64,000 nucleotides of DNA, from NCBI GenBank assembly GCA_945861875.1, contig CAMAWC010000008.1:4766-68765 (forward strand). The letters are read 5' to 3'. Numbering within the stretch: the first letter of the stretch is position 1; each line of letters starts with the position of its first letter. This document shows positions 1 to 64,000 of the stretch, in pieces. The stretch comes from Bordetella parapertussis (GTDB lineage: Bacteria; Pseudomonadota; Gammaproteobacteria; Burkholderiales; SG8-39). The translations under genes were made by a program, and so were the position numbers. A model generated the notes under the pieces. It made no database searches. It saw only the letters and a program-made list of their open reading frames with translations, and was not told the origin of the DNA.

Positions 1-3000
1 GCGTGTTATTCGCAGTCGGATCGTCCGAGGTGGAATTGAACTTCACGCTGCGCAACACCGCCTCGTAGTTGGCCGGTGTGTCCGTTCCGATCAAGGTCAG
101 CACCCCGGTAACGGCGTTGTAGCTTCCGGTCACCGCACCAGCATTGGTCCAGGTGAGCGTATCGCCGGCGACAAATGAGCCCGCCGATATGGTGACGGTC
201 GCACCGCCGGTGAGCGTGGCGTTATCCACGTCCGCCACCGTTATCGTTCCGTCAATGACAGCTGCGGTCGCCTGCTCCGTGTAAGCCAGCGTTGCGCCGG
301 ACGTCACCGCAGGCGCGTCGTTCACCGCCGTGGTGACGATGGTCACGGTGTCAATGGCCGTCGAGAAAGCCGAGGTGCCGCCGACCACGCCCGGATTGAC
401 CTTGGTGCCGAATGTTCCGGTGGTCTGATCCCAGGCGCGATACGTCAGGGAGCCGGAACCGGCATCTATGGCGTCGGGCTTGAACCGGATGCGATCCGTG
501 TCGCGCAACAGCAGCGCCGAACTGGTTGAAACTCCGCCGACGGTTATCCAGTTGGTGCCGCCGTCGATGGAATATTCCCAGGTACCGCGGCTACCGCCGG
601 TCGCAACCACCGCGATGCCCTCCACCGGAGTCGCATCGACATCGGTTACCGAGGCACCCAGCATGGAAGCCACCGTTTGTCCGGTCGTCGCGATATTGTC
701 TTCCGTGATGGGAGTCATCACCGGATTCGCGGGGGTAAGCACCGGCGCATCGTTCACCGCCGTAACCGAGGTGCCGATGGTGTTGATCGCGGCGGCAATA
801 GGCGTCGCGCCGCCGTTGGTGGTCGATGTGACGTTTACACGAGAGGCCCCGCTGGTGAACGCTCCGGAATAGATATTGTCCATGGCGCGAATGGACAAGG
901 CCGGCGGTGTGCCGTTGTAATTGGCGACAGGTACAAAACGCAATTGCGTTGCTGCCGACAGGGCCAGCGCGGTGGCGCCGTCGGCCACCGTGCCGACAGC
1001 ATTCCAGCTGGCACCGTCTGTCGAGTATTGCCACACGCCTTGCGTGCCTGCGATTGCCGTATTGCCAACAATGGCAACACCGCTGAGGGTTCCGCCCGGG
1101 TCGCTGAACACGGGGCCGACGATCGCCGAAATCGACTGCCCCGCCGATGTCAGATCCTCCGTACCGGCGGGAACCAGAGTCGGGTTGGATGTGAGCGTGG
1201 GCGCGGTATTGGTCGCAACCACGGTAACGGAAAAGTTATTCGCCACCGGGTCAAGGTTGACGTTGCCGCCGCCGGTCGCACCGGTATCCTGCACCTGGAA
1301 GGTAAAAGCAGCGGTACCGGTACCGGTAGTGATGATTCGCAGCCTGTTGGCCGCAATATCCGCGGCCGTAACAGTCTGCCCCGCGGTAACCGCAGCCCAT
1401 GCCCCAGCGCCGGTCGTATCGCGCTGCAAGGTTCCCGCCGAACCCGGCACCGTGGTGAAGACGACGTTGGCCAATACATTGCCGTCCACGTCCGAGAAAC
1501 CGAAATCAGACGCCGGGATGATGTAGGTCGTTCCCGTGCCGACCAGGGTCATCGCCTTGTTCGCGCCGTCCGGCGCATCATTCAGGGCCGTGACTGCAAT
1601 GGTTGTGACCGCGGTGTTGCTGACAATATTGGTGATGTCGCGAACAACAACGTTGACGGTGCGCGATACCGTCGATGGATTCTGGCTGGTATTGCTGAAA
1701 AACACCTGCTGCAGGGCCGTCGAATACTCCGCACGCGTGCCAATGCCCGACAGGGTCAGCACATTGCCGCTGACGCTGGCCGTTATGCTCCCGGGCAGCG
1801 TGCCGGCGCTGAGCACATCGCCAGCCTGTGCATTGGCAATGGTGATGGTCGCGCCGGAAATGTTGTCCCCGGTCGGATCGGCGATCGCGGTGGTCGCCGA
1901 GGCAATCGCCACCGGAGTTCCTGTAGCCAGCCCCGCGCCCTCGGTGAAGGCGGTCGAATGATTGACCGTGTAGGTGTCAATGCGGACATTGTCGATGACC
2001 AGCGCCGCCGCAGCCGTGGCCTGGGTGACCTTGAAACGCAGTTGCGCGTTGTCAAAGGCGAAGTTGGAAATATCGTATTGCTTGCCAGTGGCCACCTTGA
2101 CGGCCGTGGTGCTGTCGAGCGTGCCGATGGTGGTCCAGTTGACGCCGTTGTCCTGCGACATCTGGATTTCGACCTTGCCCGCGGTCAGCGCCGTTGCATC
2201 GTAATCCAGGGTGAGCATGGTGCCGACGCGCGCCGGATTGGAACCGGCAAGAGCCAGCATGTCTATGGTGCGCGCCACCGACGCGGTCGGAGTCACGCTG
2301 GTGTCGCCAATGACCAGCTTGCCGCCGGCCGAGACGCTGATTTTTCCGGCAGTGGCGCTGGCGTCGTCACCCGCTTCTGTCCAGTTGGTCTTCCAGCCTA
2401 TGCTGCCGTCACTGCCGGTGTAGTTCTGCGGGCTGAAATCGTCGCTGGCAAAAAGGTTGGCTCCCAGCGCCAGCCGCGGACCGGCATCCTGGATGTTTAT
2501 CGTTACCGTGCCGGTGGCATAAGCCGGCGCGAGCACCCCCCCGACATAGTTCAGATTGGTCTTGAGGTTGCCGGTGTCGGCGCCCGAATACGAAACAATC
2601 AGGTCTTCCTGTCCACCGACCTCAAAGAAATCGACCACCAGCGTGTGTGTGCCGGCGCTGAGGAAAACCGGTGCGCCGGCTGTCTCCACATACGAGTGGG
2701 CACCGTCGTTGTTTACCACCGCGACACCATCAACGTAAAGTATCGCACCGTCATCAGAACCGGCGTACAGCGTGTAGTTGCCCGCCGTGGTTACGGTCAG
2801 TTGATTCGTGAACCGAACCGTAAAGTTATCCAGCCCGGTATTGCCGTAATTGATTGCGGCCTTGTCAACGTCGTAGCCGGTCGGAAGGTAACCATTGGCA
2901 ACCGGCTGACCAAGCGTCGTATAAATGGCGTTACCGGCGAGCGCAGCCAGGCCAGTGGTCGCCGTCCACCCCGGCGGAGTAACCGACCAATACTCATAGT

Positions 3001-5083
3001 TCGTGCCGCGCACCTGTGCCAGGCTGACCAGCTTGTACTGAAAACTGTCGGTTCCCGTCTGTCCGACAGTGGGCGTATAGGTGAATGACCCGTCGGAATT
3101 CATCACCGCCGTACCCTTGGTCGGGTTGGTGAGCAGGGTGGTGCTAACCGACAGCCCGGGGCTGTCGAGGTCGAAATCATTTGCCGCGGGATCGACGTTG
3201 GCAAGCACCGTACCGGTCAGCGTGCCTATGGTCGAGGTGGAATAGTTGTGCGCCACCGTCGTAACCGGGTCATCGACCGCGACGACACTGACAAAGGAAT
3301 TGACTGCGACGCTCTGCTCGGTGCCCGCATCGGTCACGCGGATGCTGATGGAGCGCAGTGTCTGGTCGGGCGTATCCGTGGAATTGCTGAAGCCGATAGC
3401 CTGCAGCGCCGTGGCGTAGGTCGCCGCAGAGGCCGTCCCCGACAGCGTCACCGTGTTGGGGACAGACAAATCAGCCGTGATCCCGACCGGCAACGAGCCG
3501 ACGATGCTCAGCACATCTCCAGCCTTCGAATTGGTCAGCGTGATCGTCGCGCTGGTCAACTGCTGCCCGGGATCGGCGTCCGTAATCAGCGCCGCCCCGC
3601 CGACAATCGGCGTCGCCACGCCGGCATTCTCGGTAAAGGTGCTGTAGTAATTACTGCCGGTGGCGGCGATATTTACGTTGTCAAAGTAGAACTGCTGTGT
3701 CGTCCCGGTGGCAAATCCGGATTTCACGCTCAGGCGGATGACCGTGTTGTCGGAAATGTAATTGGAGATATCGAAACTGACCGTCGTATTGGTCGTGACA
3801 TTGGCCAGCGTGCTGATCGAGAAAAAATTCGCCCCGGCATTTTGCGAAACCTCAACCTGGATTTTGTCGCCGGCGGCGAGACCCGCGGTGCGATAGTCGA
3901 ACGACAGGATGGCCGAGGTATAGGCCTGCAGGTTGACCGCCCGGCTGATGTTGTCGAGGAATTGCGCCCCGTGACCAAGGAAAACCATTTCCTGTTGGCC
4001 GCCCAAAGCACCGACGACGCTGGCCTCGACGATGTTGCCCGAAGCCGGGCTGTTGTCGCTGTTGCTGCCGCCCACGTTGTAGGCGCGCGTCGGTGAAGCA
4101 TCGAACTCAACCCAGCCCGAGAGCCAGTTGGAGCCGCCGGCGTAAGTCTGTGACGAGAAATTATCTGAAATATTGAAGGTGCCGGGACCATTCAGGTCGA
4201 CTACCGGAGCTGCGAGCAGCGAGTTGAATGCCTCGAGGCCGACCCGGTCGGCAAACAGCCGTGTGGTGACCTGGCCCTGGTTGACCTCCAGCACCCAGTT
4301 TCCGCCCAGCGGGCCGGCACCGGTCGGGTCATTGGATGCGGCGACATCGGCACCGGTCAGGGACGATAGTTGCGCGAGCAGTGCCGTGCCTTGGGAACCT
4401 TCACCGGCGTCGCAACCGTAAATCAGGAAATCCGCGCCCGGCGAAAGGCTGGCTCGCCAACCGGCAACCTCCACGCTGTGTCCCGCAAGGGACTGCAGCG
4501 ACAAGGCGCCATCGCCCAAGGTAACGCTGCCGGGCACGCCGTGACTGACCAGGTGAATCGCCGCGATGTCGGTGCGCCCCGCGAGGGTTTCGGTGATTTG
4601 CGAGAAACCGTCGCGGGTCGGATCGATAATAATGACCTCAACGCCCGGGCGCGCGGCGTTGATCAGCTGTTGCATGCCGCGGATGCCGCCCTCGATGAAC
4701 AGCAGTTCCGCAGGGGCCGGCGCAATGGCGGCGGCCGGGTCGACCGAGGCCGCAAGCTGGGCGGCCGGGTCGGTAGCGTTGGCATCGCGCAGCGCCTGGG
4801 CGTCGGCGGCGGCTTTTTCAGTCACCGCACGGTCGCCGGCAGCCGGTCGGCTCCAGTCGGCCGGCGCGCTTAAGGGGTCTTTGCTGGCATCGCTTGCCGC
4901 GGCATCAGGGTTGGTGGCGGCCAGGGTTTTGTCGACGATATCGACCGCCAGCGCGCCGTCGAAAACGACGCGCGGCTCAAGCGCCAAAAAGCGCGTCTTC
5001 AGGCGCTTGGTTGGCGCCTTGCGTCGCACTTTTTTTGACGACTTTCCGACACTCGTGGTTGTCGGTTTGTCTTTATCTGCCAT
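1..5083 (-). CDS. Giant secreted adhesin-like repeat protein, N-terminal 1694 codons (C-terminus lies beyond the left window edge)
   Basis: My translation of the minus strand from ATG 5083-5081 stays open to position 1. The ORF is missing from the track because it has no stop in the window, and every listed minus-strand ORF here is in another frame. N-terminus is MADKDKPTTTSVGKSSKKVRRKAPTKRLKTRFLALEPRVVFDGA. A DUF4347-type head follows at about 4230-4710 (ELLFIEGGIRGMQQLINAARPGVEVIIIDPTRDGFSQITETLAGRTDIAAIHLVSHGVPGSVTLG). A PA14-like segment lies at about 2540-3010 (GNYTLYAGSDDGAILYVDGVAVVNNDGAHSYVE...FFEVGGQEDLIVSYSG). Repeated ~100-aa modules bounded by AVNDAP/ALNDAP carry W.YS.DGG..W motifs, as in cadherin-like T1SS adhesins. 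Confidence 0.85.
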   Translation of the reverse strand, partial: MADKDKPTTTSVGKSSKKVRRKAPTKRLKTRFLALEPRVVFDGALAVDIVDKTLAATNPDAAASDASKDPLSAPADWSRPAAGDRAVTEKAAADAQALRDANATDPAAQLAASVDPAAAIAPAPAELLFIEGGIRGMQQLINAARPGVEVIIIDPTRDGFSQITETLAGRTDIAAIHLVSHGVPGSVTLGDGALSLQSLAGHSVEVAGWRASLSPGADFLIYGCDAGEGSQGTALLAQLSSLTGADVAASNDPTGAGPLGGNWVLEVNQGQVTTRLFADRVGLEAFNSLLAAPVVDLNGPGTFNISDNFSSQTYAGGSNWLSGWVEFDASPTRAYNVGGSNSDNSPASGNIVEASVVGALGGQQEMVFLGHGAQFLDNISRAVNLQAYTSAILSFDYRTAGLAAGDKIQVEVSQNAGANFFSISTLANVTTNTTVSFDISNYISDNTVIRLSVKSGFATGTTQQFYFDNVNIAATGSNYYSTFTENAGVATPIVGGAALITDADPGQQLTSATITLTNSKAGDVLSIVGSLPVGITADLSVPNTVTLSGTASAATYATALQAIGFSNSTDTPDQTLRSISIRVTDAGTEQSVAVNSFVSVVAVDDPVTTVAHNYSTSTIGTLTGTVLANVDPAANDFDLDSPGLSVSTTLLTNPTKGTAVMNSDGSFTYTPTVGQTGTDSFQYKLVSLAQVRGTNYEYWSVTPPGWTATTGLAALAGNAIYTTLGQPVANGYLPTGYDVDKAAINYGNTGLDNFTVRFTNQLTVTTAGNYTLYAGSDDGAILYVDGVAVVNNDGAHSYVETAGAPVFLSAGTHTLVVDFFEVGGQEDLIVSYSGADTGNLKTNLNYVGGVLAPAYATGTVTINIQDAGPRLALGANLFASDDFSPQNYTGSDGSIGWKTNWTEAGDDASATAGKISVSAGGKLVIGDTSVTPTASVARTIDMLALAGSNPARVGTMLTLDYDATALTAGKVEIQMSQDNGVNWTTIGTLDSTTAVKVATGKQYDISNFAFDNAQLRFKVTQATAAAALVIDNVRIDTYTVNHSTAFTEGAGLATGTPVAIASATTAIADPTGDNISGATITIANAQAGDVLSAGTLPGSITASVSGNVLTLSGIGTRAEYSTALQQVFFSNTSQNPSTVSRTVNVVVRDITNIVSNTAVTTIAVTALNDAPDGANKAMTLVGTGTTYIIPASDFGFSDVDGNVLANVVFTTVPGSAGTLQRDTTGAGAWAAVTAGQTVTAADIAANRLRIITTGTGTAAFTFQVQDTGATGGGNVNLDPVANNFSVTVVATNTAPTLTSNPTLVPAGTEDLTSAGQSISAIVGPVFSDPGGTLSGVAIVGNTAIAGTQGVWQYSTDGASWNAVGTVADGATALALSAATQLRFVPVANYNGTPPALSIRAMDNIYSGAFTSGASRVNVTSTTNGGATPIAAAINTIGTSVTAVNDAPVLTPANPVMTPITEDNIATTGQTVASMLGASVTDVDATPVEGIAVVATGGSRGTWEYSIDGGTNWITVGGVSTSSALLLRDTDRIRFKPDAIDAGSGSLTYRAWDQTTGTFGTKVNPGVVGGTSAFSTAIDTVTIVTTAVNDAPAVTSGATLAYTEQATAAVIDGTITVADVDNATLTGGATVTISAGSFVAGDTLTWTNAGAVTGSYNAVTGVLTLIGTDTPANYEAVLRSVKFNSTSDDPTANNT

Positions 5084-5333
5084 TTCAACCCGTTAGTAAG
5101 TTTGTGCTACCCGAAATTATTTAATCTTTTCAGGTAGTTGGAATAACCCGTCGGTTATGAGTTCGCCTCTAACTGCCTATATAGCAATAGATGTGCCTGA
5201 ACTCTAATTTTACAACCTGCTAATCACTTCAAGCCGTGAAAAAGTACCGCTTGGTTAGCCGAGAAACCACACTTACCTTACCGCGCCGATGCACGCCTCC
5301 GACCGGCTTAACACCCTACCCTGAACCTATCGG

Positions 5334-7493
5334 CTAAAAACCACCCTCCCTGATAAAGATGGACACCGCGCGGAACAAAAAGTTCTGCGTAACCAGGGTC
5401 AGGTCGGTTTTGACACGCACCGTGCCGCGCACCATGAAATCGTCCGGATTGAAGGTCGTTTCGGGCCGTATGACCACGCGGTAAATGGCATTTTGCGCCG
5501 TCACCCCGGTGCGTTTATCCAGCACCGCCGGAATGCCCCCGCCATACGGTCCGGCCAGCAGCGTGCGCGTCACCTGCTTGTTGGCGGTGGTGTCAATGGA
5601 TATGACTTTGCCGGTAATCGCGGCCATACCCGCCACCTCGGGTATGAACTTGACCAACTGCCCCACCTCGACCGACTCGATTTGTGCGTCAGTGACAAAG
5701 GCCTCGACACTGGCCGCCCCGGGGGACACGATACGCATCATCAATTCACGCGAGCCTATCCAGCGGCCGGGCACAAGATCGGCGCGCAGGTCGCGCACCA
5801 GACCGGGTCCGGAAGCACGCACCACCAGCCGGCCTTTTTCCTCGACCACGGCTTGCAGTTCGGTTTCCGCCTCGGCCACCTGTCCGTCAAGGACCATCAG
5901 CCGCTCCTGTTGCGCGCGCGTGGCCGCCGCGCGCAGGTACTCGGCGCGGGCGGTGGCAAGGGACAGGTACGCGTTGCGTTCGCGCAAGACCAGTTCGGCC
6001 GAACTCATCCGTACCAGGGTTTGGCCCGCCTCCACGCGCTGCCCTGCGACCACCTCCACCGACAAAATTTGCCCTGAAGTGGGCACGAACACGGTTTGTT
6101 CGCGCTCGGCAATTAACACCGCCGGCGCGGTGACTTCATTGGCAACCGGCACCAGCCACACCAGCAGCAGCAGACTTGCGGCGAAAGTGGCTATCGCCCC
6201 CTTGTTGAAGTGCGTGAGTTGTCTGCGCGCCCACAAATACTTTGCCTCATTCACCACCGGCCTGATGATGAAAAAACCGAATTCAAGCACCATCAGCACT
6301 ATGCCGAGGAGCTTGAAAAAGGCGTGATACACCAACAGCGCTATACCAATGTAGACAACCAGCCGGTAGGCCCAGACGAATAGTGCAAACGTAACCATGG
6401 CACGGCGCTGGTTGTTGCTGAAGGTCGGTTCGGGCAGCGGCTCGCGCAGGCCGAAAAACTGGCGCCGCATCCACCAGCGCGCCACGGCAAAGCTGCGGTC
6501 GTGCAGGTTGGGAAAATCGAGAAAATCCGACAGTACGAAGTAACCGTCAAAGCGCATGAACGGGCTGGCGTTCACCGCCAGCGTCATCACCCAGGTGGTG
6601 GTGGCGAGAATGAAGAAAATGCTCTTCATCGCGCCCTCCGGGGTGATCACCCAGAGGAGCGTGGCAAAACAGGCCAGCGCCAATTCGGCCAGCACACCGG
6701 CCGAGGCGATGGCGATTTGTTTTTTCCGGTCGGCGAGCTTCCAGGTTTCGCTGGTGTCGGTATACAGGAAGGGCCACATCACGAGGAAAGCAAGTCCCAT
6801 TGCCGGTACGCGCACGCCGTAGCGTTTTGCCGTATAGGCGTGGGCGAATTCGTGTATCACCTTGGAGAACGACCCGGCGAGGAGGAAGTACAGGCCGCCC
6901 TGCAGGTTGAAAAAGAAGGTGAAGGTGCGCGTCAATTCGTCCCATTCGCGCGACACCAGGTAGATGTCGGCGCAAAAAACACCCAGCACAATAAACGCAA
7001 AGATGCGCGTATAGAACAATTCGGCGATCGGCAGCGTTCTTTCCAGGAACGCGTCGGGCCTTATCAACGGGATGCGGAAAAACAGGTAGTTGTGGAACAG
7101 CTGCTCGTACCAGGGGCGCTTGGCCGCCATCCAGCGCCGGCGCAACTCACCCAGCGCTTCCGCATCGCCGGGGACAATCAACTGGTTGTTGACGAGGAAA
7201 GAAATGAATCCGCCCACCTCCTCTTCGGTCGGGGAGATCGGCGTCTCGTCGATCACCGCATCGATCAGTTCCTCAACCGAGGGATGATCGGCCCAGCGTG
7301 CAAGCAACTCGAATTCGAGCAGGCCGATTTCGTAAAAGCGGTTGCGCACCGGATCGAGAATGCGCCAACTGGGCGACCCATCGCGGTGATGGGGCCCCGG
7401 ATGCAGCTTCAAGTCCTGACGAAGCTTGGGCAGCTTGACCGGCTTGGCTTTTTCTTCTGGTTTTGCAGAAACCACAAACACCTCCGCGACCAT
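5334..7493 (-). CDS. Fusion protein: PqqD-like N-terminal domain + peptidase M50 (site-2 protease) membrane core + HlyD/MFP-type periplasmic adaptor
   Basis: 719-aa ORF. S2P motifs HEFAH and NASPFMRFDG sit in a polytopic hydrophobic core. The C-terminal half has a lipoyl-like/coiled-coil/beta-barrel pattern (VFVPTSGQILSVEVVAGQRVEAGQTLVRM...GQLVKFIPE...GKVISID). N-terminal residues ~40-105 resemble a PqqD-type winged helix. Co-directional with the adhesin gene 250 bp downstream. Confidence 0.85.
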   Translation of the reverse strand: MVAEVFVVSAKPEEKAKPVKLPKLRQDLKLHPGPHHRDGSPSWRILDPVRNRFYEIGLLEFELLARWADHPSVEELIDAVIDETPISPTEEEVGGFISFLVNNQLIVPGDAEALGELRRRWMAAKRPWYEQLFHNYLFFRIPLIRPDAFLERTLPIAELFYTRIFAFIVLGVFCADIYLVSREWDELTRTFTFFFNLQGGLYFLLAGSFSKVIHEFAHAYTAKRYGVRVPAMGLAFLVMWPFLYTDTSETWKLADRKKQIAIASAGVLAELALACFATLLWVITPEGAMKSIFFILATTTWVMTLAVNASPFMRFDGYFVLSDFLDFPNLHDRSFAVARWWMRRQFFGLREPLPEPTFSNNQRRAMVTFALFVWAYRLVVYIGIALLVYHAFFKLLGIVLMVLEFGFFIIRPVVNEAKYLWARRQLTHFNKGAIATFAASLLLLVWLVPVANEVTAPAVLIAEREQTVFVPTSGQILSVEVVAGQRVEAGQTLVRMSSAELVLRERNAYLSLATARAEYLRAAATRAQQERLMVLDGQVAEAETELQAVVEEKGRLVVRASGPGLVRDLRADLVPGRWIGSRELMMRIVSPGAASVEAFVTDAQIESVEVGQLVKFIPEVAGMAAITGKVISIDTTANKQVTRTLLAGPYGGGIPAVLDKRTGVTAQNAIYRVVIRPETTFNPDDFMVRGTVRVKTDLTLVTQNFLFRAVSIFIREGGF

Positions 7494-7708
7494 TCGCCCG
7501 ATCGCGGTTCGCGTACGAATAGGGATGATCTATCTACGCTGCTGATTTTGCACTTTTTTCCGGGAAATTACCAGAAGATTACGGGAGGAATAGGGCAAAA
7601 CAAACACAAATACACAAGGCCGAATTTATTCCGTGCCTGGCAAAAAAAATATCACCAAAACCCGTTCGTGAGAGCCCGCCCCGGGATAGTAGGTCGTACC
7701 TCTAAAGC

Positions 7709-8476
7709 CTACTTTGCCGCGCGCTGTGTCGCGGCCAGGCCTTCGAGCGCCAGACCGTAGCCGAGCAGCTCGCTCATGCGCTTTTTGAGATCCTGCGTGA
7801 GCAGCACACGCGCATAGCGGCGCAGCAGCGGCGGGCGCTGCATCATCATGCGGGCATGTTCCCAGGCGCGCGCGAGCAGCTGCTCGCGCGGCAGCACCTC
7901 GTTCACCAAGCCGACATCCTTCGCTTCCTTCGATGACAGCACCTGTCCGGTGAGCAGGAAATAACGCCCGCGGTTGGCACCCATCAATAGCGGGAACACC
8001 ACGTGCACGCCATCGCCGGGCACCAGTCCACCGTTGAAATGCGCCGAATCCTGGAAAGTGGCCTCTTCGGCCGCCAGCACGATGTCGCACAACAAGGGGA
8101 TCTCGGCGTGACGCAATGCCGGCCCGTTGATGGCGGCAATCATCGGCACCTCGATGTTGAGCAGATTGCCCAGCAGGTGCTTGCCCTCCCAGTAGATCGC
8201 ATCCCACTGCTCGGCGCTCACCGGATCCTTGGCGTGGTTGTGTCCGCCGTGGGCGAGCTGCGGACCGCTGAAGGCATCGCCGGTGCCGGTGAGGATGATC
8301 ACGCCGTTTTCGCGGTCGCGGCCCACATCGAGAAACGCCTGTTCGAGCTGGCCATGCGGAATCAGGCTCCAGACCAGCGGCTTGCCGTCGGTGTGGACCT
8401 GCATTTCCAGGATGCCCTCCTCACGGCGCATCCGGATCATGCTGTATTTGTTGCGATACTCGTTGAACGACGACAT
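7709..8476 (-). CDS. Enoyl-CoA hydratase/isomerase (crotonase) family protein
   Basis: ORF 7709-8482. ATG at 8476 follows an AAGGGA RBS, while the track start at 8482 is TTG. Crotonase-like pattern VIILTGTGDAFSG...MIAAINGPA...EAKDVGLVNEVLP. Confidence 0.85.
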   Translation of the reverse strand: MSSFNEYRNKYSMIRMRREEGILEMQVHTDGKPLVWSLIPHGQLEQAFLDVGRDRENGVIILTGTGDAFSGPQLAHGGHNHAKDPVSAEQWDAIYWEGKHLLGNLLNIEVPMIAAINGPALRHAEIPLLCDIVLAAEEATFQDSAHFNGGLVPGDGVHVVFPLLMGANRGRYFLLTGQVLSSKEAKDVGLVNEVLPREQLLARAWEHARMMMQRPPLLRRYARVLLTQDLKKRMSELLGYGLALEGLAATQRAAK

Positions 8477-8486
8477 CGGCAATCCC

Positions 8487-9455
8487 TTATTCTATTTTTG
8501 CGCCCGAATCGCGCACCAGCTGACCCCAGCGCGCTTCCTCTTCCTTTAGCAACGCGGCAAACTCGGCGCGCGACATCCCGCCGGGCTCCAGCGACTGCGC
8601 AGTGATGAACTTGGCGCGATAGCCCGGGTCGGCCAGTATCTTCACCACATCGGCGTGGATTTTTGTCAGTACCGGCTCGGGCGTGCCGGCGGTTGCGGCC
8701 AGGCCGAACCACACGCTGGCCGAATAGCCGGGCACGCCGGCTTCGGCAACGGTGGGCAGGTCCGGGCGCAAGGACAGGCGCTTTTCGGTGGTCGTGGCCA
8801 GCACCTTGAGCTTGCCGGCCTTCTCGTGCTGCTCGAACACACTCAAGGTCACGATCAGCATCGACAACTGCCCGCTCAGTATGTCGGTAACCGCCGCGGC
8901 CGAACCCTTGTACGGCACGTGCAGGATGTCCACCCCGGCCATGCGCTTGAACTGCTCGGTGATCACATGCGGGTAGGAACCGCTGCCAAAGGACGCGTAG
9001 CTCAGCTTGCCCGGGTTGGCCTTGGCGTAGGCGAGCAGCTCGCGCAAGTTGCTCGCCGGCACCGCGTTGGACAGCGCCAGCACCGGCGCGAGCTTCACCA
9101 CCACCGTGATCGGCGCGAGATCGGTCAGCGGCTTGTAGGTCATATTGGAATACAGGTGCTGATTAATGACGAAGGCCGCGCTGTCGGAGAACAGCATGGT
9201 GTAGCCGTCGGGCGCGGCCTTGGCCACGGCGTTTGCGCCTATCATGGTCGAGCCGCCGGGGCGGTTCTCCACCACCACTTGCTGGCCCCAGACTTCCGAG
9301 AGCTGGTGTGCCAGGCCGCGCGCCACCGCGTCGGTGCCGCCGCCTGCGGTGTACGGAACGATGATGCGCACAGGCTTGGTCGGCCAGCTTTGCGCCATGG
9401 CTGTTGCGCAGGTGAGCGCGATGCACAAGCCCAACAGGGCGGAGATGCGTTTCAT
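8487..9455 (-). CDS. Bug-family (TctC-like) tripartite tricarboxylate transporter periplasmic substrate-binding protein
   Basis: Internal start MKRISALLGLCIALTCATAMAQSWPTKPVRIIVPYTAGGGTD (signal peptide plus the Bug N-terminal signature), preceded by an AAAGGAGG RBS. The longer track ORF to 9743 is an Arg-rich artefact. Confidence 0.9.
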   Translation of the reverse strand: MKRISALLGLCIALTCATAMAQSWPTKPVRIIVPYTAGGGTDAVARGLAHQLSEVWGQQVVVENRPGGSTMIGANAVAKAAPDGYTMLFSDSAAFVINQHLYSNMTYKPLTDLAPITVVVKLAPVLALSNAVPASNLRELLAYAKANPGKLSYASFGSGSYPHVITEQFKRMAGVDILHVPYKGSAAAVTDILSGQLSMLIVTLSVFEQHEKAGKLKVLATTTEKRLSLRPDLPTVAEAGVPGYSASVWFGLAATAGTPEPVLTKIHADVVKILADPGYRAKFITAQSLEPGGMSRAEFAALLKEEEARWGQLVRDSGAKIE

Positions 9456-9484
9456 GTTGCCTCCTTTATTTTTGTATCGCGACC

Positions 9485-10393
9485 TTAGCCTGCGAATTCG
9501 GGCTCGGGCAAACCCTTCACGCCGGGCCGCACCGCCAGCAGGCAACCGCTGAGCGGTTGCTGCGCCAGTTCGCGCTCGGGCATGCGCCGCGTCGCGGTGG
9601 TGATGTACAGGATGTCCAGATCCTTGCCGCCGAAGGCGAGGCTGGTCGGACGACGCACCGGCAGGTTGATCACCATGTCGACGCGGCCGCGCGGATCGTG
9701 CCGCGTCACGCACCAGCCGTCGATATTCGCGCTCCAGAAGCAACCGTCGGCGTCAACCGTCGAGCCATCGCAGATGCCGCGGCCCACCGGTATCTCGGTG
9801 AACAGGCGCCGGTTGTGGACATTGCCCGAGGTGTCGTCATAGTCGAACACGTCGATGCGGTAGCTGAATGAATCGCTGAAATACATCAGGCGATTGTCCG
9901 GGCTGAACGACAGTCCGTTGTTGCAGGTGACCCCGTCCATGAACTGGTGCACCGACAGGTCCGCATCCAGGCGCCACATGCGTCCGCGCGGCGTATACGG
10001 GGCGGCCTGCACAGTGCCGGTGAAAAAACGTCCCGCGCGGCACACCTTGCCGTCGTTGAAGCGATTGCCCGGCCGGTCGGTTTCGGGCTGCACCAGCACG
10101 GTCAGCTTGCCGCTGGCCGCATCGAAGGTATAGAGCCCCGAGCGCATGCCGACAATCAGCCCGCCCTTGGCGCGCAAGCCGATAGAGCCGACTTCCTCCT
10201 CGAACGGCCAGCTGGTTTTCTTGTTGGTCGACGGATCGAGGCGATGGATCTTCTGGCCCATGCCATCGACCCACCACAGCAGCTGCGCCTTGGCGTCCCA
10301 GATGGCCGACTCGCCGAGAATGTCCTTGCTTGCGTCGATCACCTCGATCTGCGGCGAAACCATGTCTATGGCACGGGTTCTTGCGGTCTGCAC
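9485..10393 (-). CDS. SMP-30/gluconolactonase/LRE family protein
   Basis: 302-aa ORF with a GTG start 9 nt after AAGGAG. Motifs GESAIWD...LWWVD...NRFNDGKVCRAGRFF...NGLSFSPD are typical of regucalcin-type lactonases. Confidence 0.85.
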   Translation of the reverse strand: MQTARTRAIDMVSPQIEVIDASKDILGESAIWDAKAQLLWWVDGMGQKIHRLDPSTNKKTSWPFEEEVGSIGLRAKGGLIVGMRSGLYTFDAASGKLTVLVQPETDRPGNRFNDGKVCRAGRFFTGTVQAAPYTPRGRMWRLDADLSVHQFMDGVTCNNGLSFSPDNRLMYFSDSFSYRIDVFDYDDTSGNVHNRRLFTEIPVGRGICDGSTVDADGCFWSANIDGWCVTRHDPRGRVDMVINLPVRRPTSLAFGGKDLDILYITTATRRMPERELAQQPLSGCLLAVRPGVKGLPEPEFAG

Positions 10394-10682
10394 TTCGATT
10401 CACTCCTTTAGACACAAAAAATAATCATACCTCTTTCTGCGCGTCCGTCCGACAATATGGGGCACGCCTCAATCAAAACCCCGCTCACACCGCCTCACCC
10501 CCGCGCCAGGGGTAAGACACAGCCAGGCGGCGGCCCACAGGCTGGCATGGCGTTCCTTGCTGAAATAGAAATAGGCTCCCACCGCATGCACGATGCCCAG
10601 CAGGGCCAACAGTGCCCGCCCGAAGATCACCGCCCGTTCACCGACGCCAACTCCCCGGCGACAGGTGACTGAAGCACATCCC

Positions 10683-12320
10683 CTAGTCGCCCCGCCGGGG
10701 CAATATGGCCTTCAAGCTGGTTTTGACTTCGATGAAGTAAGGCCCGGTGGCGGCGAGGCCGCGCGCCAGCGCATCGGCTATGGCAGCGTTCTCGGTGATG
10801 CGTTCGGCCGGCATGCCGAAGCCCTCGGCGATGCGGACAAAATCCGGATTGAAAAGCGAAGTACCCACATGGCGCCCCGGATGCTGTCGTTCCTGATGGA
10901 TGCGGATGGACGCGTATGCGTCGTTGTTCGAGAGAATAAACAGTATCGGCAGGCGCCGCTCAATGGCTGCGATCATCTCATTGCCGGTCATCATGAAGCC
11001 GCCGTCCCCGACCAGGCAAATCACCCTGGCCTGCGGCTGGCGCAGTTGCGAGGCGATCGCCGCAGGCGTGCCATACCCCATGGCGCCGGAGAGCGGCGCC
11101 ATCAGCCGCTGCGGATAAGTAAAAGGAAAATGCCGGTAGACCGGGGCGGCAAAGGTTCCGGCATCAAGGCAGAGGATCGCGTTCGCCGGCGCCTGCCGCG
11201 CCAGGGCACGCACCACATCCGAAAAGGCAATGCCATCGTCGGCCTGCACCGCCGGCCATGCGGCAATGTTTTCGAATATGCCGCGCAACTGCAGGCACCA
11301 GTCGCGCCGCACATCTGATACGGCAGCCTGCGCACGCGGCGTCAGGTCTGCCGTCAGGGACACCGGGTCGCATGTCAGGCCGAAATCGGGGGCGAAGTGC
11401 AGGCCGACGACATGCTCGTCCGGATAGCAATGCACCAGGGTCTGCCGCGGCCGTGGCAGCAATGGAAAGCTGTAATTCTGGCTGGTGATGTCGTCGAGCC
11501 GCGTCCCCAGCGCCAGAATCAGGTCGCTCGAATGAAAGGCCGCCATCTGGTCTTGCCGATTGGACAATCCCAGATCGCCGACATACAGGGGATGACGGTT
11601 GGGAAACAGGTCGTGGCGGCGAAAAGCGACGGCCACCGGGATGTGCCAGGACTCGGCGAAGGCAAGCAATGTCTCGCGCCCCTGCGGCCGGTCAAATGCG
11701 CCGCCGGCGACAATCAGCGGCCTTTGGGCCTGTTCCAGTTGCGCCCTCAGTGCATCGAGCGTGGCTGTCGTCGCGGTGGTGGGCGCGTTGGCACGGGCCA
11801 CCCAGGCGGGCTGCGTGCCCGCCTCTTCCTGAATATCTTCGGGGATCACCAGCACCACCGGACCCGGCGTGCCCGATGTGGCCATGCGAATCGCCTTGAA
11901 GGCGATCTGGCCAAGCTGCGCGGCATCGGTGGGCTCGACCACCCACTTGGCGATGGTTCCGAACATTTTCTGGTAATCGATCTCCTGGAACGCCTCGCGG
12001 CGCAAATCCTTTTTGCAGACCTGGCCGATGACCAATATCAACGGGATGGCGTCCTGCTGCGCGGTGTGGATCGCGATCGAGGCGTTGGATGCGCCCGGTC
12101 CGCGGCTGACCATGAGCACGCCGGGACGTCGTGTCAGACGCCCGTCGGCGCAGGCCATGAATCCGGCTCCGGCTTCGTGCCGGCAGGTCACCACGTCGAT
12201 GGACGGAAAGTCGGCCAGCGCATCCAGAATGCCGATGTAGCTTTCACCGGGCACCTGGAAAATGCGGTCAATGCCATTGGCCGCAAAAACCGACAACATT
12301 GCGTGCGAGGATGTTTTCAA
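10683..12320 (-). CDS. Thiamine-pyrophosphate-dependent enzyme (acetolactate synthase-like family)
   Basis: 545 aa. N-terminal TPP-pyrimidine domain (GIDRIFQVPGESYIGILDAL...RHEAGAGFMACADGRLT...SRGPGASN) and C-terminal GDGGFMM TPP-binding motif. The start is uncertain: TTG at 12320 or ATG 21 nt downstream. Confidence 0.85.
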   Translation of the reverse strand: MKTSSHAMLSVFAANGIDRIFQVPGESYIGILDALADFPSIDVVTCRHEAGAGFMACADGRLTRRPGVLMVSRGPGASNASIAIHTAQQDAIPLILVIGQVCKKDLRREAFQEIDYQKMFGTIAKWVVEPTDAAQLGQIAFKAIRMATSGTPGPVVLVIPEDIQEEAGTQPAWVARANAPTTATTATLDALRAQLEQAQRPLIVAGGAFDRPQGRETLLAFAESWHIPVAVAFRRHDLFPNRHPLYVGDLGLSNRQDQMAAFHSSDLILALGTRLDDITSQNYSFPLLPRPRQTLVHCYPDEHVVGLHFAPDFGLTCDPVSLTADLTPRAQAAVSDVRRDWCLQLRGIFENIAAWPAVQADDGIAFSDVVRALARQAPANAILCLDAGTFAAPVYRHFPFTYPQRLMAPLSGAMGYGTPAAIASQLRQPQARVICLVGDGGFMMTGNEMIAAIERRLPILFILSNNDAYASIRIHQERQHPGRHVGTSLFNPDFVRIAEGFGMPAERITENAAIADALARGLAATGPYFIEVKTSLKAILPRRGD

Positions 12321-12338
12321 TTTACTTGCGCCATCTGA

Positions 12339-13331
12339 TTACGTTCTTCGGGCCGGCAGACTATCCGATCGTCCAAGCCCGCGCAGCAAGGCAAGCAAAA
12401 TATCACACAGCGGCGTGGCGACACGGGACTCGCGCGCAAATGCAAGCGTCTGGCCAAGCAGTGCCTCGGTTTCAAGCGTGCGCCCCGCCAGCACATCCTG
12501 CAGCATCGATGTGCGGTGCGTGGGGCTGCGTTTTTCAGGCGCCAGCCAGGCATCGACATCCATCTCCGATTGCAAGTCACAGCCGCTGGCCCTGGCCACC
12601 TCCAGCACCTCGTACATGACGCCGGTGAGGCAGGCGCGAAGCTGTGCGTCCGTAGTGAGGTGGAGGGTGGCCAGCCGCGTCAGCGCCGAAACCGGATTGA
12701 GCGATGCATTGATCAGTAATTTTTTCCAGATCTCGCGGCGCAGGTCCTTGCTGCCTGATGCGTCAAAACCGGCTTGCTGGAACAGCCCCACCAAGGCGTT
12801 CAATCGCGGCGATGAAGGCGCGACAGGATCGCCCAGAAGCCAGCTGTCGCCGGGCGTGCCCTCGATGACACCGGGCGCGATGACTTCATTGCTGGCGTGG
12901 CAGACACAGGCCAGCGTCCTCTGCCTGAGCAGCCGCCACAACGCCCCGGCCGGGTCGAGCAGTGCGAGCGGGCCCTCTTTGCCTCCGGGCAGGCCATGCT
13001 GCCACCACCAGGGAATGCCGTTGAGCACAAATAATGCGGTCCCCTCCGGCTTTAACAGGCGATGGATGGCCGCCGCCGCAGCGGGCAACGCCGGCGCCTT
13101 GAGCGCCACAATGACCAGGTCCTGTGCCGGCAGGCTTTGCGGCGCATCACTCGCCGCGCACGGTCGACCGGCATACTCGGCCCCGCCGATCCTGAGCATC
13201 AGGCCCTGGCGCTGAACGGCCGCGAGGTGCGTCCCGCGCGCCACAATTGAGGTCTCTTCGCAGCCCGCTGCAAGAAGGCGCGCGGCGATGTGTCCTCCAA
13301 CCGCACCGGCGCCAAATACGCAAATCTTCAC
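12339..13331 (-). CDS. 2-dehydropantoate 2-reductase (PanE/ApbA) family oxidoreductase
   Basis: 330 aa with a GTG start. Rossmann N-terminus KICVFGAGAVGGHIAARL and a ketopantoate-reductase-like C-terminal helical domain. Confidence 0.8.
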   Translation of the reverse strand: MKICVFGAGAVGGHIAARLLAAGCEETSIVARGTHLAAVQRQGLMLRIGGAEYAGRPCAASDAPQSLPAQDLVIVALKAPALPAAAAAIHRLLKPEGTALFVLNGIPWWWQHGLPGGKEGPLALLDPAGALWRLLRQRTLACVCHASNEVIAPGVIEGTPGDSWLLGDPVAPSSPRLNALVGLFQQAGFDASGSKDLRREIWKKLLINASLNPVSALTRLATLHLTTDAQLRACLTGVMYEVLEVARASGCDLQSEMDVDAWLAPEKRSPTHRTSMLQDVLAGRTLETEALLGQTLAFARESRVATPLCDILLALLRGLGRSDSLPARRT

Positions 13332-13337
13332 TACTGT

Positions 13338-14342
13338 TCAGTCAGCTTTGATATTGGCCTGCCTGATCACATCGCGCCACTTGGCAATCTCGGATTTGAT
13401 AAAGGCCGCGTACTCCTCCGGGCTGCTGCCCACCGGCTCGCTCGCCTGCGAGAGTATGCGTTCCTGTATTTCCGGTGTGGCGACGATACGCACCACGTCG
13501 GCCGATATTTTCCTGATCAACGCCGGGGGCGTCGCAGCAGGCGCCATGAAACCGAACCAGGCCGTGACCTCGAAGCCGCTGACACCCGCCTCCGACATGG
13601 TGGGAACATCCGGCGCCGATGCCGAGCGCTTGGTGCTGGTGATGGCGATGGGGCGCAGGGTGCCGGCCTTGATGTGCGGCAACAGCACCGGGGCGTTGTG
13701 GAACAACACCTCGATTTGCCCGCCAATCGCCTCGGTTGTCATTTGCGCGCTCGATTTGTACGGTATGCCGACCAGGTTGATGTCGGCCAAAGTATTGAGC
13801 AATTCACCCGACAGGTGCTGGGTGGTGCCGGCGCCAGCCGTGCCATAGCGCAGTTTGCCCGGCTCTTTTTTGGCCATGGCAATGAGCTCGGCCAGATTGC
13901 GGACCGGTAATTTTGGATTGACGGTCAGCAGATTGGGCATCTTGATCACAAGGCTGACCGGCGCGAGGTCCTTGACCGGATCGTAGGGCAGCTTGTCACC
14001 GAACAAGGTGACGTTGACCGCAATCGGCCCGATGGTGTTAAAGAGCAGCGTATAGCCGTCGGGCAGAGCCTTGGCGACGCGGTCGGTGCCGATGTTGCCC
14101 GACGCGCCGACGACGTTTTCAATCACCACCGGTTGGCCCCAGACATCCGAGAGTTTCTGGCCGATGACGCGCACAATGGTATCGGGGGCGCTGCCCGCCG
14201 GGGCCGGCACCACCACCCGCACCGGCTTGTCGGGCCAGGGACGCTGCTGCGCCTGCACTGTGGCCGCGCAAAGCATCAGCAGACTGCCGCCCAGAACCGC
14301 GACCAGTTGGGAATAAACGCCGCGCTGCAGGATGGTTTTCAT
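13338..14342 (-). CDS. Bug-family (TctC-like) periplasmic substrate-binding protein
   Basis: 334 aa. Signal peptide followed by QQRPWPDKPVRVVVPAPAGSAPD...VVIENVVGASG. Confidence 0.9.
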   Translation of the reverse strand: MKTILQRGVYSQLVAVLGGSLLMLCAATVQAQQRPWPDKPVRVVVPAPAGSAPDTIVRVIGQKLSDVWGQPVVIENVVGASGNIGTDRVAKALPDGYTLLFNTIGPIAVNVTLFGDKLPYDPVKDLAPVSLVIKMPNLLTVNPKLPVRNLAELIAMAKKEPGKLRYGTAGAGTTQHLSGELLNTLADINLVGIPYKSSAQMTTEAIGGQIEVLFHNAPVLLPHIKAGTLRPIAITSTKRSASAPDVPTMSEAGVSGFEVTAWFGFMAPAATPPALIRKISADVVRIVATPEIQERILSQASEPVGSSPEEYAAFIKSEIAKWRDVIRQANIKAD

Positions 14343-14369
14343 GTATGCCGCCTCCTCACAAGATAACTA

Positions 14370-14750
14370 TTATTTTTCCGCTTGCGCCGAACGCACAAAT
14401 TTCTGCGGCACGCGCACCTGCATCCCCAGCAGTATGAACGAGTTGCTCTTGCCGTGGCCATCGAGATTGAGGCTGCCGTTGACGCCACCTTCGAGCACCT
14501 CGTCGATGACAAAATTGAACGCCGGCAACAGCGGCAGATCGTGCCGCGTGACACGCACCGCGCCGCGATGGGCATACAGCGCCAATACCCGCTCCTCGGT
14601 GAGTTGCTCGGCCAGCACCGCATAGGCCGCGGCATCGTAGGGCATCACGCTGACATTCAAGCGATTGCCTTTGTCGCCGGCGCGACCGTGCGCCACGCTG
14701 TGCAGGGGCACGCTCACCAAAGCTTCACCCGGTTTTGCGGCTGCAGTCAT
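14370..14750 (-). CDS. Small AtuA-associated protein (appears to match the C-terminal extension of long AtuA homologues)
   Basis: Start MTAAAKPGEALVSVPLHSVAHGRAGDKGNRLNVSV at ATG 14750-14748. It overlaps the upstream stop as ATGA, which implies translational coupling. The longer track ORF to 14879 overlaps the AtuA-like gene and is unlikely. The family call is from memory only. Confidence 0.6.
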   Translation of the reverse strand: MTAAAKPGEALVSVPLHSVAHGRAGDKGNRLNVSVMPYDAAAYAVLAEQLTEERVLALYAHRGAVRVTRHDLPLLPAFNFVIDEVLEGGVNGSLNLDGHGKSNSFILLGMQVRVPQKFVRSAQAEK

Positions 14751-16129
14751 TGGTCTATCTCCATGGCGCTTTTCACCCAATAGCCCGGGGCGAGGTCGGA
14801 GGGCAGCATCAAATACGACTGCGTGCGAATGCGCGGCGTGGTGCGCCAGCGCACACCGCCGCCGCCGGCCGGACCGCAACAGTACAAGGCCAGTGCCTCG
14901 CGCGCCGCCTGGTCCGCATCGTCCTGGCTGCGCGCCGACACCGCCAGCCGCACCCGGATGTCCTGCGCATCGCTATGCGCGTCCGTTCGCCACCGGCTGC
15001 CGCTGTCGCCCGAGTGCACGCTGGCAATGCCGATCAAATCCACCCGCGCCTCGACCGCGAGCTTGCGCAACTTCAGGCGCTGCAACAACACATCGGCCGC
15101 CGCCTTGGCGCGCGCCACACAGTTGGGCCCGGCGTAGGAAATTTCGCCCTCGCCCAACCAGCCGCCGTCAAAACAAACCGTGGCCTTGATTGTTTGCGGC
15201 GCAGGACCGCCGCGAACGCCGTTCACCTGCACCCGGTTTTCGCCGATCTCCACCACCGTCACCTGCGAAAAATCGAGCGTCACATCAGGCGTGATGTAGT
15301 GCCCGGGATCGTGAATTTCGTAGAGTAACTGCTCCTTCACCACCTGTGCGTTGACCAATCCACCGGTGCGCGCGGCCTTGGTGATGACCAGACGGCCATC
15401 GGCATGCACCTCTGCAATCGGGAAACCGATATTGGCCGGATCGGGAATCTCTTTGTAGCCCGGGTCATAGTAATAGCCGCCGGTAACCTGTGCGCCGCAT
15501 TCGAGCAAATGCCCTGCGGTTGCGCCGACGGCAAGTTTGGCCCAGTCATCGTAGGCCCAGCCGAAGTGATGAATCAGTGGCGCGAGCGCAAGCGAAGGAT
15601 CGCCGGTGCGGCCGGTGACAACCACCTGCGCACCGGCCTTGAGCGCATCGACCATGGGCCTGGCCGACAAATACGCATTGGCCGAAACAACGTCGCCCCC
15701 GCCCATATTGAGTCCGGTATCGGCCTCGTAGACTTCGTGCGTTGTTATATCGAGCCGGTCGCGCACATCGTCGCCATAAACCACGGCAATTTTCAGCTCT
15801 GGCAGCCCCAGGCGCAGCGCGAGCTTGGCGATGAGTTTGGCGGCGCCCGGCGGATTGGCTGCGCCAAAATTGCCGATGATGGGAATGCCGTGCTCGGCAC
15901 AACGTACCAGTATGGGTTCGAGCAGGCGCTCGAGCATCGGCTCGTAGCCGCGCTGCGGGTCGCGGCGCTTTTCCAGCTGCGCCAGGGCCACCGTGCGCTC
16001 CCCCAGTGTTTCAAAAAACACCGCGCATGGCCCACCCCACTCGATCAGCGTATCGACCACCGGCCCGGGCGCATCCACCCTGTCGCCGGAAAAGCCGGCG
16101 CAATTGCCCACCCGAAATATGTCTGCCAT
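14747..16129 (-). CDS. Acyclic terpene utilisation AtuA-like (DUF1446) family protein
   Basis: 460 aa. N-terminus MADIFRVGNCAGFSGDRVDAP...FFETLGERTVALAQL...RGYEPML...IIGNFGAANPPGAA...KIAVVYGDDV matches the DUF1446 pattern as I recall it. Confidence 0.75.
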   Translation of the reverse strand: MADIFRVGNCAGFSGDRVDAPGPVVDTLIEWGGPCAVFFETLGERTVALAQLEKRRDPQRGYEPMLERLLEPILVRCAEHGIPIIGNFGAANPPGAAKLIAKLALRLGLPELKIAVVYGDDVRDRLDITTHEVYEADTGLNMGGGDVVSANAYLSARPMVDALKAGAQVVVTGRTGDPSLALAPLIHHFGWAYDDWAKLAVGATAGHLLECGAQVTGGYYYDPGYKEIPDPANIGFPIAEVHADGRLVITKAARTGGLVNAQVVKEQLLYEIHDPGHYITPDVTLDFSQVTVVEIGENRVQVNGVRGGPAPQTIKATVCFDGGWLGEGEISYAGPNCVARAKAAADVLLQRLKLRKLAVEARVDLIGIASVHSGDSGSRWRTDAHSDAQDIRVRLAVSARSQDDADQAAREALALYCCGPAGGGGVRWRTTPRIRTQSYLMLPSDLAPGYWVKSAMEIDQ

Positions 16130-16211
16130 CCAGTACCCCCCCCAAGAACGAGCCTGACGATAATTTACCGGCAGGGGCTCATTCTAAGCTCCGGGGCCGG
16201 ATGAGATTGGA

Positions 16212-16263
16212 GAATGCAGGATCGGCGTCGGCTCGCTGCCAGACAACCAGTGATCCTGCATTC
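16212..16263. promoter_or_regulatory. 12-bp perfect inverted repeat (GAATGCAGGATC ... GATCCTGCATTC) with a 28-nt spacer, between a Bug gene and the AtuA-like gene
   Basis: Read directly from the sequence. It lies in the 246-bp spacer upstream of the AtuA-like start. Function (operator, attenuator or terminator) is unknown. Confidence 0.25.
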
Positions 16264-16375
16264 CGCGCAAAAGACCCCGTATCTGGCCGATCTCCCACCA
16301 CCGCCTTTGATGGCACCCGAAAATCGAACAGGGAATCAGAAGCGATTTAGCGTCACAATCAGAACTCCTGGGTCC

Positions 16376-17332
16376 TTACTGCGGCTGGATCTTCAGCGCC
16401 TTCAGGGTCCTCTCCCACGGCGCCGCATCCTCCTTGATGAACGCCGCGAACTGTTCCGGCGTGTAAGGCATGGGCGTCAGGCCGTCGGTGGCGAAACGCA
16501 TCTTCGCCTCCTCGGACGCGACGGCGGCGAGAACCTCGTGGTTGAGGCGGTCGACAATCGCCCTGGGCGTGCCGGCCGGCGCGAACATGGCAAACCAGCC
16601 GCGCATGGTCATGCCGGGAAAACCGATCTCCTTGAATGTCGGCACGTCCGCAAGCAGGGGCGAGCGTTCCTCCGAAGTCACGCCGAGCGCGCGCAGCTTG
16701 CCCGCGCGCACCTGCGGCATCGCAGTCACCACGGTGTCGAAGAACATCTGCACCTGGCCGGACAGCAGGTCGGTCAGCGCAGGCGCCGAGCCGCGGTAGT
16801 GAATGTCGGTGATCGCAACCCCTGCAAGCGCCTCGAAGCGCTCATTGATCAGGTGGGTGCCGCCGCCCAGGCCGAGCGACACCGCGTTGAGCTTGGCTGG
16901 CTCGCGTTTTGCATAGTCGATCAACTCGCGGACGGTTTTCGCCGGCACCGCCGGATTGACGGTCAGCACATAGGGATAGCCCGCGATTGCGGCGACCGGC
17001 ACGAAGTCGTCCATCTTGTAGCTCGGCGCCTGCGTCAGCATCACGTTCAGCATGATGGCGTTGGCGGTAACCAGCAGCGTGTAGCCGTCGGGCGTCGCGC
17101 GCGCGACGGCACCGGTGCCGATCATCGTTGCGCCACCGCCCTGGTTTTCGATGATGATGGGCTGGCCGAGCGCGGCCGAGAGTTTCGGGCTGATCAGTCG
17201 CATCATCTGGTCGGTGGACCCGCCCGCCGGGTAGGGAACAATCACCCTCACCGGTTTTGCGGGCCAGGACTGGGCCGTCGCCGTGGATGCCACAAGGACC
17301 ATGCAGGCCAGCAGCCATTTGATGTGGGTCAT
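16376..17332 (-). CDS. Bug-family (TctC-like) periplasmic substrate-binding protein
   Basis: 318 aa: MTHIKWLLACMVLVASTATAQSWPAKPVRVIVPYPAGGSTD...IIIENQGGGA. Confidence 0.9.
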   Translation of the reverse strand: MTHIKWLLACMVLVASTATAQSWPAKPVRVIVPYPAGGSTDQMMRLISPKLSAALGQPIIIENQGGGATMIGTGAVARATPDGYTLLVTANAIMLNVMLTQAPSYKMDDFVPVAAIAGYPYVLTVNPAVPAKTVRELIDYAKREPAKLNAVSLGLGGGTHLINERFEALAGVAITDIHYRGSAPALTDLLSGQVQMFFDTVVTAMPQVRAGKLRALGVTSEERSPLLADVPTFKEIGFPGMTMRGWFAMFAPAGTPRAIVDRLNHEVLAAVASEEAKMRFATDGLTPMPYTPEQFAAFIKEDAAPWERTLKALKIQPQ

Positions 17333-17372
17333 TTTTTTCCTTTCATTCGCAGGTCCGCGTCGCGTCCGCGGT

Positions 17373-18218
17373 TCATTCGTCGACGACGGTGTTTTTCAGT
17401 GTGCCGATGCCCGTGACTTCAACTTCAATCACATCCCCGCCCTTCATGAACACCTGCGGGTCGCGGCGGTTGCCCACCCCTCCCGGTGTCCCGGTCGAGA
17501 TCACGTCGCCCGGCTCGAGGCGGCAGAATGTCGAGATGTAGTTGAGCAGGTATCCGAGGTCCCAGGCCATCAGGTCGAAGCCGCTGTGCTGCATCACCTT
17601 GCCGTTCAGGCGCGTCGTCAGTTCCATTTTCGCCGGATCGGGAATTTCGTCGCGCGTCACCAGCCACGGCCCGAAGGCGCTGCTCGCGTCGAAATTTTTT
17701 CCGGCGGTCACGCTGTGCTTCTGGAAATCGCGCATCGAGCCATCCATCACGATGCTGTAACCGGCGATGTGCTCCATCGCGCGTTCCGCCGGGATGTTCC
17801 GCCCGGCCTTGCCGATGACAATGGCAACCTCGCCCTCGTAGTCGAATCGCTCCGAAGCACGCGGCCGAACGATGGGCTGGCCGTGTCCGACCAGCGACTG
17901 CGGGTGCTTGCTGAACATGTTGGGAAATTCCGGCGCGTCCTTGCCGGTCTCGAGCTGGTGGTCCTTGTACGCCCAGCCCAGCGCGAACATGCGCATGTCC
18001 GTGCGGTGGATCACCGGCAGGAAAGTCAGCTCCGCGATCGCGTATTCGGGCTTCGCACCGGCACACATCGCCAGTGCATCACCCAGCAGGTTCTTCGCCA
18101 GCAAGTCGGCGATACCCGTGCAGCGGCCGCGGAATTTCTCCGTCAGGTCGACAAAACCGTCGCCGACCACCGCACCAAACCGTTCCGCCCCGCCTGCCCG
18201 TACCGTAGAAAGCCGCAT
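17373..18218 (-). CDS. Fumarylacetoacetate hydrolase (FAH) family protein
   Basis: 281 aa. FDYEGEVAIVIGKAGRNI...GYSIVMDGSMRD...LEPGDVISTGTPGGVG is the typical FAH-fold signature. Confidence 0.85.
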   Translation of the reverse strand: MRLSTVRAGGAERFGAVVGDGFVDLTEKFRGRCTGIADLLAKNLLGDALAMCAGAKPEYAIAELTFLPVIHRTDMRMFALGWAYKDHQLETGKDAPEFPNMFSKHPQSLVGHGQPIVRPRASERFDYEGEVAIVIGKAGRNIPAERAMEHIAGYSIVMDGSMRDFQKHSVTAGKNFDASSAFGPWLVTRDEIPDPAKMELTTRLNGKVMQHSGFDLMAWDLGYLLNYISTFCRLEPGDVISTGTPGGVGNRRDPQVFMKGGDVIEVEVTGIGTLKNTVVDE

Positions 18219-18278
18219 CTTAATTCCTCCTCGTTGTCCGGAATCCCGGATGAATGCCCGCCTGTTGTAATGCCTGGC

Positions 18279-19244
18279 TCACTCCGCCTTGATGCCGGCG
18301 GTGCGTGCCAGCTCGATATTCGCCGCGACATCGTTCTTCATCTGCGTGGTGAACACATCGAGCTCCATGGCAACCGGATCGGCGCCGAGGTTCATGATCT
18401 TCTGCCGCACCTCGGGACTGGCCACCAGCCGCATGATGTCCGCAGCCAGTTTCGTCGCAATCGGCTTGGGCAGGTTTGCCGGTGCCAGCACGCCGAACCA
18501 TGTGCCGCTGATCATCTTGTCGATGCCCAGTTCCGCAAAAGTCGGAACGTCGGGCAGCGACGCCGCGCGCTTGTCGCTTGCGATCGCGAGGCCGCGCAGG
18601 CGTCCACCCTTGATAAAGGGCAGCGCGGAGTTCACGCCCGACCACGAGGAATCGATCCGCCCGGCAATCACCGATTCCACCGATTCGTTCGAGCCCTTGA
18701 AAGGGATGTGATTGAATTTCACGCCGACGAGGTAGCCGAAGTATTCACCGCCAAAATGTGTCGTCGTTCCGATACCCGCGGTGCCGTAGGTCATTTCACC
18801 GGGTTTCTCCTTCGCCGCGGCGACATAGGCCTTGACGTCCTTCAGCGGCGAATCGGCGCGCACCACCAGCATGTTCGGCGCGCTCGCTATCATGGCGATG
18901 GGCGTGAAATCCTTCACCACGTCGAAGCGCATGTCCTTGCGCAGTGCCGGGTTCATTGTGTGGGCGTTGGTGGTCACCAGCAGCGTATAGCCGTCGGGTA
19001 CGGCCTTTGCCACCATCTCGCCGGCGATCATGGTGCCCGCGCCGGCCCTGTTCTCGACCACGACGGATTGCTTCCATACCGCCTGCAACTCCGCAGCCAG
19101 CAGCCTCGCCATCACGTCGGTCACGCTGCCCGGCGTCGACCCGGCAATGAAGCGGACCGGCCGGTTGGGATACGACTCCTGCGCCAGCGCGCCGGCGCAA
19201 AGCAACAGTCCCGCGCACATCGAAATAAAACGCATGCTTTTCAT
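18279..19244 (-). CDS. Bug-family (TctC-like) periplasmic substrate-binding protein
   Basis: 321 aa: MKSMRFISMCAGLLLCAGALAQESYPNRPVRFIAGSTPGSVTD...VVVENRAGAG. Strong GGAGGAGGAG RBS. Confidence 0.9.
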   Translation of the reverse strand: MKSMRFISMCAGLLLCAGALAQESYPNRPVRFIAGSTPGSVTDVMARLLAAELQAVWKQSVVVENRAGAGTMIAGEMVAKAVPDGYTLLVTTNAHTMNPALRKDMRFDVVKDFTPIAMIASAPNMLVVRADSPLKDVKAYVAAAKEKPGEMTYGTAGIGTTTHFGGEYFGYLVGVKFNHIPFKGSNESVESVIAGRIDSSWSGVNSALPFIKGGRLRGLAIASDKRAASLPDVPTFAELGIDKMISGTWFGVLAPANLPKPIATKLAADIMRLVASPEVRQKIMNLGADPVAMELDVFTTQMKNDVAANIELARTAGIKAE

Positions 19245-19474
19245 TTCTCCTCCTCCATTTTTCGGGCCGGCTTTCGTCCTGCTTCCCGATCGTTTTGCAC
19301 TACGAAGTCCCCTGCAATCGCGCTCCGATGCCTTTCACCCACCCGGCCCACTTGTCGTCGTCCGCCGGCAGGTCCACCGAGGATGAACTTGGTCGGGGTG
19401 TTGGGATAAGGCTTCCCCTGCGCAAGGACCTTGCCGGTGAGCAATGCCCCCGCGGCGGCGCCCGTGGTTTTCAA
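19245..19474 (-). pseudogene. Possible decayed N-terminal fragment of a fifth Bug-family gene
   Basis: The 77-codon ORF has only a TTG start. LAQGKPYPNTPTKFILGGPAGGRRQVGRVGERHRSAIAGDFVVQNDREAG aligns by eye with the Bug N-terminal consensus (AQ..YPN.P.rfI...paGg..D...R.la..l....gq.vVveNr.GAg). It stops where the RBS of the next Bug gene begins. Confidence 0.35.
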
Positions 19475-21264
19475 CGGCTTTTTTCATTTTGGCCGCCCCC
19501 CGCCGCGGAACGCAGCGCTGTGGTTGCCTGCGCATCGAGCGAGCCGTCTGCACGAATGCACACACCATATGTTTTTTCCGCCTGCTCGCGTGACACATAA
19601 CCCTGCGCAACGTCGTCGCGCACGGTTTGCGGATCGCGTTCCTGTGGCGGGCCGTAACCGCCACCGCCCCCGGTATGGACGTGATAACGGTCGCCCGGCC
19701 GAAATTGCAGGGCGCTCGCCTTCAACACCATGCGCCGTTCGCCGTTCGCCGGCTGGAGTTCCACATGACCGGGAGAAGCTGCCATGCCTCCGAACAAGCC
19801 CCAGGGCGGACAGCTGTAGCGGTCAAAGGAAAAATTGGTCGCGAACGGCCCGAGCGCGAGGAAGGTCTTGTCGATGCCGAGCCCGCCGCGGGTACGCCCT
19901 GCGCCTGCCGAATCGATGCGCCACTCGTGGCGTTCGACCCTTACCGGATAGAGCGCTTCCTGGACTTCGACCGGGATGTCCTTGTTGTCCGAGTGCGACA
20001 GCGACTTGAACGGTCCCACGCCATCGCCGTGCGCCGATCCGCCCCAGCCACCGTGCGCGGTATCGAGGTAGTTGAAATAACGCTTCGTTTTCGGATGGAT
20101 GCCGCTGGTGCTGTAGGCGCCGAAGGAGGCGTGGTGCCCGCCCGCAACGCGGTGCGGCAATACCGGCGCCATCGCCGCGATGATGGTGTCGACCACCGAC
20201 GCGAGCATGGTCGAATACTTGCCCACCGGCGCATTGGCCGAGGCGCTGAGGAACTTGCCCTGCGGAAGGATCATTTTCACCGGTGCGAATCCGCCCTCGT
20301 TGGCCGGTTCGTCCGGGGTGAACAGGTACTTGAACGCGATGCGCGCGCAGGTTTCGCCGCCGCCGTAGTAGCCCGAGTTGTAGGGGCCGCGCAACTGCTC
20401 GCCTATGCCGGAGTAATCGACGGTGAACTCGCCATCGGCAATGTGCACCTTGATGTCGACCGGGATGCGCTTGCCGATGTCCACGCCATCGTCGTCAAGG
20501 AAGCTGCTCATCTCGTAGGTGCCTTCGGGGACCGCACGAACCGCGGCGCGCGCGGCCTTCTCCGAGCTCGCCCAGATGGCGTCGATCGCGCCAAACAGCA
20601 CCGGCGTGCCATGGCGTTCGAGCAATTCCTCGAACAGCTGCCGGCCCTTGATGCAGCCGGACAATTGCGCGGCAATGTCACCGAGCAGCATTTCAGGCAG
20701 CCGCGTGTTGTTCTCGATGATGCGGTAGATGTCTTCCATCGGCTCGCCGCGCCGCAGCAGTTTCACAGTGCGCAGTTGCAGGCCTTCCTGGAACACTTCG
20801 GTGGTGTCGGTACCCGAGCACGAGCCCGGGTAGGCGCCGCCGATGTCGATCCAGTGTGTGATGATTGCCATGAATGCGACCACGCGCTTCGACTTGTCGA
20901 AAATCGGCGTGTACATGATGACGTTGTTCAGGTGCTGGCCGAGCGTGCCCGAATGGTTGGTGAGGATGACATCGCCAGGCTCGATCCGCTCCATGCCGTA
21001 CAGCGCGATGCCGTCGGTCACCGCGCGGCCGATCACGCTGGAGGTAAACAGCGGCAGACCCTTCCTCGCCAGCGCAATGATCCGCCCCTGCCTGTCCACC
21101 ATGCCGACGGCGTAATCCTTGTATTCGTAGATCAGCGGACTGAATGCGGTGCGCATCAGGTCGGCCTCGACGAGGTCGGGGATGGACTGAAGGTTCTCGC
21201 GGATGATTTCCATGGTGATCGGGTCGACCCCGAGCGCGCGGTTCGAATCGACACGGGCCATCAT
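19471..21264 (-). CDS. Hydantoinase B/oxoprolinase family protein (HyuB-like subunit)
   Basis: 597 aa. DPITMEIIRENLQSIPDLVEADLMRTAFSPLIYEYKDYAVGMVD is a typical HyuB N-terminus. The start overlaps the HyuA-like stop as ATGA. Confidence 0.9.
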   Translation of the reverse strand: MMARVDSNRALGVDPITMEIIRENLQSIPDLVEADLMRTAFSPLIYEYKDYAVGMVDRQGRIIALARKGLPLFTSSVIGRAVTDGIALYGMERIEPGDVILTNHSGTLGQHLNNVIMYTPIFDKSKRVVAFMAIITHWIDIGGAYPGSCSGTDTTEVFQEGLQLRTVKLLRRGEPMEDIYRIIENNTRLPEMLLGDIAAQLSGCIKGRQLFEELLERHGTPVLFGAIDAIWASSEKAARAAVRAVPEGTYEMSSFLDDDGVDIGKRIPVDIKVHIADGEFTVDYSGIGEQLRGPYNSGYYGGGETCARIAFKYLFTPDEPANEGGFAPVKMILPQGKFLSASANAPVGKYSTMLASVVDTIIAAMAPVLPHRVAGGHHASFGAYSTSGIHPKTKRYFNYLDTAHGGWGGSAHGDGVGPFKSLSHSDNKDIPVEVQEALYPVRVERHEWRIDSAGAGRTRGGLGIDKTFLALGPFATNFSFDRYSCPPWGLFGGMAASPGHVELQPANGERRMVLKASALQFRPGDRYHVHTGGGGGYGPPQERDPQTVRDDVAQGYVSREQAEKTYGVCIRADGSLDAQATTALRSAAGGGQNEKSR

Positions 21265-23336
21265 GCGGCCTCCTGTGTGAAGCGACGGCCGACGTGTATG
21301 CGTATCTCGCCGAGTCGTCCGATTTCAAAGCGGTCTGCCGGCCCGACGATGGTCGTCGAACCGTATTCCTCGATCACCGCGGGTCCGGTCGCGGCGAAAC
21401 CCGTAGGCAGCGTGTCGCGCGAATAGACCGCGGACTCGATCGATTTCTTTTCATCCGAGAAATAAACCTTGCGGGAACCGGCGGCCGGCTTGCCCTTGCC
21501 TTCGGGCTTCTTGAACACCAGTTCGAGATCCGGGTGCGGCGACTGCGCAAATGCCGACACGTGCACCGACACGATCTCGACCTGCGTGCCCTTGATCAGG
21601 TGTCCGTAGCGAACGACGTACTCGGCGTCGAAAGCCTTGCGCATCGCATCGGCGCCGCCTTCGTCCACCGGAACCCGCACGGTATGGAACTGCCCGACAT
21701 AGCGCATTTCCGCGTGGCGCTCAATCGTGACCGGCAGATCACCGAAATCCACGGCCAGCGACGCGCGCAGGCCGGCGGCCATTTCGTCGTAGACCGTCGC
21801 CATCGCATCCATCGCCTCCGTCTCGAGTCGCCTGACAAAAGTGCGCCCGTCGTCGCGCCGTATGTTCGTCAGCAGCATGCCGATGGCGGAGAAATTGCCC
21901 GGCTCGGGCGGGATCACCACCAGCGGAATGGCGAGTTCGCGCGCCAGTTCAACCGCATGCAGCGGACCGCCGCCACCGTAGGCGAAAAGCGCGAAGTCGC
22001 GTGGATCCTTGCCGCGTTCGACGGTGATGCGCTTGATCGCGCCACTCATCGTGACCACCGATATCGCGAGCACGCCGCTTGCGACCTCCAGCAACCCGTC
22101 CTCGCCGGCATAGCCGAGCGGTACCGCCAGGCGTTTTTCGATCGCGCCACGCGCCGCCGCGGCGTCCAGCGTCATCTCGCCGCCCTGGAAGCGGCCGGCA
22201 TTGAGGCGCCCGAGCACGAGGTTGGCGTCGGTGACCGTCGGTTCGGTGCCGCCGCGCGAATAGCAGACCGGCCCGGGCATCGAACCGGCGCTGCGCGGAC
22301 CGACGTGAAGTCGCGACTCCTGGTCCAGCCATGCGATCGAACCACCGCCGGCCCCGACTTCGACGATGTCGACCACCGGGGTGCGTATGGGAATGCCGCG
22401 GCCGTAACCGCCGACGTAATAAGTCGACACGACGTCGAATTTGCCTTCGCGCACCAGCGCGCACTTGGCGGTGGTGCCGCCCATGTCGAAGGCGATCAGG
22501 TTGGGGATGCCCAGCGCCTCGCCATAAACGCCGGCGCCGATGCAGCCACCGATGGGCCCGGACTCGACCAGCATGACGGGCGCGACCGAGGCGCGCTGTG
22601 GCGACAACATGCCGCCGTTGGAGCCCATGATCAGCAACTGTCCCTTGAAATCGCGTGCACCGAGGCTCGCGTCGAGCGACTTCACGTAGCCGCCGATTTT
22701 CGGCCCGGTATAGGCGTTCGCGGTCGCAGTCGTGGTGCGTTCGAACTCGTACCACTCGCGACTCAGCTCGGTGCCGCTGGTGACAAAACACCCAGGCAGC
22801 ATTTCGCGCAGCCAGCCGGCGACTTCGCGCTCGTTCGCAGGCTCGAGATAGGAATTGAGGAAGGACACCGCCACCGCGGTCACGCCCAGCGCGCGGATTT
22901 TTACGGCAAGCGCCTCGACCTCGGCGCGCACCGGCGCGTTCAGGATTTCGCCATAGCCATCGACCCGTTCGTCGACCTCGAAGCGCGCCTGGCGCGGCAC
23001 CAGCGCCGCGCTGCGGCGATAAAACAGGTCGAAGGGTTCGGTGCGGTTGCCGCGGCCGAGTTCGACGATGTCGCGGAACCCGCGCGTTGTCACCAGTGCA
23101 ATCGACGGCCCCGAACGCTCGATCAGCGTGTTGATGACCAGTGTGGTGCCGTGCTTGAACAAGGATGCCCGGTCCAGCGCGACCGCAGTCTTGTCGACGC
23201 AATCGAGTATGCCGTCGATGGGGTTGCCGTGCGTGGTCAGGCTCTTGGTGTAGCGGATGCTCTGCGTCGCCGGATCGAAGGCGACAAGGTCCGTGAACGT
23301 GCCGCCGGTATCGACGGCGATGAAACTTCCGGGCAT
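21261..23336 (-). CDS. Hydantoinase A/oxoprolinase family protein (HyuA-like subunit)
   Basis: Start MPGSFIAVDTGGTFTDLVAF at ATG 23336, after a GGAGAA RBS. The track ORF extends a further 26 codons upstream. ASKHA-fold motifs DTGGTFTD and FDMGGTTAK are present. Confidence 0.9.
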   Translation of the reverse strand: MPGSFIAVDTGGTFTDLVAFDPATQSIRYTKSLTTHGNPIDGILDCVDKTAVALDRASLFKHGTTLVINTLIERSGPSIALVTTRGFRDIVELGRGNRTEPFDLFYRRSAALVPRQARFEVDERVDGYGEILNAPVRAEVEALAVKIRALGVTAVAVSFLNSYLEPANEREVAGWLREMLPGCFVTSGTELSREWYEFERTTTATANAYTGPKIGGYVKSLDASLGARDFKGQLLIMGSNGGMLSPQRASVAPVMLVESGPIGGCIGAGVYGEALGIPNLIAFDMGGTTAKCALVREGKFDVVSTYYVGGYGRGIPIRTPVVDIVEVGAGGGSIAWLDQESRLHVGPRSAGSMPGPVCYSRGGTEPTVTDANLVLGRLNAGRFQGGEMTLDAAAARGAIEKRLAVPLGYAGEDGLLEVASGVLAISVVTMSGAIKRITVERGKDPRDFALFAYGGGGPLHAVELARELAIPLVVIPPEPGNFSAIGMLLTNIRRDDGRTFVRRLETEAMDAMATVYDEMAAGLRASLAVDFGDLPVTIERHAEMRYVGQFHTVRVPVDEGGADAMRKAFDAEYVVRYGHLIKGTQVEIVSVHVSAFAQSPHPDLELVFKKPEGKGKPAAGSRKVYFSDEKKSIESAVYSRDTLPTGFAATGPAVIEEYGSTTIVGPADRFEIGRLGEIRIHVGRRFTQEAA

Positions 23337-23490
23337 GGGTTTCTCCAGGCTTTCGCGAATGCTGCCGCCTCCTCCGGGATGCGGCCGAGGGAGGATTCTA
23401 TCCGCCGGATCCATAGCCGGCCATTACCTATTTGTTCTTGTCCTATAATCCCTGGCTATAGCCTTCCACGGATCGACAAGGACCCCGGCA

Positions 23491-24453
23491 ATGGACCTGA
23501 GACAGCTCCGCAACATCGTCGCAGTAGTCGAGCAGGGAAGCATCGCCAAGGCCGCCGTACACCTGCACATATCGCAACCGGCGATCACCAAGAGCATCCA
23601 GCGGCTGGAGGTGTTGCTCGACGTGCAGTTGTTCGACCGGAGTTCCCGCGGCATGGAACCGACCATCTACGCCCGGCGGCTGCGCACCTACGCGCTGATG
23701 ATCCATTCCGACCTGAAACGCGCCAATGCCGAAATCGCCGCACTCAAGAGCGGCGCCAGCGGCAGCATCCTCGTCGGCGTGCTTCCGCTGATCGGCAGCG
23801 ACATACTCGCCGAGTCCATCGCCACGCTGACACGGGACCATCCGGACATCCGGGTCCGCGTGGTGTCGGACATGAGCAACGAACTGGTCGCGGACCTCGC
23901 CAAGGGCGAATACGATTTTGTGCTGGGGATCGCCGGGGCGGAACTCGCAAGGCTGGGGCTGACGCAAAAAGTGCTCTTCCACGATCACCTCGTAGTGGTG
24001 ATGCGCAGCGGCCATCCACTCGCGCGACTGAAGAAGGTCGCACCGCGCGACCTCGTGGCGTGTCCCTGGGTACTGCCCGACCAGCACAGCGAGCACCGCA
24101 GGCGCATCGACGCTTTTTTCGAAGGCTCCAACCTCGCCCCGCCCTTTGCCGCGATAGAGAGCAACTCCGCCGCGTTTGTGAAGGAGTTGATCGCACGCAG
24201 CGACTACGTGGGCATCCTGCCGGCGAGTGCGGTCCGCGCGGAACAAAATACCGGGGCGCTGCGGATCATCGAGTTCCATTCTTCATTCACCACGCGCGCG
24301 ATCGGGTTGATCCGGCGCGGCAACAGCGAACCGTCGCCGGTCTGCGCGCTGCTGATGCAAAAACTGGAGCAACTCGCGGCGCAGCAGCCCATGGAAAAGG
24401 TGACACGGCGGCGCGCCCGGACGACAATGGCACGCGCAGGAGGTACCCGATGA
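23491..24453 (+). CDS. LysR-family transcriptional regulator, divergent from the catabolic cluster
   Basis: 320 aa with the N-terminal HTH MDLRQLRNIVAVVEQGSIAKAAVHLHISQPAITKSIQRLE. A TATAAT box lies at 23445-23450 in the 154-bp divergent spacer. Confidence 0.9.
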   Translation: MDLRQLRNIVAVVEQGSIAKAAVHLHISQPAITKSIQRLEVLLDVQLFDRSSRGMEPTIYARRLRTYALMIHSDLKRANAEIAALKSGASGSILVGVLPLIGSDILAESIATLTRDHPDIRVRVVSDMSNELVADLAKGEYDFVLGIAGAELARLGLTQKVLFHDHLVVVMRSGHPLARLKKVAPRDLVACPWVLPDQHSEHRRRIDAFFEGSNLAPPFAAIESNSAAFVKELIARSDYVGILPASAVRAEQNTGALRIIEFHSSFTTRAIGLIRRGNSEPSPVCALLMQKLEQLAAQQPMEKVTRRRARTTMARAGGTR

Positions 24454-24632
24454 CCAAGACCCTGGCTGTGGCGCCACGCCTTGCGGCGTCCTTGTGTGCG
24501 AACAGGGCAACAGATCAGCGGCGCTGATGTCTCCCTACCCAATCAGATCGGTCAGAAATTTACCAGCCAATTGATGGGTTTTTTGATGGGGATCTAACCG
24601 AACTGGCTGGAAACCCGCATGGATACTGGATT

Positions 24633-24669
24633 ACTGGCGTGCCAGAAGATATGCCAACACAAACCGTCT
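24633..24669 (+). repeat. Left copy of an imperfect ~37-bp direct repeat bracketing the TumE/TumA-like cassette
   Basis: ACTGGCGTGCCAGAAGATATGCCAACACAAACCGTCT here versus ACTGGCGGGCCAGAAGATACCAGATCACAAACCGCCT at 25598-25634. About 30 of 37 positions match by eye. Both copies begin with a CTGGC-NN-GCCAG mini-palindrome. Confidence 0.45.
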
Positions 24670-24731
24670 CTAAATCCTAAACTATGCGGTCTGTATAGTG
24701 TAATTCCCCAAAACGCTTTACTGTCAGTCGG

Positions 24732-25106
24732 TTAGCCAAGAGTTGCTACCATCTCAATCTTCGGCGCAATCGAGCGCACAACCTTTTGGATGCCGTGTCC
24801 TGGATTGGCCAGACGCTGGGATACGACAAGCCCAACTTTTTCCAGCAGACCTACATCCTTGGTGATTGCCGATCGGTTGCGATGCAGGCTTTGCGTTAGC
24901 TCGTTGATCGTCTTCGGCTCGTGCATAACCTCGAGCATGAGGCGACGACGTGCTTCCGACAGAACGGTGAACATCCGCTGTGGATCCTCGAAGGCTAGCG
25001 TGATCTTGCCATCGAAGGTATGGCCGCGATCAGCACGGCGAGCAGCATCTTTCGCTCGGGCGAAGAAGCCGTCGACATCATCGGTGCGAATAACTACTTT
25101 GGTCAT
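24732..25106 (-). CDS. Winged-helix (MarR/HVO_A0114-like) DNA-binding protein, putative antitoxin (TumA-like)
   Basis: 124 aa. LSEARRRLMLEVMHEPKTINELTQSLHRNRSAITKDVGLLEKVGLV is a wHTH. The start overlaps the upstream stop as ATGA. Confidence 0.6.
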   Translation of the reverse strand: MTKVVIRTDDVDGFFARAKDAARRADRGHTFDGKITLAFEDPQRMFTVLSEARRRLMLEVMHEPKTINELTQSLHRNRSAITKDVGLLEKVGLVVSQRLANPGHGIQKVVRSIAPKIEMVATLG

Positions 25107-25435
25107 GACTTTTTGCCTCCTGCCGATTTAACGATTTCCAACCATTCCCGCTGAAACCGCTCCTGCGTTGCTTCAAAACTGTTGAACTCGACTTCCTCGA
25201 CCTTGCCCATGGAATGGCGATGGTGGTAACCATGTGCATTATCGAAGCCAAGAACCCGTCCGTTGTCCCCGCGATAGATGGCATGGTTGATGTACGCCAG
25301 GTTGTAGCGGGTCACAATGGTCTTTCCGCGTTCCTGATATCCCCAAACCTCATAGCTCAGCAATCCCCCGCCGGATTTTGGCTTCAGTTCGAAGCGCTCT
25401 TGTTCGAGCAGGGATTCTTTGGGCAGTTTGACCAT
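25103..25435 (-). CDS. DUF6516/TumE-like putative toxin
   Basis: Contains YRGDNGRVLGFDNAHGYHHRH, which I recall as the signature of the DUF6516/TumE family. ATG at 25435 (MVKLPKE) is preferred because an operator-like inverted repeat and a -10 box lie at 25450-25476. The track ORF starts at GTG 25471. Confidence 0.55.
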   Translation of the reverse strand: MVKLPKESLLEQERFELKPKSGGGLLSYEVWGYQERGKTIVTRYNLAYINHAIYRGDNGRVLGFDNAHGYHHRHSMGKVEEVEFNSFEATQERFQREWLEIVKSAGGKKS

Positions 25436-25449
25436 GAGATGTGATGCAT

Positions 25450-25500
25450 CAGATGTGCCGTACAATAGCACATCTGAGCAGGCAAGTCAGGCTGATGATC
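25450..25500 (-). promoter_or_regulatory. Candidate sigma70 promoter with overlapping operator for the TA pair
   Basis: The minus strand reads CTGACT-N17-TATTGT. A 9-bp perfect inverted repeat CAGATGTGC-N9-GCACATCTG (25450-25476) brackets the -10 box. This geometry is typical of antitoxin autoregulation. Confidence 0.3.
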
Positions 25501-25525
25501 GAGGCTTTAAGGCCAAAACAATCAC

Positions 25526-25590
25526 TTAAGGAAGCTCTGATTAAGTCCATAAATCGTCATTCCCGCGGACTTAATCAGAGCTTCCTTAAA
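25526..25590. repeat. 23-bp perfect inverted repeat (TTAAGGAAGCTCTGATTAAGTCC / GGACTTAATCAGAGCTTCCTTAA) with a 19-nt loop
   Basis: Read directly from the sequence. On the minus strand it is followed by GTGATTGTTTTGG, so it may terminate or insulate the DUF1330/hydrolase transcript ahead of the TA promoter. The structure is certain; the function is not. Confidence 0.5.
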
Positions 25591-25597
25591 GTACTTG

Positions 25598-25634
25598 ACT
25601 GGCGGGCCAGAAGATACCAGATCACAAACCGCCT
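25598..25634 (+). repeat. Right copy of the imperfect ~37-bp direct repeat bracketing the TA cassette
   Basis: See 24633-24669. Confidence 0.45.
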
Positions 25635-25742
25635 AAGTTTTCCAAGGGCAAGCAAATCAAGCACCTGGGGTTCAGTTCATCGTTCTAAATATCGGGACAG
25701 CCAGTTCGACAAGACTTGAAAGAAAGCGAGGTTGACTTGGCC

Positions 25743-26084
25743 TCAATCAAGTACCGGCGGCATAAATCCTTGGACGATAACGATCTGAAACTTCGCCACC
25801 CCAGCTCGCAGAGCAATGGCCTCCTGGTAGCCTGGTGAGTTAAAGCAGTCCTGCGCCACCTTGTAACTTGGGAACTCGATGAGATAGGGCCGACCTGTCA
25901 CCGCCCCTTCAACGACCACCGCCACATCGCCCCTAGCGAGTACACGGCCGCCGTGGGATGCGATAAGCGGACCCGCCACAGAGGTGTATTGACCAAACCT
26001 CGAAGGTTCGTTGATTTCGGCCAGAACGATCCAGTAACCTTTGGCCGCGTTGGTTTGTGAATTGTTGGAATTTGATTGTGTCAT
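25743..26084 (-). CDS. DUF1330 domain-containing protein
   Basis: 113 aa. GYWIVLAEINEPSRFGQY...GGRVLARG...VVEG...RPYLIEFPSYKVAQDCFNSPGYQEA matches the DUF1330 (dimeric alpha-beta barrel) pattern. Confidence 0.8.
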   Translation of the reverse strand: MTQSNSNNSQTNAAKGYWIVLAEINEPSRFGQYTSVAGPLIASHGGRVLARGDVAVVVEGAVTGRPYLIEFPSYKVAQDCFNSPGYQEAIALRAGVAKFQIVIVQGFMPPVLD

Positions 26085-26188
26085 GTTGTATTTTTTTAGG
26101 TGGTCTTACTGATCCTGTAAGCGGTTGCTTCAAGTTGTGAAAGTCAAGTTAGGCTTCAAAGCCAAAGCATTACCGACTCGTCATGGCC

Positions 26189-27385
26189 TCAGGGTTTGAG
26201 CGTGCGCGAAAACCAGGGCACGATCACACCCTCAAAAATCTGCGCATCGCTCAATTCCCGGTTGCGGCCGATGTGCCCGCCGGTCGGGTTGACCCAGGCC
26301 TCCTTGGGGTTGGTGCCGGTGCGCAGCACCACATAAAGGTCCTCAATTGGCACCTGGGTGTCGCGTTCACCATTGACCAACAGTTGCGGCGCCGTGGGCT
26401 TGTCTAGCGCACCGGTGTCCTTGAGCGACATGCGCGGCCCATACGCGAGGAATTGCTCCAGGGTCTCGGCACCATAAACCGCCGCACGGGCGGCAAAGAG
26501 GTCAAACAAGTATTCGCGGGTGCCCAAGGCCTTGAGTTGCCAGTCACGCTGAAAATAGCTGTGCACAGGCCCACCCCAGTTGACCACCGCCTTCAGGCGC
26601 TTGGGCTCCGCGATAGCCATGCGGGCCGCCCAATGACCACCCCAGGAGACACCCTGCAGGCCGATGCGCTGCGGGTCGATGTCCGAACGCGCCTGCAAGG
26701 CATCAATCACCCGCGAGAACACGCGCTCGGAGCCCACGTCAATCTTAATCGGCGAGTCGCCGGTGCCGGGCATGTCCAGCGCCAGATAGGCCAGGTCCGC
26801 CTTCAGGTAGCCGGCGCCGTACTGCTCGACCACGAACTCCTTGTAGCCATCGAGTCCACCTATGGAAAGCACCACCGGCGGCCGAGCCACCCCCGCGGGC
26901 CGCTGCAGATAGCCAATGACTTCCTTACCCTCAAACGGGATGCGCATCACCTCGATGATCGGATCGGCCAGCCGGGCGTAGGCGCTGAACGCCTCGGTCG
27001 CGCGCCCGTGAGCCCGCTTTTTCTCGGGTGAATTCTGTGTCGGCCAGGCGCCAAAGCTGTGGTAGCGCCAAGCGGCCAGGTAATGCTCGCGCGCCTTGGC
27101 GCGGTCGGTGGCCTCGGCGTCCTGCCCGGATTTGAACATGCGGTCGCCACTTTGCATCCAGGAGCGGGCCCATTCATCGCGGTCTAGTGAGTTGATGCGC
27201 GAAAGAATCTGCGCAACTTCACCCGCATCGAAACCGTTGAGCGGGTAGCGTTGGGCCTTAACCCGCTCGGTCACAGCTTCCTTGAGTTCGGGCCAGGTTC
27301 GCGCTGGTGCGATTTGGGCTATCACGGCAGTGGAAACGGCAAGAAGCAGGGCGAATAGTATGTGCCGATAAGTGGATTTTTTCAT
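26189..27385 (-). CDS. Secreted alpha/beta hydrolase (FrsA-like esterase family)
   Basis: 398 aa with signal peptide MKKSTYRHILFALLLAVSTAVIAQ. Nucleophile elbow GVSWGG sits in the context IGLQGVSWGGHWAARMA. Confidence 0.8.
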   Translation of the reverse strand: MKKSTYRHILFALLLAVSTAVIAQIAPARTWPELKEAVTERVKAQRYPLNGFDAGEVAQILSRINSLDRDEWARSWMQSGDRMFKSGQDAEATDRAKAREHYLAAWRYHSFGAWPTQNSPEKKRAHGRATEAFSAYARLADPIIEVMRIPFEGKEVIGYLQRPAGVARPPVVLSIGGLDGYKEFVVEQYGAGYLKADLAYLALDMPGTGDSPIKIDVGSERVFSRVIDALQARSDIDPQRIGLQGVSWGGHWAARMAIAEPKRLKAVVNWGGPVHSYFQRDWQLKALGTREYLFDLFAARAAVYGAETLEQFLAYGPRMSLKDTGALDKPTAPQLLVNGERDTQVPIEDLYVVLRTGTNPKEAWVNPTGGHIGRNRELSDAQIFEGVIVPWFSRTLKP

Positions 27386-27442
27386 GACAGGGTTCCTTCG
27401 AGCGAGGGTGTTCTTAAAAATTAATTGGTTTTTTCTAACCCG

Positions 27443-28321
27443 TTAGGCCTCCCATTGCGCTTTCATCTCGGAAGCAAAGTCTGCATATGAACGCGGCCTC
27501 CGACCCAAGAGTTCAGTCATCTTGTCCACATCTGCAGAAGTTGCAACCATGCCGTCCGAGCAAAAGCGATCAAGCATCAGTCGCATGTCCATCGCCATCC
27601 AACTTGGGGCGTGTTGGGCCAACCTCGCCTCGAATGGCGCCGTATCACTCCCCGTGTAGGTAACTTGTTTATTCAGCGTCGCTGACCAAATCTTTGCGAT
27701 ACTGGGTCCGGTGAGTGCATCTGGACCAATTAGGTTGATGATCTCGTTAGGCAATGTTTGAGACGAACGTTCACGTTTCAACACAGCCTGCGCTGCAATT
27801 TCGCCAATGTCGCGCACATCTACCATAGAAACACCCTTATCGCCAATCGGAAAGGGGTACAGGCCAGGACCCATCAACGCATCCTTGAAATACGCGGCAT
27901 CGTTCTGCATGAAGCAGTTGGGGCGCAGGATGGTGGCAGGTATTCCCGCTTGCGCAATCATCCGTTCGACGGCGTACTTGGATGTGAAGTGCGGTACGTC
28001 GGTGAACGACTCAGCATTGAAAACTGAAAAATAGACAAGGCGCTCGATGCCGGCTTCGCGCGCCAGGTTGAGCGTGAGTACCGCTTCGGTCAACTCTTGG
28101 GTTGATACAGCATTGAGCAAGAACAGCGTGTTCACCCCTTTAAGGGCTTTGCGCATGGAATCCACATCCAGCATGTCACCTGCCACAGCTGTAACTCCGT
28201 TTGGAAATTTAGCCTTGCTCGGGTCACGCGTCAGGGCGTTCACAGCCACATGGTGACTCGCAAGTTGTTGTACCAGTGACGTGCCAATGGTTCCGGTCGC
28301 GCCTGTGATGAGTATGGTCAT
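27443..28321 (-). CDS. NmrA-family NAD(P)-binding protein
   Basis: Start MTILITGATGTIGTSLVQQL at ATG 28321, after an AAGGAAA RBS. The track ORF has 24 extra N-terminal codons. Confidence 0.85.
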   Translation of the reverse strand: MTILITGATGTIGTSLVQQLASHHVAVNALTRDPSKAKFPNGVTAVAGDMLDVDSMRKALKGVNTLFLLNAVSTQELTEAVLTLNLAREAGIERLVYFSVFNAESFTDVPHFTSKYAVERMIAQAGIPATILRPNCFMQNDAAYFKDALMGPGLYPFPIGDKGVSMVDVRDIGEIAAQAVLKRERSSQTLPNEIINLIGPDALTGPSIAKIWSATLNKQVTYTGSDTAPFEARLAQHAPSWMAMDMRLMLDRFCSDGMVATSADVDKMTELLGRRPRSYADFASEMKAQWEA

Positions 28322-28440
28322 GTCGTTTTCCTTTTCGATATTCAGCGCAGGAGAAACCTGAACGCTGAAAGAATGATAGTGTGAAAAAATCACAACGACA
28401 CACCTGAAAATAAGACGATCCGTCCCAAATATGGAACCTT

Positions 28441-29340
28441 ATGAACCTTGATGATTTGTCTGACTTTCTATTGGTTGCTTCGCATAAAGGGTTCGCCCAA
28501 GCAAGCCGTAAAAGCGGACGACCAAAGGCAAGCCTGTCTCGCAAGGTGATGGCTTTGGAGTCAGCCTTGGGGGTCAGGCTGTTTGAGCGTGGCGCAAAGA
28601 CGATTAGGTTGACAGCGGAAGGCACTTCGCTGTTTGAACGAACCAGCGGTCCTTTTAGAGAGATTGCTGAAGCGGGAGAAGTGTTGCGGGATGGACAGAC
28701 TCAGCCTCACGGTCTGCTGAGAATAAGTGCTCCAACTTTATTGGGTCAGTTGTTGATGGGTCGCATTGCAGCGCAATTCACAATGGCCTACCCGAAGGTC
28801 AGACTGTCAATCAACCTTGAAGATCGTCAGGTGGATCTGGTAAGTGAAGGCTATGACCTCGTCATTCGGGTCAATCCTGAACCAAGCTCTGAACTCGTTG
28901 GTCGCTGCTTTGTAAAAGATCAGGTTCACATCGTCTCAACGCCTGAGCTAAAAAAACGATATGTCCGTGCCGGCCAAAAATCGCAAAGTCTTCTGCCCGT
29001 TATTGTTCGTGAATCTCAGCGAAGTTCTGGAAGTTGGCGAATTTTAGGACCGACGACCAAGGAGATACCGACGCAAACGGTATTGCAACTTCCGCTTTTA
29101 GTCATGATTCGTGATGCCGCACTGACGGGGCTTGGTGCTGCAAAACTTCCGAATCTTGTTGTCGCCGATGATTTGAAGGCCGGTCGACTCGTTTCATGGG
29201 GCGCCGCGAGCGATCAACCTTCAGAATTGTGGGTGCTTCATACGTCAAGGCGCTTACCTAGCGCAAAGGTCAAGGCCTTCATCAATTTTCTAGAAACTGA
29301 GTTTGATAAAGCTACTTCTTGGTCGATCAAAAAAGCGTAA
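28441..29340 (+). CDS. LysR-family transcriptional regulator, divergent from the NmrA gene
   Basis: 299 aa with HTH MNLDDLSDFLLVASHKGFAQASRKSGRPKASLSRKVMALE. Confidence 0.9.
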   Translation: MNLDDLSDFLLVASHKGFAQASRKSGRPKASLSRKVMALESALGVRLFERGAKTIRLTAEGTSLFERTSGPFREIAEAGEVLRDGQTQPHGLLRISAPTLLGQLLMGRIAAQFTMAYPKVRLSINLEDRQVDLVSEGYDLVIRVNPEPSSELVGRCFVKDQVHIVSTPELKKRYVRAGQKSQSLLPVIVRESQRSSGSWRILGPTTKEIPTQTVLQLPLLVMIRDAALTGLGAAKLPNLVVADDLKAGRLVSWGAASDQPSELWVLHTSRRLPSAKVKAFINFLETEFDKATSWSIKKA

Positions 29341-29670
29341 AACTCAGTTTAATCGGTACGGATAACAACCGGATCAACCGGCTCTACAGCCAAGCCCCAT
29401 GGCAATAGTTGGTGCCACCCTCGCGAACGCCAGGCTGAGCAGCAGCGTGCTGAAAGGGCCCCATTTAACCGAACACTACTGGTCAGAATTATCGTTACAG
29501 AAATTGCAGATTTATTTTCTTCTACGAGATTGCGGATGCTATTATTTAAGCATGAGATCCCAACTCCAACGCCTTCAAGAGGCGAATAGCCCCACACCCG
29601 ATCAATCGGGTGTGAGGCTCTTGCGGACCGCCTCGAACGACGACTTCGACACCACTCACTTCGCCTACTG

Positions 29671-30471
29671 ATGTCCGACATCACGCAGCGAACCACGTCG
29701 GCGAAGGAATCCTTGTCGCTAACCAGAACCCAGTTCGGGATTGTCTGCTTTGCCTTCATTGCCAATCTGGTGTTCATTCCCACGATATCGACCCATGTCA
29801 CTTACGGCAAATGGGGCATTCATTCGACCGCGACTTACCTACCTGATTCCCTAGTGTCTTTCCTGGGGTTCACCGTTTCTTCGTACACTTTGATTACGTG
29901 GCATGCGGCGGCGGCCTTAACGCTCGCAGCCGCAATGTTTGCTCAATTCGTTCTGGCTCATCGCAAGGTGCGATCGGACAGTGCCATAGCCGCCCACAGG
30001 ACACTCGGGCCGATCATTCTGTGCACTCTGTTGCCCGCATTCCTCCTGTTTTCTTTGTCGTTGAGCCTGCTTGTAATCCAAACCCCGTTTAATCGCGTGA
30101 TGTTCACCGTACTTCCGGTGATGATCCTCTACGCCATCTTCCGAGCACTAGTAGGTCTTCGGCGTGGTGACCGGGATCTACACGCCGATTCGATGTTCCT
30201 AGCCTTCATACTCCTAGAGTCGGCGCCGATCTACCGCACGTCGATGTTCGTGTTCACATGGTTAGGCGAACCGCTGCTGGCACAGAACGGTGAACCAGTT
30301 AACGAGGGCGCACTTATTCGCACCCTGATTGTGCTCGCGCTGCTGACGCTCGGATATTGGTCCTGCCGTCGGCTGCGCCGAAACCTGTTTCCATTGGCGC
30401 TTCTTGGTTCTGTGTTGGCGCTCTCACTAGCACTGCTACCGTGGTCACTCGCCGGCGCACCGTACTGGTGA
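29671..30471 (+). CDS. Polytopic inner-membrane protein of unknown function (possibly DUF2306-like)
   Basis: 266 aa with six or more hydrophobic helices. The segment WHAAAALTLAAAMFAQFVLAHRKVR...AAHRTLGPI loosely recalls DUF2306. No confident family call. Confidence 0.5.
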   Translation: MSDITQRTTSAKESLSLTRTQFGIVCFAFIANLVFIPTISTHVTYGKWGIHSTATYLPDSLVSFLGFTVSSYTLITWHAAAALTLAAAMFAQFVLAHRKVRSDSAIAAHRTLGPIILCTLLPAFLLFSLSLSLLVIQTPFNRVMFTVLPVMILYAIFRALVGLRRGDRDLHADSMFLAFILLESAPIYRTSMFVFTWLGEPLLAQNGEPVNEGALIRTLIVLALLTLGYWSCRRLRRNLFPLALLGSVLALSLALLPWSLAGAPYW

Positions 30472-30615
30472 TCGCTCAGCTGCCTATGCCTGCGGGGCTC
30501 CACCTTGTTCACGCCACGCTCCACAGAAGTGGCCCCGCTTTTTTGAACAGAGCTATAAGTGGAAACTCCGGGCATTATGCTGGGCCGAATACGGTCTGGC
30601 GAGAAGGAGTATTTT

Positions 30616-30933
30616 ATGGTCAAGAAGAAGGCATCTGGCCGGCGTACACGGCGTACCCACAACCCATCGTTCAAGGCCCGCGTAGCCCTGGCAGCGCTGC
30701 GCGAGGACAAGACGTTGGCCCAATTGTGCGAACAATTCGAGTTGCACCCGAACCAGATCAGCGAATGGAAACGGCAGTTGCTGGAACGGGCAGCGGAGGT
30801 GTTTGATGCTGGTGGGCGCGAGGAGCCGGTGAACCTTGCGCCGCTGCACGCCAAGATTGGGCAGTTGGCGGTGGAGAATGATTTTTTAGAGGGCGCGCTC
30901 ACCAAGGCGGGATTGCTGAGCGCAAAGCCATGA
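30616..30933 (+). CDS. IS3-family transposase OrfA (HTH)
   Basis: Start [57 protein letters not shown] at ATG 30616, after an AAGGAG RBS. Confidence 0.8.
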
Positions 30934-31165
30934 TCGACCGGGAACACAAACTGAGTATTACAGCCCAAGCGAGCCTGCTCAAGATCAGCCGGGGGACGGT
31001 CTACTACCTGCCCCAACCGGTCGGTCCGGCAGACCTGGCGCTCATGCGCCGGATTGACCAGTTGCACCTTGAGCATCCGTTCATGGGAGCGCGCATGCTG
31101 CGCGACCAACTGGACAGGCAGGGCATCCATGTGGGGCGGCGTCATGTCAGAACGCTGATGCTTCG
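30930..31165 (+). pseudogene. IS3-family transposase OrfB, 5' fragment only
   Basis: [77 protein letters not shown] is the HTH_21 region. IS3-like sequence ends just after TLM, and the integrase catalytic domain is missing. Confidence 0.7.
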
Positions 31166-31246
31166 CCATCCTTCCTTTATCGGGGAAGATGCGGTAGTGG
31201 CGCAGCCAGCAAGAACGACAACGGCAAGTATGCAGGGTTTGTTCAT
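31142..31246 (-). pseudogene. 5' stub of a lipoprotein gene, truncated at the IS3 junction
   Basis: Minus-strand ATG at 31246 after an AGAGG RBS encodes MNKPCILAVVVLAGCATTASSPIKEGW (signal peptide with LAGC lipobox). It then runs into the IS3 orfB remnant and stops. Confidence 0.4.
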
Positions 31247-31403
31247 GTCAAACCTCTGAGCCTGAGTATGAGACGGGAAGCGTACCCCTTAAAACGCCTG
31301 TTGGGAATTAGCGGTTGGTATGGTTTAAGTAATAGTAAATTGCCAGCCGAACGTTTGTTCGTCGCGGTTGGCATCACAGGGGAGGCGAAGGCAAGCGCCC
31401 CAA

Positions 31404-31427
31404 TAAAAAACCCGCCGAAGCGGGTTA
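31404..31427 (-). terminator. Rho-independent terminator after the RelE-like gene
   Basis: The minus strand reads TAA-CCCGCTTCGGCGGG-TTTTTT immediately at the stop codon. Confidence 0.65.
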
Positions 31428-31721
31428 TTCTGGGTTCTTGTCTATCCAGTCGTGTAGGCCGACACGGCGCATTTTTGCTACCCCGTTTTCTATTGTGAAA
31501 CTTGCTTTGTATTTATCGTCTGCCGTGACATGAACCGTCCAAATACCGTCAAATCCTTCAAGTTTGTGGAAATGAAGTTTGGCTGGCATTTTTTCACATA
31601 GAGTCATTTCGCCGATAAGTTTTCTGGCTTCCTTCTGCACCTGCGGGGTTAGCTTTTTCCAGCTACTAGTAAAACTGTCCGCGCCAAAATCTACCGCCGT
31701 TAAAATATACTTGGGCGGCAT
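31425..31721 (-). CDS. RelE/ParE-superfamily toxin-like protein
   Basis: 98 aa. KLHFHKLEGFDGIWTVHVTADDKYKASFTIENGVAKMRRVGLHDWID follows the RelE/HigB-type pattern lH.L.G...g.ws..v....r..f.......l..vg.Hd. The start codon directly abuts the upstream stop (TGA ATG). Confidence 0.5.
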   Translation of the reverse strand: MPPKYILTAVDFGADSFTSSWKKLTPQVQKEARKLIGEMTLCEKMPAKLHFHKLEGFDGIWTVHVTADDKYKASFTIENGVAKMRRVGLHDWIDKNPE

Positions 31722-32237
31722 TCACAGGGTTTCTAAGTACGCCTCAATATCCTTGGCGCTCGAAAATATAGCGCCCTCTTTATGCCCCGAGAGATCAGCA
31801 TCATGTTCGCCCAACGCCCAATGCAACTCGGTCATTAGATTGTGAAGCTCAGCAACCGCGCTAATCGCGGCTACGTACTCGTCAACAACAGCCTCCTTGT
31901 GGTCCCCTTCGAGCTCAGGGGCTTTTTGAGCGGCATTTTGTTTGTTGACCAAAAGTTGATGGAGACCGCGAAGCCCGCCCTCAGTTTCTTCGAATAGTGT
32001 CCCGAGCGTCCCGTCCAGATCAATCGGCTTGACGCGATCACAGGCCTTGAGGTGGTCAACCGCCTTTTGAGCAAACTCAGCATCGGCCTTGGCTCGGCTT
32101 TGCAACCAAGACAGCCAATCGACCGTCTGTTCAATCGCTTTGAGCAAGCGAATGTTTTTGGTCGTTGATTCCGACACGGACTCGCAGAACTGGCGAACTT
32201 CTGCTGGCGCGGCAGTACATGCGTGCATTACGTTCAT
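31722..32237 (-). CDS. 171-aa all-helical protein, putative cognate partner (antitoxin position) of the RelE-like gene
   Basis: ATG at 32237 (MNVMHACTAAPAEVRQF...); the track ORF starts at TTG 32285. I recognise no HTH, RHH or AbrB motif. Acidic C-terminus AIFSSAKDIEAYLETL. Positioned for translational coupling to the toxin-like gene. Confidence 0.5.
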   Translation of the reverse strand: MNVMHACTAAPAEVRQFCESVSESTTKNIRLLKAIEQTVDWLSWLQSRAKADAEFAQKAVDHLKACDRVKPIDLDGTLGTLFEETEGGLRGLHQLLVNKQNAAQKAPELEGDHKEAVVDEYVAAISAVAELHNLMTELHWALGEHDADLSGHKEGAIFSSAKDIEAYLETL

Positions 32238-32479
32238 AATGACCCCGTGACCCTTTCTGCTTGCTGATGTAGCCGCTCTTGTCAAAACCGAGCGAATTGC
32301 ATCTCCTCACCAAAGTATAACCCACGAATGTCCCATCACTAAATCTGGGACAGCACAGGAGGCGCTGTGGCAATTGCATGGTGCGGACCCCTTTTCGTTA
32401 GAAAAGTGGTGCACCTTAGCGTCACACTTATTTGAGGTAGCGCCCTAAATCAGATATTAATCCAGGTACTTACAGGCGC

Positions 32480-32572
32480 TGGCGGAGAGGGAGGGATTCG
32501 AACCCTCGATACGGTTTTTGACCATATACGCCCTTAGCAGGGGCGCGCCTTCGACCACTCGGCCACCTCTCC
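32480..32572 (-). tRNA. tRNA-Ser (anticodon GCT)
   Basis: The minus strand reads GGAGAGGTGGCCGAGTGGTCGAAGGCGCGCCCCTGCTAAGGGCGTATATGGTCAAAAACCGTATCGAGGGTTCGAATCCCTCCCTCTCCGCCA. It has a 7-bp acceptor stem, a long variable arm, a T-loop GGTTCGAATCC, an anticodon loop CTGCTAA and an encoded CCA. Confidence 0.95.
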
Positions 32573-32612
32573 CAAACTTCACAAGCTTGATATTTTACCG
32601 TACTGCGCCCGA

Positions 32613-33839
32613 CTATGCCGCCTGATCGAGCCCAAAAGCCTTGTGCAGCACGCGCACACCGAGCTCCATGTATTTTTCATCGACCACCACCGAAATCTTG
32701 ATCTCGGAGGTCGAGATCATGAGGATATTGATGCCCTCCTCGGACAGGGTGCGGAACATCTGGCTGGCAATGCCCACGTGCGAGCGCATGCCAACGCCGA
32801 CCATCGACACCTTGCAGATCTTGTTGTCACCGACGATGGCACGGGCGCCGATGTGCGATTTGACCTTTTCCAGGATGGCCATGGCGCCGGCGTAGTCGTT
32901 ACGATGCACGGTGAAGGAAAAATCGGTCATGCCGTCGTTGCCGGCGTTCTGGATGATCATGTCGACGTCGATGTTCGCGTCGGCCACCGGGCCGAGGATC
33001 TGGTAGGCGATGCCCGGCCGATCGGGAACCCCCATCACGGTCAGCTTGGCCTCATCGCGGTTAAAGGCGATACCTGAAATGACGGCTTGTTCCATTTTTT
33101 CATCTTCCTCAAAAGTGATCAGCGTTCCCTCGCCCTCGTCCTCGAAACTCGAGAGCACGCGCAAGCGCACCTTGTATTTCCCGGCAAACTCGACTGCGCG
33201 TATCTGCAGCACCTTGGAGCCCAGGCTGGCCATTTCGAGCATTTCCTCGAAGGTCACGGTCTTGAGGCGTCTTGCCTCGGGCACGATGCGCGGGTCGGTG
33301 GTGTAGACGCCGTCGACATCGGTATAGATCTGGCACTCGTCGGCATGCAAGGCGGCGGCCAGCGCCACACCGGTGGTGTCGGAACCTCCACGGCCCAGTG
33401 TCGTAATATTGCCAACTTCGTCGATTCCTTGGAATCCGGCCACCACCACCACCGCGCCCTGTTTTAGGTCGGCGCGCATGCGCTGGTCGTCGATGCGCAG
33501 GATGCGCGCCTTGGTAAAGGCACTGCTGGTGACGATCCTGACCTGGGCACCAGTATAGCTTTTGGCCGCCACCCCAAGATCCTTGAGCGCCATGCACAAC
33601 AAGCCGATGGTCACCTGCTCTCCGGTGGAAATCACCACGTCAAGCTCGCGCGCATCGGGATTGGCCTGAACCTCCTTGGCAAGGGCGATCAGGCGGTTGG
33701 TCTCACCACTCATGGCCGAGACCACTACCACCACCTGGTGCCCTTGGGCGCGGGTGCGGGCAACGCGCTTGGCGACATTCCTGATGCGCTCAGGGCTGCC
33801 AACCGAGGTGCCACCGTATTTTTGGACGATTAATGACAT
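32613..33839 (-). CDS. lysC: Aspartate kinase
   Basis: [26 protein letters not shown]...[14 protein letters not shown], with tandem ACT domains at the C-terminus. ATG at 33839 is preferred over the track start at 33857. Confidence 0.93.
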
Positions 33840-33998
33840 AAAAGGTGTGCTCAACAAAGCCTTGCATTCTATTCGATTTCACCCTTTACTTCAAAGTCTT
33901 GTGACTTATTTCACACTTTTTGGCGCTGGCACGCTCCGTGCTGATGTGCTTGGCCAAGGCAGCACAATTTAATTTGTCATTTCATTACGGAGCGAACC

Positions 33999-34322
33999 AT
34001 GAAGCTGTTGGAAGCGATCATCAACCCTCGCGAAATCCGCCGCCGTCTCGGGCTGAATCAGGAAGAGTTCTGGACGCAGATCGGCGTCACGCAGAGCGGC
34101 GGCTCGCGCTATGAAAGCGGCCGCGCCATGCCCAAGCCGGTGTGCGAGTTGTTGCGCCTGGTCCATGTCGAAAAAATAGATTTGTCGAGTGTGAAAAAAG
34201 AGGATTTCGAGGTCATCGCCTTCCTCAAGTCGACCCACCCCGACCTGTACCGCAACTTGCGCAAGGCCGTCCGCGCCCGCAGCAACGGCAAAAGAACGCC
34301 ATTGGATGAATCACTGAACTAG
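33999..34322 (+). CDS. XRE-family helix-turn-helix DNA-binding protein
   Basis: 107 aa with the HTH IRRRLGLNQEEFWTQIGVTQSGGSRYESGR. Confidence 0.7.
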   Translation: MKLLEAIINPREIRRRLGLNQEEFWTQIGVTQSGGSRYESGRAMPKPVCELLRLVHVEKIDLSSVKKEDFEVIAFLKSTHPDLYRNLRKAVRARSNGKRTPLDESLN

Positions 34323-34629
34323 CGACTCTGGCAGTCGCGGCCACTGTGGCGTGCCGCTGACGAACCGCGCCCCCGCAGGCGCTGTCGTGCCATCGCCAGC
34401 GATGACGCGGGGCGAATGACTTTGGCGCGGTGCGCTGAGACTCCAACTGACGAAGGGTTGTCCCTTTGCCAGCTTTTCAAGACTGGTGAAATCGACCACT
34501 CTGCCACGCTTCCCCTCGGTTGCCACCCGCCCCCCGCATTACCCTTTGTAATACATAGCATTTTTTGCTTGGGCACTATTTGACCGCGCTTGCAACTTTT
34601 GCGCTTTTAACCTAGTCTAAACGCCTGTC

Positions 34630-34658
34630 ACAGCAACGCTACTGTTACAGCAACGCTA
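34630..34658 (+). repeat. Direct duplication ACAGCAACGCTA x2 (17-bp period) just upstream of the RBS of the BI-1 family gene
   Basis: Copies at 34630-34641 and 34647-34658, read directly. The AGGAGG RBS follows at 34662. Confidence 0.4.
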
Positions 34659-34672
34659 ACCAGGAGGTCTAC

Positions 34673-35386
34673 GTGCAACCAGAAATGCAACCGGTCCAGA
34701 ACCCGCTTTCCCTTTCCGGCGGTGGCGTCGACGACTTGGCATTGCGCCAGCACAAGGTGCTGCGCAACACCTACATGCTGCTCGCGCTCACACTCATCCC
34801 GACCGCCATCGGCGCGGCCATCGGCAGCAACATCAACATGGGCTTCATGCGCTCCAGTCCCATCGTCTCGTTCATCGCCATCATGGCGGTGTTCTACGGT
34901 TGGATCTGGGCGATCGAGAAAAACCGCGAGTCATCGCTTGGCGTCGCCCTGCTGCTCGGCTTCACCCTGTTCCTTGGCGTGCTGCTCGGCCCGCTGCTGC
35001 AAAGCGTGCTGGGGCTCAAGAACGGCGGGCAACTGGTGATGATGGCCGCCGGCGGCACGGCTGCGGTGTTCGCAGTGATGTCGGGCATCGCCACCACAAC
35101 CAAGCGTGACCTTAGCGGCATGAGCAGCTTCCTCACCATTGGCGTGGTGGTCATCATGCTTGCGGTGGTGGCCAACCTGTTCTTCGCCAGCCCCGTGCTG
35201 CACCTCGCGATCCTGTCCGGTTTTGTGCTGCTCTCCTCGGCCATGATCCTGTGGCAGATCAACAGCATCGTCAAGGGCGGCGAGACCAACTACATCTCGG
35301 CGACGTTGACCCTGTACATTTCGGTCTACAACCTGTTCTCCAGCCTGCTGCAACTGCTGGGCATCATCGGCGGCGACCGCGACTGA
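34673..35386 (+). CDS. Bax inhibitor-1/YccA family membrane protein
   Basis: 237 aa with a GTG start 5 nt after AGGAGG. LRNTYMLLALTLIPTAIGA and seven hydrophobic helices are typical of the BI-1/YccA family. Confidence 0.85.
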   Translation: MQPEMQPVQNPLSLSGGGVDDLALRQHKVLRNTYMLLALTLIPTAIGAAIGSNINMGFMRSSPIVSFIAIMAVFYGWIWAIEKNRESSLGVALLLGFTLFLGVLLGPLLQSVLGLKNGGQLVMMAAGGTAAVFAVMSGIATTTKRDLSGMSSFLTIGVVVIMLAVVANLFFASPVLHLAILSGFVLLSSAMILWQINSIVKGGETNYISATLTLYISVYNLFSSLLQLLGIIGGDRD

Positions 35387-35402
35387 CGCGTACTGCCGGA
35401 AC

Positions 35403-35432
35403 AAAAAAGGCGGCGCGAGCCGCCTTTTTTTT
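35403..35432. terminator. Bidirectional rho-independent terminator between convergent genes
   Basis: AAAAAA-GGCGGC-GCGA-GCCGCC-TTTTTTTT. Confidence 0.75.
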
Positions 35433-35444
35433 GCCCTTTTTTTT

Positions 35445-36758
35445 CTACACCGGCCGGCGCGGACGCTCGAACAGCGCGATCGACTCGACGTGCGAGGTGT
35501 GCGGAAACATGTTGATCACGCCGGCCGCAACCAGTTCGTAGCCTTTTTCGTGCACCAGGAATCCGGCGTCGCGCGCCAGCGTCGCCGGATCGCAGGACAC
35601 ATAGACGATGCGCCAGGGACCGTCCTCGCCGATGGACTTGAGCAACTCGACCGCGCCCTCGCGCGGCGGGTCGATCAGCAGCTTGTCAAAGCGCGGCAGC
35701 GCCGCGCAGGATGCTTCGACAAACAGGTTGGCCACGGCGAAATGCGCCAGTGACGCCAGGCCGTTTTCCACCGCATTGCGCTCGCCCTTGCCTATCAGCT
35801 GTGCATTCACCTCCACGCCCAGCACCGCCGCACCGCAGGCGGCGATGGGCAGGGTGAAGTTGCCGAGGCCGCAAAACATGTCGCCGATGATCTCCCCCGG
35901 CCGCGGATCGAGCAGCGCCATGGCGCGCCTGACCATGACGCGGTTGACCGACTGGTTGACCTGGGTGAAGTCGGTGGGCGAAAACTCCAGGCTGACGCCG
36001 AATTCGGGCAGGGAATAATCCAGGCGCGGCGCATCCAGCGGCCAGAACGGCGCGGCCGTATCCGGCCCCTTGGGCTGCAGCCAGATCTGCACGCCGCGCG
36101 CCTCGGCAAAGGCGCGCAACAAGGCGGCATCGGCCTCGCCCACCGGCTCAAGGTTGCGCAGCACCAGCGCCGTGACGTGCTCGCCTATGGCCACTTCGAC
36201 TTGCGGCATGCGCTCGCGAATGGCCAGCGTGCCGATTAACTGGCGCAGCGGCATGAGCAGTGCCGACATCGCCGCGGGCAGCACCTCGCAACTGTTCATG
36301 TCGGCGACAAAACTGCTTTTGCGCTCGTGAAAACCCACCAGCACCGTGTCTTTCTTGACGACAAAACGCGAGGTCAGGCGCGCGCGCTGGCGGTAGCCCC
36401 AGGAGGTTCCGTGGATGGGCGAGAGCATGCGGCCGGCCCTGACCTTGCCGATATGCCACAGGTTGTCCTCGAGCACGCGCTGCTTGGCGGCGACCTGGGC
36501 GCGCGGTTCCAGGTGCTGCATCGAACAGCCGCCGCAAACGCCAAAGTGCGGGCATTGCGGCTCGACGCGCTCGCCGCTGGCCTGTTCGATCGACGTTGCC
36601 TGCGCCAGTTCGTAGTTGGGCTTTTTGCGATATGAGGCGAACTGCACCGTCTCGCCGGCCAGCGCGCCCTCTATGAAAATGGCCTTGCCCTCGACCCGCG
36701 CCACACCGCGGCCTTCCCGGTCGAGGGACTCCACAATTGCCGTCGTCATGGTGGTCAA
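35445..36758 (-). CDS. rlmD: 23S rRNA (uracil1939-C5)-methyltransferase
   Basis: 437 aa. TRAM domain at the N-terminus, an Fe-S cysteine cluster ([15 protein letters not shown]) and a SAM-methyltransferase C-terminus ([12 protein letters not shown]). Confidence 0.9.
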
Positions 36759-36767
36759 ATCGGGCGC

Positions 36768-37550
36768 TCACTCCGGCCAGGCGGCCAGGAACTCTTGCCA
36801 GTGCTGTTCGCCCGAGGCCGACAGCGTGTCGCGCAACAGCCTGGCTTCGCGCTTGTAGCCGGCCGCGTCTATCGCCCCGCGCATCAGCTGGTAGCGCAGG
36901 AACACGAGGTAGGTATTGGCGACATCGGTCTCGCAATAAGCGCGGATTTCCGCCAGCCTGCCCTCGCAATAGGCCTGCCAGACCCTGGAGCCGTCCATGC
37001 CGAGCTTGCCCGGAAAACCGATCAGCTTGGCCAGTTCATCGAGCGGCACGTTGTTGCGCGGCTGGTACAACGCCAGCAAGTCCATCAGGTCGAGGTGGCG
37101 CGAGTGATAGCGGCTGATGTAGTTGTTCCACTTGAACTCGCGGTCCTCCTCGCCCATGTCCCAGTAGCGCGGCGCGCTGATGCCGTGTACCAGGCCGCGG
37201 TAATGCAGCACCGGCAGGTCAAAGCCGCCGCCGTTCCAGGACACCAGTTGCGGCGTGTATTTTTCAATGCCGTCGAAAAAGCGCTTGATCAAGGCCTCTT
37301 CGGAGTCGGCCGGCGTTCCCAGCGACCAGACCTTGATGCCCTCGCCTTCGCGCAGGGCGCAGGCGATGGACGCGACGCGCTGCATGTGCGGCGGCAGGAA
37401 GTCGCTGCCGCTCGCGCTCGCGGCGCGGCGGCGCTGGAACGCAATCTCCGCCACGTCCTGGTCGGAGACTTGGGGATCAAGGTCCCACAGGCGGCGCATA
37501 CCGCCGACGTCGGGAATGGTCTCGATATCGAAAACCAGGACAGGGGTCAT
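36768..37550 (-). CDS. Predicted 3'-5' exonuclease (PolB exonuclease-domain-like, RNase H fold)
   Basis: 260 aa. VLVFDIETIPD...LVSWNGGGFDLPVL...HLDLMD...YCETDV gives the Exo I/II/III acidic motifs. Confidence 0.75.
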   Translation of the reverse strand: MTPVLVFDIETIPDVGGMRRLWDLDPQVSDQDVAEIAFQRRRAASASGSDFLPPHMQRVASIACALREGEGIKVWSLGTPADSEEALIKRFFDGIEKYTPQLVSWNGGGFDLPVLHYRGLVHGISAPRYWDMGEEDREFKWNNYISRYHSRHLDLMDLLALYQPRNNVPLDELAKLIGFPGKLGMDGSRVWQAYCEGRLAEIRAYCETDVANTYLVFLRYQLMRGAIDAAGYKREARLLRDTLSASGEQHWQEFLAAWPE

Positions 37551-37684
37551 GGGCTACTCGGCAATCCGGTCGGTTGGGCAAGGACGCAATGGCTGGAAAA
37601 TGCCCGGCCACGGGCATGGCATCACCTGGAAACCCGCGCCAGTCGTGGCTTTCCAGACGATTACCTGCATTTTTCCAGAAAAAC

Positions 37685-38614
37685 TCACGGCGGGAAAACA
37701 CCGGTGGACAGGTAACGGTCGCCGCGGTCGCAGACGATGGAGACGATGGTGGCGTTCTTGAGTTGCGCCGAAACACGCAGCGCCACGGCCATGGCGCCGC
37801 CTGCAGATATGCCGCAAAAAATGCCCTCTTCGCGCGCCAGCCGGCGCGTCATGTCCTCGGCATCGGCCTGGCTGACGTACTCAATCCTGTCCACCCGCGC
37901 CTTGTCGTAAATTGTCGGCAGGTACGCCTCCGGCCATTTGCGAATGCCCGGGATCTGCGAGCCTTCGGTGGGTTGCGCACCAATCACCTCGATGGCCGGA
38001 TTCTGTTCCTTGAGGTATCGCGACACACCCATGATGGTGCCGGTGGTGCCCATGCTGGAAACAAAATGGGTGATGGTGCCGGCGGTATCTTTCCAGATTT
38101 CCGGGCCGGTCGTTTCGTAATGCGCCAGCGGATTGTCCGGGTTACCGAACTGGTCGAGGATCACGCCCTTGCCCGCGGCGCGCATCTGCTCGGCAAGATC
38201 GCGCGAGGACTCCATGCCGCCCGACTGCGGCGTAAGAATGATCTCGGCGCCAAAGGCGCGCATGGTCTGGCGGCGTTCTATGGACAGGTGTTCGGGCATG
38301 ATGAGGATCATGCGATAGCCCTTGATCGCCGCCGCCATGGCAAGGGCGATGCCGGTGTTGCCGCTGGTGGCCTCGATCAGCGTGTCGCCCGGCTTGATGC
38401 TGCCGCGCTGCTCGGCGCGGGTGATCATCGACAGCGCCGGCCTGTCCTTGACCGAACCGGCCGGGTTGTCGCCCTCCATTTTGCCCAGGATGATGTTGCC
38501 GTTCTTCTCGTTGACCTTGCCCGGGATGCGCACCAGGCGCACCAGCGGCGTACCGCCAATCAGGTTTTCGATTGTCTTGTAATCGGGCGATGAAGCGGAC
38601 TTCGACTTGGCCAT
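37685..38614 (-). CDS. cysM: Cysteine synthase B
   Basis: Start MAKSKSASSPDYKTIENLIGGTPLVRL at ATG 38614; the track ORF is over-extended to 39037. PLP-lysine context NPAGSVKDRPA and the motif SSMGTTGT are present. Confidence 0.9.
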   Translation of the reverse strand: MAKSKSASSPDYKTIENLIGGTPLVRLVRIPGKVNEKNGNIILGKMEGDNPAGSVKDRPALSMITRAEQRGSIKPGDTLIEATSGNTGIALAMAAAIKGYRMILIMPEHLSIERRQTMRAFGAEIILTPQSGGMESSRDLAEQMRAAGKGVILDQFGNPDNPLAHYETTGPEIWKDTAGTITHFVSSMGTTGTIMGVSRYLKEQNPAIEVIGAQPTEGSQIPGIRKWPEAYLPTIYDKARVDRIEYVSQADAEDMTRRLAREEGIFCGISAGGAMAVALRVSAQLKNATIVSIVCDRGDRYLSTGVFPP

Positions 38615-38635
38615 ATGTAAACCTGAACCTGCGGT

Positions 38636-38661
38636 AAAAAGATCGCGCCCGCGGCGGGCGC
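38636..38661 (-). terminator. Probable rho-independent terminator after hldD
   Basis: The minus strand reads GCGCCCGC-C-GCGGGCGC followed by GATCTTTTT. Confidence 0.5.
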
Positions 38662-38670
38662 CGTGAAGGA

Positions 38671-39693
38671 CTAAGGTGCCGGAGGGGAACCGGCGGCGGT
38701 GCTGAGCAGGCCGCCGACATAAGCGCCGACCCCCTCCTCCACGCCGGTGAAGGGTGCCGTATAGCCGGCGCGACGCAGCGCGCCCACGTCGGCCTGGGTG
38801 TAACTCTGGTACTTTCCCTTGAGTTGCTCCGGGAAGGGTATGTATTCGAGCAGGCCCTGGGCGGTCATTTCCGTCAGCGACAAGGCCGGTTTGCCCTCGT
38901 GACTGCGACAGGCGTTGATGACCGCCATGGCCACATCGTTGAAGGGCTGGGCGCGGCCGGTACCGACGTTGAAAATACCCGAGCTGTCGGGGTTGTCGAG
39001 AAAGTGCAGGTTGACCTTGATGACATCGTCTACGCAAATGAAGTCGCGCAGCTGCCCGCCGTCGCCGTAGCCGTCGCTGCCCTCGAACAGGCGCACCTTG
39101 CCGCCGTCGCGAAACTGCTGCAGGCCGTGCCAGGCCACCGAGGCCATGCGCCCCTTGTGCGCCTCGTTGCGGCCATAGACGTTGAAGTAGCGAAACCCGG
39201 CGATCTGCGCACCGGCATCGGCAAAGCGCCGGCGCACCGCCTGGTCAAAGAGGAATTTGGAATAGCCGTAGACGTTGAGCGGCGACTCGCAGCTGCGCTC
39301 CTCGCGAAACTCCCTGCCGCCGCCGTAGACCGCGGCCGAGGAGGCATAGATGAACGGCACCTCTTCATCGAGGCAAAAATCGAGCAGGCCGAGCGAGTAG
39401 CGGTAGTTATTCTCCATCATGTAGCGGCCGTCGGTCTCCATGGTGTCCGAGCAGGCGCCCTGGTGCATGACCGCGTCGATGCCGCCGTCGAACTCGCCGC
39501 GCACCAGGCGCTCGAGGAAATCGCGCTTGTCGATGAAATCGGCGATGTCGCAATCGACCAGGTTGCGGAACTTGTCGGCGCGGGAAAGATTATCGACGGC
39601 GATGATGTCGGTCTCGCCGCGCGCGTTCAGCGCGCGCACGAGGTTGGATCCGATGAAGCCGGCGGCGCCGGTGACGATAATATAGCTGCTCAT
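38671..39693 (-). CDS. hldD: ADP-L-glycero-D-manno-heptose 6-epimerase
   Basis: 340 aa: [36 protein letters not shown]...[10 protein letters not shown]. Confidence 0.92.
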
Positions 39694-39705
39694 GGCCGGA
39701 TTCTA

Positions 39706-40665
39706 TCAGGCTGACGCCGTGCTTCCCCCGGAGAGCGCCGCGGCCAGCTCCTGCGGCCGCACCACCGCAGTACCCAGTTTGCCGACAACGATGCCGGCGG
39801 CGAGGTTGGCGACATGCATCGCCTCGGGCAGCCTGGCGCCGCAGCCGAGCATGGCCGCAAGCACCGCAATGACCGTATCGCCGGCACCGGTGACATCGAA
39901 CACCTCGCGCGCCTTGGCCGGCTCATGGCTCACGCCCTGTTCCTCGTAAAGCGTCATGCCCTCTTCGCTGCGCGTTACCAGCAGCGCGGCGAGGCCCAGC
40001 TCTGCGCGCAGCGCCTGCGCCTTGGCGGTCAGTTCCTCCTCGGACGCCCAGCGTCCGACCACCTCGCGCAATTCACCGCGGTTGGGGGTGACCACGGTCG
40101 CCCCCTGGTACTTGGAATAATCGCCGCCCTTGGGGTCGACCAGCACCGCCTTGCCCAGCTCGCGCGCAAGGTCGATCATCTGGGTGATATGGGTGAGTCC
40201 GCCCTTGCCGTAGTCGGACAGGATCACCGCATCGCAGTCCTTGAGCAGGGTCTTGTATTCGGCCAGTTTTCCCAGCAGCACCTCGTGACTGGGCGCGGTT
40301 TCAAAATCGATGCGTATCAGCTGTTGCTGGCGGCCGAGCACGCGCAGCTTGACGGTGGTGTCGATGGAGGCGTCCTGGTGCAGGCTGGCACGAATGCCCG
40401 CCCCCTCGACCAGCGCGCGCAGGCTGCGGCCGGCCTCGTCATCGCCCACCACCGACAGCAGCACCGTGTCCACACCGAGGGCGGCGGCATTGCGCGCAAC
40501 GTTCGCGGCGCCGCCCGGGCGCTCCTCGGTGCGCTCGACCCTGACCACCGGCACCGGCGCCTCGGGCGAGATGCGCTCGACCTCGCCAAACCAGTAGCGA
40601 TCGAGCATCACGTCACCCACCACCAGCAGGCGGGCCTTGGAAAAATCCGGCAGCTTGCTCATCAT
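39706..40665 (-). CDS. hldA: D-glycero-beta-D-manno-heptose-7-phosphate kinase (RfaE domain I type)
   Basis: 319 aa. ARLLVVGDVMLDRYWFGEVERISPEAPVPVV...GGAANVARN, with the PfkB-family motif DVTGAGDTV. Confidence 0.87.
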   Translation of the reverse strand: MMSKLPDFSKARLLVVGDVMLDRYWFGEVERISPEAPVPVVRVERTEERPGGAANVARNAAALGVDTVLLSVVGDDEAGRSLRALVEGAGIRASLHQDASIDTTVKLRVLGRQQQLIRIDFETAPSHEVLLGKLAEYKTLLKDCDAVILSDYGKGGLTHITQMIDLARELGKAVLVDPKGGDYSKYQGATVVTPNRGELREVVGRWASEEELTAKAQALRAELGLAALLVTRSEEGMTLYEEQGVSHEPAKAREVFDVTGAGDTVIAVLAAMLGCGARLPEAMHVANLAAGIVVGKLGTAVVRPQELAAALSGGSTASA

Positions 40666-40671
40666 CGCCGC

Positions 40672-41994
40672 CTACAACCGTCCGATGGCGTGATAGGCGA
40701 GGCCGTGGCGCCGCACCTCTGCCGGGACATAGAGGTTGCGGCCGTCAAACACCGCGGGGGTCTTCAAGGCGGCCTTGATGGCGGCAAAATCGGGACTGCG
40801 GAACTCCTTCCACTCGGTCACGATCGCCAGCACGTCGGCGCCCTCGAGCGCAGCCATGGGCGAACTGGCGTACCGGATGCGCTCATCGGCGCCGAATAAG
40901 TGCCGCGCCTCGTCCATCGCCACCGGGTCGTAGGTGGTCACCACCGCGCCGCGGCGCAGCAGCTCGTCGATGAGCACGCGGCTGGGCGCCTCGCGCATGT
41001 CGTCGGTGTTGGGCTTGAAGGCAAGTCCCCAGACGGCGATATTGCGTCCGCTGAGGTCTTCGCCCAGCGCCTTGACGATTTTTCCGGCCAGCACCTCTTT
41101 TTGGTTGCCGTTGACACGCTCGACCGCGTCAAGGATGTGCAAGGGCATCCCCATGGCAACCGCGGTGCGCTGCAAGGCCTGCACGTCCTTGGGAAAACAC
41201 GAGCCGCCGTAACCGGCGCCCGGATAAAGAAAGTGGTAACCGATGCGCGGATCCGAACCGATGCCGCGGCGCACGTCCTCGATGTCGGCGCCCACCCGCT
41301 CGGCGAGGTTGGCCATCTCGTTCATGAAGGAAATGCGCGTCGCCAGCATGGCGTTGGCGGCATATTTGGTCAGCTCCGCCGAGCGCACACCCATGACAAT
41401 GAGGCGTTCGTGGTTGCGCTGGAACGGCGCGTACAGCGCGCGCATCAACTGCGTGCCGCGCTCGTCTTCACTGCCGATCACAATGCGGTCCGGGCGCATA
41501 AAGTCCTCGATCGCGGCGCCCTCCTTGAGGAACTCCGGGTTGGACACCACCGAAAAGGGCACGTCCACACCGCGCTTTTTCAGCTCTTCGCTGACGGCGT
41601 TGCGCACTTTTTCCGCCGTCCCCACCGGCACCGTGGATTTGTCCACCACCAGCCGGTAGCTGTCCATGCTGCGGCCAATGCCGCGCGCCGCCGCCACCAC
41701 ATACTGCAGGTCGGCCGACCCGTCCTCGCCCGGGGGCGTGCCCACGGCGATGAACTGCACCTCGCCAAAAGCCACACCGGCGGCGATATCGGTGCTGAAC
41801 TTGAGCCGCCCGGCGGCGCGGTTGCGCTTGACCATCTCGAGCAGGCCGGGTTCGTAAATCGGCAAACCACCCTCGTTAAGGGTGCGTATCTTGCGTTCGT
41901 CGACGTCCAGGCAAAGCACATCGTTACCGACCTCGGCAAAGCAGGCGCCGGTAACCAGGCCGACATAGCCGGTACCGATCATGGTTATTTTCAA
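40672..41994 (-). CDS. ugd: UDP-glucose 6-dehydrogenase
   Basis: 440 aa with a TTG start 7 nt after [34 protein letters not shown]...GGSCFPKD. Confidence 0.92.
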
Positions 41995-42010
41995 ATCAAC
42001 ACTCCCAACA

Positions 42011-42052
42011 ATTCACTTTTCACTTTTCACTATTCACTATTCACTTTTCACC
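42011..42052. repeat. Six in-phase heptamer repeats WTTCACY (minus strand: GGTGAAA AGTGAAT AGTGAAT AGTGAAA AGTGAAA AGTGAAT) in the lapB-ugd spacer
   Basis: Read directly. The array begins 10 nt after the lapB stop on the coding strand. Confidence 0.9.
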
Positions 42053-42062
42053 AATAAATCCC

Positions 42063-43241
42063 TCATGGCGCGACATCAAACTCCTCGGTACGTCTTGGGG
42101 GGTAGGTTTCCCATCCGCTGCAGGCCGGGCAATGCCAGTAAAACTGCCGCGCCTTGAAGCCGCAGCTGTCGCAACTATACCGGGCCAGCCTGCGCGTATG
42201 GCCGTGCACCAGGTTCTTCATCAGTTCCAGGTCGGACCGGCGCTCGGGAGGCGCCATGATGAGCTGCGCCTCGAGCAGTTTATCCAGGCCGAGCAGCGTC
42301 GGCGTGCGCCGCAATTCGTCGCGCACCAGTTTGTACGCCTCCTCGGGACCGGCGGTCTCGAGCGTTGCCTGGAAAGCCACATCAAGCAGGTCAAGCGAGG
42401 CATGGCTGGCGAGCAAGCCCTTGATCAGCACCAGGCCCTCTTCCACGCGGCCCAGGGCGCGAAAGCTTTCAATCAGGCGTTGCGCCACCAGCGCGAGATA
42501 GGCGGGTGTCTGCTGTTCGATGCGCTTCCATGCAAGCACCGCCTGCTCGTGTTCGCCCGCGGCCGCGTGCAAATCGCCCAGCTGCATGTTGGCCCTGACG
42601 CACTTGCGGCTCGCGGCAAGCGCCTCATCGAGGTAGGCGCGCGCCTGCTCGGTGCGCGAGTGCGTCGCCTCGACGGCGGCGAGCTCGCAGTAAAAATTGG
42701 CGATCTCCTTTTGCAGTGACTTGCCCGAACCATCGGACAATTGGCGCGCCGCCTGCACCGCCTTGAGCCATTCCTTTTCCTGCTGGTAAATGTCGAGCAG
42801 GAAGCCCAGCGCCTCGACGCGGTGCGAACCGGCGCGCAACTTCTCAAACACTTCCTCGGCACGGTCAAGGAGGCCGGCCTTGAGATAGTCCTGCCCCAAT
42901 TCAAACATCGCCGCAAGACGCTGCTCGCCGGGCAGGTCGCCGCGCTCGAGCAGGTTCTGGTGCATGCGAATCGCCCGCTCCGTCTCACCGCGCCGGCGAA
43001 ACAGGCTGCCGAGGGCAAAATGCAGCTCTATGGTCTCCGGGTCGAGCTTGACCACCTCGATGAAGGCATCGATGGCCTTGTCCGGCTGCTCGTTGAGCAG
43101 GAAATTGAGGCCGCGAAAGTAGGAGCGCGGCAGCGACTTGGACTCGGCGATCAGGTGGCGTATGTCGATGCGCGCGGCAAGCCAGCCGAGGCCGAAAAAC
43201 AGCGGAAAACCAAGCAGCCACCAGTATTCGAATTCCGGCAT
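42063..43241 (-). CDS. lapB: Lipopolysaccharide assembly protein LapB (YciM)
   Basis: 392 aa. N-terminal TM helix, TPR repeats and a C-terminal rubredoxin-like zinc motif CDSCGF...WHCPACSGW. Confidence 0.9.
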   Translation of the reverse strand: MPEFEYWWLLGFPLFFGLGWLAARIDIRHLIAESKSLPRSYFRGLNFLLNEQPDKAIDAFIEVVKLDPETIELHFALGSLFRRRGETERAIRMHQNLLERGDLPGEQRLAAMFELGQDYLKAGLLDRAEEVFEKLRAGSHRVEALGFLLDIYQQEKEWLKAVQAARQLSDGSGKSLQKEIANFYCELAAVEATHSRTEQARAYLDEALAASRKCVRANMQLGDLHAAAGEHEQAVLAWKRIEQQTPAYLALVAQRLIESFRALGRVEEGLVLIKGLLASHASLDLLDVAFQATLETAGPEEAYKLVRDELRRTPTLLGLDKLLEAQLIMAPPERRSDLELMKNLVHGHTRRLARYSCDSCGFKARQFYWHCPACSGWETYPPRRTEEFDVAP

Positions 43242-43258
43242 GTCAGGCGGGCATCGTT

Positions 43259-43555
43259 CTAGGCGGCATCGGGCGGGGGCATCGCCGGACGCTCCTGGGC
43301 GCGCAGGCGCAACTCGCGCTTCAGGCGGGCGATTTCGCGGCGTTGCCCGAACATTCGGGCAAGGCAGGCGAGCACACCCAGCAGGGCCCCGCCGGCCATG
43401 AATGCGAGCAGCAGCAGCACCAGCGGCGCCTGCCAGGTCTGTTCAAACCACAGCCGCAGCGTCACCGTCTCGGTGTTCTTGATGGAAAACAGGAACAACG
43501 CCAGGAACAGCACGGCGCGCAACGTCCATGAAAGGATTGAGAGCAGCTTGTTCAT
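43259..43555 (-). CDS. lapA: Lipopolysaccharide assembly protein LapA (YciS)
   Basis: 98 aa, two TM helices, located directly upstream of lapB. Confidence 0.8.
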   Translation of the reverse strand: MNKLLSILSWTLRAVLFLALFLFSIKNTETVTLRLWFEQTWQAPLVLLLLAFMAGGALLGVLACLARMFGQRREIARLKRELRLRAQERPAMPPPDAA

Positions 43556-43558
43556 CTA

Positions 43559-43613
43559 AAAAATCAACGAAACATCAATGAAACATCAACGAAACATCAA
43601 TGAAACATCAACA
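43559..43613. repeat. Five tandem 11-mers AAACATCAAYG (minus strand TTGATGTTTCR) between the ihfB terminator and the lapA start
   Basis: Read directly. The first unit is degenerate and the array ends 4 nt from the lapA ATG. Confidence 0.9.
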
Positions 43614-43650
43614 CAAACAAAAACGGCGGCGCCACCATGGCACCGCCGTG
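43612..43650 (-). terminator. Rho-independent terminator after ihfB
   Basis: The minus strand reads ACGGCGGTGCC-ATGGTG-GCGCCGCCGT followed by TTTTTGTTTG. Confidence 0.6.
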
Positions 43651-43709
43651 TATCAAGCCGTCGTGCATCAACAACTTGCGCAACACGCGCACCCGTCAGC
43701 CCCGGGACC

Positions 43710-43994
43710 TCATTCTTTGGTGTCGACCCGTTCGCGCAATTCCTTGCCGGCCTTGAAATGGGGCACGAACTTTTCCGGCACGTGCACCTTTTCACCCGAC
43801 TTGGGATTGCGCCCGACGCGTGCCGGCCGGTGATTCAGGCCGAAACTGCCAAAGCCGCGGATTTCGATGCGCTGCCCCTCGACCAGACTTTGCGTCATGG
43901 CATCGAGGATCATCTTTACCGCAAATTCCGCGTCCTTGGCCACCAGCTGCGGATAACGCGCAGCCAGCCTGGCGATCAGTTCCGACTTGGTCAT
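43710..43994 (-). CDS. ihfB: Integration host factor subunit beta
   Basis: 94 aa: [70 protein letters not shown]. Confidence 0.95.
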
Positions 43995-44010
43995 GAGCGA
44001 CTATCCCGCG

Positions 44011-45732
44011 TTATTGTTGGACGTTCTTGGTGTCCAGCTTGGCCTTGAGCAGCGCACCCAGGTTGGTGCTGCCGGTGCTGGCCGCGTTCTGGCTTTGCAC
44101 TTTATGCATGGCATCGCCTTCGTCGGCCATGTCCTTGGCCTTGATGGACAGGTTGATTGCGCGGTTCTTGCGGTCGACGTTGATGATCATCGCGGTAAGC
44201 TCGTCGCCTTCCTTGAGGTGTTTGGTCGCATCTTCGACGCGGTCGCGCGAAATTTCCGAAGCCCGCAGGTAACCCTCGACCTCGCCCTCGAGCACCAACA
44301 CGGCGCCCTTGGCATCCACCGTCTTGACGGTACCCTGCACGATGCTGTTCTTGTCGTGCGTGGCAACGTAGTTGGTGAACGGGTCGCCATCCATCTGCTT
44401 GATGCCAAGCGAAATACGCTCGCGCTCGACGTCGATGGACAACACCAGCGCCTCGACCTCGTCGCCCTTTTTGAAGTTGCGCACGGCCTCTTCGCCGGCA
44501 ACGCTCCAGGACAGGTCCGACAGGTGCACCAGGCCGTCGATGCCGCCTGCGAGGCCGATGAAAATGCCAAAGTCGGTGATCGACTTGATCTGGCCCTTCA
44601 CGCGGTCGCCCTTCTTGCAGTTCATGGAAAAGTCGTCCCACGGATTGGCGAGGCACTGCTTCATGCCCAGCGAAATGCGGCGGCGCTCCTCGTCGATCTC
44701 AAGGATCATGACTTCGACTTCATCGCCAAGCTGCACCACCTTGGACGGATGGACGTTCTTGTTGGTCCAGTCCATTTCGGACACGTGCACCAGGCCCTCG
44801 ATGCCCTGCTCGACTTCGACAAACGCGCCGTAGTCGGTGAGGTTGGTGACCTTGCCGAACAGGCGCGTGCTGGTCGGGTAACGGCGCGACAAGCCTACCC
44901 ACGGGTCCTCGCCCAGCTGCTTCATGCCGAGGGAAACGCGGTTCTTTTCCTGGTCGAACTTGAGGATTTTGGCGGTGACTTCATCGCCCACGGCCAGCAC
45001 TTCGGACGGGTGCTTGACACGGCGCCATGCGAGGTCGGTGATGTGCAGCAGGCCGTCGATGCCTCCGAGGTCGACAAACGCGCCGTAGTCGGTGATGTTC
45101 TTGACGATGCCCTTGACCACCGCGCCTTCGGCGAGGGTCTGCAGCAGTTTCTGGCGCTCTTCACCCTGGCTCGCCTCGAGCACGGCGCGGCGCGACACCA
45201 CCACGTTGTTGCGCTTGCGGTCGAGCTTGATGACGCGAAATTCCATTTCCTTGCCCTCAAAGGGCGTGGTGTCCTTGACCGGGCGGATGTCAACGAGCGA
45301 ACCGGGCAGGAAGGCGCGGATGCCGTTGGTCATGACGGTCAGGCCGCCCTTGACCTTGCCGCTTATCAGGCCGGAGACGAGCGCGCCCGTTTCCATGGCT
45401 TTTTCCAGGTCCATCCAGGCGGCGAGGCGCTTAGCCTTGTCGCGCGACAGGCGGGTTTCGCCAAAGCCGTCTTCAAGGGCTTCGATGCAGACCGAGACGA
45501 AATCGCCCGGTTTGACTTCCATTTCACCCTTGTCATTGCGGAATTCTTCGAGCGCGACAAACGACTCGGACTTGAGGCCGGCGTTGATCACGACAAAATT
45601 CATATCGACACGGACCACCTCGCCGGTGATCACTTCGCCGACGCGCATTTCCTTGCGTGTCAGGCTGTCTTCAAACATTGCCGCAAAGCTTTCCATATCT
45701 TCGGAAGGCGCGACGTTGGTTACGTTGGACAT
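44011..45732 (-). CDS. rpsA: 30S ribosomal protein S1
   Basis: Six S1 domains with N-terminus [27 protein letters not shown] at 45732 is preferred; the track start is 45744. Confidence 0.95.
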
Positions 45733-45829
45733 AGGTACCTGCATTTAAAACCGCCATTACAGCGGGTCAGTTGTAAAAAGGCATGTTCGCCTGCGGGTCG
45801 GCCGCAAGGTCGTCAATGCCACCGTTTTA

Positions 45830-45855
45830 CTGCTTGTTGCCCCTGCTTGTTGCCC
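45830..45855. repeat. Tandem 13-mer CTGCTTGTTGCCC x2 directly after the cmk stop codon
   Basis: The minus strand reads TGA-GGGGCAACAAGCAG-GGGCAACAAGCAG. Confidence 0.85.
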
Positions 45856-45856
45856 C

Positions 45857-46525
45857 TCAGTGTTTTGCTGCCACGTCCCGGTACCAACCGAGGATCAGTT
45901 GCGCAACCTCCTGAATTCCAAGAGATGTACTGTCCAGCAGCCTGGCGTCCGGCGTTTGTGCAAGTGGTGCGATGCTACGACTGGCATCGCGCACATCGCG
46001 CTCGCGCAACTCCGACAAAAGGATGTCGATACTAGCAGGGATTCCTTTTTGTTTCAACTGTTTATGCCTGCGCTCGGCGCGCGCCTCGGCGCTTGCGGTA
46101 AGAAACACCTTGAGCGCCGCATCGGCGAACACCACCGAGCCCATGTCGCGCCCGTCGGCAACCAGTCCGGGGGCCTTGCGGTAGCCGCGCTGGCGCTCCA
46201 GCAGGGCCGCGCGCACGCCCGGCAGGGCCGCGACCCTGGAGGCGCCCAAGCCAACCGCCTCGAGGCGGATTTGGTCGGTCACCCGCTCACCCGCGAGCCA
46301 GATCTCGCCAGCCTCAAAACGGGCATCCAGACTGGCCGCAATACCAGCCAATTCCCCTTCCGAATCAAAGGCAATCCCGGATTTTTGTGCCGCCAAGGCA
46401 ACCAGGCGGTAAAGCGCGCCACTGTCCAGGTAATGCAACCCGAGGGTCTTGGCGACGATTTCGGCGATGGTGCCCTTGCCCGAGGCAGTCGGTCCGTCTA
46501 TGGCAATGACAGGAACCGGGCTCAT
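45857..46525 (-). CDS. cmk: Cytidylate kinase
   Basis: 222 aa with P-loop [13 protein letters not shown]. Confidence 0.93.
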
Positions 46526-47835
46526 CGCCGCGAAATTCCTTCAAGCACATGAAAATATTCAGGAAATGTCTTTGCAACACAGCCCGGGTCGTTGATCCGC
46601 ACCGCCACCCCACCCAGCGCGGCAAGCGAAAAGCACATCGCCATGCGGTGATCGTCGTAAGTATCTATGGTCGCCGCGCGCAAAACCGCCGGCGGCGTCA
46701 CGCGCAGCCAGTCGGCGCCTTCTTCGGCCGTTGCACCCAGCTTGCGCAATTCGGTCGCCATCGCGGCAATGCGGTCGGTTTCCTTGACCCGCCAACTGGC
46801 GATATTGCGCAGGGTGCAGGGACCGTCGGCAAACAGCGCCGCCACCGCCAACGTCATCGCCGCATCCGGTATGTGATTGCAATCGCCGTCAAAAGCCTTG
46901 AGCTTGCCGGCCTGCCTTGCAGCGGCGTCCGCCCCCGCTTCGATCCAGTTGTCACCCATCTCGACCGTGGCGCCCATCGCCTGCATGGCTTCGGCAAAAC
47001 GCACATCGCCCTGCACGCTGCCCCGGCCCACGCCCTCAATGCGCAGCGTCTCGCCGCCGCGCAGCGCACTGATGGCCCCGGCGGCGATGAAATACGACGC
47101 CGACGAAGCGTCGCCCTCCACCCACAGGTCGCCCGCGCCGCGGTAGCGCGATGCGGCGGGCACGGTAAAGGCCGACCAGCCCGCGCGTTCCACCGTCACG
47201 CCAAAGTGCGCCATGGTATTGAGGGTGATCTCGACATAGGGCTTGGAAATCAATTCGCCAACCACATCGACGCTGATGCGTTCACCGGTCAGCGGCAAGG
47301 CCATCAGCAGCGCGCTGAGAAACTGGCTGGAGACATTGCCGCGCACGCTGACGCGGCCGCCGGCCCTGATAAGCCCCGGATGAATCACCAGCGGCGGATA
47401 ACCCGCCTCGCCAAGGTAATCGACCCGCGCGCCCAGCGCGCACAAGGCTGTGACCAGGTCGCCTATCGGCCGCTCGTGCATGCGCGGTACGCCGGACAGG
47501 CGGTACTCGCCGCCGCACAGCGCCAGTGCCGCGGTCAGCGGGCGAAACGCCGTGCCGGCGTTGCCGAGGAACAATTCGGCGGCCTTCACGCCGAAGGGAC
47601 CACCGGCGCCCTCCACCAGCACCACGCCATCGGCTCGCTGCTGCACCGCCACGCCCAGCCTGGCGAGGGCCGCGAGCATCACAGCCGTGTCGTCGGAGGC
47701 GAGCAGCCCGTGCAGGCGCGTTTGCCCGCTCGCCAGAGCGGCGAGCAACAAGGCGCGGTTGGAAATGCTTTTGGAACCGGGCAGGCGCACCGTTCCGGCG
47801 ACGCTGCGAATCGGCAAAAGGTCGAGATGGTCCAC
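46522..47835 (-). CDS. aroA: 3-phosphoshikimate 1-carboxyvinyltransferase (EPSP synthase)
   Basis: 437 aa with [17 protein letters not shown]. 4-nt overlap with cmk. Confidence 0.95.
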
Positions 47836-47859
47836 GTCGGATGGGCGCTCGCCGCTTAC

Positions 47860-48756
47860 TTACTGGCGCTTGAGCCAGCCGTCGCGCGCGCTGCGCGCCC
47901 GTTCGAACACCGCTTCGAGCGCTGCGGCGTCCCCGGCTTCGAGCATGGCCTGCAGTTCGCCCAACTGCCCCTGGTAGCGTTTTAACTCGGCCAGTATGGC
48001 GCCGCGGTTGGCGACGCAGATATCGCGCCACATTTCCGGATGGCTGGAGGCGATGCGGGTGAAGTCGCGAAAGCCGCTCGCCGCATAATCGAAGAGGGTC
48101 GCGGCATTGTCATGCAGCGCCACCTCGTGCACCAGCGCATAGGCCAGGAGGTGCGGCAGGTGGCTGACCGCGGCGAACACCGCGTCGTGCTCGGTCGGCT
48201 GCATGCTGTGCAACTGCGCGCCGCAGGCAAGCCATGCGGCACGCACACGTTCGAGCGCCGCCGGCGCGGTGTCGGGCAGCGGCGTGATCACCACCTTGCG
48301 CCCCTGGTACAACTCGGCGCGCGCCGCCGCCGCGCCGCTATTCTCGGCGCCGGCGATCGGATGGGCCGGTACAAACTGGCCGAGCTTGGCGCCGAAGGCG
48401 GCGCGCGCCAGCGCCACCACGTCCTGTTTGGTACTACCGGCATCGGTGACGACGCAGCCGGGCGCGAGTTGAGACGCGATGGCGCGAAACACCGCGCCGG
48501 TCTGCGCCACCGGCACCGCCACCAGCACCAGGTCGGCGCGGGCGGCGGCGGCACCGGCGTCAGCCACCACCTCGTCGATGATGCCCAGCTCGCGCGCCTT
48601 TTCCAGGTTGGCCGCCGAGCGGCCCACGCCTATCACCCGCCCCACCATGCCGGCTTTTTTCAGCGCCAGCGCGAAGGACCCGCCGATCAGGCCGACCCCG
48701 ACCAGGGCCAGCGTATTGATGCGAAACGGCGCGCCGCTCATACCGTCACCCCGCAC
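47860..48756 (-). CDS. tyrA: Prephenate dehydrogenase
   Basis: 298 aa with Rossmann motif LALVGVGLIGGSFALALKKAG. The start may instead be ATG 48741. Confidence 0.88.
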   Translation of the reverse strand: MRGDGMSGAPFRINTLALVGVGLIGGSFALALKKAGMVGRVIGVGRSAANLEKARELGIIDEVVADAGAAAARADLVLVAVPVAQTGAVFRAIASQLAPGCVVTDAGSTKQDVVALARAAFGAKLGQFVPAHPIAGAENSGAAAARAELYQGRKVVITPLPDTAPAALERVRAAWLACGAQLHSMQPTEHDAVFAAVSHLPHLLAYALVHEVALHDNAATLFDYAASGFRDFTRIASSHPEMWRDICVANRGAILAELKRYQGQLGELQAMLEAGDAAALEAVFERARSARDGWLKRQ

Positions 48757-48846
48757 ACAATAAGCTGGAGATGGCCGACTGGCGCGGCTTTCCGGCCGGT
48801 GGCTGTCCGGCAGCGGTGATTTTCAGCGACCGCAAGCGCACCACCG

Positions 48847-49950
48847 TCAGCCCTTCAGGGCCGTGGCGAGGGCGGCGAGGAAACGCTCGTTCTCCTGCGG
48901 CAGGCCGATGGTGACGCGCAGGTGCTCCGGCATTTCGTAGCCACCGCCCACCGGGCGCACGATGACACCCTGGCGCAGCAGCTTCTGGAATACCGCGGCA
49001 CCATCACCCACCCGGATGGTGAGGAAATTGGCGAACGAAGGAATGAAACCGAGGCCGAGCTTTTTGCAGCCGGCCTCAAGTTGCGCCATGCCGGCGCGGT
49101 TGTTGTCGTAACTGCGCGCGATAAAGTCGGCGTCATCGAGGGCGGCGATGGCCGCGGCCTGCCCGACACTATTGACGTTGAAGGGCGCGCGCACGCGGTT
49201 GACCATGTCACAGATCTGCGCATTGCCGAGCATATAGCCGACACGCAGTCCGGCGAGGCCGTGAATCTTGGCAAAGGTGCGGGTGATGACCAGGTTCGGA
49301 AAGGTCTTTAGCCAGGCCACGGTGTCGGTGCGCAGTTCGGTCGGCAGAAAATCGTTGTAAGCCTCGTCGAGCACGACAATGACTTCTTTGGGCACGCGCG
49401 CGAGGAAGGCCTTGATTTCGTCGTAGGGCAGGAAGGTGCCGGTCGGATTGTTCGGGTTGGCAATGAATACCAGCCGCGTATCCGGACGGATGGCGGCAAG
49501 GATGGCGTCCAGGTCATGGCCGAAATTTTTCGCCGCAACCTTGATGCCGCAGGCGCCGCGCGCCTGGGTGGCCAGCGGATAGACGGCAAAGCAATGCTGC
49601 GAATAAACGGCGCTTGTTTCGCGCGACAGGAAGGCCATGGCGAGGTACTCGAGCAGGTCGTTGGAGCCGTTGCCCAGCACCACCGATTCGATGGCCACGC
49701 CAAAGCGCTTTGCCAGCGCCGACTTCAGCGCAAAGCCGTTGCCGTCCGGGTAGATGTGAATGTCCTGCAGCGCGGCGAGCATGGCTTTTTTCGCCTTCTC
49801 GCCGCAGCCCAGCGGGTTTTCATTGGAGGCAAGCTTGACGATGTCGGCCTCGGCGATGCCCAGCTCGCGCGCCACTTCGGACACCGGCTTGCCCGGCTGG
49901 TAAGGCGCGATGGCGCGCACATAGGCGGGCGCCAGTTCGGTGAAATCCAT
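48847..49950 (-). CDS. hisC: Histidinol-phosphate/aromatic aminotransferase
   Basis: 367 aa: YQPGKP...KLASNENPLG...RTFAKIHGLAGLRVGY. Confidence 0.9.
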   Translation of the reverse strand: MDFTELAPAYVRAIAPYQPGKPVSEVARELGIAEADIVKLASNENPLGCGEKAKKAMLAALQDIHIYPDGNGFALKSALAKRFGVAIESVVLGNGSNDLLEYLAMAFLSRETSAVYSQHCFAVYPLATQARGACGIKVAAKNFGHDLDAILAAIRPDTRLVFIANPNNPTGTFLPYDEIKAFLARVPKEVIVVLDEAYNDFLPTELRTDTVAWLKTFPNLVITRTFAKIHGLAGLRVGYMLGNAQICDMVNRVRAPFNVNSVGQAAAIAALDDADFIARSYDNNRAGMAQLEAGCKKLGLGFIPSFANFLTIRVGDGAAVFQKLLRQGVIVRPVGGGYEMPEHLRVTIGLPQENERFLAALATALKG

Positions 49951-50001
49951 TGCAAACCCTTTTCGGTCTTGAATATTGATTCTGGTTGCGGTGCGGTCGG
50001 A

Positions 50002-51144
50002 TCAGTGGACTGCGGACGGATACGAGCCGAACACCTTGAGGAAGGGCGCCAGCGCCTTCAGTTCGGCGATGGCGCGCGCGACATTGGCATCCTGCTGGTG
50101 GCCCAGCAGGTCGACGTAAAAGTAATACTCCCACTGCCCGGTGCGCGATGGCCGCGACTCGATGCGCGTCATGCTCACGCCGTGCGTTGCCAGCGGGGTG
50201 AGCAATTCGTGCACCGCGCCAGGACGGTTGGGCGCCGACATCACCAGCGAGGTGTGGTCGTGCCCGGTCGGACCGGCGTCCTGGGCGCCCAGCACCAGGA
50301 AGCGCGTCATGTTGTTCGGTTCGTCCTCGATGTTTTCCGCCAGCAACTGCAAACCGTAGCGGCTGGCCGCGAGGCTCGGGCCGATGGCTGCGGCACCCGC
50401 CTCGGCCGCGGCAAGGCGCGCCGCCTCGGCGTTACTCGCCACCGACACGCGTTCGGCGTGCGGCAGGTGCTGCGACAACCACTGCTGGCATTGCCCCAGA
50501 GACTGCGCGTGGGAATAGACGCGTTTGATTTTCTCCAGCGTCGTGCCCTTGGCCCCTTTCACGGGTTTCACAGCAGGTTTCACCGCAGGTTTTACCATCA
50601 GGTTCTGGTGCACGCGCAGCACCACCTCGGCACAGACCTTCAAGGGCGTGGTGAGCAGCAGGTCGAGGGTGCGCCCAATGGCGCCCTCGGTGGAATTTTC
50701 CGCCGGCACCACGGCATAGGCTGCGGACCCGGTCTCGGCGGCATGGAACACCTCGTCGAACGAAGCGCAGGGCAGGCCTTGCACGCCGCCGCCGAACTGC
50801 TTTTCCAGCGCCATTTCGCTGAAGGTACCCTGCGGCCCGAGGTAGGCCACCGACAAGGGCTGCTCCAGCGCGCGGCAGGCCGACATGATCTGGGTATAGA
50901 TTTGCGCCACCGCCGCAGCCGGAATCGGGCCCGGATTGGCCGCCATGACGTTGCGCAATACCTCGGCTTCGCGTTCGGGCCGATAGACGAGGCCGCCCTG
51001 CTTGAGGTGCCCAATGGCCTGCGCGTGGGCGGCGCGCTCGGACAGCAGCTTGAGTATTTGCCGGTCGATCGCGTCGATGGCCTTGCGCCGTTCGGCGAGG
51101 GCCTTGTCGGTATCGCCGTTCTTGCCGGCGGTCTCCTTGCTCAT
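50002..51144 (-). CDS. pheA: Bifunctional chorismate mutase/prephenate dehydratase
   Basis: 380 aa. CM domain (LAERRKAIDAIDRQILKLLSERA), PDT domain, ACT domain and the ESRP motif TRIESRPS. Confidence 0.92.
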   Translation of the reverse strand: MSKETAGKNGDTDKALAERRKAIDAIDRQILKLLSERAAHAQAIGHLKQGGLVYRPEREAEVLRNVMAANPGPIPAAAVAQIYTQIMSACRALEQPLSVAYLGPQGTFSEMALEKQFGGGVQGLPCASFDEVFHAAETGSAAYAVVPAENSTEGAIGRTLDLLLTTPLKVCAEVVLRVHQNLMVKPAVKPAVKPVKGAKGTTLEKIKRVYSHAQSLGQCQQWLSQHLPHAERVSVASNAEAARLAAAEAGAAAIGPSLAASRYGLQLLAENIEDEPNNMTRFLVLGAQDAGPTGHDHTSLVMSAPNRPGAVHELLTPLATHGVSMTRIESRPSRTGQWEYYFYVDLLGHQQDANVARAIAELKALAPFLKVFGSYPSAVH

Positions 51145-52343
51145 GCCGCCTCCCCGCCGTTCAGCGGCAAGTATCTAACCCCGAGCATGCCGGGCGTGGC
51201 GCGCAGCGCGGCAATCACCTTGGCCGGCACCGGCGCATCAAGGTCGACCAGGGTATAGGCCATCTCCTGCCGCGATTTGTTCATCATGTTGTGGATGTTC
51301 AGTCCGGCCTGGGCCATGGCGGTGGAGATCTGTCCGAGCATATTGGGCACGTTGGCATTGGCGATGGCCACGCGGTAGGGCACTTCGCGCGGCATCGTGA
51401 CGTTGGGGAAATTGACCGAGTTGCTGATGTTGCCATGCTCGAGGCACTCGCGCACCTGGTCGACCACCATCACCGCGCTGTTGTCCTCGGCCTCGCGCGT
51501 CGAGGCGCCAAGGTGCGGCAGCGCGATCACGCCGGCGTGCCCCGCCAGGCTGGCGCCGGGGAAGTCGGTGACGTAGTACTTCAGGCCGCGCGCGGCGAGC
51601 GCGGCAAGCACCGCCTGCTCCTCGACAATGCCCTCGCGCGAAAAATTCAGCAGGATGGCGCCGTGGCGCATCAGCTGGACATTTTTGGCGTTGACCAGAT
51701 GGCGCGTCGCCTCAACCAGCGGCACGTGCAGGGTGACGAAATGGCTGTTTTTCAGCACTTCGTCGATCGAAGCGGCCCGGCGCACCTGCGATGGCAGGCC
51801 CCAGGCCGCGTCGACGGTAATTTCCGGGTCGTAACCGAGCACGTTCATGCCCAGCTTGATCGCCGCGTCGGCGATCAAGCTGCCGATTTTTCCCAGGCCT
51901 ATCACCCCCAGTGTGTGGTTGGGCAGTTCAAAACCGGCAAACTGCTTTTTGCCGTCTTCGATGCGCTTTTCCAGCGTTGCCTCGTCGCCGCCGAGGGACG
52001 AGACAAAGCCCAGTGCCGGCGCGAGGTTGCGCGCGGCCATCAGCATGCCGGCGAGCACCAGTTCCTTGACGGCGTTGGCGTTGGCGCCCGGGGCGTTGAA
52101 CACCGGCACGCCGCGCGCGCTCATCGCCTTTACCGGGATGTTGTTGGTGCCGGCACCGGCGCGGCCGATGGCCTTGACGCTGGCGGCGATGTTCATGGCG
52201 TGCATGTCGTGCGAGCGCACCAGGATGGCATCGGGCGATTGCGCCTCCTTGCTCACCGTGTAGAGCTCCGCAGGCAGGCGTTTCAACCCGACGTGCGAGA
52301 TCTGGTTCAGCGCAAGGATTTCAAATGTCGTGGATTTGCTCAT
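51141..52343 (-). CDS. serA: D-3-phosphoglycerate dehydrogenase-type 2-hydroxyacid dehydrogenase with C-terminal ACT domain
   Basis: Start MSKSTTFEILALNQIS at ATG 52343; the track ORF is over-extended. NAD motif GVIGLGKIGSLIA and an ACT-like tail. 4-nt overlap with the pheA start. Confidence 0.75.
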   Translation of the reverse strand: MSKSTTFEILALNQISHVGLKRLPAELYTVSKEAQSPDAILVRSHDMHAMNIAASVKAIGRAGAGTNNIPVKAMSARGVPVFNAPGANANAVKELVLAGMLMAARNLAPALGFVSSLGGDEATLEKRIEDGKKQFAGFELPNHTLGVIGLGKIGSLIADAAIKLGMNVLGYDPEITVDAAWGLPSQVRRAASIDEVLKNSHFVTLHVPLVEATRHLVNAKNVQLMRHGAILLNFSREGIVEEQAVLAALAARGLKYYVTDFPGASLAGHAGVIALPHLGASTREAEDNSAVMVVDQVRECLEHGNISNSVNFPNVTMPREVPYRVAIANANVPNMLGQISTAMAQAGLNIHNMMNKSRQEMAYTLVDLDAPVPAKVIAALRATPGMLGVRYLPLNGGEAA

Positions 52344-52400
52344 TCCCGTGCACGGGCATCGCTGCCCTTCCCCTTTGGCAAGCGCCTGCAGCCCGCGCCG

Positions 52401-52449
52401 CAGTCGCCACTCAGCCACCCATCAGCCACCAATCAGCCACCAATCAGCC
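52401..52449. repeat. Four-plus tandem 11-mers CAGCCACCAAT, the last unit overlapping the serC stop codon
   Basis: The minus strand reads TGATTGGTGGC TGATTGGTGGC TGATGGGTGGC TGAGTGGCGAC, starting at the serC TGA. Confidence 0.9.
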
Positions 52450-53540
52450 GTGTTTGGCTTCGAATTCCTTCATGTACCCGACCAGCGCCTGCACGCCGGC
52501 AAGCGGCATGGCGTTGTATATGGAGGCACGCATGCCGCCCACCGCGCGATGCCCTTTTAACTGCACCATGCCGCGCTCCTGCGCGCCCTTGAGAAAAGCC
52601 GCGTCCAGCGACTCGTCCTTGAGCTTGAACGGCACGTTCATGCGCGAACGGTCGCGCTTTTCCACCGGGCTTTTGAAAAAGCCGCTCTGGTCAAGAAAGG
52701 TGTAAAGCAGCTGCGCCTTGGCGATGTTGCGCTGTTCCATCGCTGCCAGCCCGCCCTCGCGCTTCAGCCACTTGAACACCAGGCCGGCGATATAAATGGC
52801 GTAGGTCGCCGGCGTGTTGAACATTGAGTCGGCCTCGGCCTGCAATTTGTAGTCAAAGGCCGAGGGCGTGCAGGGCAAGGCCTGGCCGATGAGCTCGTCG
52901 CGCACGATGACGATCGTCAGTCCGGCCGGACCGATGTTTTTTTGCGCGCCGGCGTAGATCAGGCCGTATTTCGCCACCTCCACCGGGCGCGACAGGATGT
53001 GCGAGGACATGTCGGCCACCAGCGGCACCTCGCCGGTATCGGGCACCCAGTGGTACTCCAGGCCGCCTATGGTTTCATTGGTGCAGATGTGCACGTAGGC
53101 GGCACCCGGATCGAGTTTCCAGGAATCGCGCGGCGGGATATAGCTGAAATTGCGGTCCTCACCCGAGGCGGCGACGTTCACGCTGCAGTACTTTTTCGCT
53201 TCCTTGATCGACTTTTTCGACCACTCGCCGGTGTTGATGTAGTCGGCGCGCTCGCGCCCGCGCAGCATGTTCATCGGCACGATGGCGTTCTCGGCGATCG
53301 CCCCGCCCTGCAGGAACAACACCTTGTAATTGGCCGGGATGGCGAGGAGGTCGCGCAGGTCGGCCTCGGCCTCGGCGTGGATGGAAATGAACTCCTTGCC
53401 GCGATGGCTCATTTCCATCACCGACATGCCGCTGCCGTGCCAGTCGAGCATTTCTGCCGCGGCAAGGCGCAACACTTCCTCGGGCAGCGCCGCCGGGCCG
53501 GCGCTGAAATTAATCGCCCGCACCGGCTCTTTCACCGCGT

Positions 53541-53544
<4 letters not shown>
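52444..53544 (-). CDS. serC: Phosphoserine aminotransferase
   Basis: 366 aa: [15 protein letters not shown]...[12 protein letters not shown]. Confidence 0.95.
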
Positions 53545-56120
<2,576 letters not shown>

Positions 56121-56307
56121 CTGCGGGAGTCTTCTTATGGCCCTGATTTTATAGACCGCAATGCGGGCTTGGGAAAAGCGAAATTTTAACACTCCGGACC
56201 CGCCACGGCCACCCATTCCTTCGCCTTGCCGCCTCCCTCCGGCGGCCTTTTGCCCGCGCCGGATGATGTGATGTATCATGGACTTGGTGACGCTTGTCGC
56301 GGGGAAA

Positions 56308-56323
56308 TCCGGCCATGGCCGGA
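56308..56323. promoter_or_regulatory. 16-bp perfect palindrome TCCGGCCATGGCCGGA in the gyrA / OmpA-like divergent spacer
   Basis: Read directly. Function unknown. Confidence 0.2.
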
Positions 56324-56476
56324 CATCATCGGATCAAGGCGGAGACCGGTTTAGCAATTGTCTGCAAAATGACAACCCCGACCGTCCGACCCGCCTAGAA
56401 TTTGCGCTGTCGCAGCTGAACAAAAATAACGCGCTGACCCAATCGGCGCCATTAAAACCTGCCTGGGGGGATGGAC

Positions 56477-57172
56477 ATGAAAAAATTCATATCTGCAATA
56501 AGCGTTGTGGCGCTCGGCTTGGGACTGGGCCTGGTTGCGCCCATCGCAGCGGCCCAGAACATCGGCTATCTCACCGACACCCGTGGCGGCATGGTCAAGG
56601 ATCCCTACGGCCTGTGCTGGCGGACCGGTTACTGGACGCCGGCCCTCGCCAACATGGAGTGCGACCCCGACCTGATGCCCAAACCGGCACCCAAGCCCGC
56701 CGCCGCACCGGCCGCCAAACCGGCTGCCCCGCCGCCCAAGCCCGCCGCCGCGCCAGTCAAGCCCGCCGCGGCAGCGCCCAAGCGCTGTGATGCAACGGTG
56801 ACCCTGAAAAACGACGAGGTGTTCGCCTTTAACAAGGCCGACCTGACCCCGGCCGCCAAGGCACGCCTGGACAGTGACATCGTCGCCAAGCTCGCCAGCT
56901 GCGCCAAACTGGAAGCGGTCATCATCGAGGGTCACACCGACCGTCTGGGCAGTCAGTCGTACAACCAGAAGCTGTCAGAAAAACGCGCCGACGCGGTCAA
57001 GGCCTACCTGGTGAACAAGGGCGCCAACCGCGACAGCATCGAAACCATAGGCATGGGCAAGACCGTTCCGGCGGTTTTCTGCGGCAACGAAATCAAGGAG
57101 CGCAAGGCCCTGATCGCCTGCCTCGCGCCCAGCCGCCGCGCCATCGTCACCATCAAGGGGCCGGGGCGCTAG
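56477..57172 (+). CDS. OmpA-family (OmpA/MotB C-terminal domain) outer-membrane-associated protein, paralogue 1
   Basis: Start MKKFISAISVVALGLGLGLVAPIAAAQ, then NIGYLTDTRGGMVKDPYGLCWRTGYWTPALANMECDPD, a Pro/Ala-rich linker and an OmpA-like domain (GHTDRLGSQSYNQKLSEKRADAVKAYL). It ends in an atypical Cys-containing tail instead of NRRVEI. Confidence 0.85.
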   Translation: MKKFISAISVVALGLGLGLVAPIAAAQNIGYLTDTRGGMVKDPYGLCWRTGYWTPALANMECDPDLMPKPAPKPAAAPAAKPAAPPPKPAAAPVKPAAAAPKRCDATVTLKNDEVFAFNKADLTPAAKARLDSDIVAKLASCAKLEAVIIEGHTDRLGSQSYNQKLSEKRADAVKAYLVNKGANRDSIETIGMGKTVPAVFCGNEIKERKALIACLAPSRRAIVTIKGPGR

Positions 57173-57189
57173 CAGCCACCGCCACTGAG

Positions 57190-57218
57190 AAAACCCCGCC
57201 TCGCGCGGGGTTTTTTTT
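57190..57218 (+). terminator. Rho-independent terminator
   Basis: AAAA-CCCCGC-CTCGC-GCGGGG-TTTTTTTT. Confidence 0.75.
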
Positions 57219-57279
57219 GCCCTGACATATTGCCGCCACGTATAGTGGATAGCGTTACCCAGAGAGTCCTTGCCGACAC

Positions 57280-58614
57280 ATGCTGCCAACCGAACCAATC
57301 GATACACTCATCAGCGCCCGCTGGATCATCCCGGTGGAACCGGCGGGCAGCGTACTCACCGACCACAGCGTGGCGGTCCGCGACGGCAAAATAATCGCCA
57401 TCCTGCCCAGCACCGCGGCGGCGCTGCGTTTCAGCTCCGCAAAGCACGTCGAGCTCGGCGAGCACGCGCTCATTCCCGGTCTTATCAACCTGCACACCCA
57501 TGCGGCGATGAGCCTGTTGCGCGGGCTCGCCGACGACCTGCCGCTGATGCAGTGGCTGCAGCAGCACATCTGGCCAGCCGAGGCCAGGCATGTCTCGGCG
57601 CAATTCGTCCATGACGGCAGCCTGCTCGCCTGCGCCGAAATGCTGCGCGGCGGGGTGACCTGCTTTAACGACATGTATTTTTACCCCGAGGCGGCCGCCG
57701 CCGCGGCGCGCGAGGTCGGCATGCGCGCGGCGCTGGGGCTGATCGCCATTGAATTTCCCACCGCTTACGCGCGTGATCCAGACGATTACATCGCCAAGGG
57801 CCTCGCCATGCGCGACAGCCATCGCGGCGATCCGCTGCTGTCTTTTTGCATGGCGCCGCACGCACCCTACACGGTGAGCGACAAGACCTTCGAGCGCATT
57901 GTCACCATCGCCGAAGAACTGGACATGCCCATACACCTGCACCTGCACGAGACCGACGGGGAAATCGCCACCAGCCTGACCCAGCACGGCGTGCGGCCGC
58001 TCGAGCGCATGCGCCGCCTCGGTGTGCTCGGTCCGCGGCTGATTGCCGTGCACGCCGTCCACCTCGAAGAGCATGAACTGGACCTGCTGGCGCGCCACGG
58101 CGCCTCGGTGGCGCACTGCCCCTCCTCCAACCTCAAACTGGCGAGCGGCATTGCGCCGGTGGCCGGCATGCTCAAGCGAAACATCAATCTTGGCCTGGGC
58201 ACCGACGGTGCGGCCAGCAACAACCGCCTCGACCTCTTTCAGGAAATGCGCCAGGCGGCGCTGCTGGCCAAAGGCGCGAGCGGGGACGCCCAGGCAATGC
58301 CCGCCCACGCCGCGCTCACCGCCGCGACGCTGGGCGCAGCGCGGGCGCTGGGCCTCGAACGGAGCATCGGCTCCATCGCCCCGGGCAAGGCGGCCGACCT
58401 CACCGCCGTGCGCTTTGACGCGGTGGACATGGCCCCCTGCTACGACCCCTTGTCGCACCTGGTCTACGTCGCAGGGCGAGAACATGTCAGCCACGTCTGG
58501 GTTGGCGGCGAGTTACGCCTCGAAAACCGGCAGTTTTCCGGATTGGACAGGGGCAAGCTGGAAAAACTGTCGCTTTTATGGCACAATAAGTTAGTTGCTG
58601 AATCAATTGGCTAA
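57280..58614 (+). CDS. TRZ/ATZ-family amidohydrolase (MTA/SAH deaminase-like)
   Basis: 444 aa with metal ligands LINLHTHAAMS...HLHETDGE...VHAVH...GTDGAASNN. The 441-aa minus-strand ORF on the opposite strand is an antisense artefact. Confidence 0.85.
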   Translation: MLPTEPIDTLISARWIIPVEPAGSVLTDHSVAVRDGKIIAILPSTAAALRFSSAKHVELGEHALIPGLINLHTHAAMSLLRGLADDLPLMQWLQQHIWPAEARHVSAQFVHDGSLLACAEMLRGGVTCFNDMYFYPEAAAAAAREVGMRAALGLIAIEFPTAYARDPDDYIAKGLAMRDSHRGDPLLSFCMAPHAPYTVSDKTFERIVTIAEELDMPIHLHLHETDGEIATSLTQHGVRPLERMRRLGVLGPRLIAVHAVHLEEHELDLLARHGASVAHCPSSNLKLASGIAPVAGMLKRNINLGLGTDGAASNNRLDLFQEMRQAALLAKGASGDAQAMPAHAALTAATLGAARALGLERSIGSIAPGKAADLTAVRFDAVDMAPCYDPLSHLVYVAGREHVSHVWVGGELRLENRQFSGLDRGKLEKLSLLWHNKLVAESIG

Positions 58615-58692
58615 TTAGTACTTTTTGGTATATTCTCGAAAACGCAGCGCTTACGATCACGAATTATCACTATTTTTTTTGAAGGGGAACGC

Positions 58693-59358
58693 ATGAACAA
58701 GATCATAAACAGCATACTGATGGCGGCACTGGTCGCCCTCGGTGCCATGGCCACCAACGTTTCGGCCCAGAACATCGGCTACCTCACCGACACCCGTGGC
58801 GGTATGGTCAAAGACCCCTACGGCCTGTGCTGGAGGACCGGCTACTGGACGCCGGCCCTTGCCAACATGGAATGCGACCCCGACCTGATGCCCAAACCGG
58901 CACCCAAGCCTGCTGCTGCTCCGGCCAAGCCCGCTGCCCCTGCTGCGAAACCCGCCCCGGCGAAGCCTGCTGCGAAACCCGCCGCTCCGACGCCGACGAC
59001 CGAGAAAGTAACCCTCGCCGCCGACGCGCTGTTCGACTTTGACAAGGCCATCATCAAGAATGACGCCAAAGCCAAGCTCGACGACCTGGTCGGCAAGCTC
59101 AAGGCCATCAACCTCGAGGTGATCATTGCAATCGGTCACACCGACTCGGTTGGTAGCGACGTCTACAACCAGAAGCTGTCGGTCAAGCGTGCTGACGCAG
59201 TCAAGGCTTACATGGTCAGCAAAGGCATCGAGCCCAACCGCATCTACACCGAAGGCAAAGGCGAGAAGCAGCCCATTGCCGACAACAAGACCAAAGAAGG
59301 CCGCGCCAAGAACCGCCGCGTGGAAATCGAGGTCGTGGGTACGCGCGGCAAGAAGTAA
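58693..59358 (+). CDS. OmpA-family protein, paralogue 2 (canonical C-terminus)
   Basis: 221 aa. The mature N-terminal ~50 aa are identical to paralogue 1. The OmpA-like domain is GHTDSVGSDVYNQKLSVKRADAVKAYM...NRRVEIEV. Confidence 0.88.
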   Translation: MNKIINSILMAALVALGAMATNVSAQNIGYLTDTRGGMVKDPYGLCWRTGYWTPALANMECDPDLMPKPAPKPAAAPAKPAAPAAKPAPAKPAAKPAAPTPTTEKVTLAADALFDFDKAIIKNDAKAKLDDLVGKLKAINLEVIIAIGHTDSVGSDVYNQKLSVKRADAVKAYMVSKGIEPNRIYTEGKGEKQPIADNKTKEGRAKNRRVEIEVVGTRGKK

Positions 59359-59373
59359 GCAGCACGCACCTCT

Positions 59374-59403
59374 AAAAAGCCCTGCCTCGGCAGGGCTTTT
59401 TTC
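59374..59403 (+). terminator. Rho-independent terminator
   Basis: AAAAAGCCCTGCC-TCG-GCAGGGCTTTTTT. Confidence 0.75.
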
Positions 59404-59491
59404 TTTGGTGCGCGGTAACTTGCGTTCAGGCAAGCTGTCAAACTACGCAGCTGAATCCAGCCGCCTCACTATTTGACTTTCACCCCATACA

Positions 59492-60190
59492 ATGGCCATC
59501 AACGTCGACCCGCAGGAAATCAGCAAATTCAGCGAGCTTGCCCACCGCTGGTGGGACCCGGCGAGCGATTTCAAGCCGCTGCACGAAATCAACCCGCTGC
59601 GCCTGGGCTGGATAGACGGCCTCGCGCCGGTGGCCGGCCGCCAGGTGGTCGATGTGGGTTGCGGCGGCGGCATCCTTGCCGAGGCCATGGCGCAGCGCGG
59701 CGCGCGCGTCAAGGGCATAGATTTATCCGAACGCGCCCTCAAGGTGGCGCAGCTGCACCAGTTGGAGAGCAAGGCCGGCGTCGACTACGAAAAAATCGCC
59801 GCCGAGGACCTCGCGGCGCGTGAAGCGGGCCGCTACGATGTGGTCACCTGCATGGAACTGCTCGAGCACGTGCCCGACCCGGCCAGCACGGTGGCCGCCT
59901 GCGCCGCGCTCGCCGCTCCCGGCGGCCACCTGTTTTTTTCCACCATCAACCGTAACCCCAAGGCCTACCTGCTCGCCATCATCGGCGCCGAGTACGTGCT
60001 GCGCATGCTGCCGCGCGGCACCCACGACTACGCCCGCTTCATCAAGCCCTCGGAACTGTCGCGCTTTTGCCGCGCCGCCGGCCTGGAAATACGCGACATT
60101 ACCGGCATGACCTACAACCCCATCACCAAGGTCTACGCCCTTGGCCGTGACAGCGACGTCAACTACATCCTGCACGCTGTGAAACGGTGA
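59492..60190 (+). CDS. ubiG: Bifunctional 3-demethylubiquinol 3-O-methyltransferase/2-polyprenyl-6-hydroxyphenol methylase
   Basis: 232 aa: [15 protein letters not shown]...[13 protein letters not shown]...[13 protein letters not shown]. Confidence 0.93.
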
Positions 60191-60260
60191 ATGGTGAATC
60201 GTAAGGGCACCCCCATTCCCCATTCCCCATTCACCATTTACCATTCCCCATTTACCAATC
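60186..60260. repeat. Heptamer array in the ubiG-gph spacer: GGTGAAT x2 (overlapping the ubiG stop), then seven in-phase inverse-orientation units MCCAWTY
   Basis: GGTGAATGGTGAAT at 60186-60199. CCCATTC CCCATTC CCCATTC ACCATTT ACCATTC CCCATTT ACCAATC at 60212-60260. The gph ATG is at 60265. Confidence 0.9.
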
Positions 60261-60264
60261 ACCC

Positions 60265-60912
60265 ATGATCCAGGCAGTCCTGTTCGACCTTGACGGCACC
60301 CTCGCTGACAGCGCGCCCGACCTGGCGCTCGCCCTTGACCTGCTGCTGGCCGAGGAAGGGCGTCCTGCCGTGCCGCTGGCCGTCACCCGCCCCCACACCT
60401 CAAGCGGCGCGCGCGGCCTGATCAAGGCCGGCTTTGGCATCGACGCCGACCACCCGGACTATGCCGCGCTAAAAGACCGCTTTCTCGACTTGTACGAGAA
60501 GAACCTCAGCGTTCACACCGCTCTGTTTGACGGCGTGGTGCCCCTGCTCGACGCACTCGACGCCCGCGGCATACTCTGGGGCATCGTCACCAACAAGGCG
60601 ATGCGCTTTACCGGCGCCGTGGTCGACGGCCTCGGGCTCACCGCAAGGTCGGCCTGTGTGGTCAGCGGCGACACCACCGCCCGCGCCAAACCCCACCCCG
60701 ATCCGCTGTTGCACGCCGCCGCCGCCATCCGGATTGCCCCCGCGCAATGCCTTTACGTTGGCGACGACCTGCGCGACATCCAGGCCGCCCGCGCCGCCGG
60801 CATGGGCGCCATCGCCGCCGCCTACGGCTACCTCGGCGTGGACGGCGACCCGCACGACTGGGCCGCCGACGCCGTCATCAGCCACCCCGGCGAGGTCTTG
60901 AACTATCTCTGA
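60265..60912 (+). CDS. gph: HAD-family phosphatase (phosphoglycolate phosphatase-like)
   Basis: 215 aa with motifs LFDLDGTLADS, VTNK and GDDLRDIQAARAAG. Confidence 0.8.
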   Translation: MIQAVLFDLDGTLADSAPDLALALDLLLAEEGRPAVPLAVTRPHTSSGARGLIKAGFGIDADHPDYAALKDRFLDLYEKNLSVHTALFDGVVPLLDALDARGILWGIVTNKAMRFTGAVVDGLGLTARSACVVSGDTTARAKPHPDPLLHAAAAIRIAPAQCLYVGDDLRDIQAARAAGMGAIAAAYGYLGVDGDPHDWAADAVISHPGEVLNYL

Positions 60913-60963
60913 TTTGCCCCCATATGGGCTGAACGGAGATGTGGGATAATCTAAACTGAATCT

Positions 60964-61333
60964 GGGGGCGACCCGGTTTCGACGTGGGTAACAAAGCAGT
61001 GAGGGCATGCCGAGGATCAGTCACCTCGTAAATCCATCTGAAAAACTACAAACGCGAACGACGAGCGTTTTGCTCTCGCAGCCTAAAAAGCTCAACGAGA
61101 CCGCTGCACTGATACGTTCCTGGGTCAGGTGCCTTTAACAAGCACAGCAGTGTCATTTACAGGAAATCGGTTTGCGTCGGGTTACTTGGCGCCGACTTAA
61201 ATCAAGGTGACTCGCTGGTGTCTGGCCTGCCTGTTGGCAAAGACACTGGTTAAAACCAAATGAACAGGATACGCATGTAGAACTTATTGTGTAGTGCTTG
61301 CGGACGGGGGTTCAATTCCCCCCGCCTCCACCA
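60964..61333 (+). ncRNA. ssrA: tmRNA (SsrA)
   Basis: The 5' end GGGGGCGACCCGGTTTCGACG pairs with the 3' end CGCCTCC-A-CCA. The tRNA-like T-arm is GGGGGTTCAATTCCCCC. The tag reading frame GCG AAC GAC GAG CGT TTT GCT CTC GCA GCC TAA encodes ANDERFALAA. Confidence 0.95.
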
Positions 61334-61367
61334 ATTAATGATTTAAAGATGTTCAACGAAGTACACG

Positions 61368-61402
61368 AAACCCGCATGTTACAAGGCATAGCGGGTTTTT
61401 TA
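61368..61402 (+). terminator. Rho-independent terminator downstream of ssrA (supplied by island DNA)
   Basis: AAACCCGC-(15-nt loop)-GCGGGTTTTTT. Confidence 0.65.
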
Positions 61403-61498
61403 TTGTCCAACGAGGTGCGTTAGGATGTATTGACATCCATGTTTTCTGGGGGTATAAAACGGGGGTACTTTCATTTTCACATAAGACGATACCCCCAA

Positions 61499-62734
61499 AT
61501 GCTTACCGATACCGCATGTAAGAACGCCCACAGGGGCGACAAAGCCGCTTTAGGCAAGGCTTTCAAGTTGGCAGATGATAAAGGCTTGTACCTTCACGTT
61601 AAGCCAGGAATCAAAGGTTGGTCAAAGTATTGGCGGCTTAAATATCGCATTGGGGGTACTGAAAAACTACTAGCCCTTGGAAAGTACCCCGATGTAACCC
61701 TAGACCAAGCACGGCAACGGCGGGAAGAAGCCAGGAAGCAACTAGCCGATGGCATAGACCCAGGCGAAAACAAAAAAGCCGTTAAAGCGTCTAGGTTAGC
61801 ATTGGCTGAAAACAGCTTTGAAATAATCGCCCGTGAATGGGGGCAAAAGAATATTAACGATTGGGACGACAAGAACAACCGCTCAAAACGAATGCTGGAA
61901 CGTAACATCTTTCCCTGGCTGGGCAGTAAGCCGATTACAAATATTAAGCCAATGGACGTTCTGGCATGTTTAAGGCGCATTGAAGAACGCGGTACAATCG
62001 AGACTGCACACAGGGTAAAGCAGGTAACGGGGCAGGTTTTCCGCTATGCCGTATCTACAGGGCGGGTTGAGCGTGACATTACCAGAGACCTAGACGGGGC
62101 ATTACCGAAAACTAAGGGCGGTAACTTCGCTTCGATGACAGACCCGAAGCAAGTTGCCCCGCTCTTTCGCGCAATCGACGGCTACACAGGCTCTTACATC
62201 GTTAAATCAGCCTTGCAGCTTGCCCCTTTGGTTTTTGTCCGTCCAGGTGAATTAAGACATGCTGAATGGCAACACATAGACCTTGAAGCTAAGGAATGGC
62301 GCTATCTGGTCACTAAGACCGATACGCAGCACATCGTACCATTATCAACCCAAGCCATAGCGATATTGCACGAAATACAGCCGCTAACAGGGCATGGGCG
62401 TTATGTGTTCCCGTCTGCCAGGACACCCAACGGCTCACGGGCAATGTCAGACGTGGCGTTATTGGCGGCACTTAGGCGCATGGGTTTTGATAAAACCGAA
62501 ATGACGGTACACGGCTTTAGGGCAATGGCGCGTACCATCCTGGATGAAGTGCTGGAGGTAAGGGTTGATTTTATCGAACACCAATTAGCCCACGCCGTTA
62601 GAGACCCCAACGGACGCGCCTACAACCGTACCGCCCACCTAAAAGAACGCCATGCCATGATGCAGCAATGGGCGGATTACCTGGACGGCTTGAAGGCTGG
62701 CGCGGTCGTGTTGCCGTTCAAAAAAGCGCATTGA
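61499..62734 (+). CDS. Tyrosine-type site-specific integrase (P4/CP4-57-like, DUF4102 arm-binding N-terminus)
   Basis: Start MLTDTACKNAHRGDKAALGKAFKLADDKGLYLHVKPGIKGWSKYWRLKYRIGGTEKLLALGKYPDVTLDQAR. Catalytic region is ...HGFRAMARTIL...HQLAH...YNRTAHL. The track ORF has 23 extra N-terminal codons. Confidence 0.92.
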   Translation: MLTDTACKNAHRGDKAALGKAFKLADDKGLYLHVKPGIKGWSKYWRLKYRIGGTEKLLALGKYPDVTLDQARQRREEARKQLADGIDPGENKKAVKASRLALAENSFEIIAREWGQKNINDWDDKNNRSKRMLERNIFPWLGSKPITNIKPMDVLACLRRIEERGTIETAHRVKQVTGQVFRYAVSTGRVERDITRDLDGALPKTKGGNFASMTDPKQVAPLFRAIDGYTGSYIVKSALQLAPLVFVRPGELRHAEWQHIDLEAKEWRYLVTKTDTQHIVPLSTQAIAILHEIQPLTGHGRYVFPSARTPNGSRAMSDVALLAALRRMGFDKTEMTVHGFRAMARTILDEVLEVRVDFIEHQLAHAVRDPNGRAYNRTAHLKERHAMMQQWADYLDGLKAGAVVLPFKKAH

Positions 62735-62845
62735 TCCAATGCTATAATCCCTTTGACCGGATAGCCTTAGCGGGTGATAAGCGGGATTCGTCCCCCGTTT
62801 CCGGTTTTCCCCTTTCGTAATGATTGCACTTTAATGAGGTGTTTT

Positions 62846-63205
62846 ATGGCTATGTCGATTAATGACTTAGCACAGATCGGCGCTATGTCTTCTTATCTTA
62901 ATGGCGATAAAGAACCACTGGTAAAGCTATTAAGCGGAAATGATAACCTGTTACCAGAAACACGCGATTTTCTAGCAAAAATAGTGGAAGGCAAGGTGAG
63001 TGTGAAAGATCATAGGCCAAAAAAGTTAGCGGCGCGAGATGATTTTATTTACACGGTTATTGATTATCTAATTACCAACGAAGGATATAGGCTCACTGAT
63101 AACAGGTTGGGGCAAGGCGCGGCGGCATTGGTGGCTGAATGGTATGGCCTTACCGAGGACGCGACTTTGCAAGTTTATAGGAGACGCAAAAATAGACAGA
63201 AGTAG
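62846..63205 (+). CDS. Hypothetical island protein
   Basis: 119 aa starting at ATG 62846 after a TGAGGTG RBS. No motif recognised. Confidence 0.5.
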   Translation: MAMSINDLAQIGAMSSYLNGDKEPLVKLLSGNDNLLPETRDFLAKIVEGKVSVKDHRPKKLAARDDFIYTVIDYLITNEGYRLTDNRLGQGAAALVAEWYGLTEDATLQVYRRRKNRQK

Positions 63206-63284
63206 TGTAGTTTTGTCCATGACCAAATAAAAAAAAGAGATAAAAATGCAACCATGTTAAACCAGCACAAATGGAGTGCATTAC

Positions 63285-63536
63285 ATGGCTACATCATCAA
63301 ACCCGCTACCAGAAACCGGATTTATCAGACTTGCTCAAATTGTTGGGCAGAAAGCAGACCCAAGCAAATATAAACGCAAGCGGGCTGAAATAACCGGACT
63401 GCTACCAATTAGCCGTACTACTTTTTTAAATGGCGTTAAGTCCGGCAAATACCCAAAACCTATAAAACTGGGAGAGCGTACAACCGCTTGGAAAATTGAG
63501 GACATCCGCACCCTGATCGCTGAATTGGGGGCTTGA
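63285..63536 (+). CDS. AlpA-family phage regulatory protein/excisionase-like (MerR-type HTH)
   Basis: FIRLAQIV...LLPISRTTFLNGVKSGKYPKPIKLGERTTAWKIEDIRTLI is the AlpA signature. ATG at 63285 follows GGAG by 9 nt. Confidence 0.85.
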   Translation: MATSSNPLPETGFIRLAQIVGQKADPSKYKRKRAEITGLLPISRTTFLNGVKSGKYPKPIKLGERTTAWKIEDIRTLIAELGA

Positions 63537-63538
63537 TT

Positions 63539-64000
63539 ATGGAGGGCTTAAGCACCACCACGGCGGCGAACCGTGGCAGCGTAAAGACATTGCGCCCATA
63601 TTCTACAACACCCCTAAGCCTTCAATCAATCGAAAACGGCTTTAATACGGCAATGCTAGACCACGGCATCAACCCACCCGATAACCTTATTGGCGATTCC
63701 GTATTGCACCGATTTTATGTTGAGGGCGACCGCAAAGGCACGTTAAACGGCGCGTATATCTTGCATTGCGACAACAAGCCTTCGGGCTGGGCGATGTCAT
63801 TTAAGACTGGCGTTAGCTTCACCTGGACGCTATCCGGCAAGCGCGAACCGATGACCGCCGCCATGAAAAGGCAGATTGACGATGCTAGGCAGATAAGGCA
63901 ACTTGAACAAGCCACAGCCCACCAACTGGCAGCCGAAAAAGCGCGGCATATCTGGGATAAAGCCACACCAATTATCGAGCAATCCCAACACCCTTACTTG
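63539..64000 (+). CDS. Phage/plasmid primase-like protein, N-terminal fragment (runs off the right edge)
   Basis: ATG at 63539, open to the end of the window and therefore absent from the track. LIGDSVLHRFYVEGDRKGTLNGAYILHCDNKPSGWAMSFKTGVSFTW ... QHPYL resembles the N-terminal region of P4-alpha-type primases, ahead of the Toprim domain. Confidence 0.7.
   Translation, partial: MEGLSTTTAANRGSVKTLRPYSTTPLSLQSIENGFNTAMLDHGINPPDNLIGDSVLHRFYVEGDRKGTLNGAYILHCDNKPSGWAMSFKTGVSFTWTLSGKREPMTAAMKRQIDDARQIRQLEQATAHQLAAEKARHIWDKATPIIEQSQHPYL

Follow-up and report, generated by a model that had tools for sequence, protein, structure and literature searches.

A fusion of an RRE-like domain, an M50 protease core and an HlyD-type adaptor belongs to a five-gene module with giant adhesin-like proteins

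We analysed a 64,000-nt stretch of Bordetella parapertussis DNA (the window). Near its left end lie two co-directional genes on the minus strand, the first encoding a 719-aa protein and the second a giant adhesin-like protein. The earlier note had described the former as a three-part fusion whose gene lies 250 bp upstream of the giant ORF. The fusion ORF indeed ends with a TAG at 5334-5336 and the giant starts at 5083, and the three parts were confirmed by ORF translation, profile matches, predicted folds and homologues. The genes further upstream were catabolic and unrelated, as had been described (ECH, TctC, SGL and TPP enzymes). The features of the fusion gene and of the adjoining spacer are as follows.

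5334..7493, minus strand: RRE-M50-MFP fusion gene, 719 aa (ORF translation, Pfam and NCBIfam matches, AlphaFold model with pLDDT 78)
7188..7409, minus strand: RRE/PqqD-like winged-helix domain, predicted cytoplasmic, residues 29-102, beta3-alpha3 (AlphaFold pLDDT 86.4, Foldseek)
6153..7058, minus strand: M50 (site-2-protease-type) polytopic membrane core, residues 146-447, ~7 TM helices (Pfam, DSSP and hydropathy)
6840..6854, minus strand: HEFAH zinc-binding/catalytic motif, H214, E215 and H218 (translation; invariant in 194/194 homologues)
6543..6572, minus strand: NASPFMRFDG, residues 308-317, second motif of S2Ps (NxxPxxxxDG), in which D316 presumably provides the third zinc ligand (translation)
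5403..6137, minus strand: periplasmic MFP (HlyD) domain, residues 453-697, with lipoyl, alpha-hairpin (499-554) and beta-barrel parts (Pfam, PDB profiles, Foldseek)
5084..5333, minus strand: spacer between the fusion and giant genes, 250 bp, AT-richer (sequence)

From the N to the C terminus, the protein consists of a PqqD/RRE-fold domain, a seven-TM M50 core and an MFP/HlyD domain. DSSP and hydropathy predict a topology with the RRE inside, the MFP domain outside, and HExxH and NxxPxxxxDG at the cytoplasmic ends of their helices. More than 4,000 homologues had equal length and architecture, and the best 150 of 10,875 representative relatives were almost throughout ~700-725 aa long. A chance or artefactual fusion was rejected because length and architecture are conserved in thousands of homologues. 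In NCBIfam, the protein matched daptide_HExxH (NF041824) over residues 45-404 with 149.8 bits against a cutoff of 300 (E 1.1e-43), and YydH/LiaK with 32.3 bits against a cutoff of 225 (E 8e-8). It is related to the daptide protease NF041824 but is not a member, as the equivalog cutoff of 300 was not reached.

The assignment of the N-terminal domain to the PqqD/RRE winged helices, proposed in the earlier note, was supported by the predicted fold and by sister-family Pfam scores but not by the domain's own Pfam score. A Pfam scan of the full 719-aa protein gave no PqqD match at E<=1, and a PDB profile search with the N-domain found no PqqD. With the isolated domain, PqqD (PF05402) was the sole Pfam match, at a sub-threshold 12.8 bits against a cutoff of 23.4 (E 0.15). 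However, homologues from a sister family passed the same cutoff of 23.4 with 25.8-27.8 bits. In the AlphaFold model, three beta-strands (10-13, 24-28 and 33-37, fragment numbering) are followed by three helices (39-46, 54-64 and 71-83), the order that defines the winged helix. The ten best PDB matches found by Foldseek were all RiPP recognition elements (TbiB1, TfuB1, CteB, TglHI), the best being TbiB1 (5v1v) with a modest E-value of 7.5e-3, a TM score of 0.71 and a probability of 1.0. Among homologues, DGSPxW..DP.RN.F..IG..EFE is a near-invariant motif of this RRE-like domain.

The M50 core matched Pfam Peptidase_M50 (PF02163) over residues 202-311 with 35.9 bits against a cutoff of 27.2 (E 6.3e-9). 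HEFAH (214-218) sits within a predicted helix spanning 197-224, and N308, P311, D316 and G317 of the second motif were invariant in 194/194 aligned homologues. The sole PDB sequence matches of the core were MjS2P and RseP, both at the HExxH helix. The catalytic motifs are thus intact, as the first reading of the sequence had suggested; by profile and motifs the fusion is a member of the M50/site-2-protease family, and proteolytic activity is predicted. Like the canonical S2Ps RseP, SpoIVFB and MjS2P, it carries HExxH within a TM helix and NxxPxxxxDG. Unlike them, it has no detectable PDZ domain (Pfam scan) or CBS domain, it is fused to an RRE and an MFP domain, and the segment that it presumably cleaves is no hydrophobic TM helix. 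M50 enzymes normally cleave hydrophobic transmembrane segments, and RseP also degrades remnant signal peptides. The best alignment of the HExxH helix with MjS2P and RseP could speak for a regulatory site-2 protease that cleaves an anti-sigma factor or another membrane regulator of adhesin expression, as RseP and SpoIVFB do in their own pathways. We give this very little credence: no sigma or anti-sigma gene was conserved in the neighbourhood, and besides the lack of a PDZ domain, neither the RRE and MFP fusion nor the operon with TolC-like and MFP genes described below has a role in such a pathway.

The C-terminal part lies after the final TM helix, as the earlier note had placed its HlyD/MFP adaptor region. 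Over residues 464-645 it matched Pfam HlyD_3 (52.7 bits) and HlyD_D23 (47.9 bits). EmrA, MacA and HlyD were its PDB profile matches, and Foldseek returned Spr0693, MacA, EmrA and MexA with E-values of 1e-14 to 1e-10. These profiles, together with an MFP fold whose alpha-hairpin (499-554) comes after the membrane-anchoring TM helix 431-447, place the domain among the MFPs. The adaptors MacA, EmrA and HlyD always operate with an energised inner-membrane transporter. No such partner gene (ABC, RND, MFS or PET) was conserved within ~10 kb of the loci of the fusion.

The second gene and its features are the following.

2..5083, minus strand: giant adhesin-like protein, first 1,694 residues, presumed substrate; the gene continues past the left window end (translation, Pfam)
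4988..5044, minus strand: basic N-terminal stretch of the giant, residues 14-32, KSSKKVRRKAPTKRLKTRF (translation)
4952..4987, minus strand: leader-like motif LALEPRVVFDGA, giant residues 33-44, presumed RRE ligand (translation, comparison of linked giants)
4214..4705, minus strand: DUF4347 domain, giant residues 127-290, in which the His/Cys pair of SHG ... YGCD is conserved (Pfam E 3.6e-51)

Pfam detected DUF4347, PA14, Big_9 and cadherin-like (Cadherin_4/5) domains in the giant. A metagenome contig with the same gene extends it to >3,684 aa, and the linked giants span 600 to >4,400 aa. Every module-linked giant with a visible start has a basic stretch followed by LALEPRxLFDGA in its N-terminal part. 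In this motif, L, E, R and D were present in 25/25 giants and F and G in 24/25, and the 25 residues preceding it held a mean of 6.0 K+R versus 0.7 D+E (25 distinct linked giants). The corresponding motif of the E. coli giant is FALESRQLFDGA. The leader is not hydrophobic. On reading the sequences, we take it to resemble the LEPR-XLL motif named at NCBI; an NCBIfam scan of the giants gave no match to a LEPR-XLL model. A linker of 47-82 residues separates the leader from the folded DUF4347 domain, whose profile matched in the PDB only another DUF4347 chain (9qpe_G) and ECT2L, both without a functional label. At the other end, a motif of about SFxEQLxxA is conserved 25-40 residues from the C terminus. 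RTX repeats were absent from the giants, with 0-1 GGxGxD matches each.

The length of the 250-bp spacer was conserved among relatives but its sequence was not, no sequence conservation extending beyond the closest relative. It held no sigma-70 consensus, and a search of Rfam over 4900-7900 gave a single match, inside the fusion ORF and far below the gathering score, and none in the spacer. An RNA element or small ORF in the spacer was rejected on these grounds.

We then compared the neighbourhoods of fusion homologues, a survey that the earlier note had proposed. The RRE-M50-MFP fusion is a member of a five-gene module, a membership that is new here. The partners of the fusion in this module are a giant adhesin, a lipoprotein resembling TolC, and two MFPs, one short and the other with a cytoplasmic domain at its N terminus. 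Linkage to these partners was near-universal: at least one partner gene was present at 69 of 80 genome loci, and of the other 11, ten were truncated where the contig ends, and one (L011), which has the leader, escaped the search pattern. Conversely, all four leader-bearing DUF4347 proteins chosen from the substrate side adjoin an M50-MFP gene. The order is fusion, giant, TolC-like, MFP, MFP in the clade of the window and giant, TolC-like, MFP, MFP, fusion in a more distant clade, and the genes abut or overlap. For E. coli and Azospirillum brasilense, independent PGAP annotation recovered this set of five genes. The window itself holds only the first two, the fusion and the giant; the others are predicted for this locus from relatives at 46-77% identity. 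The cytoplasmic N-domain of the partner MFP had no match in a PDB profile search. AMP-ligase, mechanosensitive channel, serralysin-like RTX protease and histidine kinase genes, as well as PLD, CMAS, CysS and GMC oxidoreductase genes near the fusion, were lineage-specific neighbours and not parts of the module.

The module is widespread and mobile, and apparently unstudied. Its range spans Alpha-, Beta-, Gamma- and Deltaproteobacteria and Nitrospirae; species-representative genomes gave at least 586 matches, and 2,359 representative protein clusters matched at E<=1e-30. In E. coli, 24 of 5426 complete genomes carry it as an IS-flanked cassette, bracketed by IS elements on plasmids (including IncF) and in a chromosomal island. 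A full-text literature search returned no paper on the fusion protein or the five-gene module, in line with the view of the earlier note that this fusion type is not known to have been characterised experimentally; "M50" in efflux reviews proved to be a residue number or part of a DOI and not a peptidase.

The alternative that the fusion cleaves the leader of a small RiPP or bacteriocin with its gene elsewhere and exports this peptide, the giant being an incidental neighbour, draws on its best NCBIfam matches, which are RiPP proteases, and on the RRE fold, which is typical of RiPP pathways. However, those scores lie far below their cutoffs, and the surroundings of the fusion show no conserved RiPP-modifying enzyme or further gene. 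The abutting or overlapping module genes leave no space for a precursor gene, and the linkage to leader-bearing giants is reciprocal as well as near-universal. We regard this alternative as very improbable. Of the two readings offered by the earlier note, that of a device acting on the neighbouring adhesin is favoured over that of an exporter for a peptide encoded elsewhere, because the module has no further conserved gene and because the five genes move together as the IS-flanked E. coli cassette. None of the three results that the earlier note had named as refuting its reading was obtained, be it for the N-terminal domain, the linkage of homologues or the catalytic residues.

A sister system was also found, whose fusion is 23-27% identical to that of the window's type and scores above the Pfam PqqD threshold. 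In 5/5 sampled sister loci, the fusion gene is directly followed by a gene for a truncated SecA-like ATPase, which has the DEAD motor, preprotein-binding and P-loop domains and no Pfam match to the SecA wing/scaffold domain. This ATPase is absent from the window's type. Sister-type giants have a different leader, MEERILHSADL, and leader and RRE class change together: LALEPRxLFDGA goes with DGSPSWR..DP.RN in the window's type, and MEERILHSADL with RGETWYLL.D..GRSVRLN in the sister type. The partner MFP of the sister type carries a cytoplasmic GAF domain (23.1 bits versus a cutoff of 22.4), and GGDEF-EAL and PAS-kinase genes occur at sister loci. One locus of the window's type carries a PilZ gene.

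The claim that the window contains no ABC exporter or TolC was upheld, as no window ORF had both Walker A and LSGGQ, and the TolC-like and MFP genes of the module had no homologue in the window outside the fusion ORF. For TolC, however, the absence applies to the window and not to the system: in relatives the TolC-like gene lies downstream of the giant, beyond the left window edge (L118). Of the set that type 1 secretion encodes with its substrate (ABC, MFP and TolC), the relatives have the MFPs and a TolC-like protein, and the ABC protein is absent. No ABC, RND or MFS partner was linked to the module within ~10 kb each side, and the flanking genes were unrelated. The module could still be an accessory to classical type 1 secretion with the ABC protein encoded elsewhere, the fusion trimming the leader or clearing jammed substrate and the MFPs and TolC-like protein docking onto the ABC protein. 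The resemblance of the MFP domains to adaptors that are always paired with an energised transporter is consistent with this, and our inspection covered ~10 kb on each side of each locus. Against it, ABC-like ORFs were present at just 4 of 86 loci of the window's type in that range, the IS-bracketed E. coli module transfers between replicons without a transporter gene, the giants have no RTX repeats, and the sister system recruits a SecA-like and not an ABC ATPase. We consider such an accessory role distinctly improbable.

In our judgement, the chances are even that a dedicated five-gene, TolC-linked, envelope-spanning apparatus exports the neighbouring giant, and that the fusion is the subunit of it that recognises and cleaves the leader and acts as an adaptor. 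From comparative genomics and structure prediction, we infer leader-RRE binding, the cleavage and its site, the export route and the motor as follows. The fusion would be the inner-membrane subunit of the apparatus, and its cytoplasmic RRE/PqqD-fold domain would bind the leader of the giant, a basic stretch with LALEPRxLFDGA after it, as an added beta-strand in the manner of RREs; the candidate ligand in the window comprises residues 14-44 of the giant. The M50 site at the cytoplasmic membrane face would remove or clip the leader, as do the M50 leader peptidases of RiPP pathways or signal-peptide-processing S2Ps. The MFP domain and the two other MFPs would connect the inner-membrane platform with the TolC-like duct, the exit route of the adhesin. 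The energy would not come from a linked ABC, RND or MFS protein. The SecA-like ATPase beside the sister fusion gene points to a SecA-type drive with the N terminus leading; in the window's type, the housekeeping SecA might provide this drive, or else an extracellular folding ratchet. The sub-threshold PqqD score of the domain itself, the modest Foldseek E-values, the non-hydrophobic leader and the lack of an encoded motor in the window's type count against this reading.

M50 proteases remove RiPP leaders, and a proposal for EpeP is that it exports its product as well as cleaving it (PMC10885120). Some RiPP M50 enzymes, TglG and TmoG, cut at C-termini (PMC10885120), and the conserved C-terminal motif of the giants could therefore be the recognised element instead of the leader. 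That motif is placed like a type 1 secretion signal, which would also suit a tether-and-release logic of the LapG/LapD kind: the giant would be exported C-terminus-first and stay threaded in the MFP/TolC duct with its leader clamped on the RRE, until regulated M50 cleavage releases it. The folded DUF4347 domain 47-82 residues past the leader resembles a retention module. A cytoplasmic domain of the sensor type is present in one partner MFP (in the sister type, GAF), and the GGDEF-EAL and PAS-kinase genes of sister loci and the single PilZ gene point in the same direction. However, there is no linked ABC exporter to drive C-terminus-first export, and the SecA-like motor of the sister system argues for N-terminus-first transport. 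Furthermore, only the five genes are conserved in the module according to our survey of relatives, neither a LapG-type cysteine protease nor LapD being among them, and the window's type has no conserved c-di-GMP genes. We consider tether-and-release unlikely, and the analogy to a leader or signal peptidase fits better than the LapG/LapD-type logic invoked in the earlier note.

Returning to the dedicated export apparatus, we tentatively raise the possibility that it represents an undescribed pathway, different from types 1 to 11, by which giant adhesins are secreted in one step and independently of ABC proteins. The RRE would read the LEPR-type leader and M50 would serve as leader peptidase. 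Transport would run N-terminus-first through M50 cores and three adaptors into the TolC-like duct, the motor being a truncated SecA paralogue in the sister type and the housekeeping SecA or a folding ratchet otherwise. Giant adhesins drive biofilm formation and attachment to hosts and surfaces, and to our knowledge ABC-driven type 1 secretion is the only established one-step route for them. The module pairs such a protein with a TolC-like channel and three adaptors without a known transporter, in whose place stands an intramembrane protease with a presumed leader-recognition domain attached. If the proposal is correct, there would be a new way across both membranes, RiPP-style leader recognition would be applied to proteins of thousands of residues, and the common but unexplained LEPR-type N-terminal motif and DUF4347 proteins would gain a function. 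The IS-flanked five-gene cassette of E. coli makes these proposals directly testable in a standard laboratory host.

Comparison with the type 1 systems for giant adhesins (LapA/LapBCE with LapG/LapD, SiiE, MpIBP) showed a repetitive cadherin/Ig-type giant beside a TolC-family protein and HlyD-type adaptors in both cases. Like LapA-type systems, the module would combine an N-terminal folded domain after a processing motif with an adhesin-dedicated protease. In contrast to them, it has no linked ABC protein, RTX repeats or LapD, and three adaptor paralogues instead of one; an adaptor and an RRE are fused to its protease, which is of the intramembrane M50 type, whereas LapG is a periplasmic cysteine protease. 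The peptidase-containing exporters known as PCATs (colicin V CvaAB-TolC) follow the logic proposed here, with a leader cleaved by a protease within the inner-membrane export component and with an MFP and TolC. However, PCATs use a C39 cysteine protease and transport peptides, whereas the module has an M50 metalloprotease, putative RRE recognition, a protease joined to the MFP and not to an ABC protein, and presumed substrates of 600 to >4,400 aa. The M50 leader peptidases of RiPP pathways (NF041824, EpeP/YydH, TglG/TmoG) can be aligned with the N-domain and M50 core of the fusion (residues 45-404). They differ in lacking the C-terminal MFP domain and in having RiPP enzymes as partners, as opposed to a giant, a TolC-like protein and MFPs.

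The sister system resembles accessory SecA2 systems in having a dedicated, shortened SecA paralogue beside the substrate. Unlike these, it occurs in Proteobacteria, and the paralogue is coupled to an RRE-M50-MFP protein and MFPs and not to SecY2/Asp proteins. TriABC-OpmH shares with the module the use of more than one MFP paralogue per outer-membrane factor. The engine of TriABC is an RND pump, whereas the module has no polytopic inner-membrane protein other than the M50 core. A fused TriA-TriB construct (6vej) was among the matches of the partner MFP.

The earlier note described a single 719-residue protein that unites a PqqD-like domain, an M50 site-2 protease (S2P) and a HlyD-type adaptor (MFP), encoded upstream of a giant adhesin-like gene. 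The two ORFs lie as follows.

5334-7493, minus strand: fusion protein, translation of 719 residues
2-5083, minus strand: giant protein, ORF leaving the window at its left end

The ORF coordinates confirmed this arrangement, with the giant start (5083) 250 bp beyond the fusion stop, and Pfam searches found DUF4347, Big_9/cadherin-like and PA14 domains in the giant. Two of the three parts of the fusion exceeded their Pfam thresholds, namely Peptidase_M50 at residues 202-311 (35.9 bits against a cutoff of 27.2) and HlyD_3 and HlyD_D23 at residues 464-645. The top NCBIfam match was the daptide intramembrane metalloprotease family (residues 45-404, E of 1e-43), under the family cutoff. The S2P motifs HEFAH (214-218) and NASPFMRFDG (308-317), which the note had read as intact, were unchanged throughout 194 aligned homologues, and the only PDB sequences that aligned with the M50 core were two site-2 proteases, MjS2P and RseP, at the HExxH helix. 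The MFP domain matched EmrA, MacA and HlyD in a profile search of the PDB, and an AlphaFold model of the whole fusion (pLDDT 78) resembled Spr0693, MacA, EmrA, MexA and AcrA (E of 1e-14 to 1e-10). By both profile and fold, the fusion is a member of the Peptidase M50 and MFP families. Helix positions and hydropathy suggest a seven-TM protein, with the N-terminal domain and both catalytic motifs predicted to be cytoplasmic and the MFP domain periplasmic.

The N-terminal domain was recognized by its modelled structure. In the model of residues 20-130 (pLDDT 86.4), three strands precede three helices. The ten top fold matches of this model in the PDB were all RiPP recognition elements (RREs), from TbiB1, TfuB1, CteB and TglHI, below which the scores fell sharply to noise; the matched TbiB1 and TfuB1 structures are leader-peptide-bound. 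In Pfam, PqqD was not detected in the full-length fusion and was the sole, sub-threshold match of the isolated domain (E of 0.15), and a profile search of the PDB with this domain returned no PqqD structure. The PqqD-like assignment was therefore supported by the RRE fold matches and by the sister fusions described below, which exceed the Pfam PqqD threshold, but not by the profile score of the fusion itself, and the domain is RRE-like in its predicted fold only.

More than 4,000 homologues of the fusion were found, of ~700-725 aa each, with at least 586 confirmed matches among species-representative genomes. The RRE and M50 part alone gave 10,875 representative clusters, 2,359 of them at E≤1e-30. 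ORFs were called and clustered in 86 loci, and three recurrent neighbour families were annotated.

TolC-like lipoprotein, ~630 aa
Short MFP, ~270 aa
MFP, ~450 aa, with a cytoplasmic N-domain of ~180 aa and one TM helix

With the giant and the fusion, these make up a five-gene module. At least one partner gene was detected by tblastn in 69 of the 80 genome loci; ten of the 11 partner-less loci are cut at a contig end, and one (L011) had been missed by the motif pattern. The linkage to giants and to TolC-like/MFP secretion genes is thus conserved, and all five genes also appear in independent PGAP annotations of Azospirillum brasilense Sp7 and of Escherichia coli IncF plasmids. A regulatory role of the fusion as a site-2 protease is less consistent with the data.

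The gene order in a more distant clade is giant, TolC-like, MFP, MFP, fusion. In the clade of the window, the fusion gene stands in front, giving fusion, giant, TolC-like (loci L014, L019 and L021). A metagenome scan seeded with the TolC-like protein of this clade revealed giant, TolC-like, MFP, MFP and then unrelated genes, and one locus (L118) carries all five genes in the window-clade order. The window contains only genes 1 and 2 of the module, and no homologues of the TolC-like/MFP partner genes were found within it. The remaining genes should sit more than 11 kb to the left, since a metagenome contig bearing an identical fusion protein encodes a giant longer than 3,684 aa.

Of 5,426 complete E. 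coli genomes, 24 carried the module, in most cases on an IncF plasmid. Insertion sequences bracketed it on plasmids and also within a chromosomal island at tRNA-Thr, for example at the following two sites.

Plasmid NZ_CP081687, 44.8-64.6 kb (L167/L169): flanked by ISKpn26 and IS1
Chromosome of E. coli KMi029 (L170): flanked by IS1 and Tn3/IS66 remnants

This bracketing in both settings indicates that the module moves as a five-gene unit. Citrobacter plasmids and the chromid of Cupriavidus metallidurans CH34 carry it as well.

No dedicated transporter accompanied the module. An ORF with both Walker A and LSGGQ motifs lay within ~10 kb in only 4 of the 86 loci, no RND, MFS or PET protein was conserved over the same distance, and the other recurrent flanking genes were lineage-specific housekeeping genes. 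No ABC-type ATPase ORF was found in the window, and the products of the upstream neighbours of the fusion gene are an enoyl-CoA hydratase, TctC receptors, a gluconolactonase-like protein and a TPP enzyme. ORF motif and homology searches thus agreed with the earlier reading that the window lacks an ABC exporter and a TolC gene and that the catabolic neighbours are unrelated. Export through an unlinked ABC exporter is less consistent with the data. In one Magnetospirillum genome (L172, 20719-21161), a gene with FtsK/HerA-type ATPase matches directly follows the module, a single case not seen in the other loci.

Every module-linked giant with a visible N-terminus begins strongly basic, with a mean of 6.0 K+R versus 0.7 D+E in the 25 residues preceding a leader motif, L-A-L-E-P-R-hydrophobic-hydrophobic-F-D-G-A. 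The L, E, R and D positions were conserved in all 25 distinct giants and F and G in 24 of them; the motif of the E. coli giant is FALESRQLFDGA. The DUF4347 domain usually follows after a linker of 47-82 residues, and RTX repeats are absent from the giants. Their C-termini, seen in 60 loci, share a motif of approximately SF(S/T)(E/D)QL(K/R)xA, located 25-40 residues before the stop codon, which may act as a signal for secretion, as an anchor or as a recognition site. Two examples are listed.

L045, ~6650-6752: C-terminus of the giant
L167, 7300-7716: C-terminus of the giant

For a reciprocal test, residues 1-300 of the giant in the window served as the query, and four DUF4347 proteins that are encoded on long contigs and have a LEPR-type motif at the N-terminus were taken. 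All four, chosen from the substrate side, adjoin an M50-MFP gene and MFP genes. The module linkage, the shared leader and this test together support and extend the reading preferred in the note, a device acting on the neighbouring adhesin; its other suggestion, a peptide substrate encoded elsewhere, is less consistent with the data.

The DUF4347 domains of the giants (window 4214-4705, minus strand; L167/L169; loci within L007-L156) contain a conserved His/Cys pair, IH(I/L)(V/L)SHG ... LL(I/L)YGCD, with the His replaced (GDG) in a few copies. The spacing of the pair presumably resembles that of the catalytic dyad of clan CD (caspase/CHAT/CPD-type) cysteine peptidases. If the dyad is of this type, a processing domain could be built into the giant itself, immediately behind the leader. 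A DUF4347 profile search of the PDB matched only another DUF4347 chain (9qpe_G) and ECT2L.

Two of the four proteins from the reciprocal test bear another leader, MEERILHSADL or MEPRLLLSADAL. L174, the locus of one of them, has a gene for a SecA-like protein of ~650 aa, flanked by the fusion gene on one side and an MFP gene on the other. A search with this SecA-like protein, from which four further members were looked up, gave five sister loci (L174-L178), all with the same arrangement: GAF-MFP, RRE-M50-MFP, SecA-like ATPase, MFP and DUF4347 giant. One cluster is given as an example.

L176, 6402-20187: sister cluster

An MFP gene was called after the SecA-like gene in every sister locus except L175, four in all, and most clusters end with PAS histidine kinase and GGDEF-EAL genes. 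The sister fusions, 719-738 aa long and interrupted in L174 by probable frameshifts, share 23-27% identity with the window fusion and retain HEIAHG and NGNPLQRLDGYY. In L176-L178, the SecA-like ATPase gene follows the fusion gene after ~20 bp. The ATPase has DEAD motor, preprotein-binding and P-loop domains; Pfam showed no match to a wing/scaffold domain. At least 120 protein clusters of this truncated ATPase exist, mostly in Burkholderiales. PGAP labels some of these proteins 'prepilin peptidase' or 'DEAD/DEAH box helicase'. Four of the five loci had no linked TolC-like gene; L175 has an upstream OEP gene that immediately follows an RND pump gene. Between the window-type and sister systems, the leader class switches together with the RRE sequence class, the behaviour expected of a receptor-ligand pair.

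We propose that the RRE binds the N-terminal leader of the giant and that the M50 active centre, predicted on the inner side of the membrane, would remove it, by analogy with RiPP M50 leader peptidases; for one of these, EpeP, cleavage and export of its product have both been proposed (PMC10885120). The link from this inner-membrane platform to the TolC-like duct would be made by the MFP domain of the fusion together with the module's other two MFPs. The SecA-like gene of the sister type points to N-terminus-first, SecA-type driving; more speculatively, housekeeping SecA or an extracellular folding ratchet may drive the window type. The main rival is a tether-and-release device, in which the leader is clamped in the cytoplasm and cleavage frees the adhesin. 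The conserved C-terminal motif of the giants, the resemblance of DUF4347 to a retention module, and the GAF and c-di-GMP context of the sister loci favour this rival, whereas neither LapG nor LapD, the components of known adhesin release, is conserved in the module.

We rate the module as a TolC/MFP-based envelope-spanning export system. It works like a hybrid of giant-adhesin type 1 secretion, peptidase-containing ABC transporters and RiPP leader peptidases but belongs to none of them: the ABC component of the first two is absent, and the NCBIfam protease cutoffs of the last are out of reach of the fusion. That it forms a separate secretion pathway is less likely but has a substantial probability. 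The system is real, conserved and apparently uncharacterised; in agreement with the note on this fusion type, searches of literature outside subscription journals yielded no description of either the protein or its module.

The spacer between the fusion and the giant (5084-5333) is AT-richer than the genome. Among relatives at 61-77% protein identity (L007-L009), its length is kept at 217-250 bp and no sequence conservation was found; neither a promoter consensus nor an Rfam match was detected in it. Other features of the window are listed below.

8487-9743 and 13338-14342: TctC (Bug-family tripartite tricarboxylate receptor) genes
21294-24527, plus strand: ORF of 1,077 aa without a Pfam match at E≤1e-4
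24000-32600: low-GC stretch (0.51-0.58 versus ~0.63 elsewhere)
32480-32572, minus strand: tRNA-Ser(gct), at which the low-GC stretch ends
60964-61333: tmRNA gene (tag ANDERFALAA)
61430-62734: tyrosine integrase gene, directly after the tmRNA gene

Several TctC genes lie among the upstream catabolic genes, also in the L001 neighbourhood. Such clustering is typical of Burkholderiales and fits the taxonomic placement of the closest relatives, which are Burkholderiales MAGs. The 1,077-aa ORF may be spurious, given the GC content of the DNA. The low-GC stretch carries LysR, NmrA-like and FrsA-like esterase genes, with no integrase seen within it, and may be an old island. Beyond the integrase gene, the GC content falls to 0.49-0.56 up to position 64000, and this arrangement looks like an element integrated at ssrA that continues past the right end of the window.
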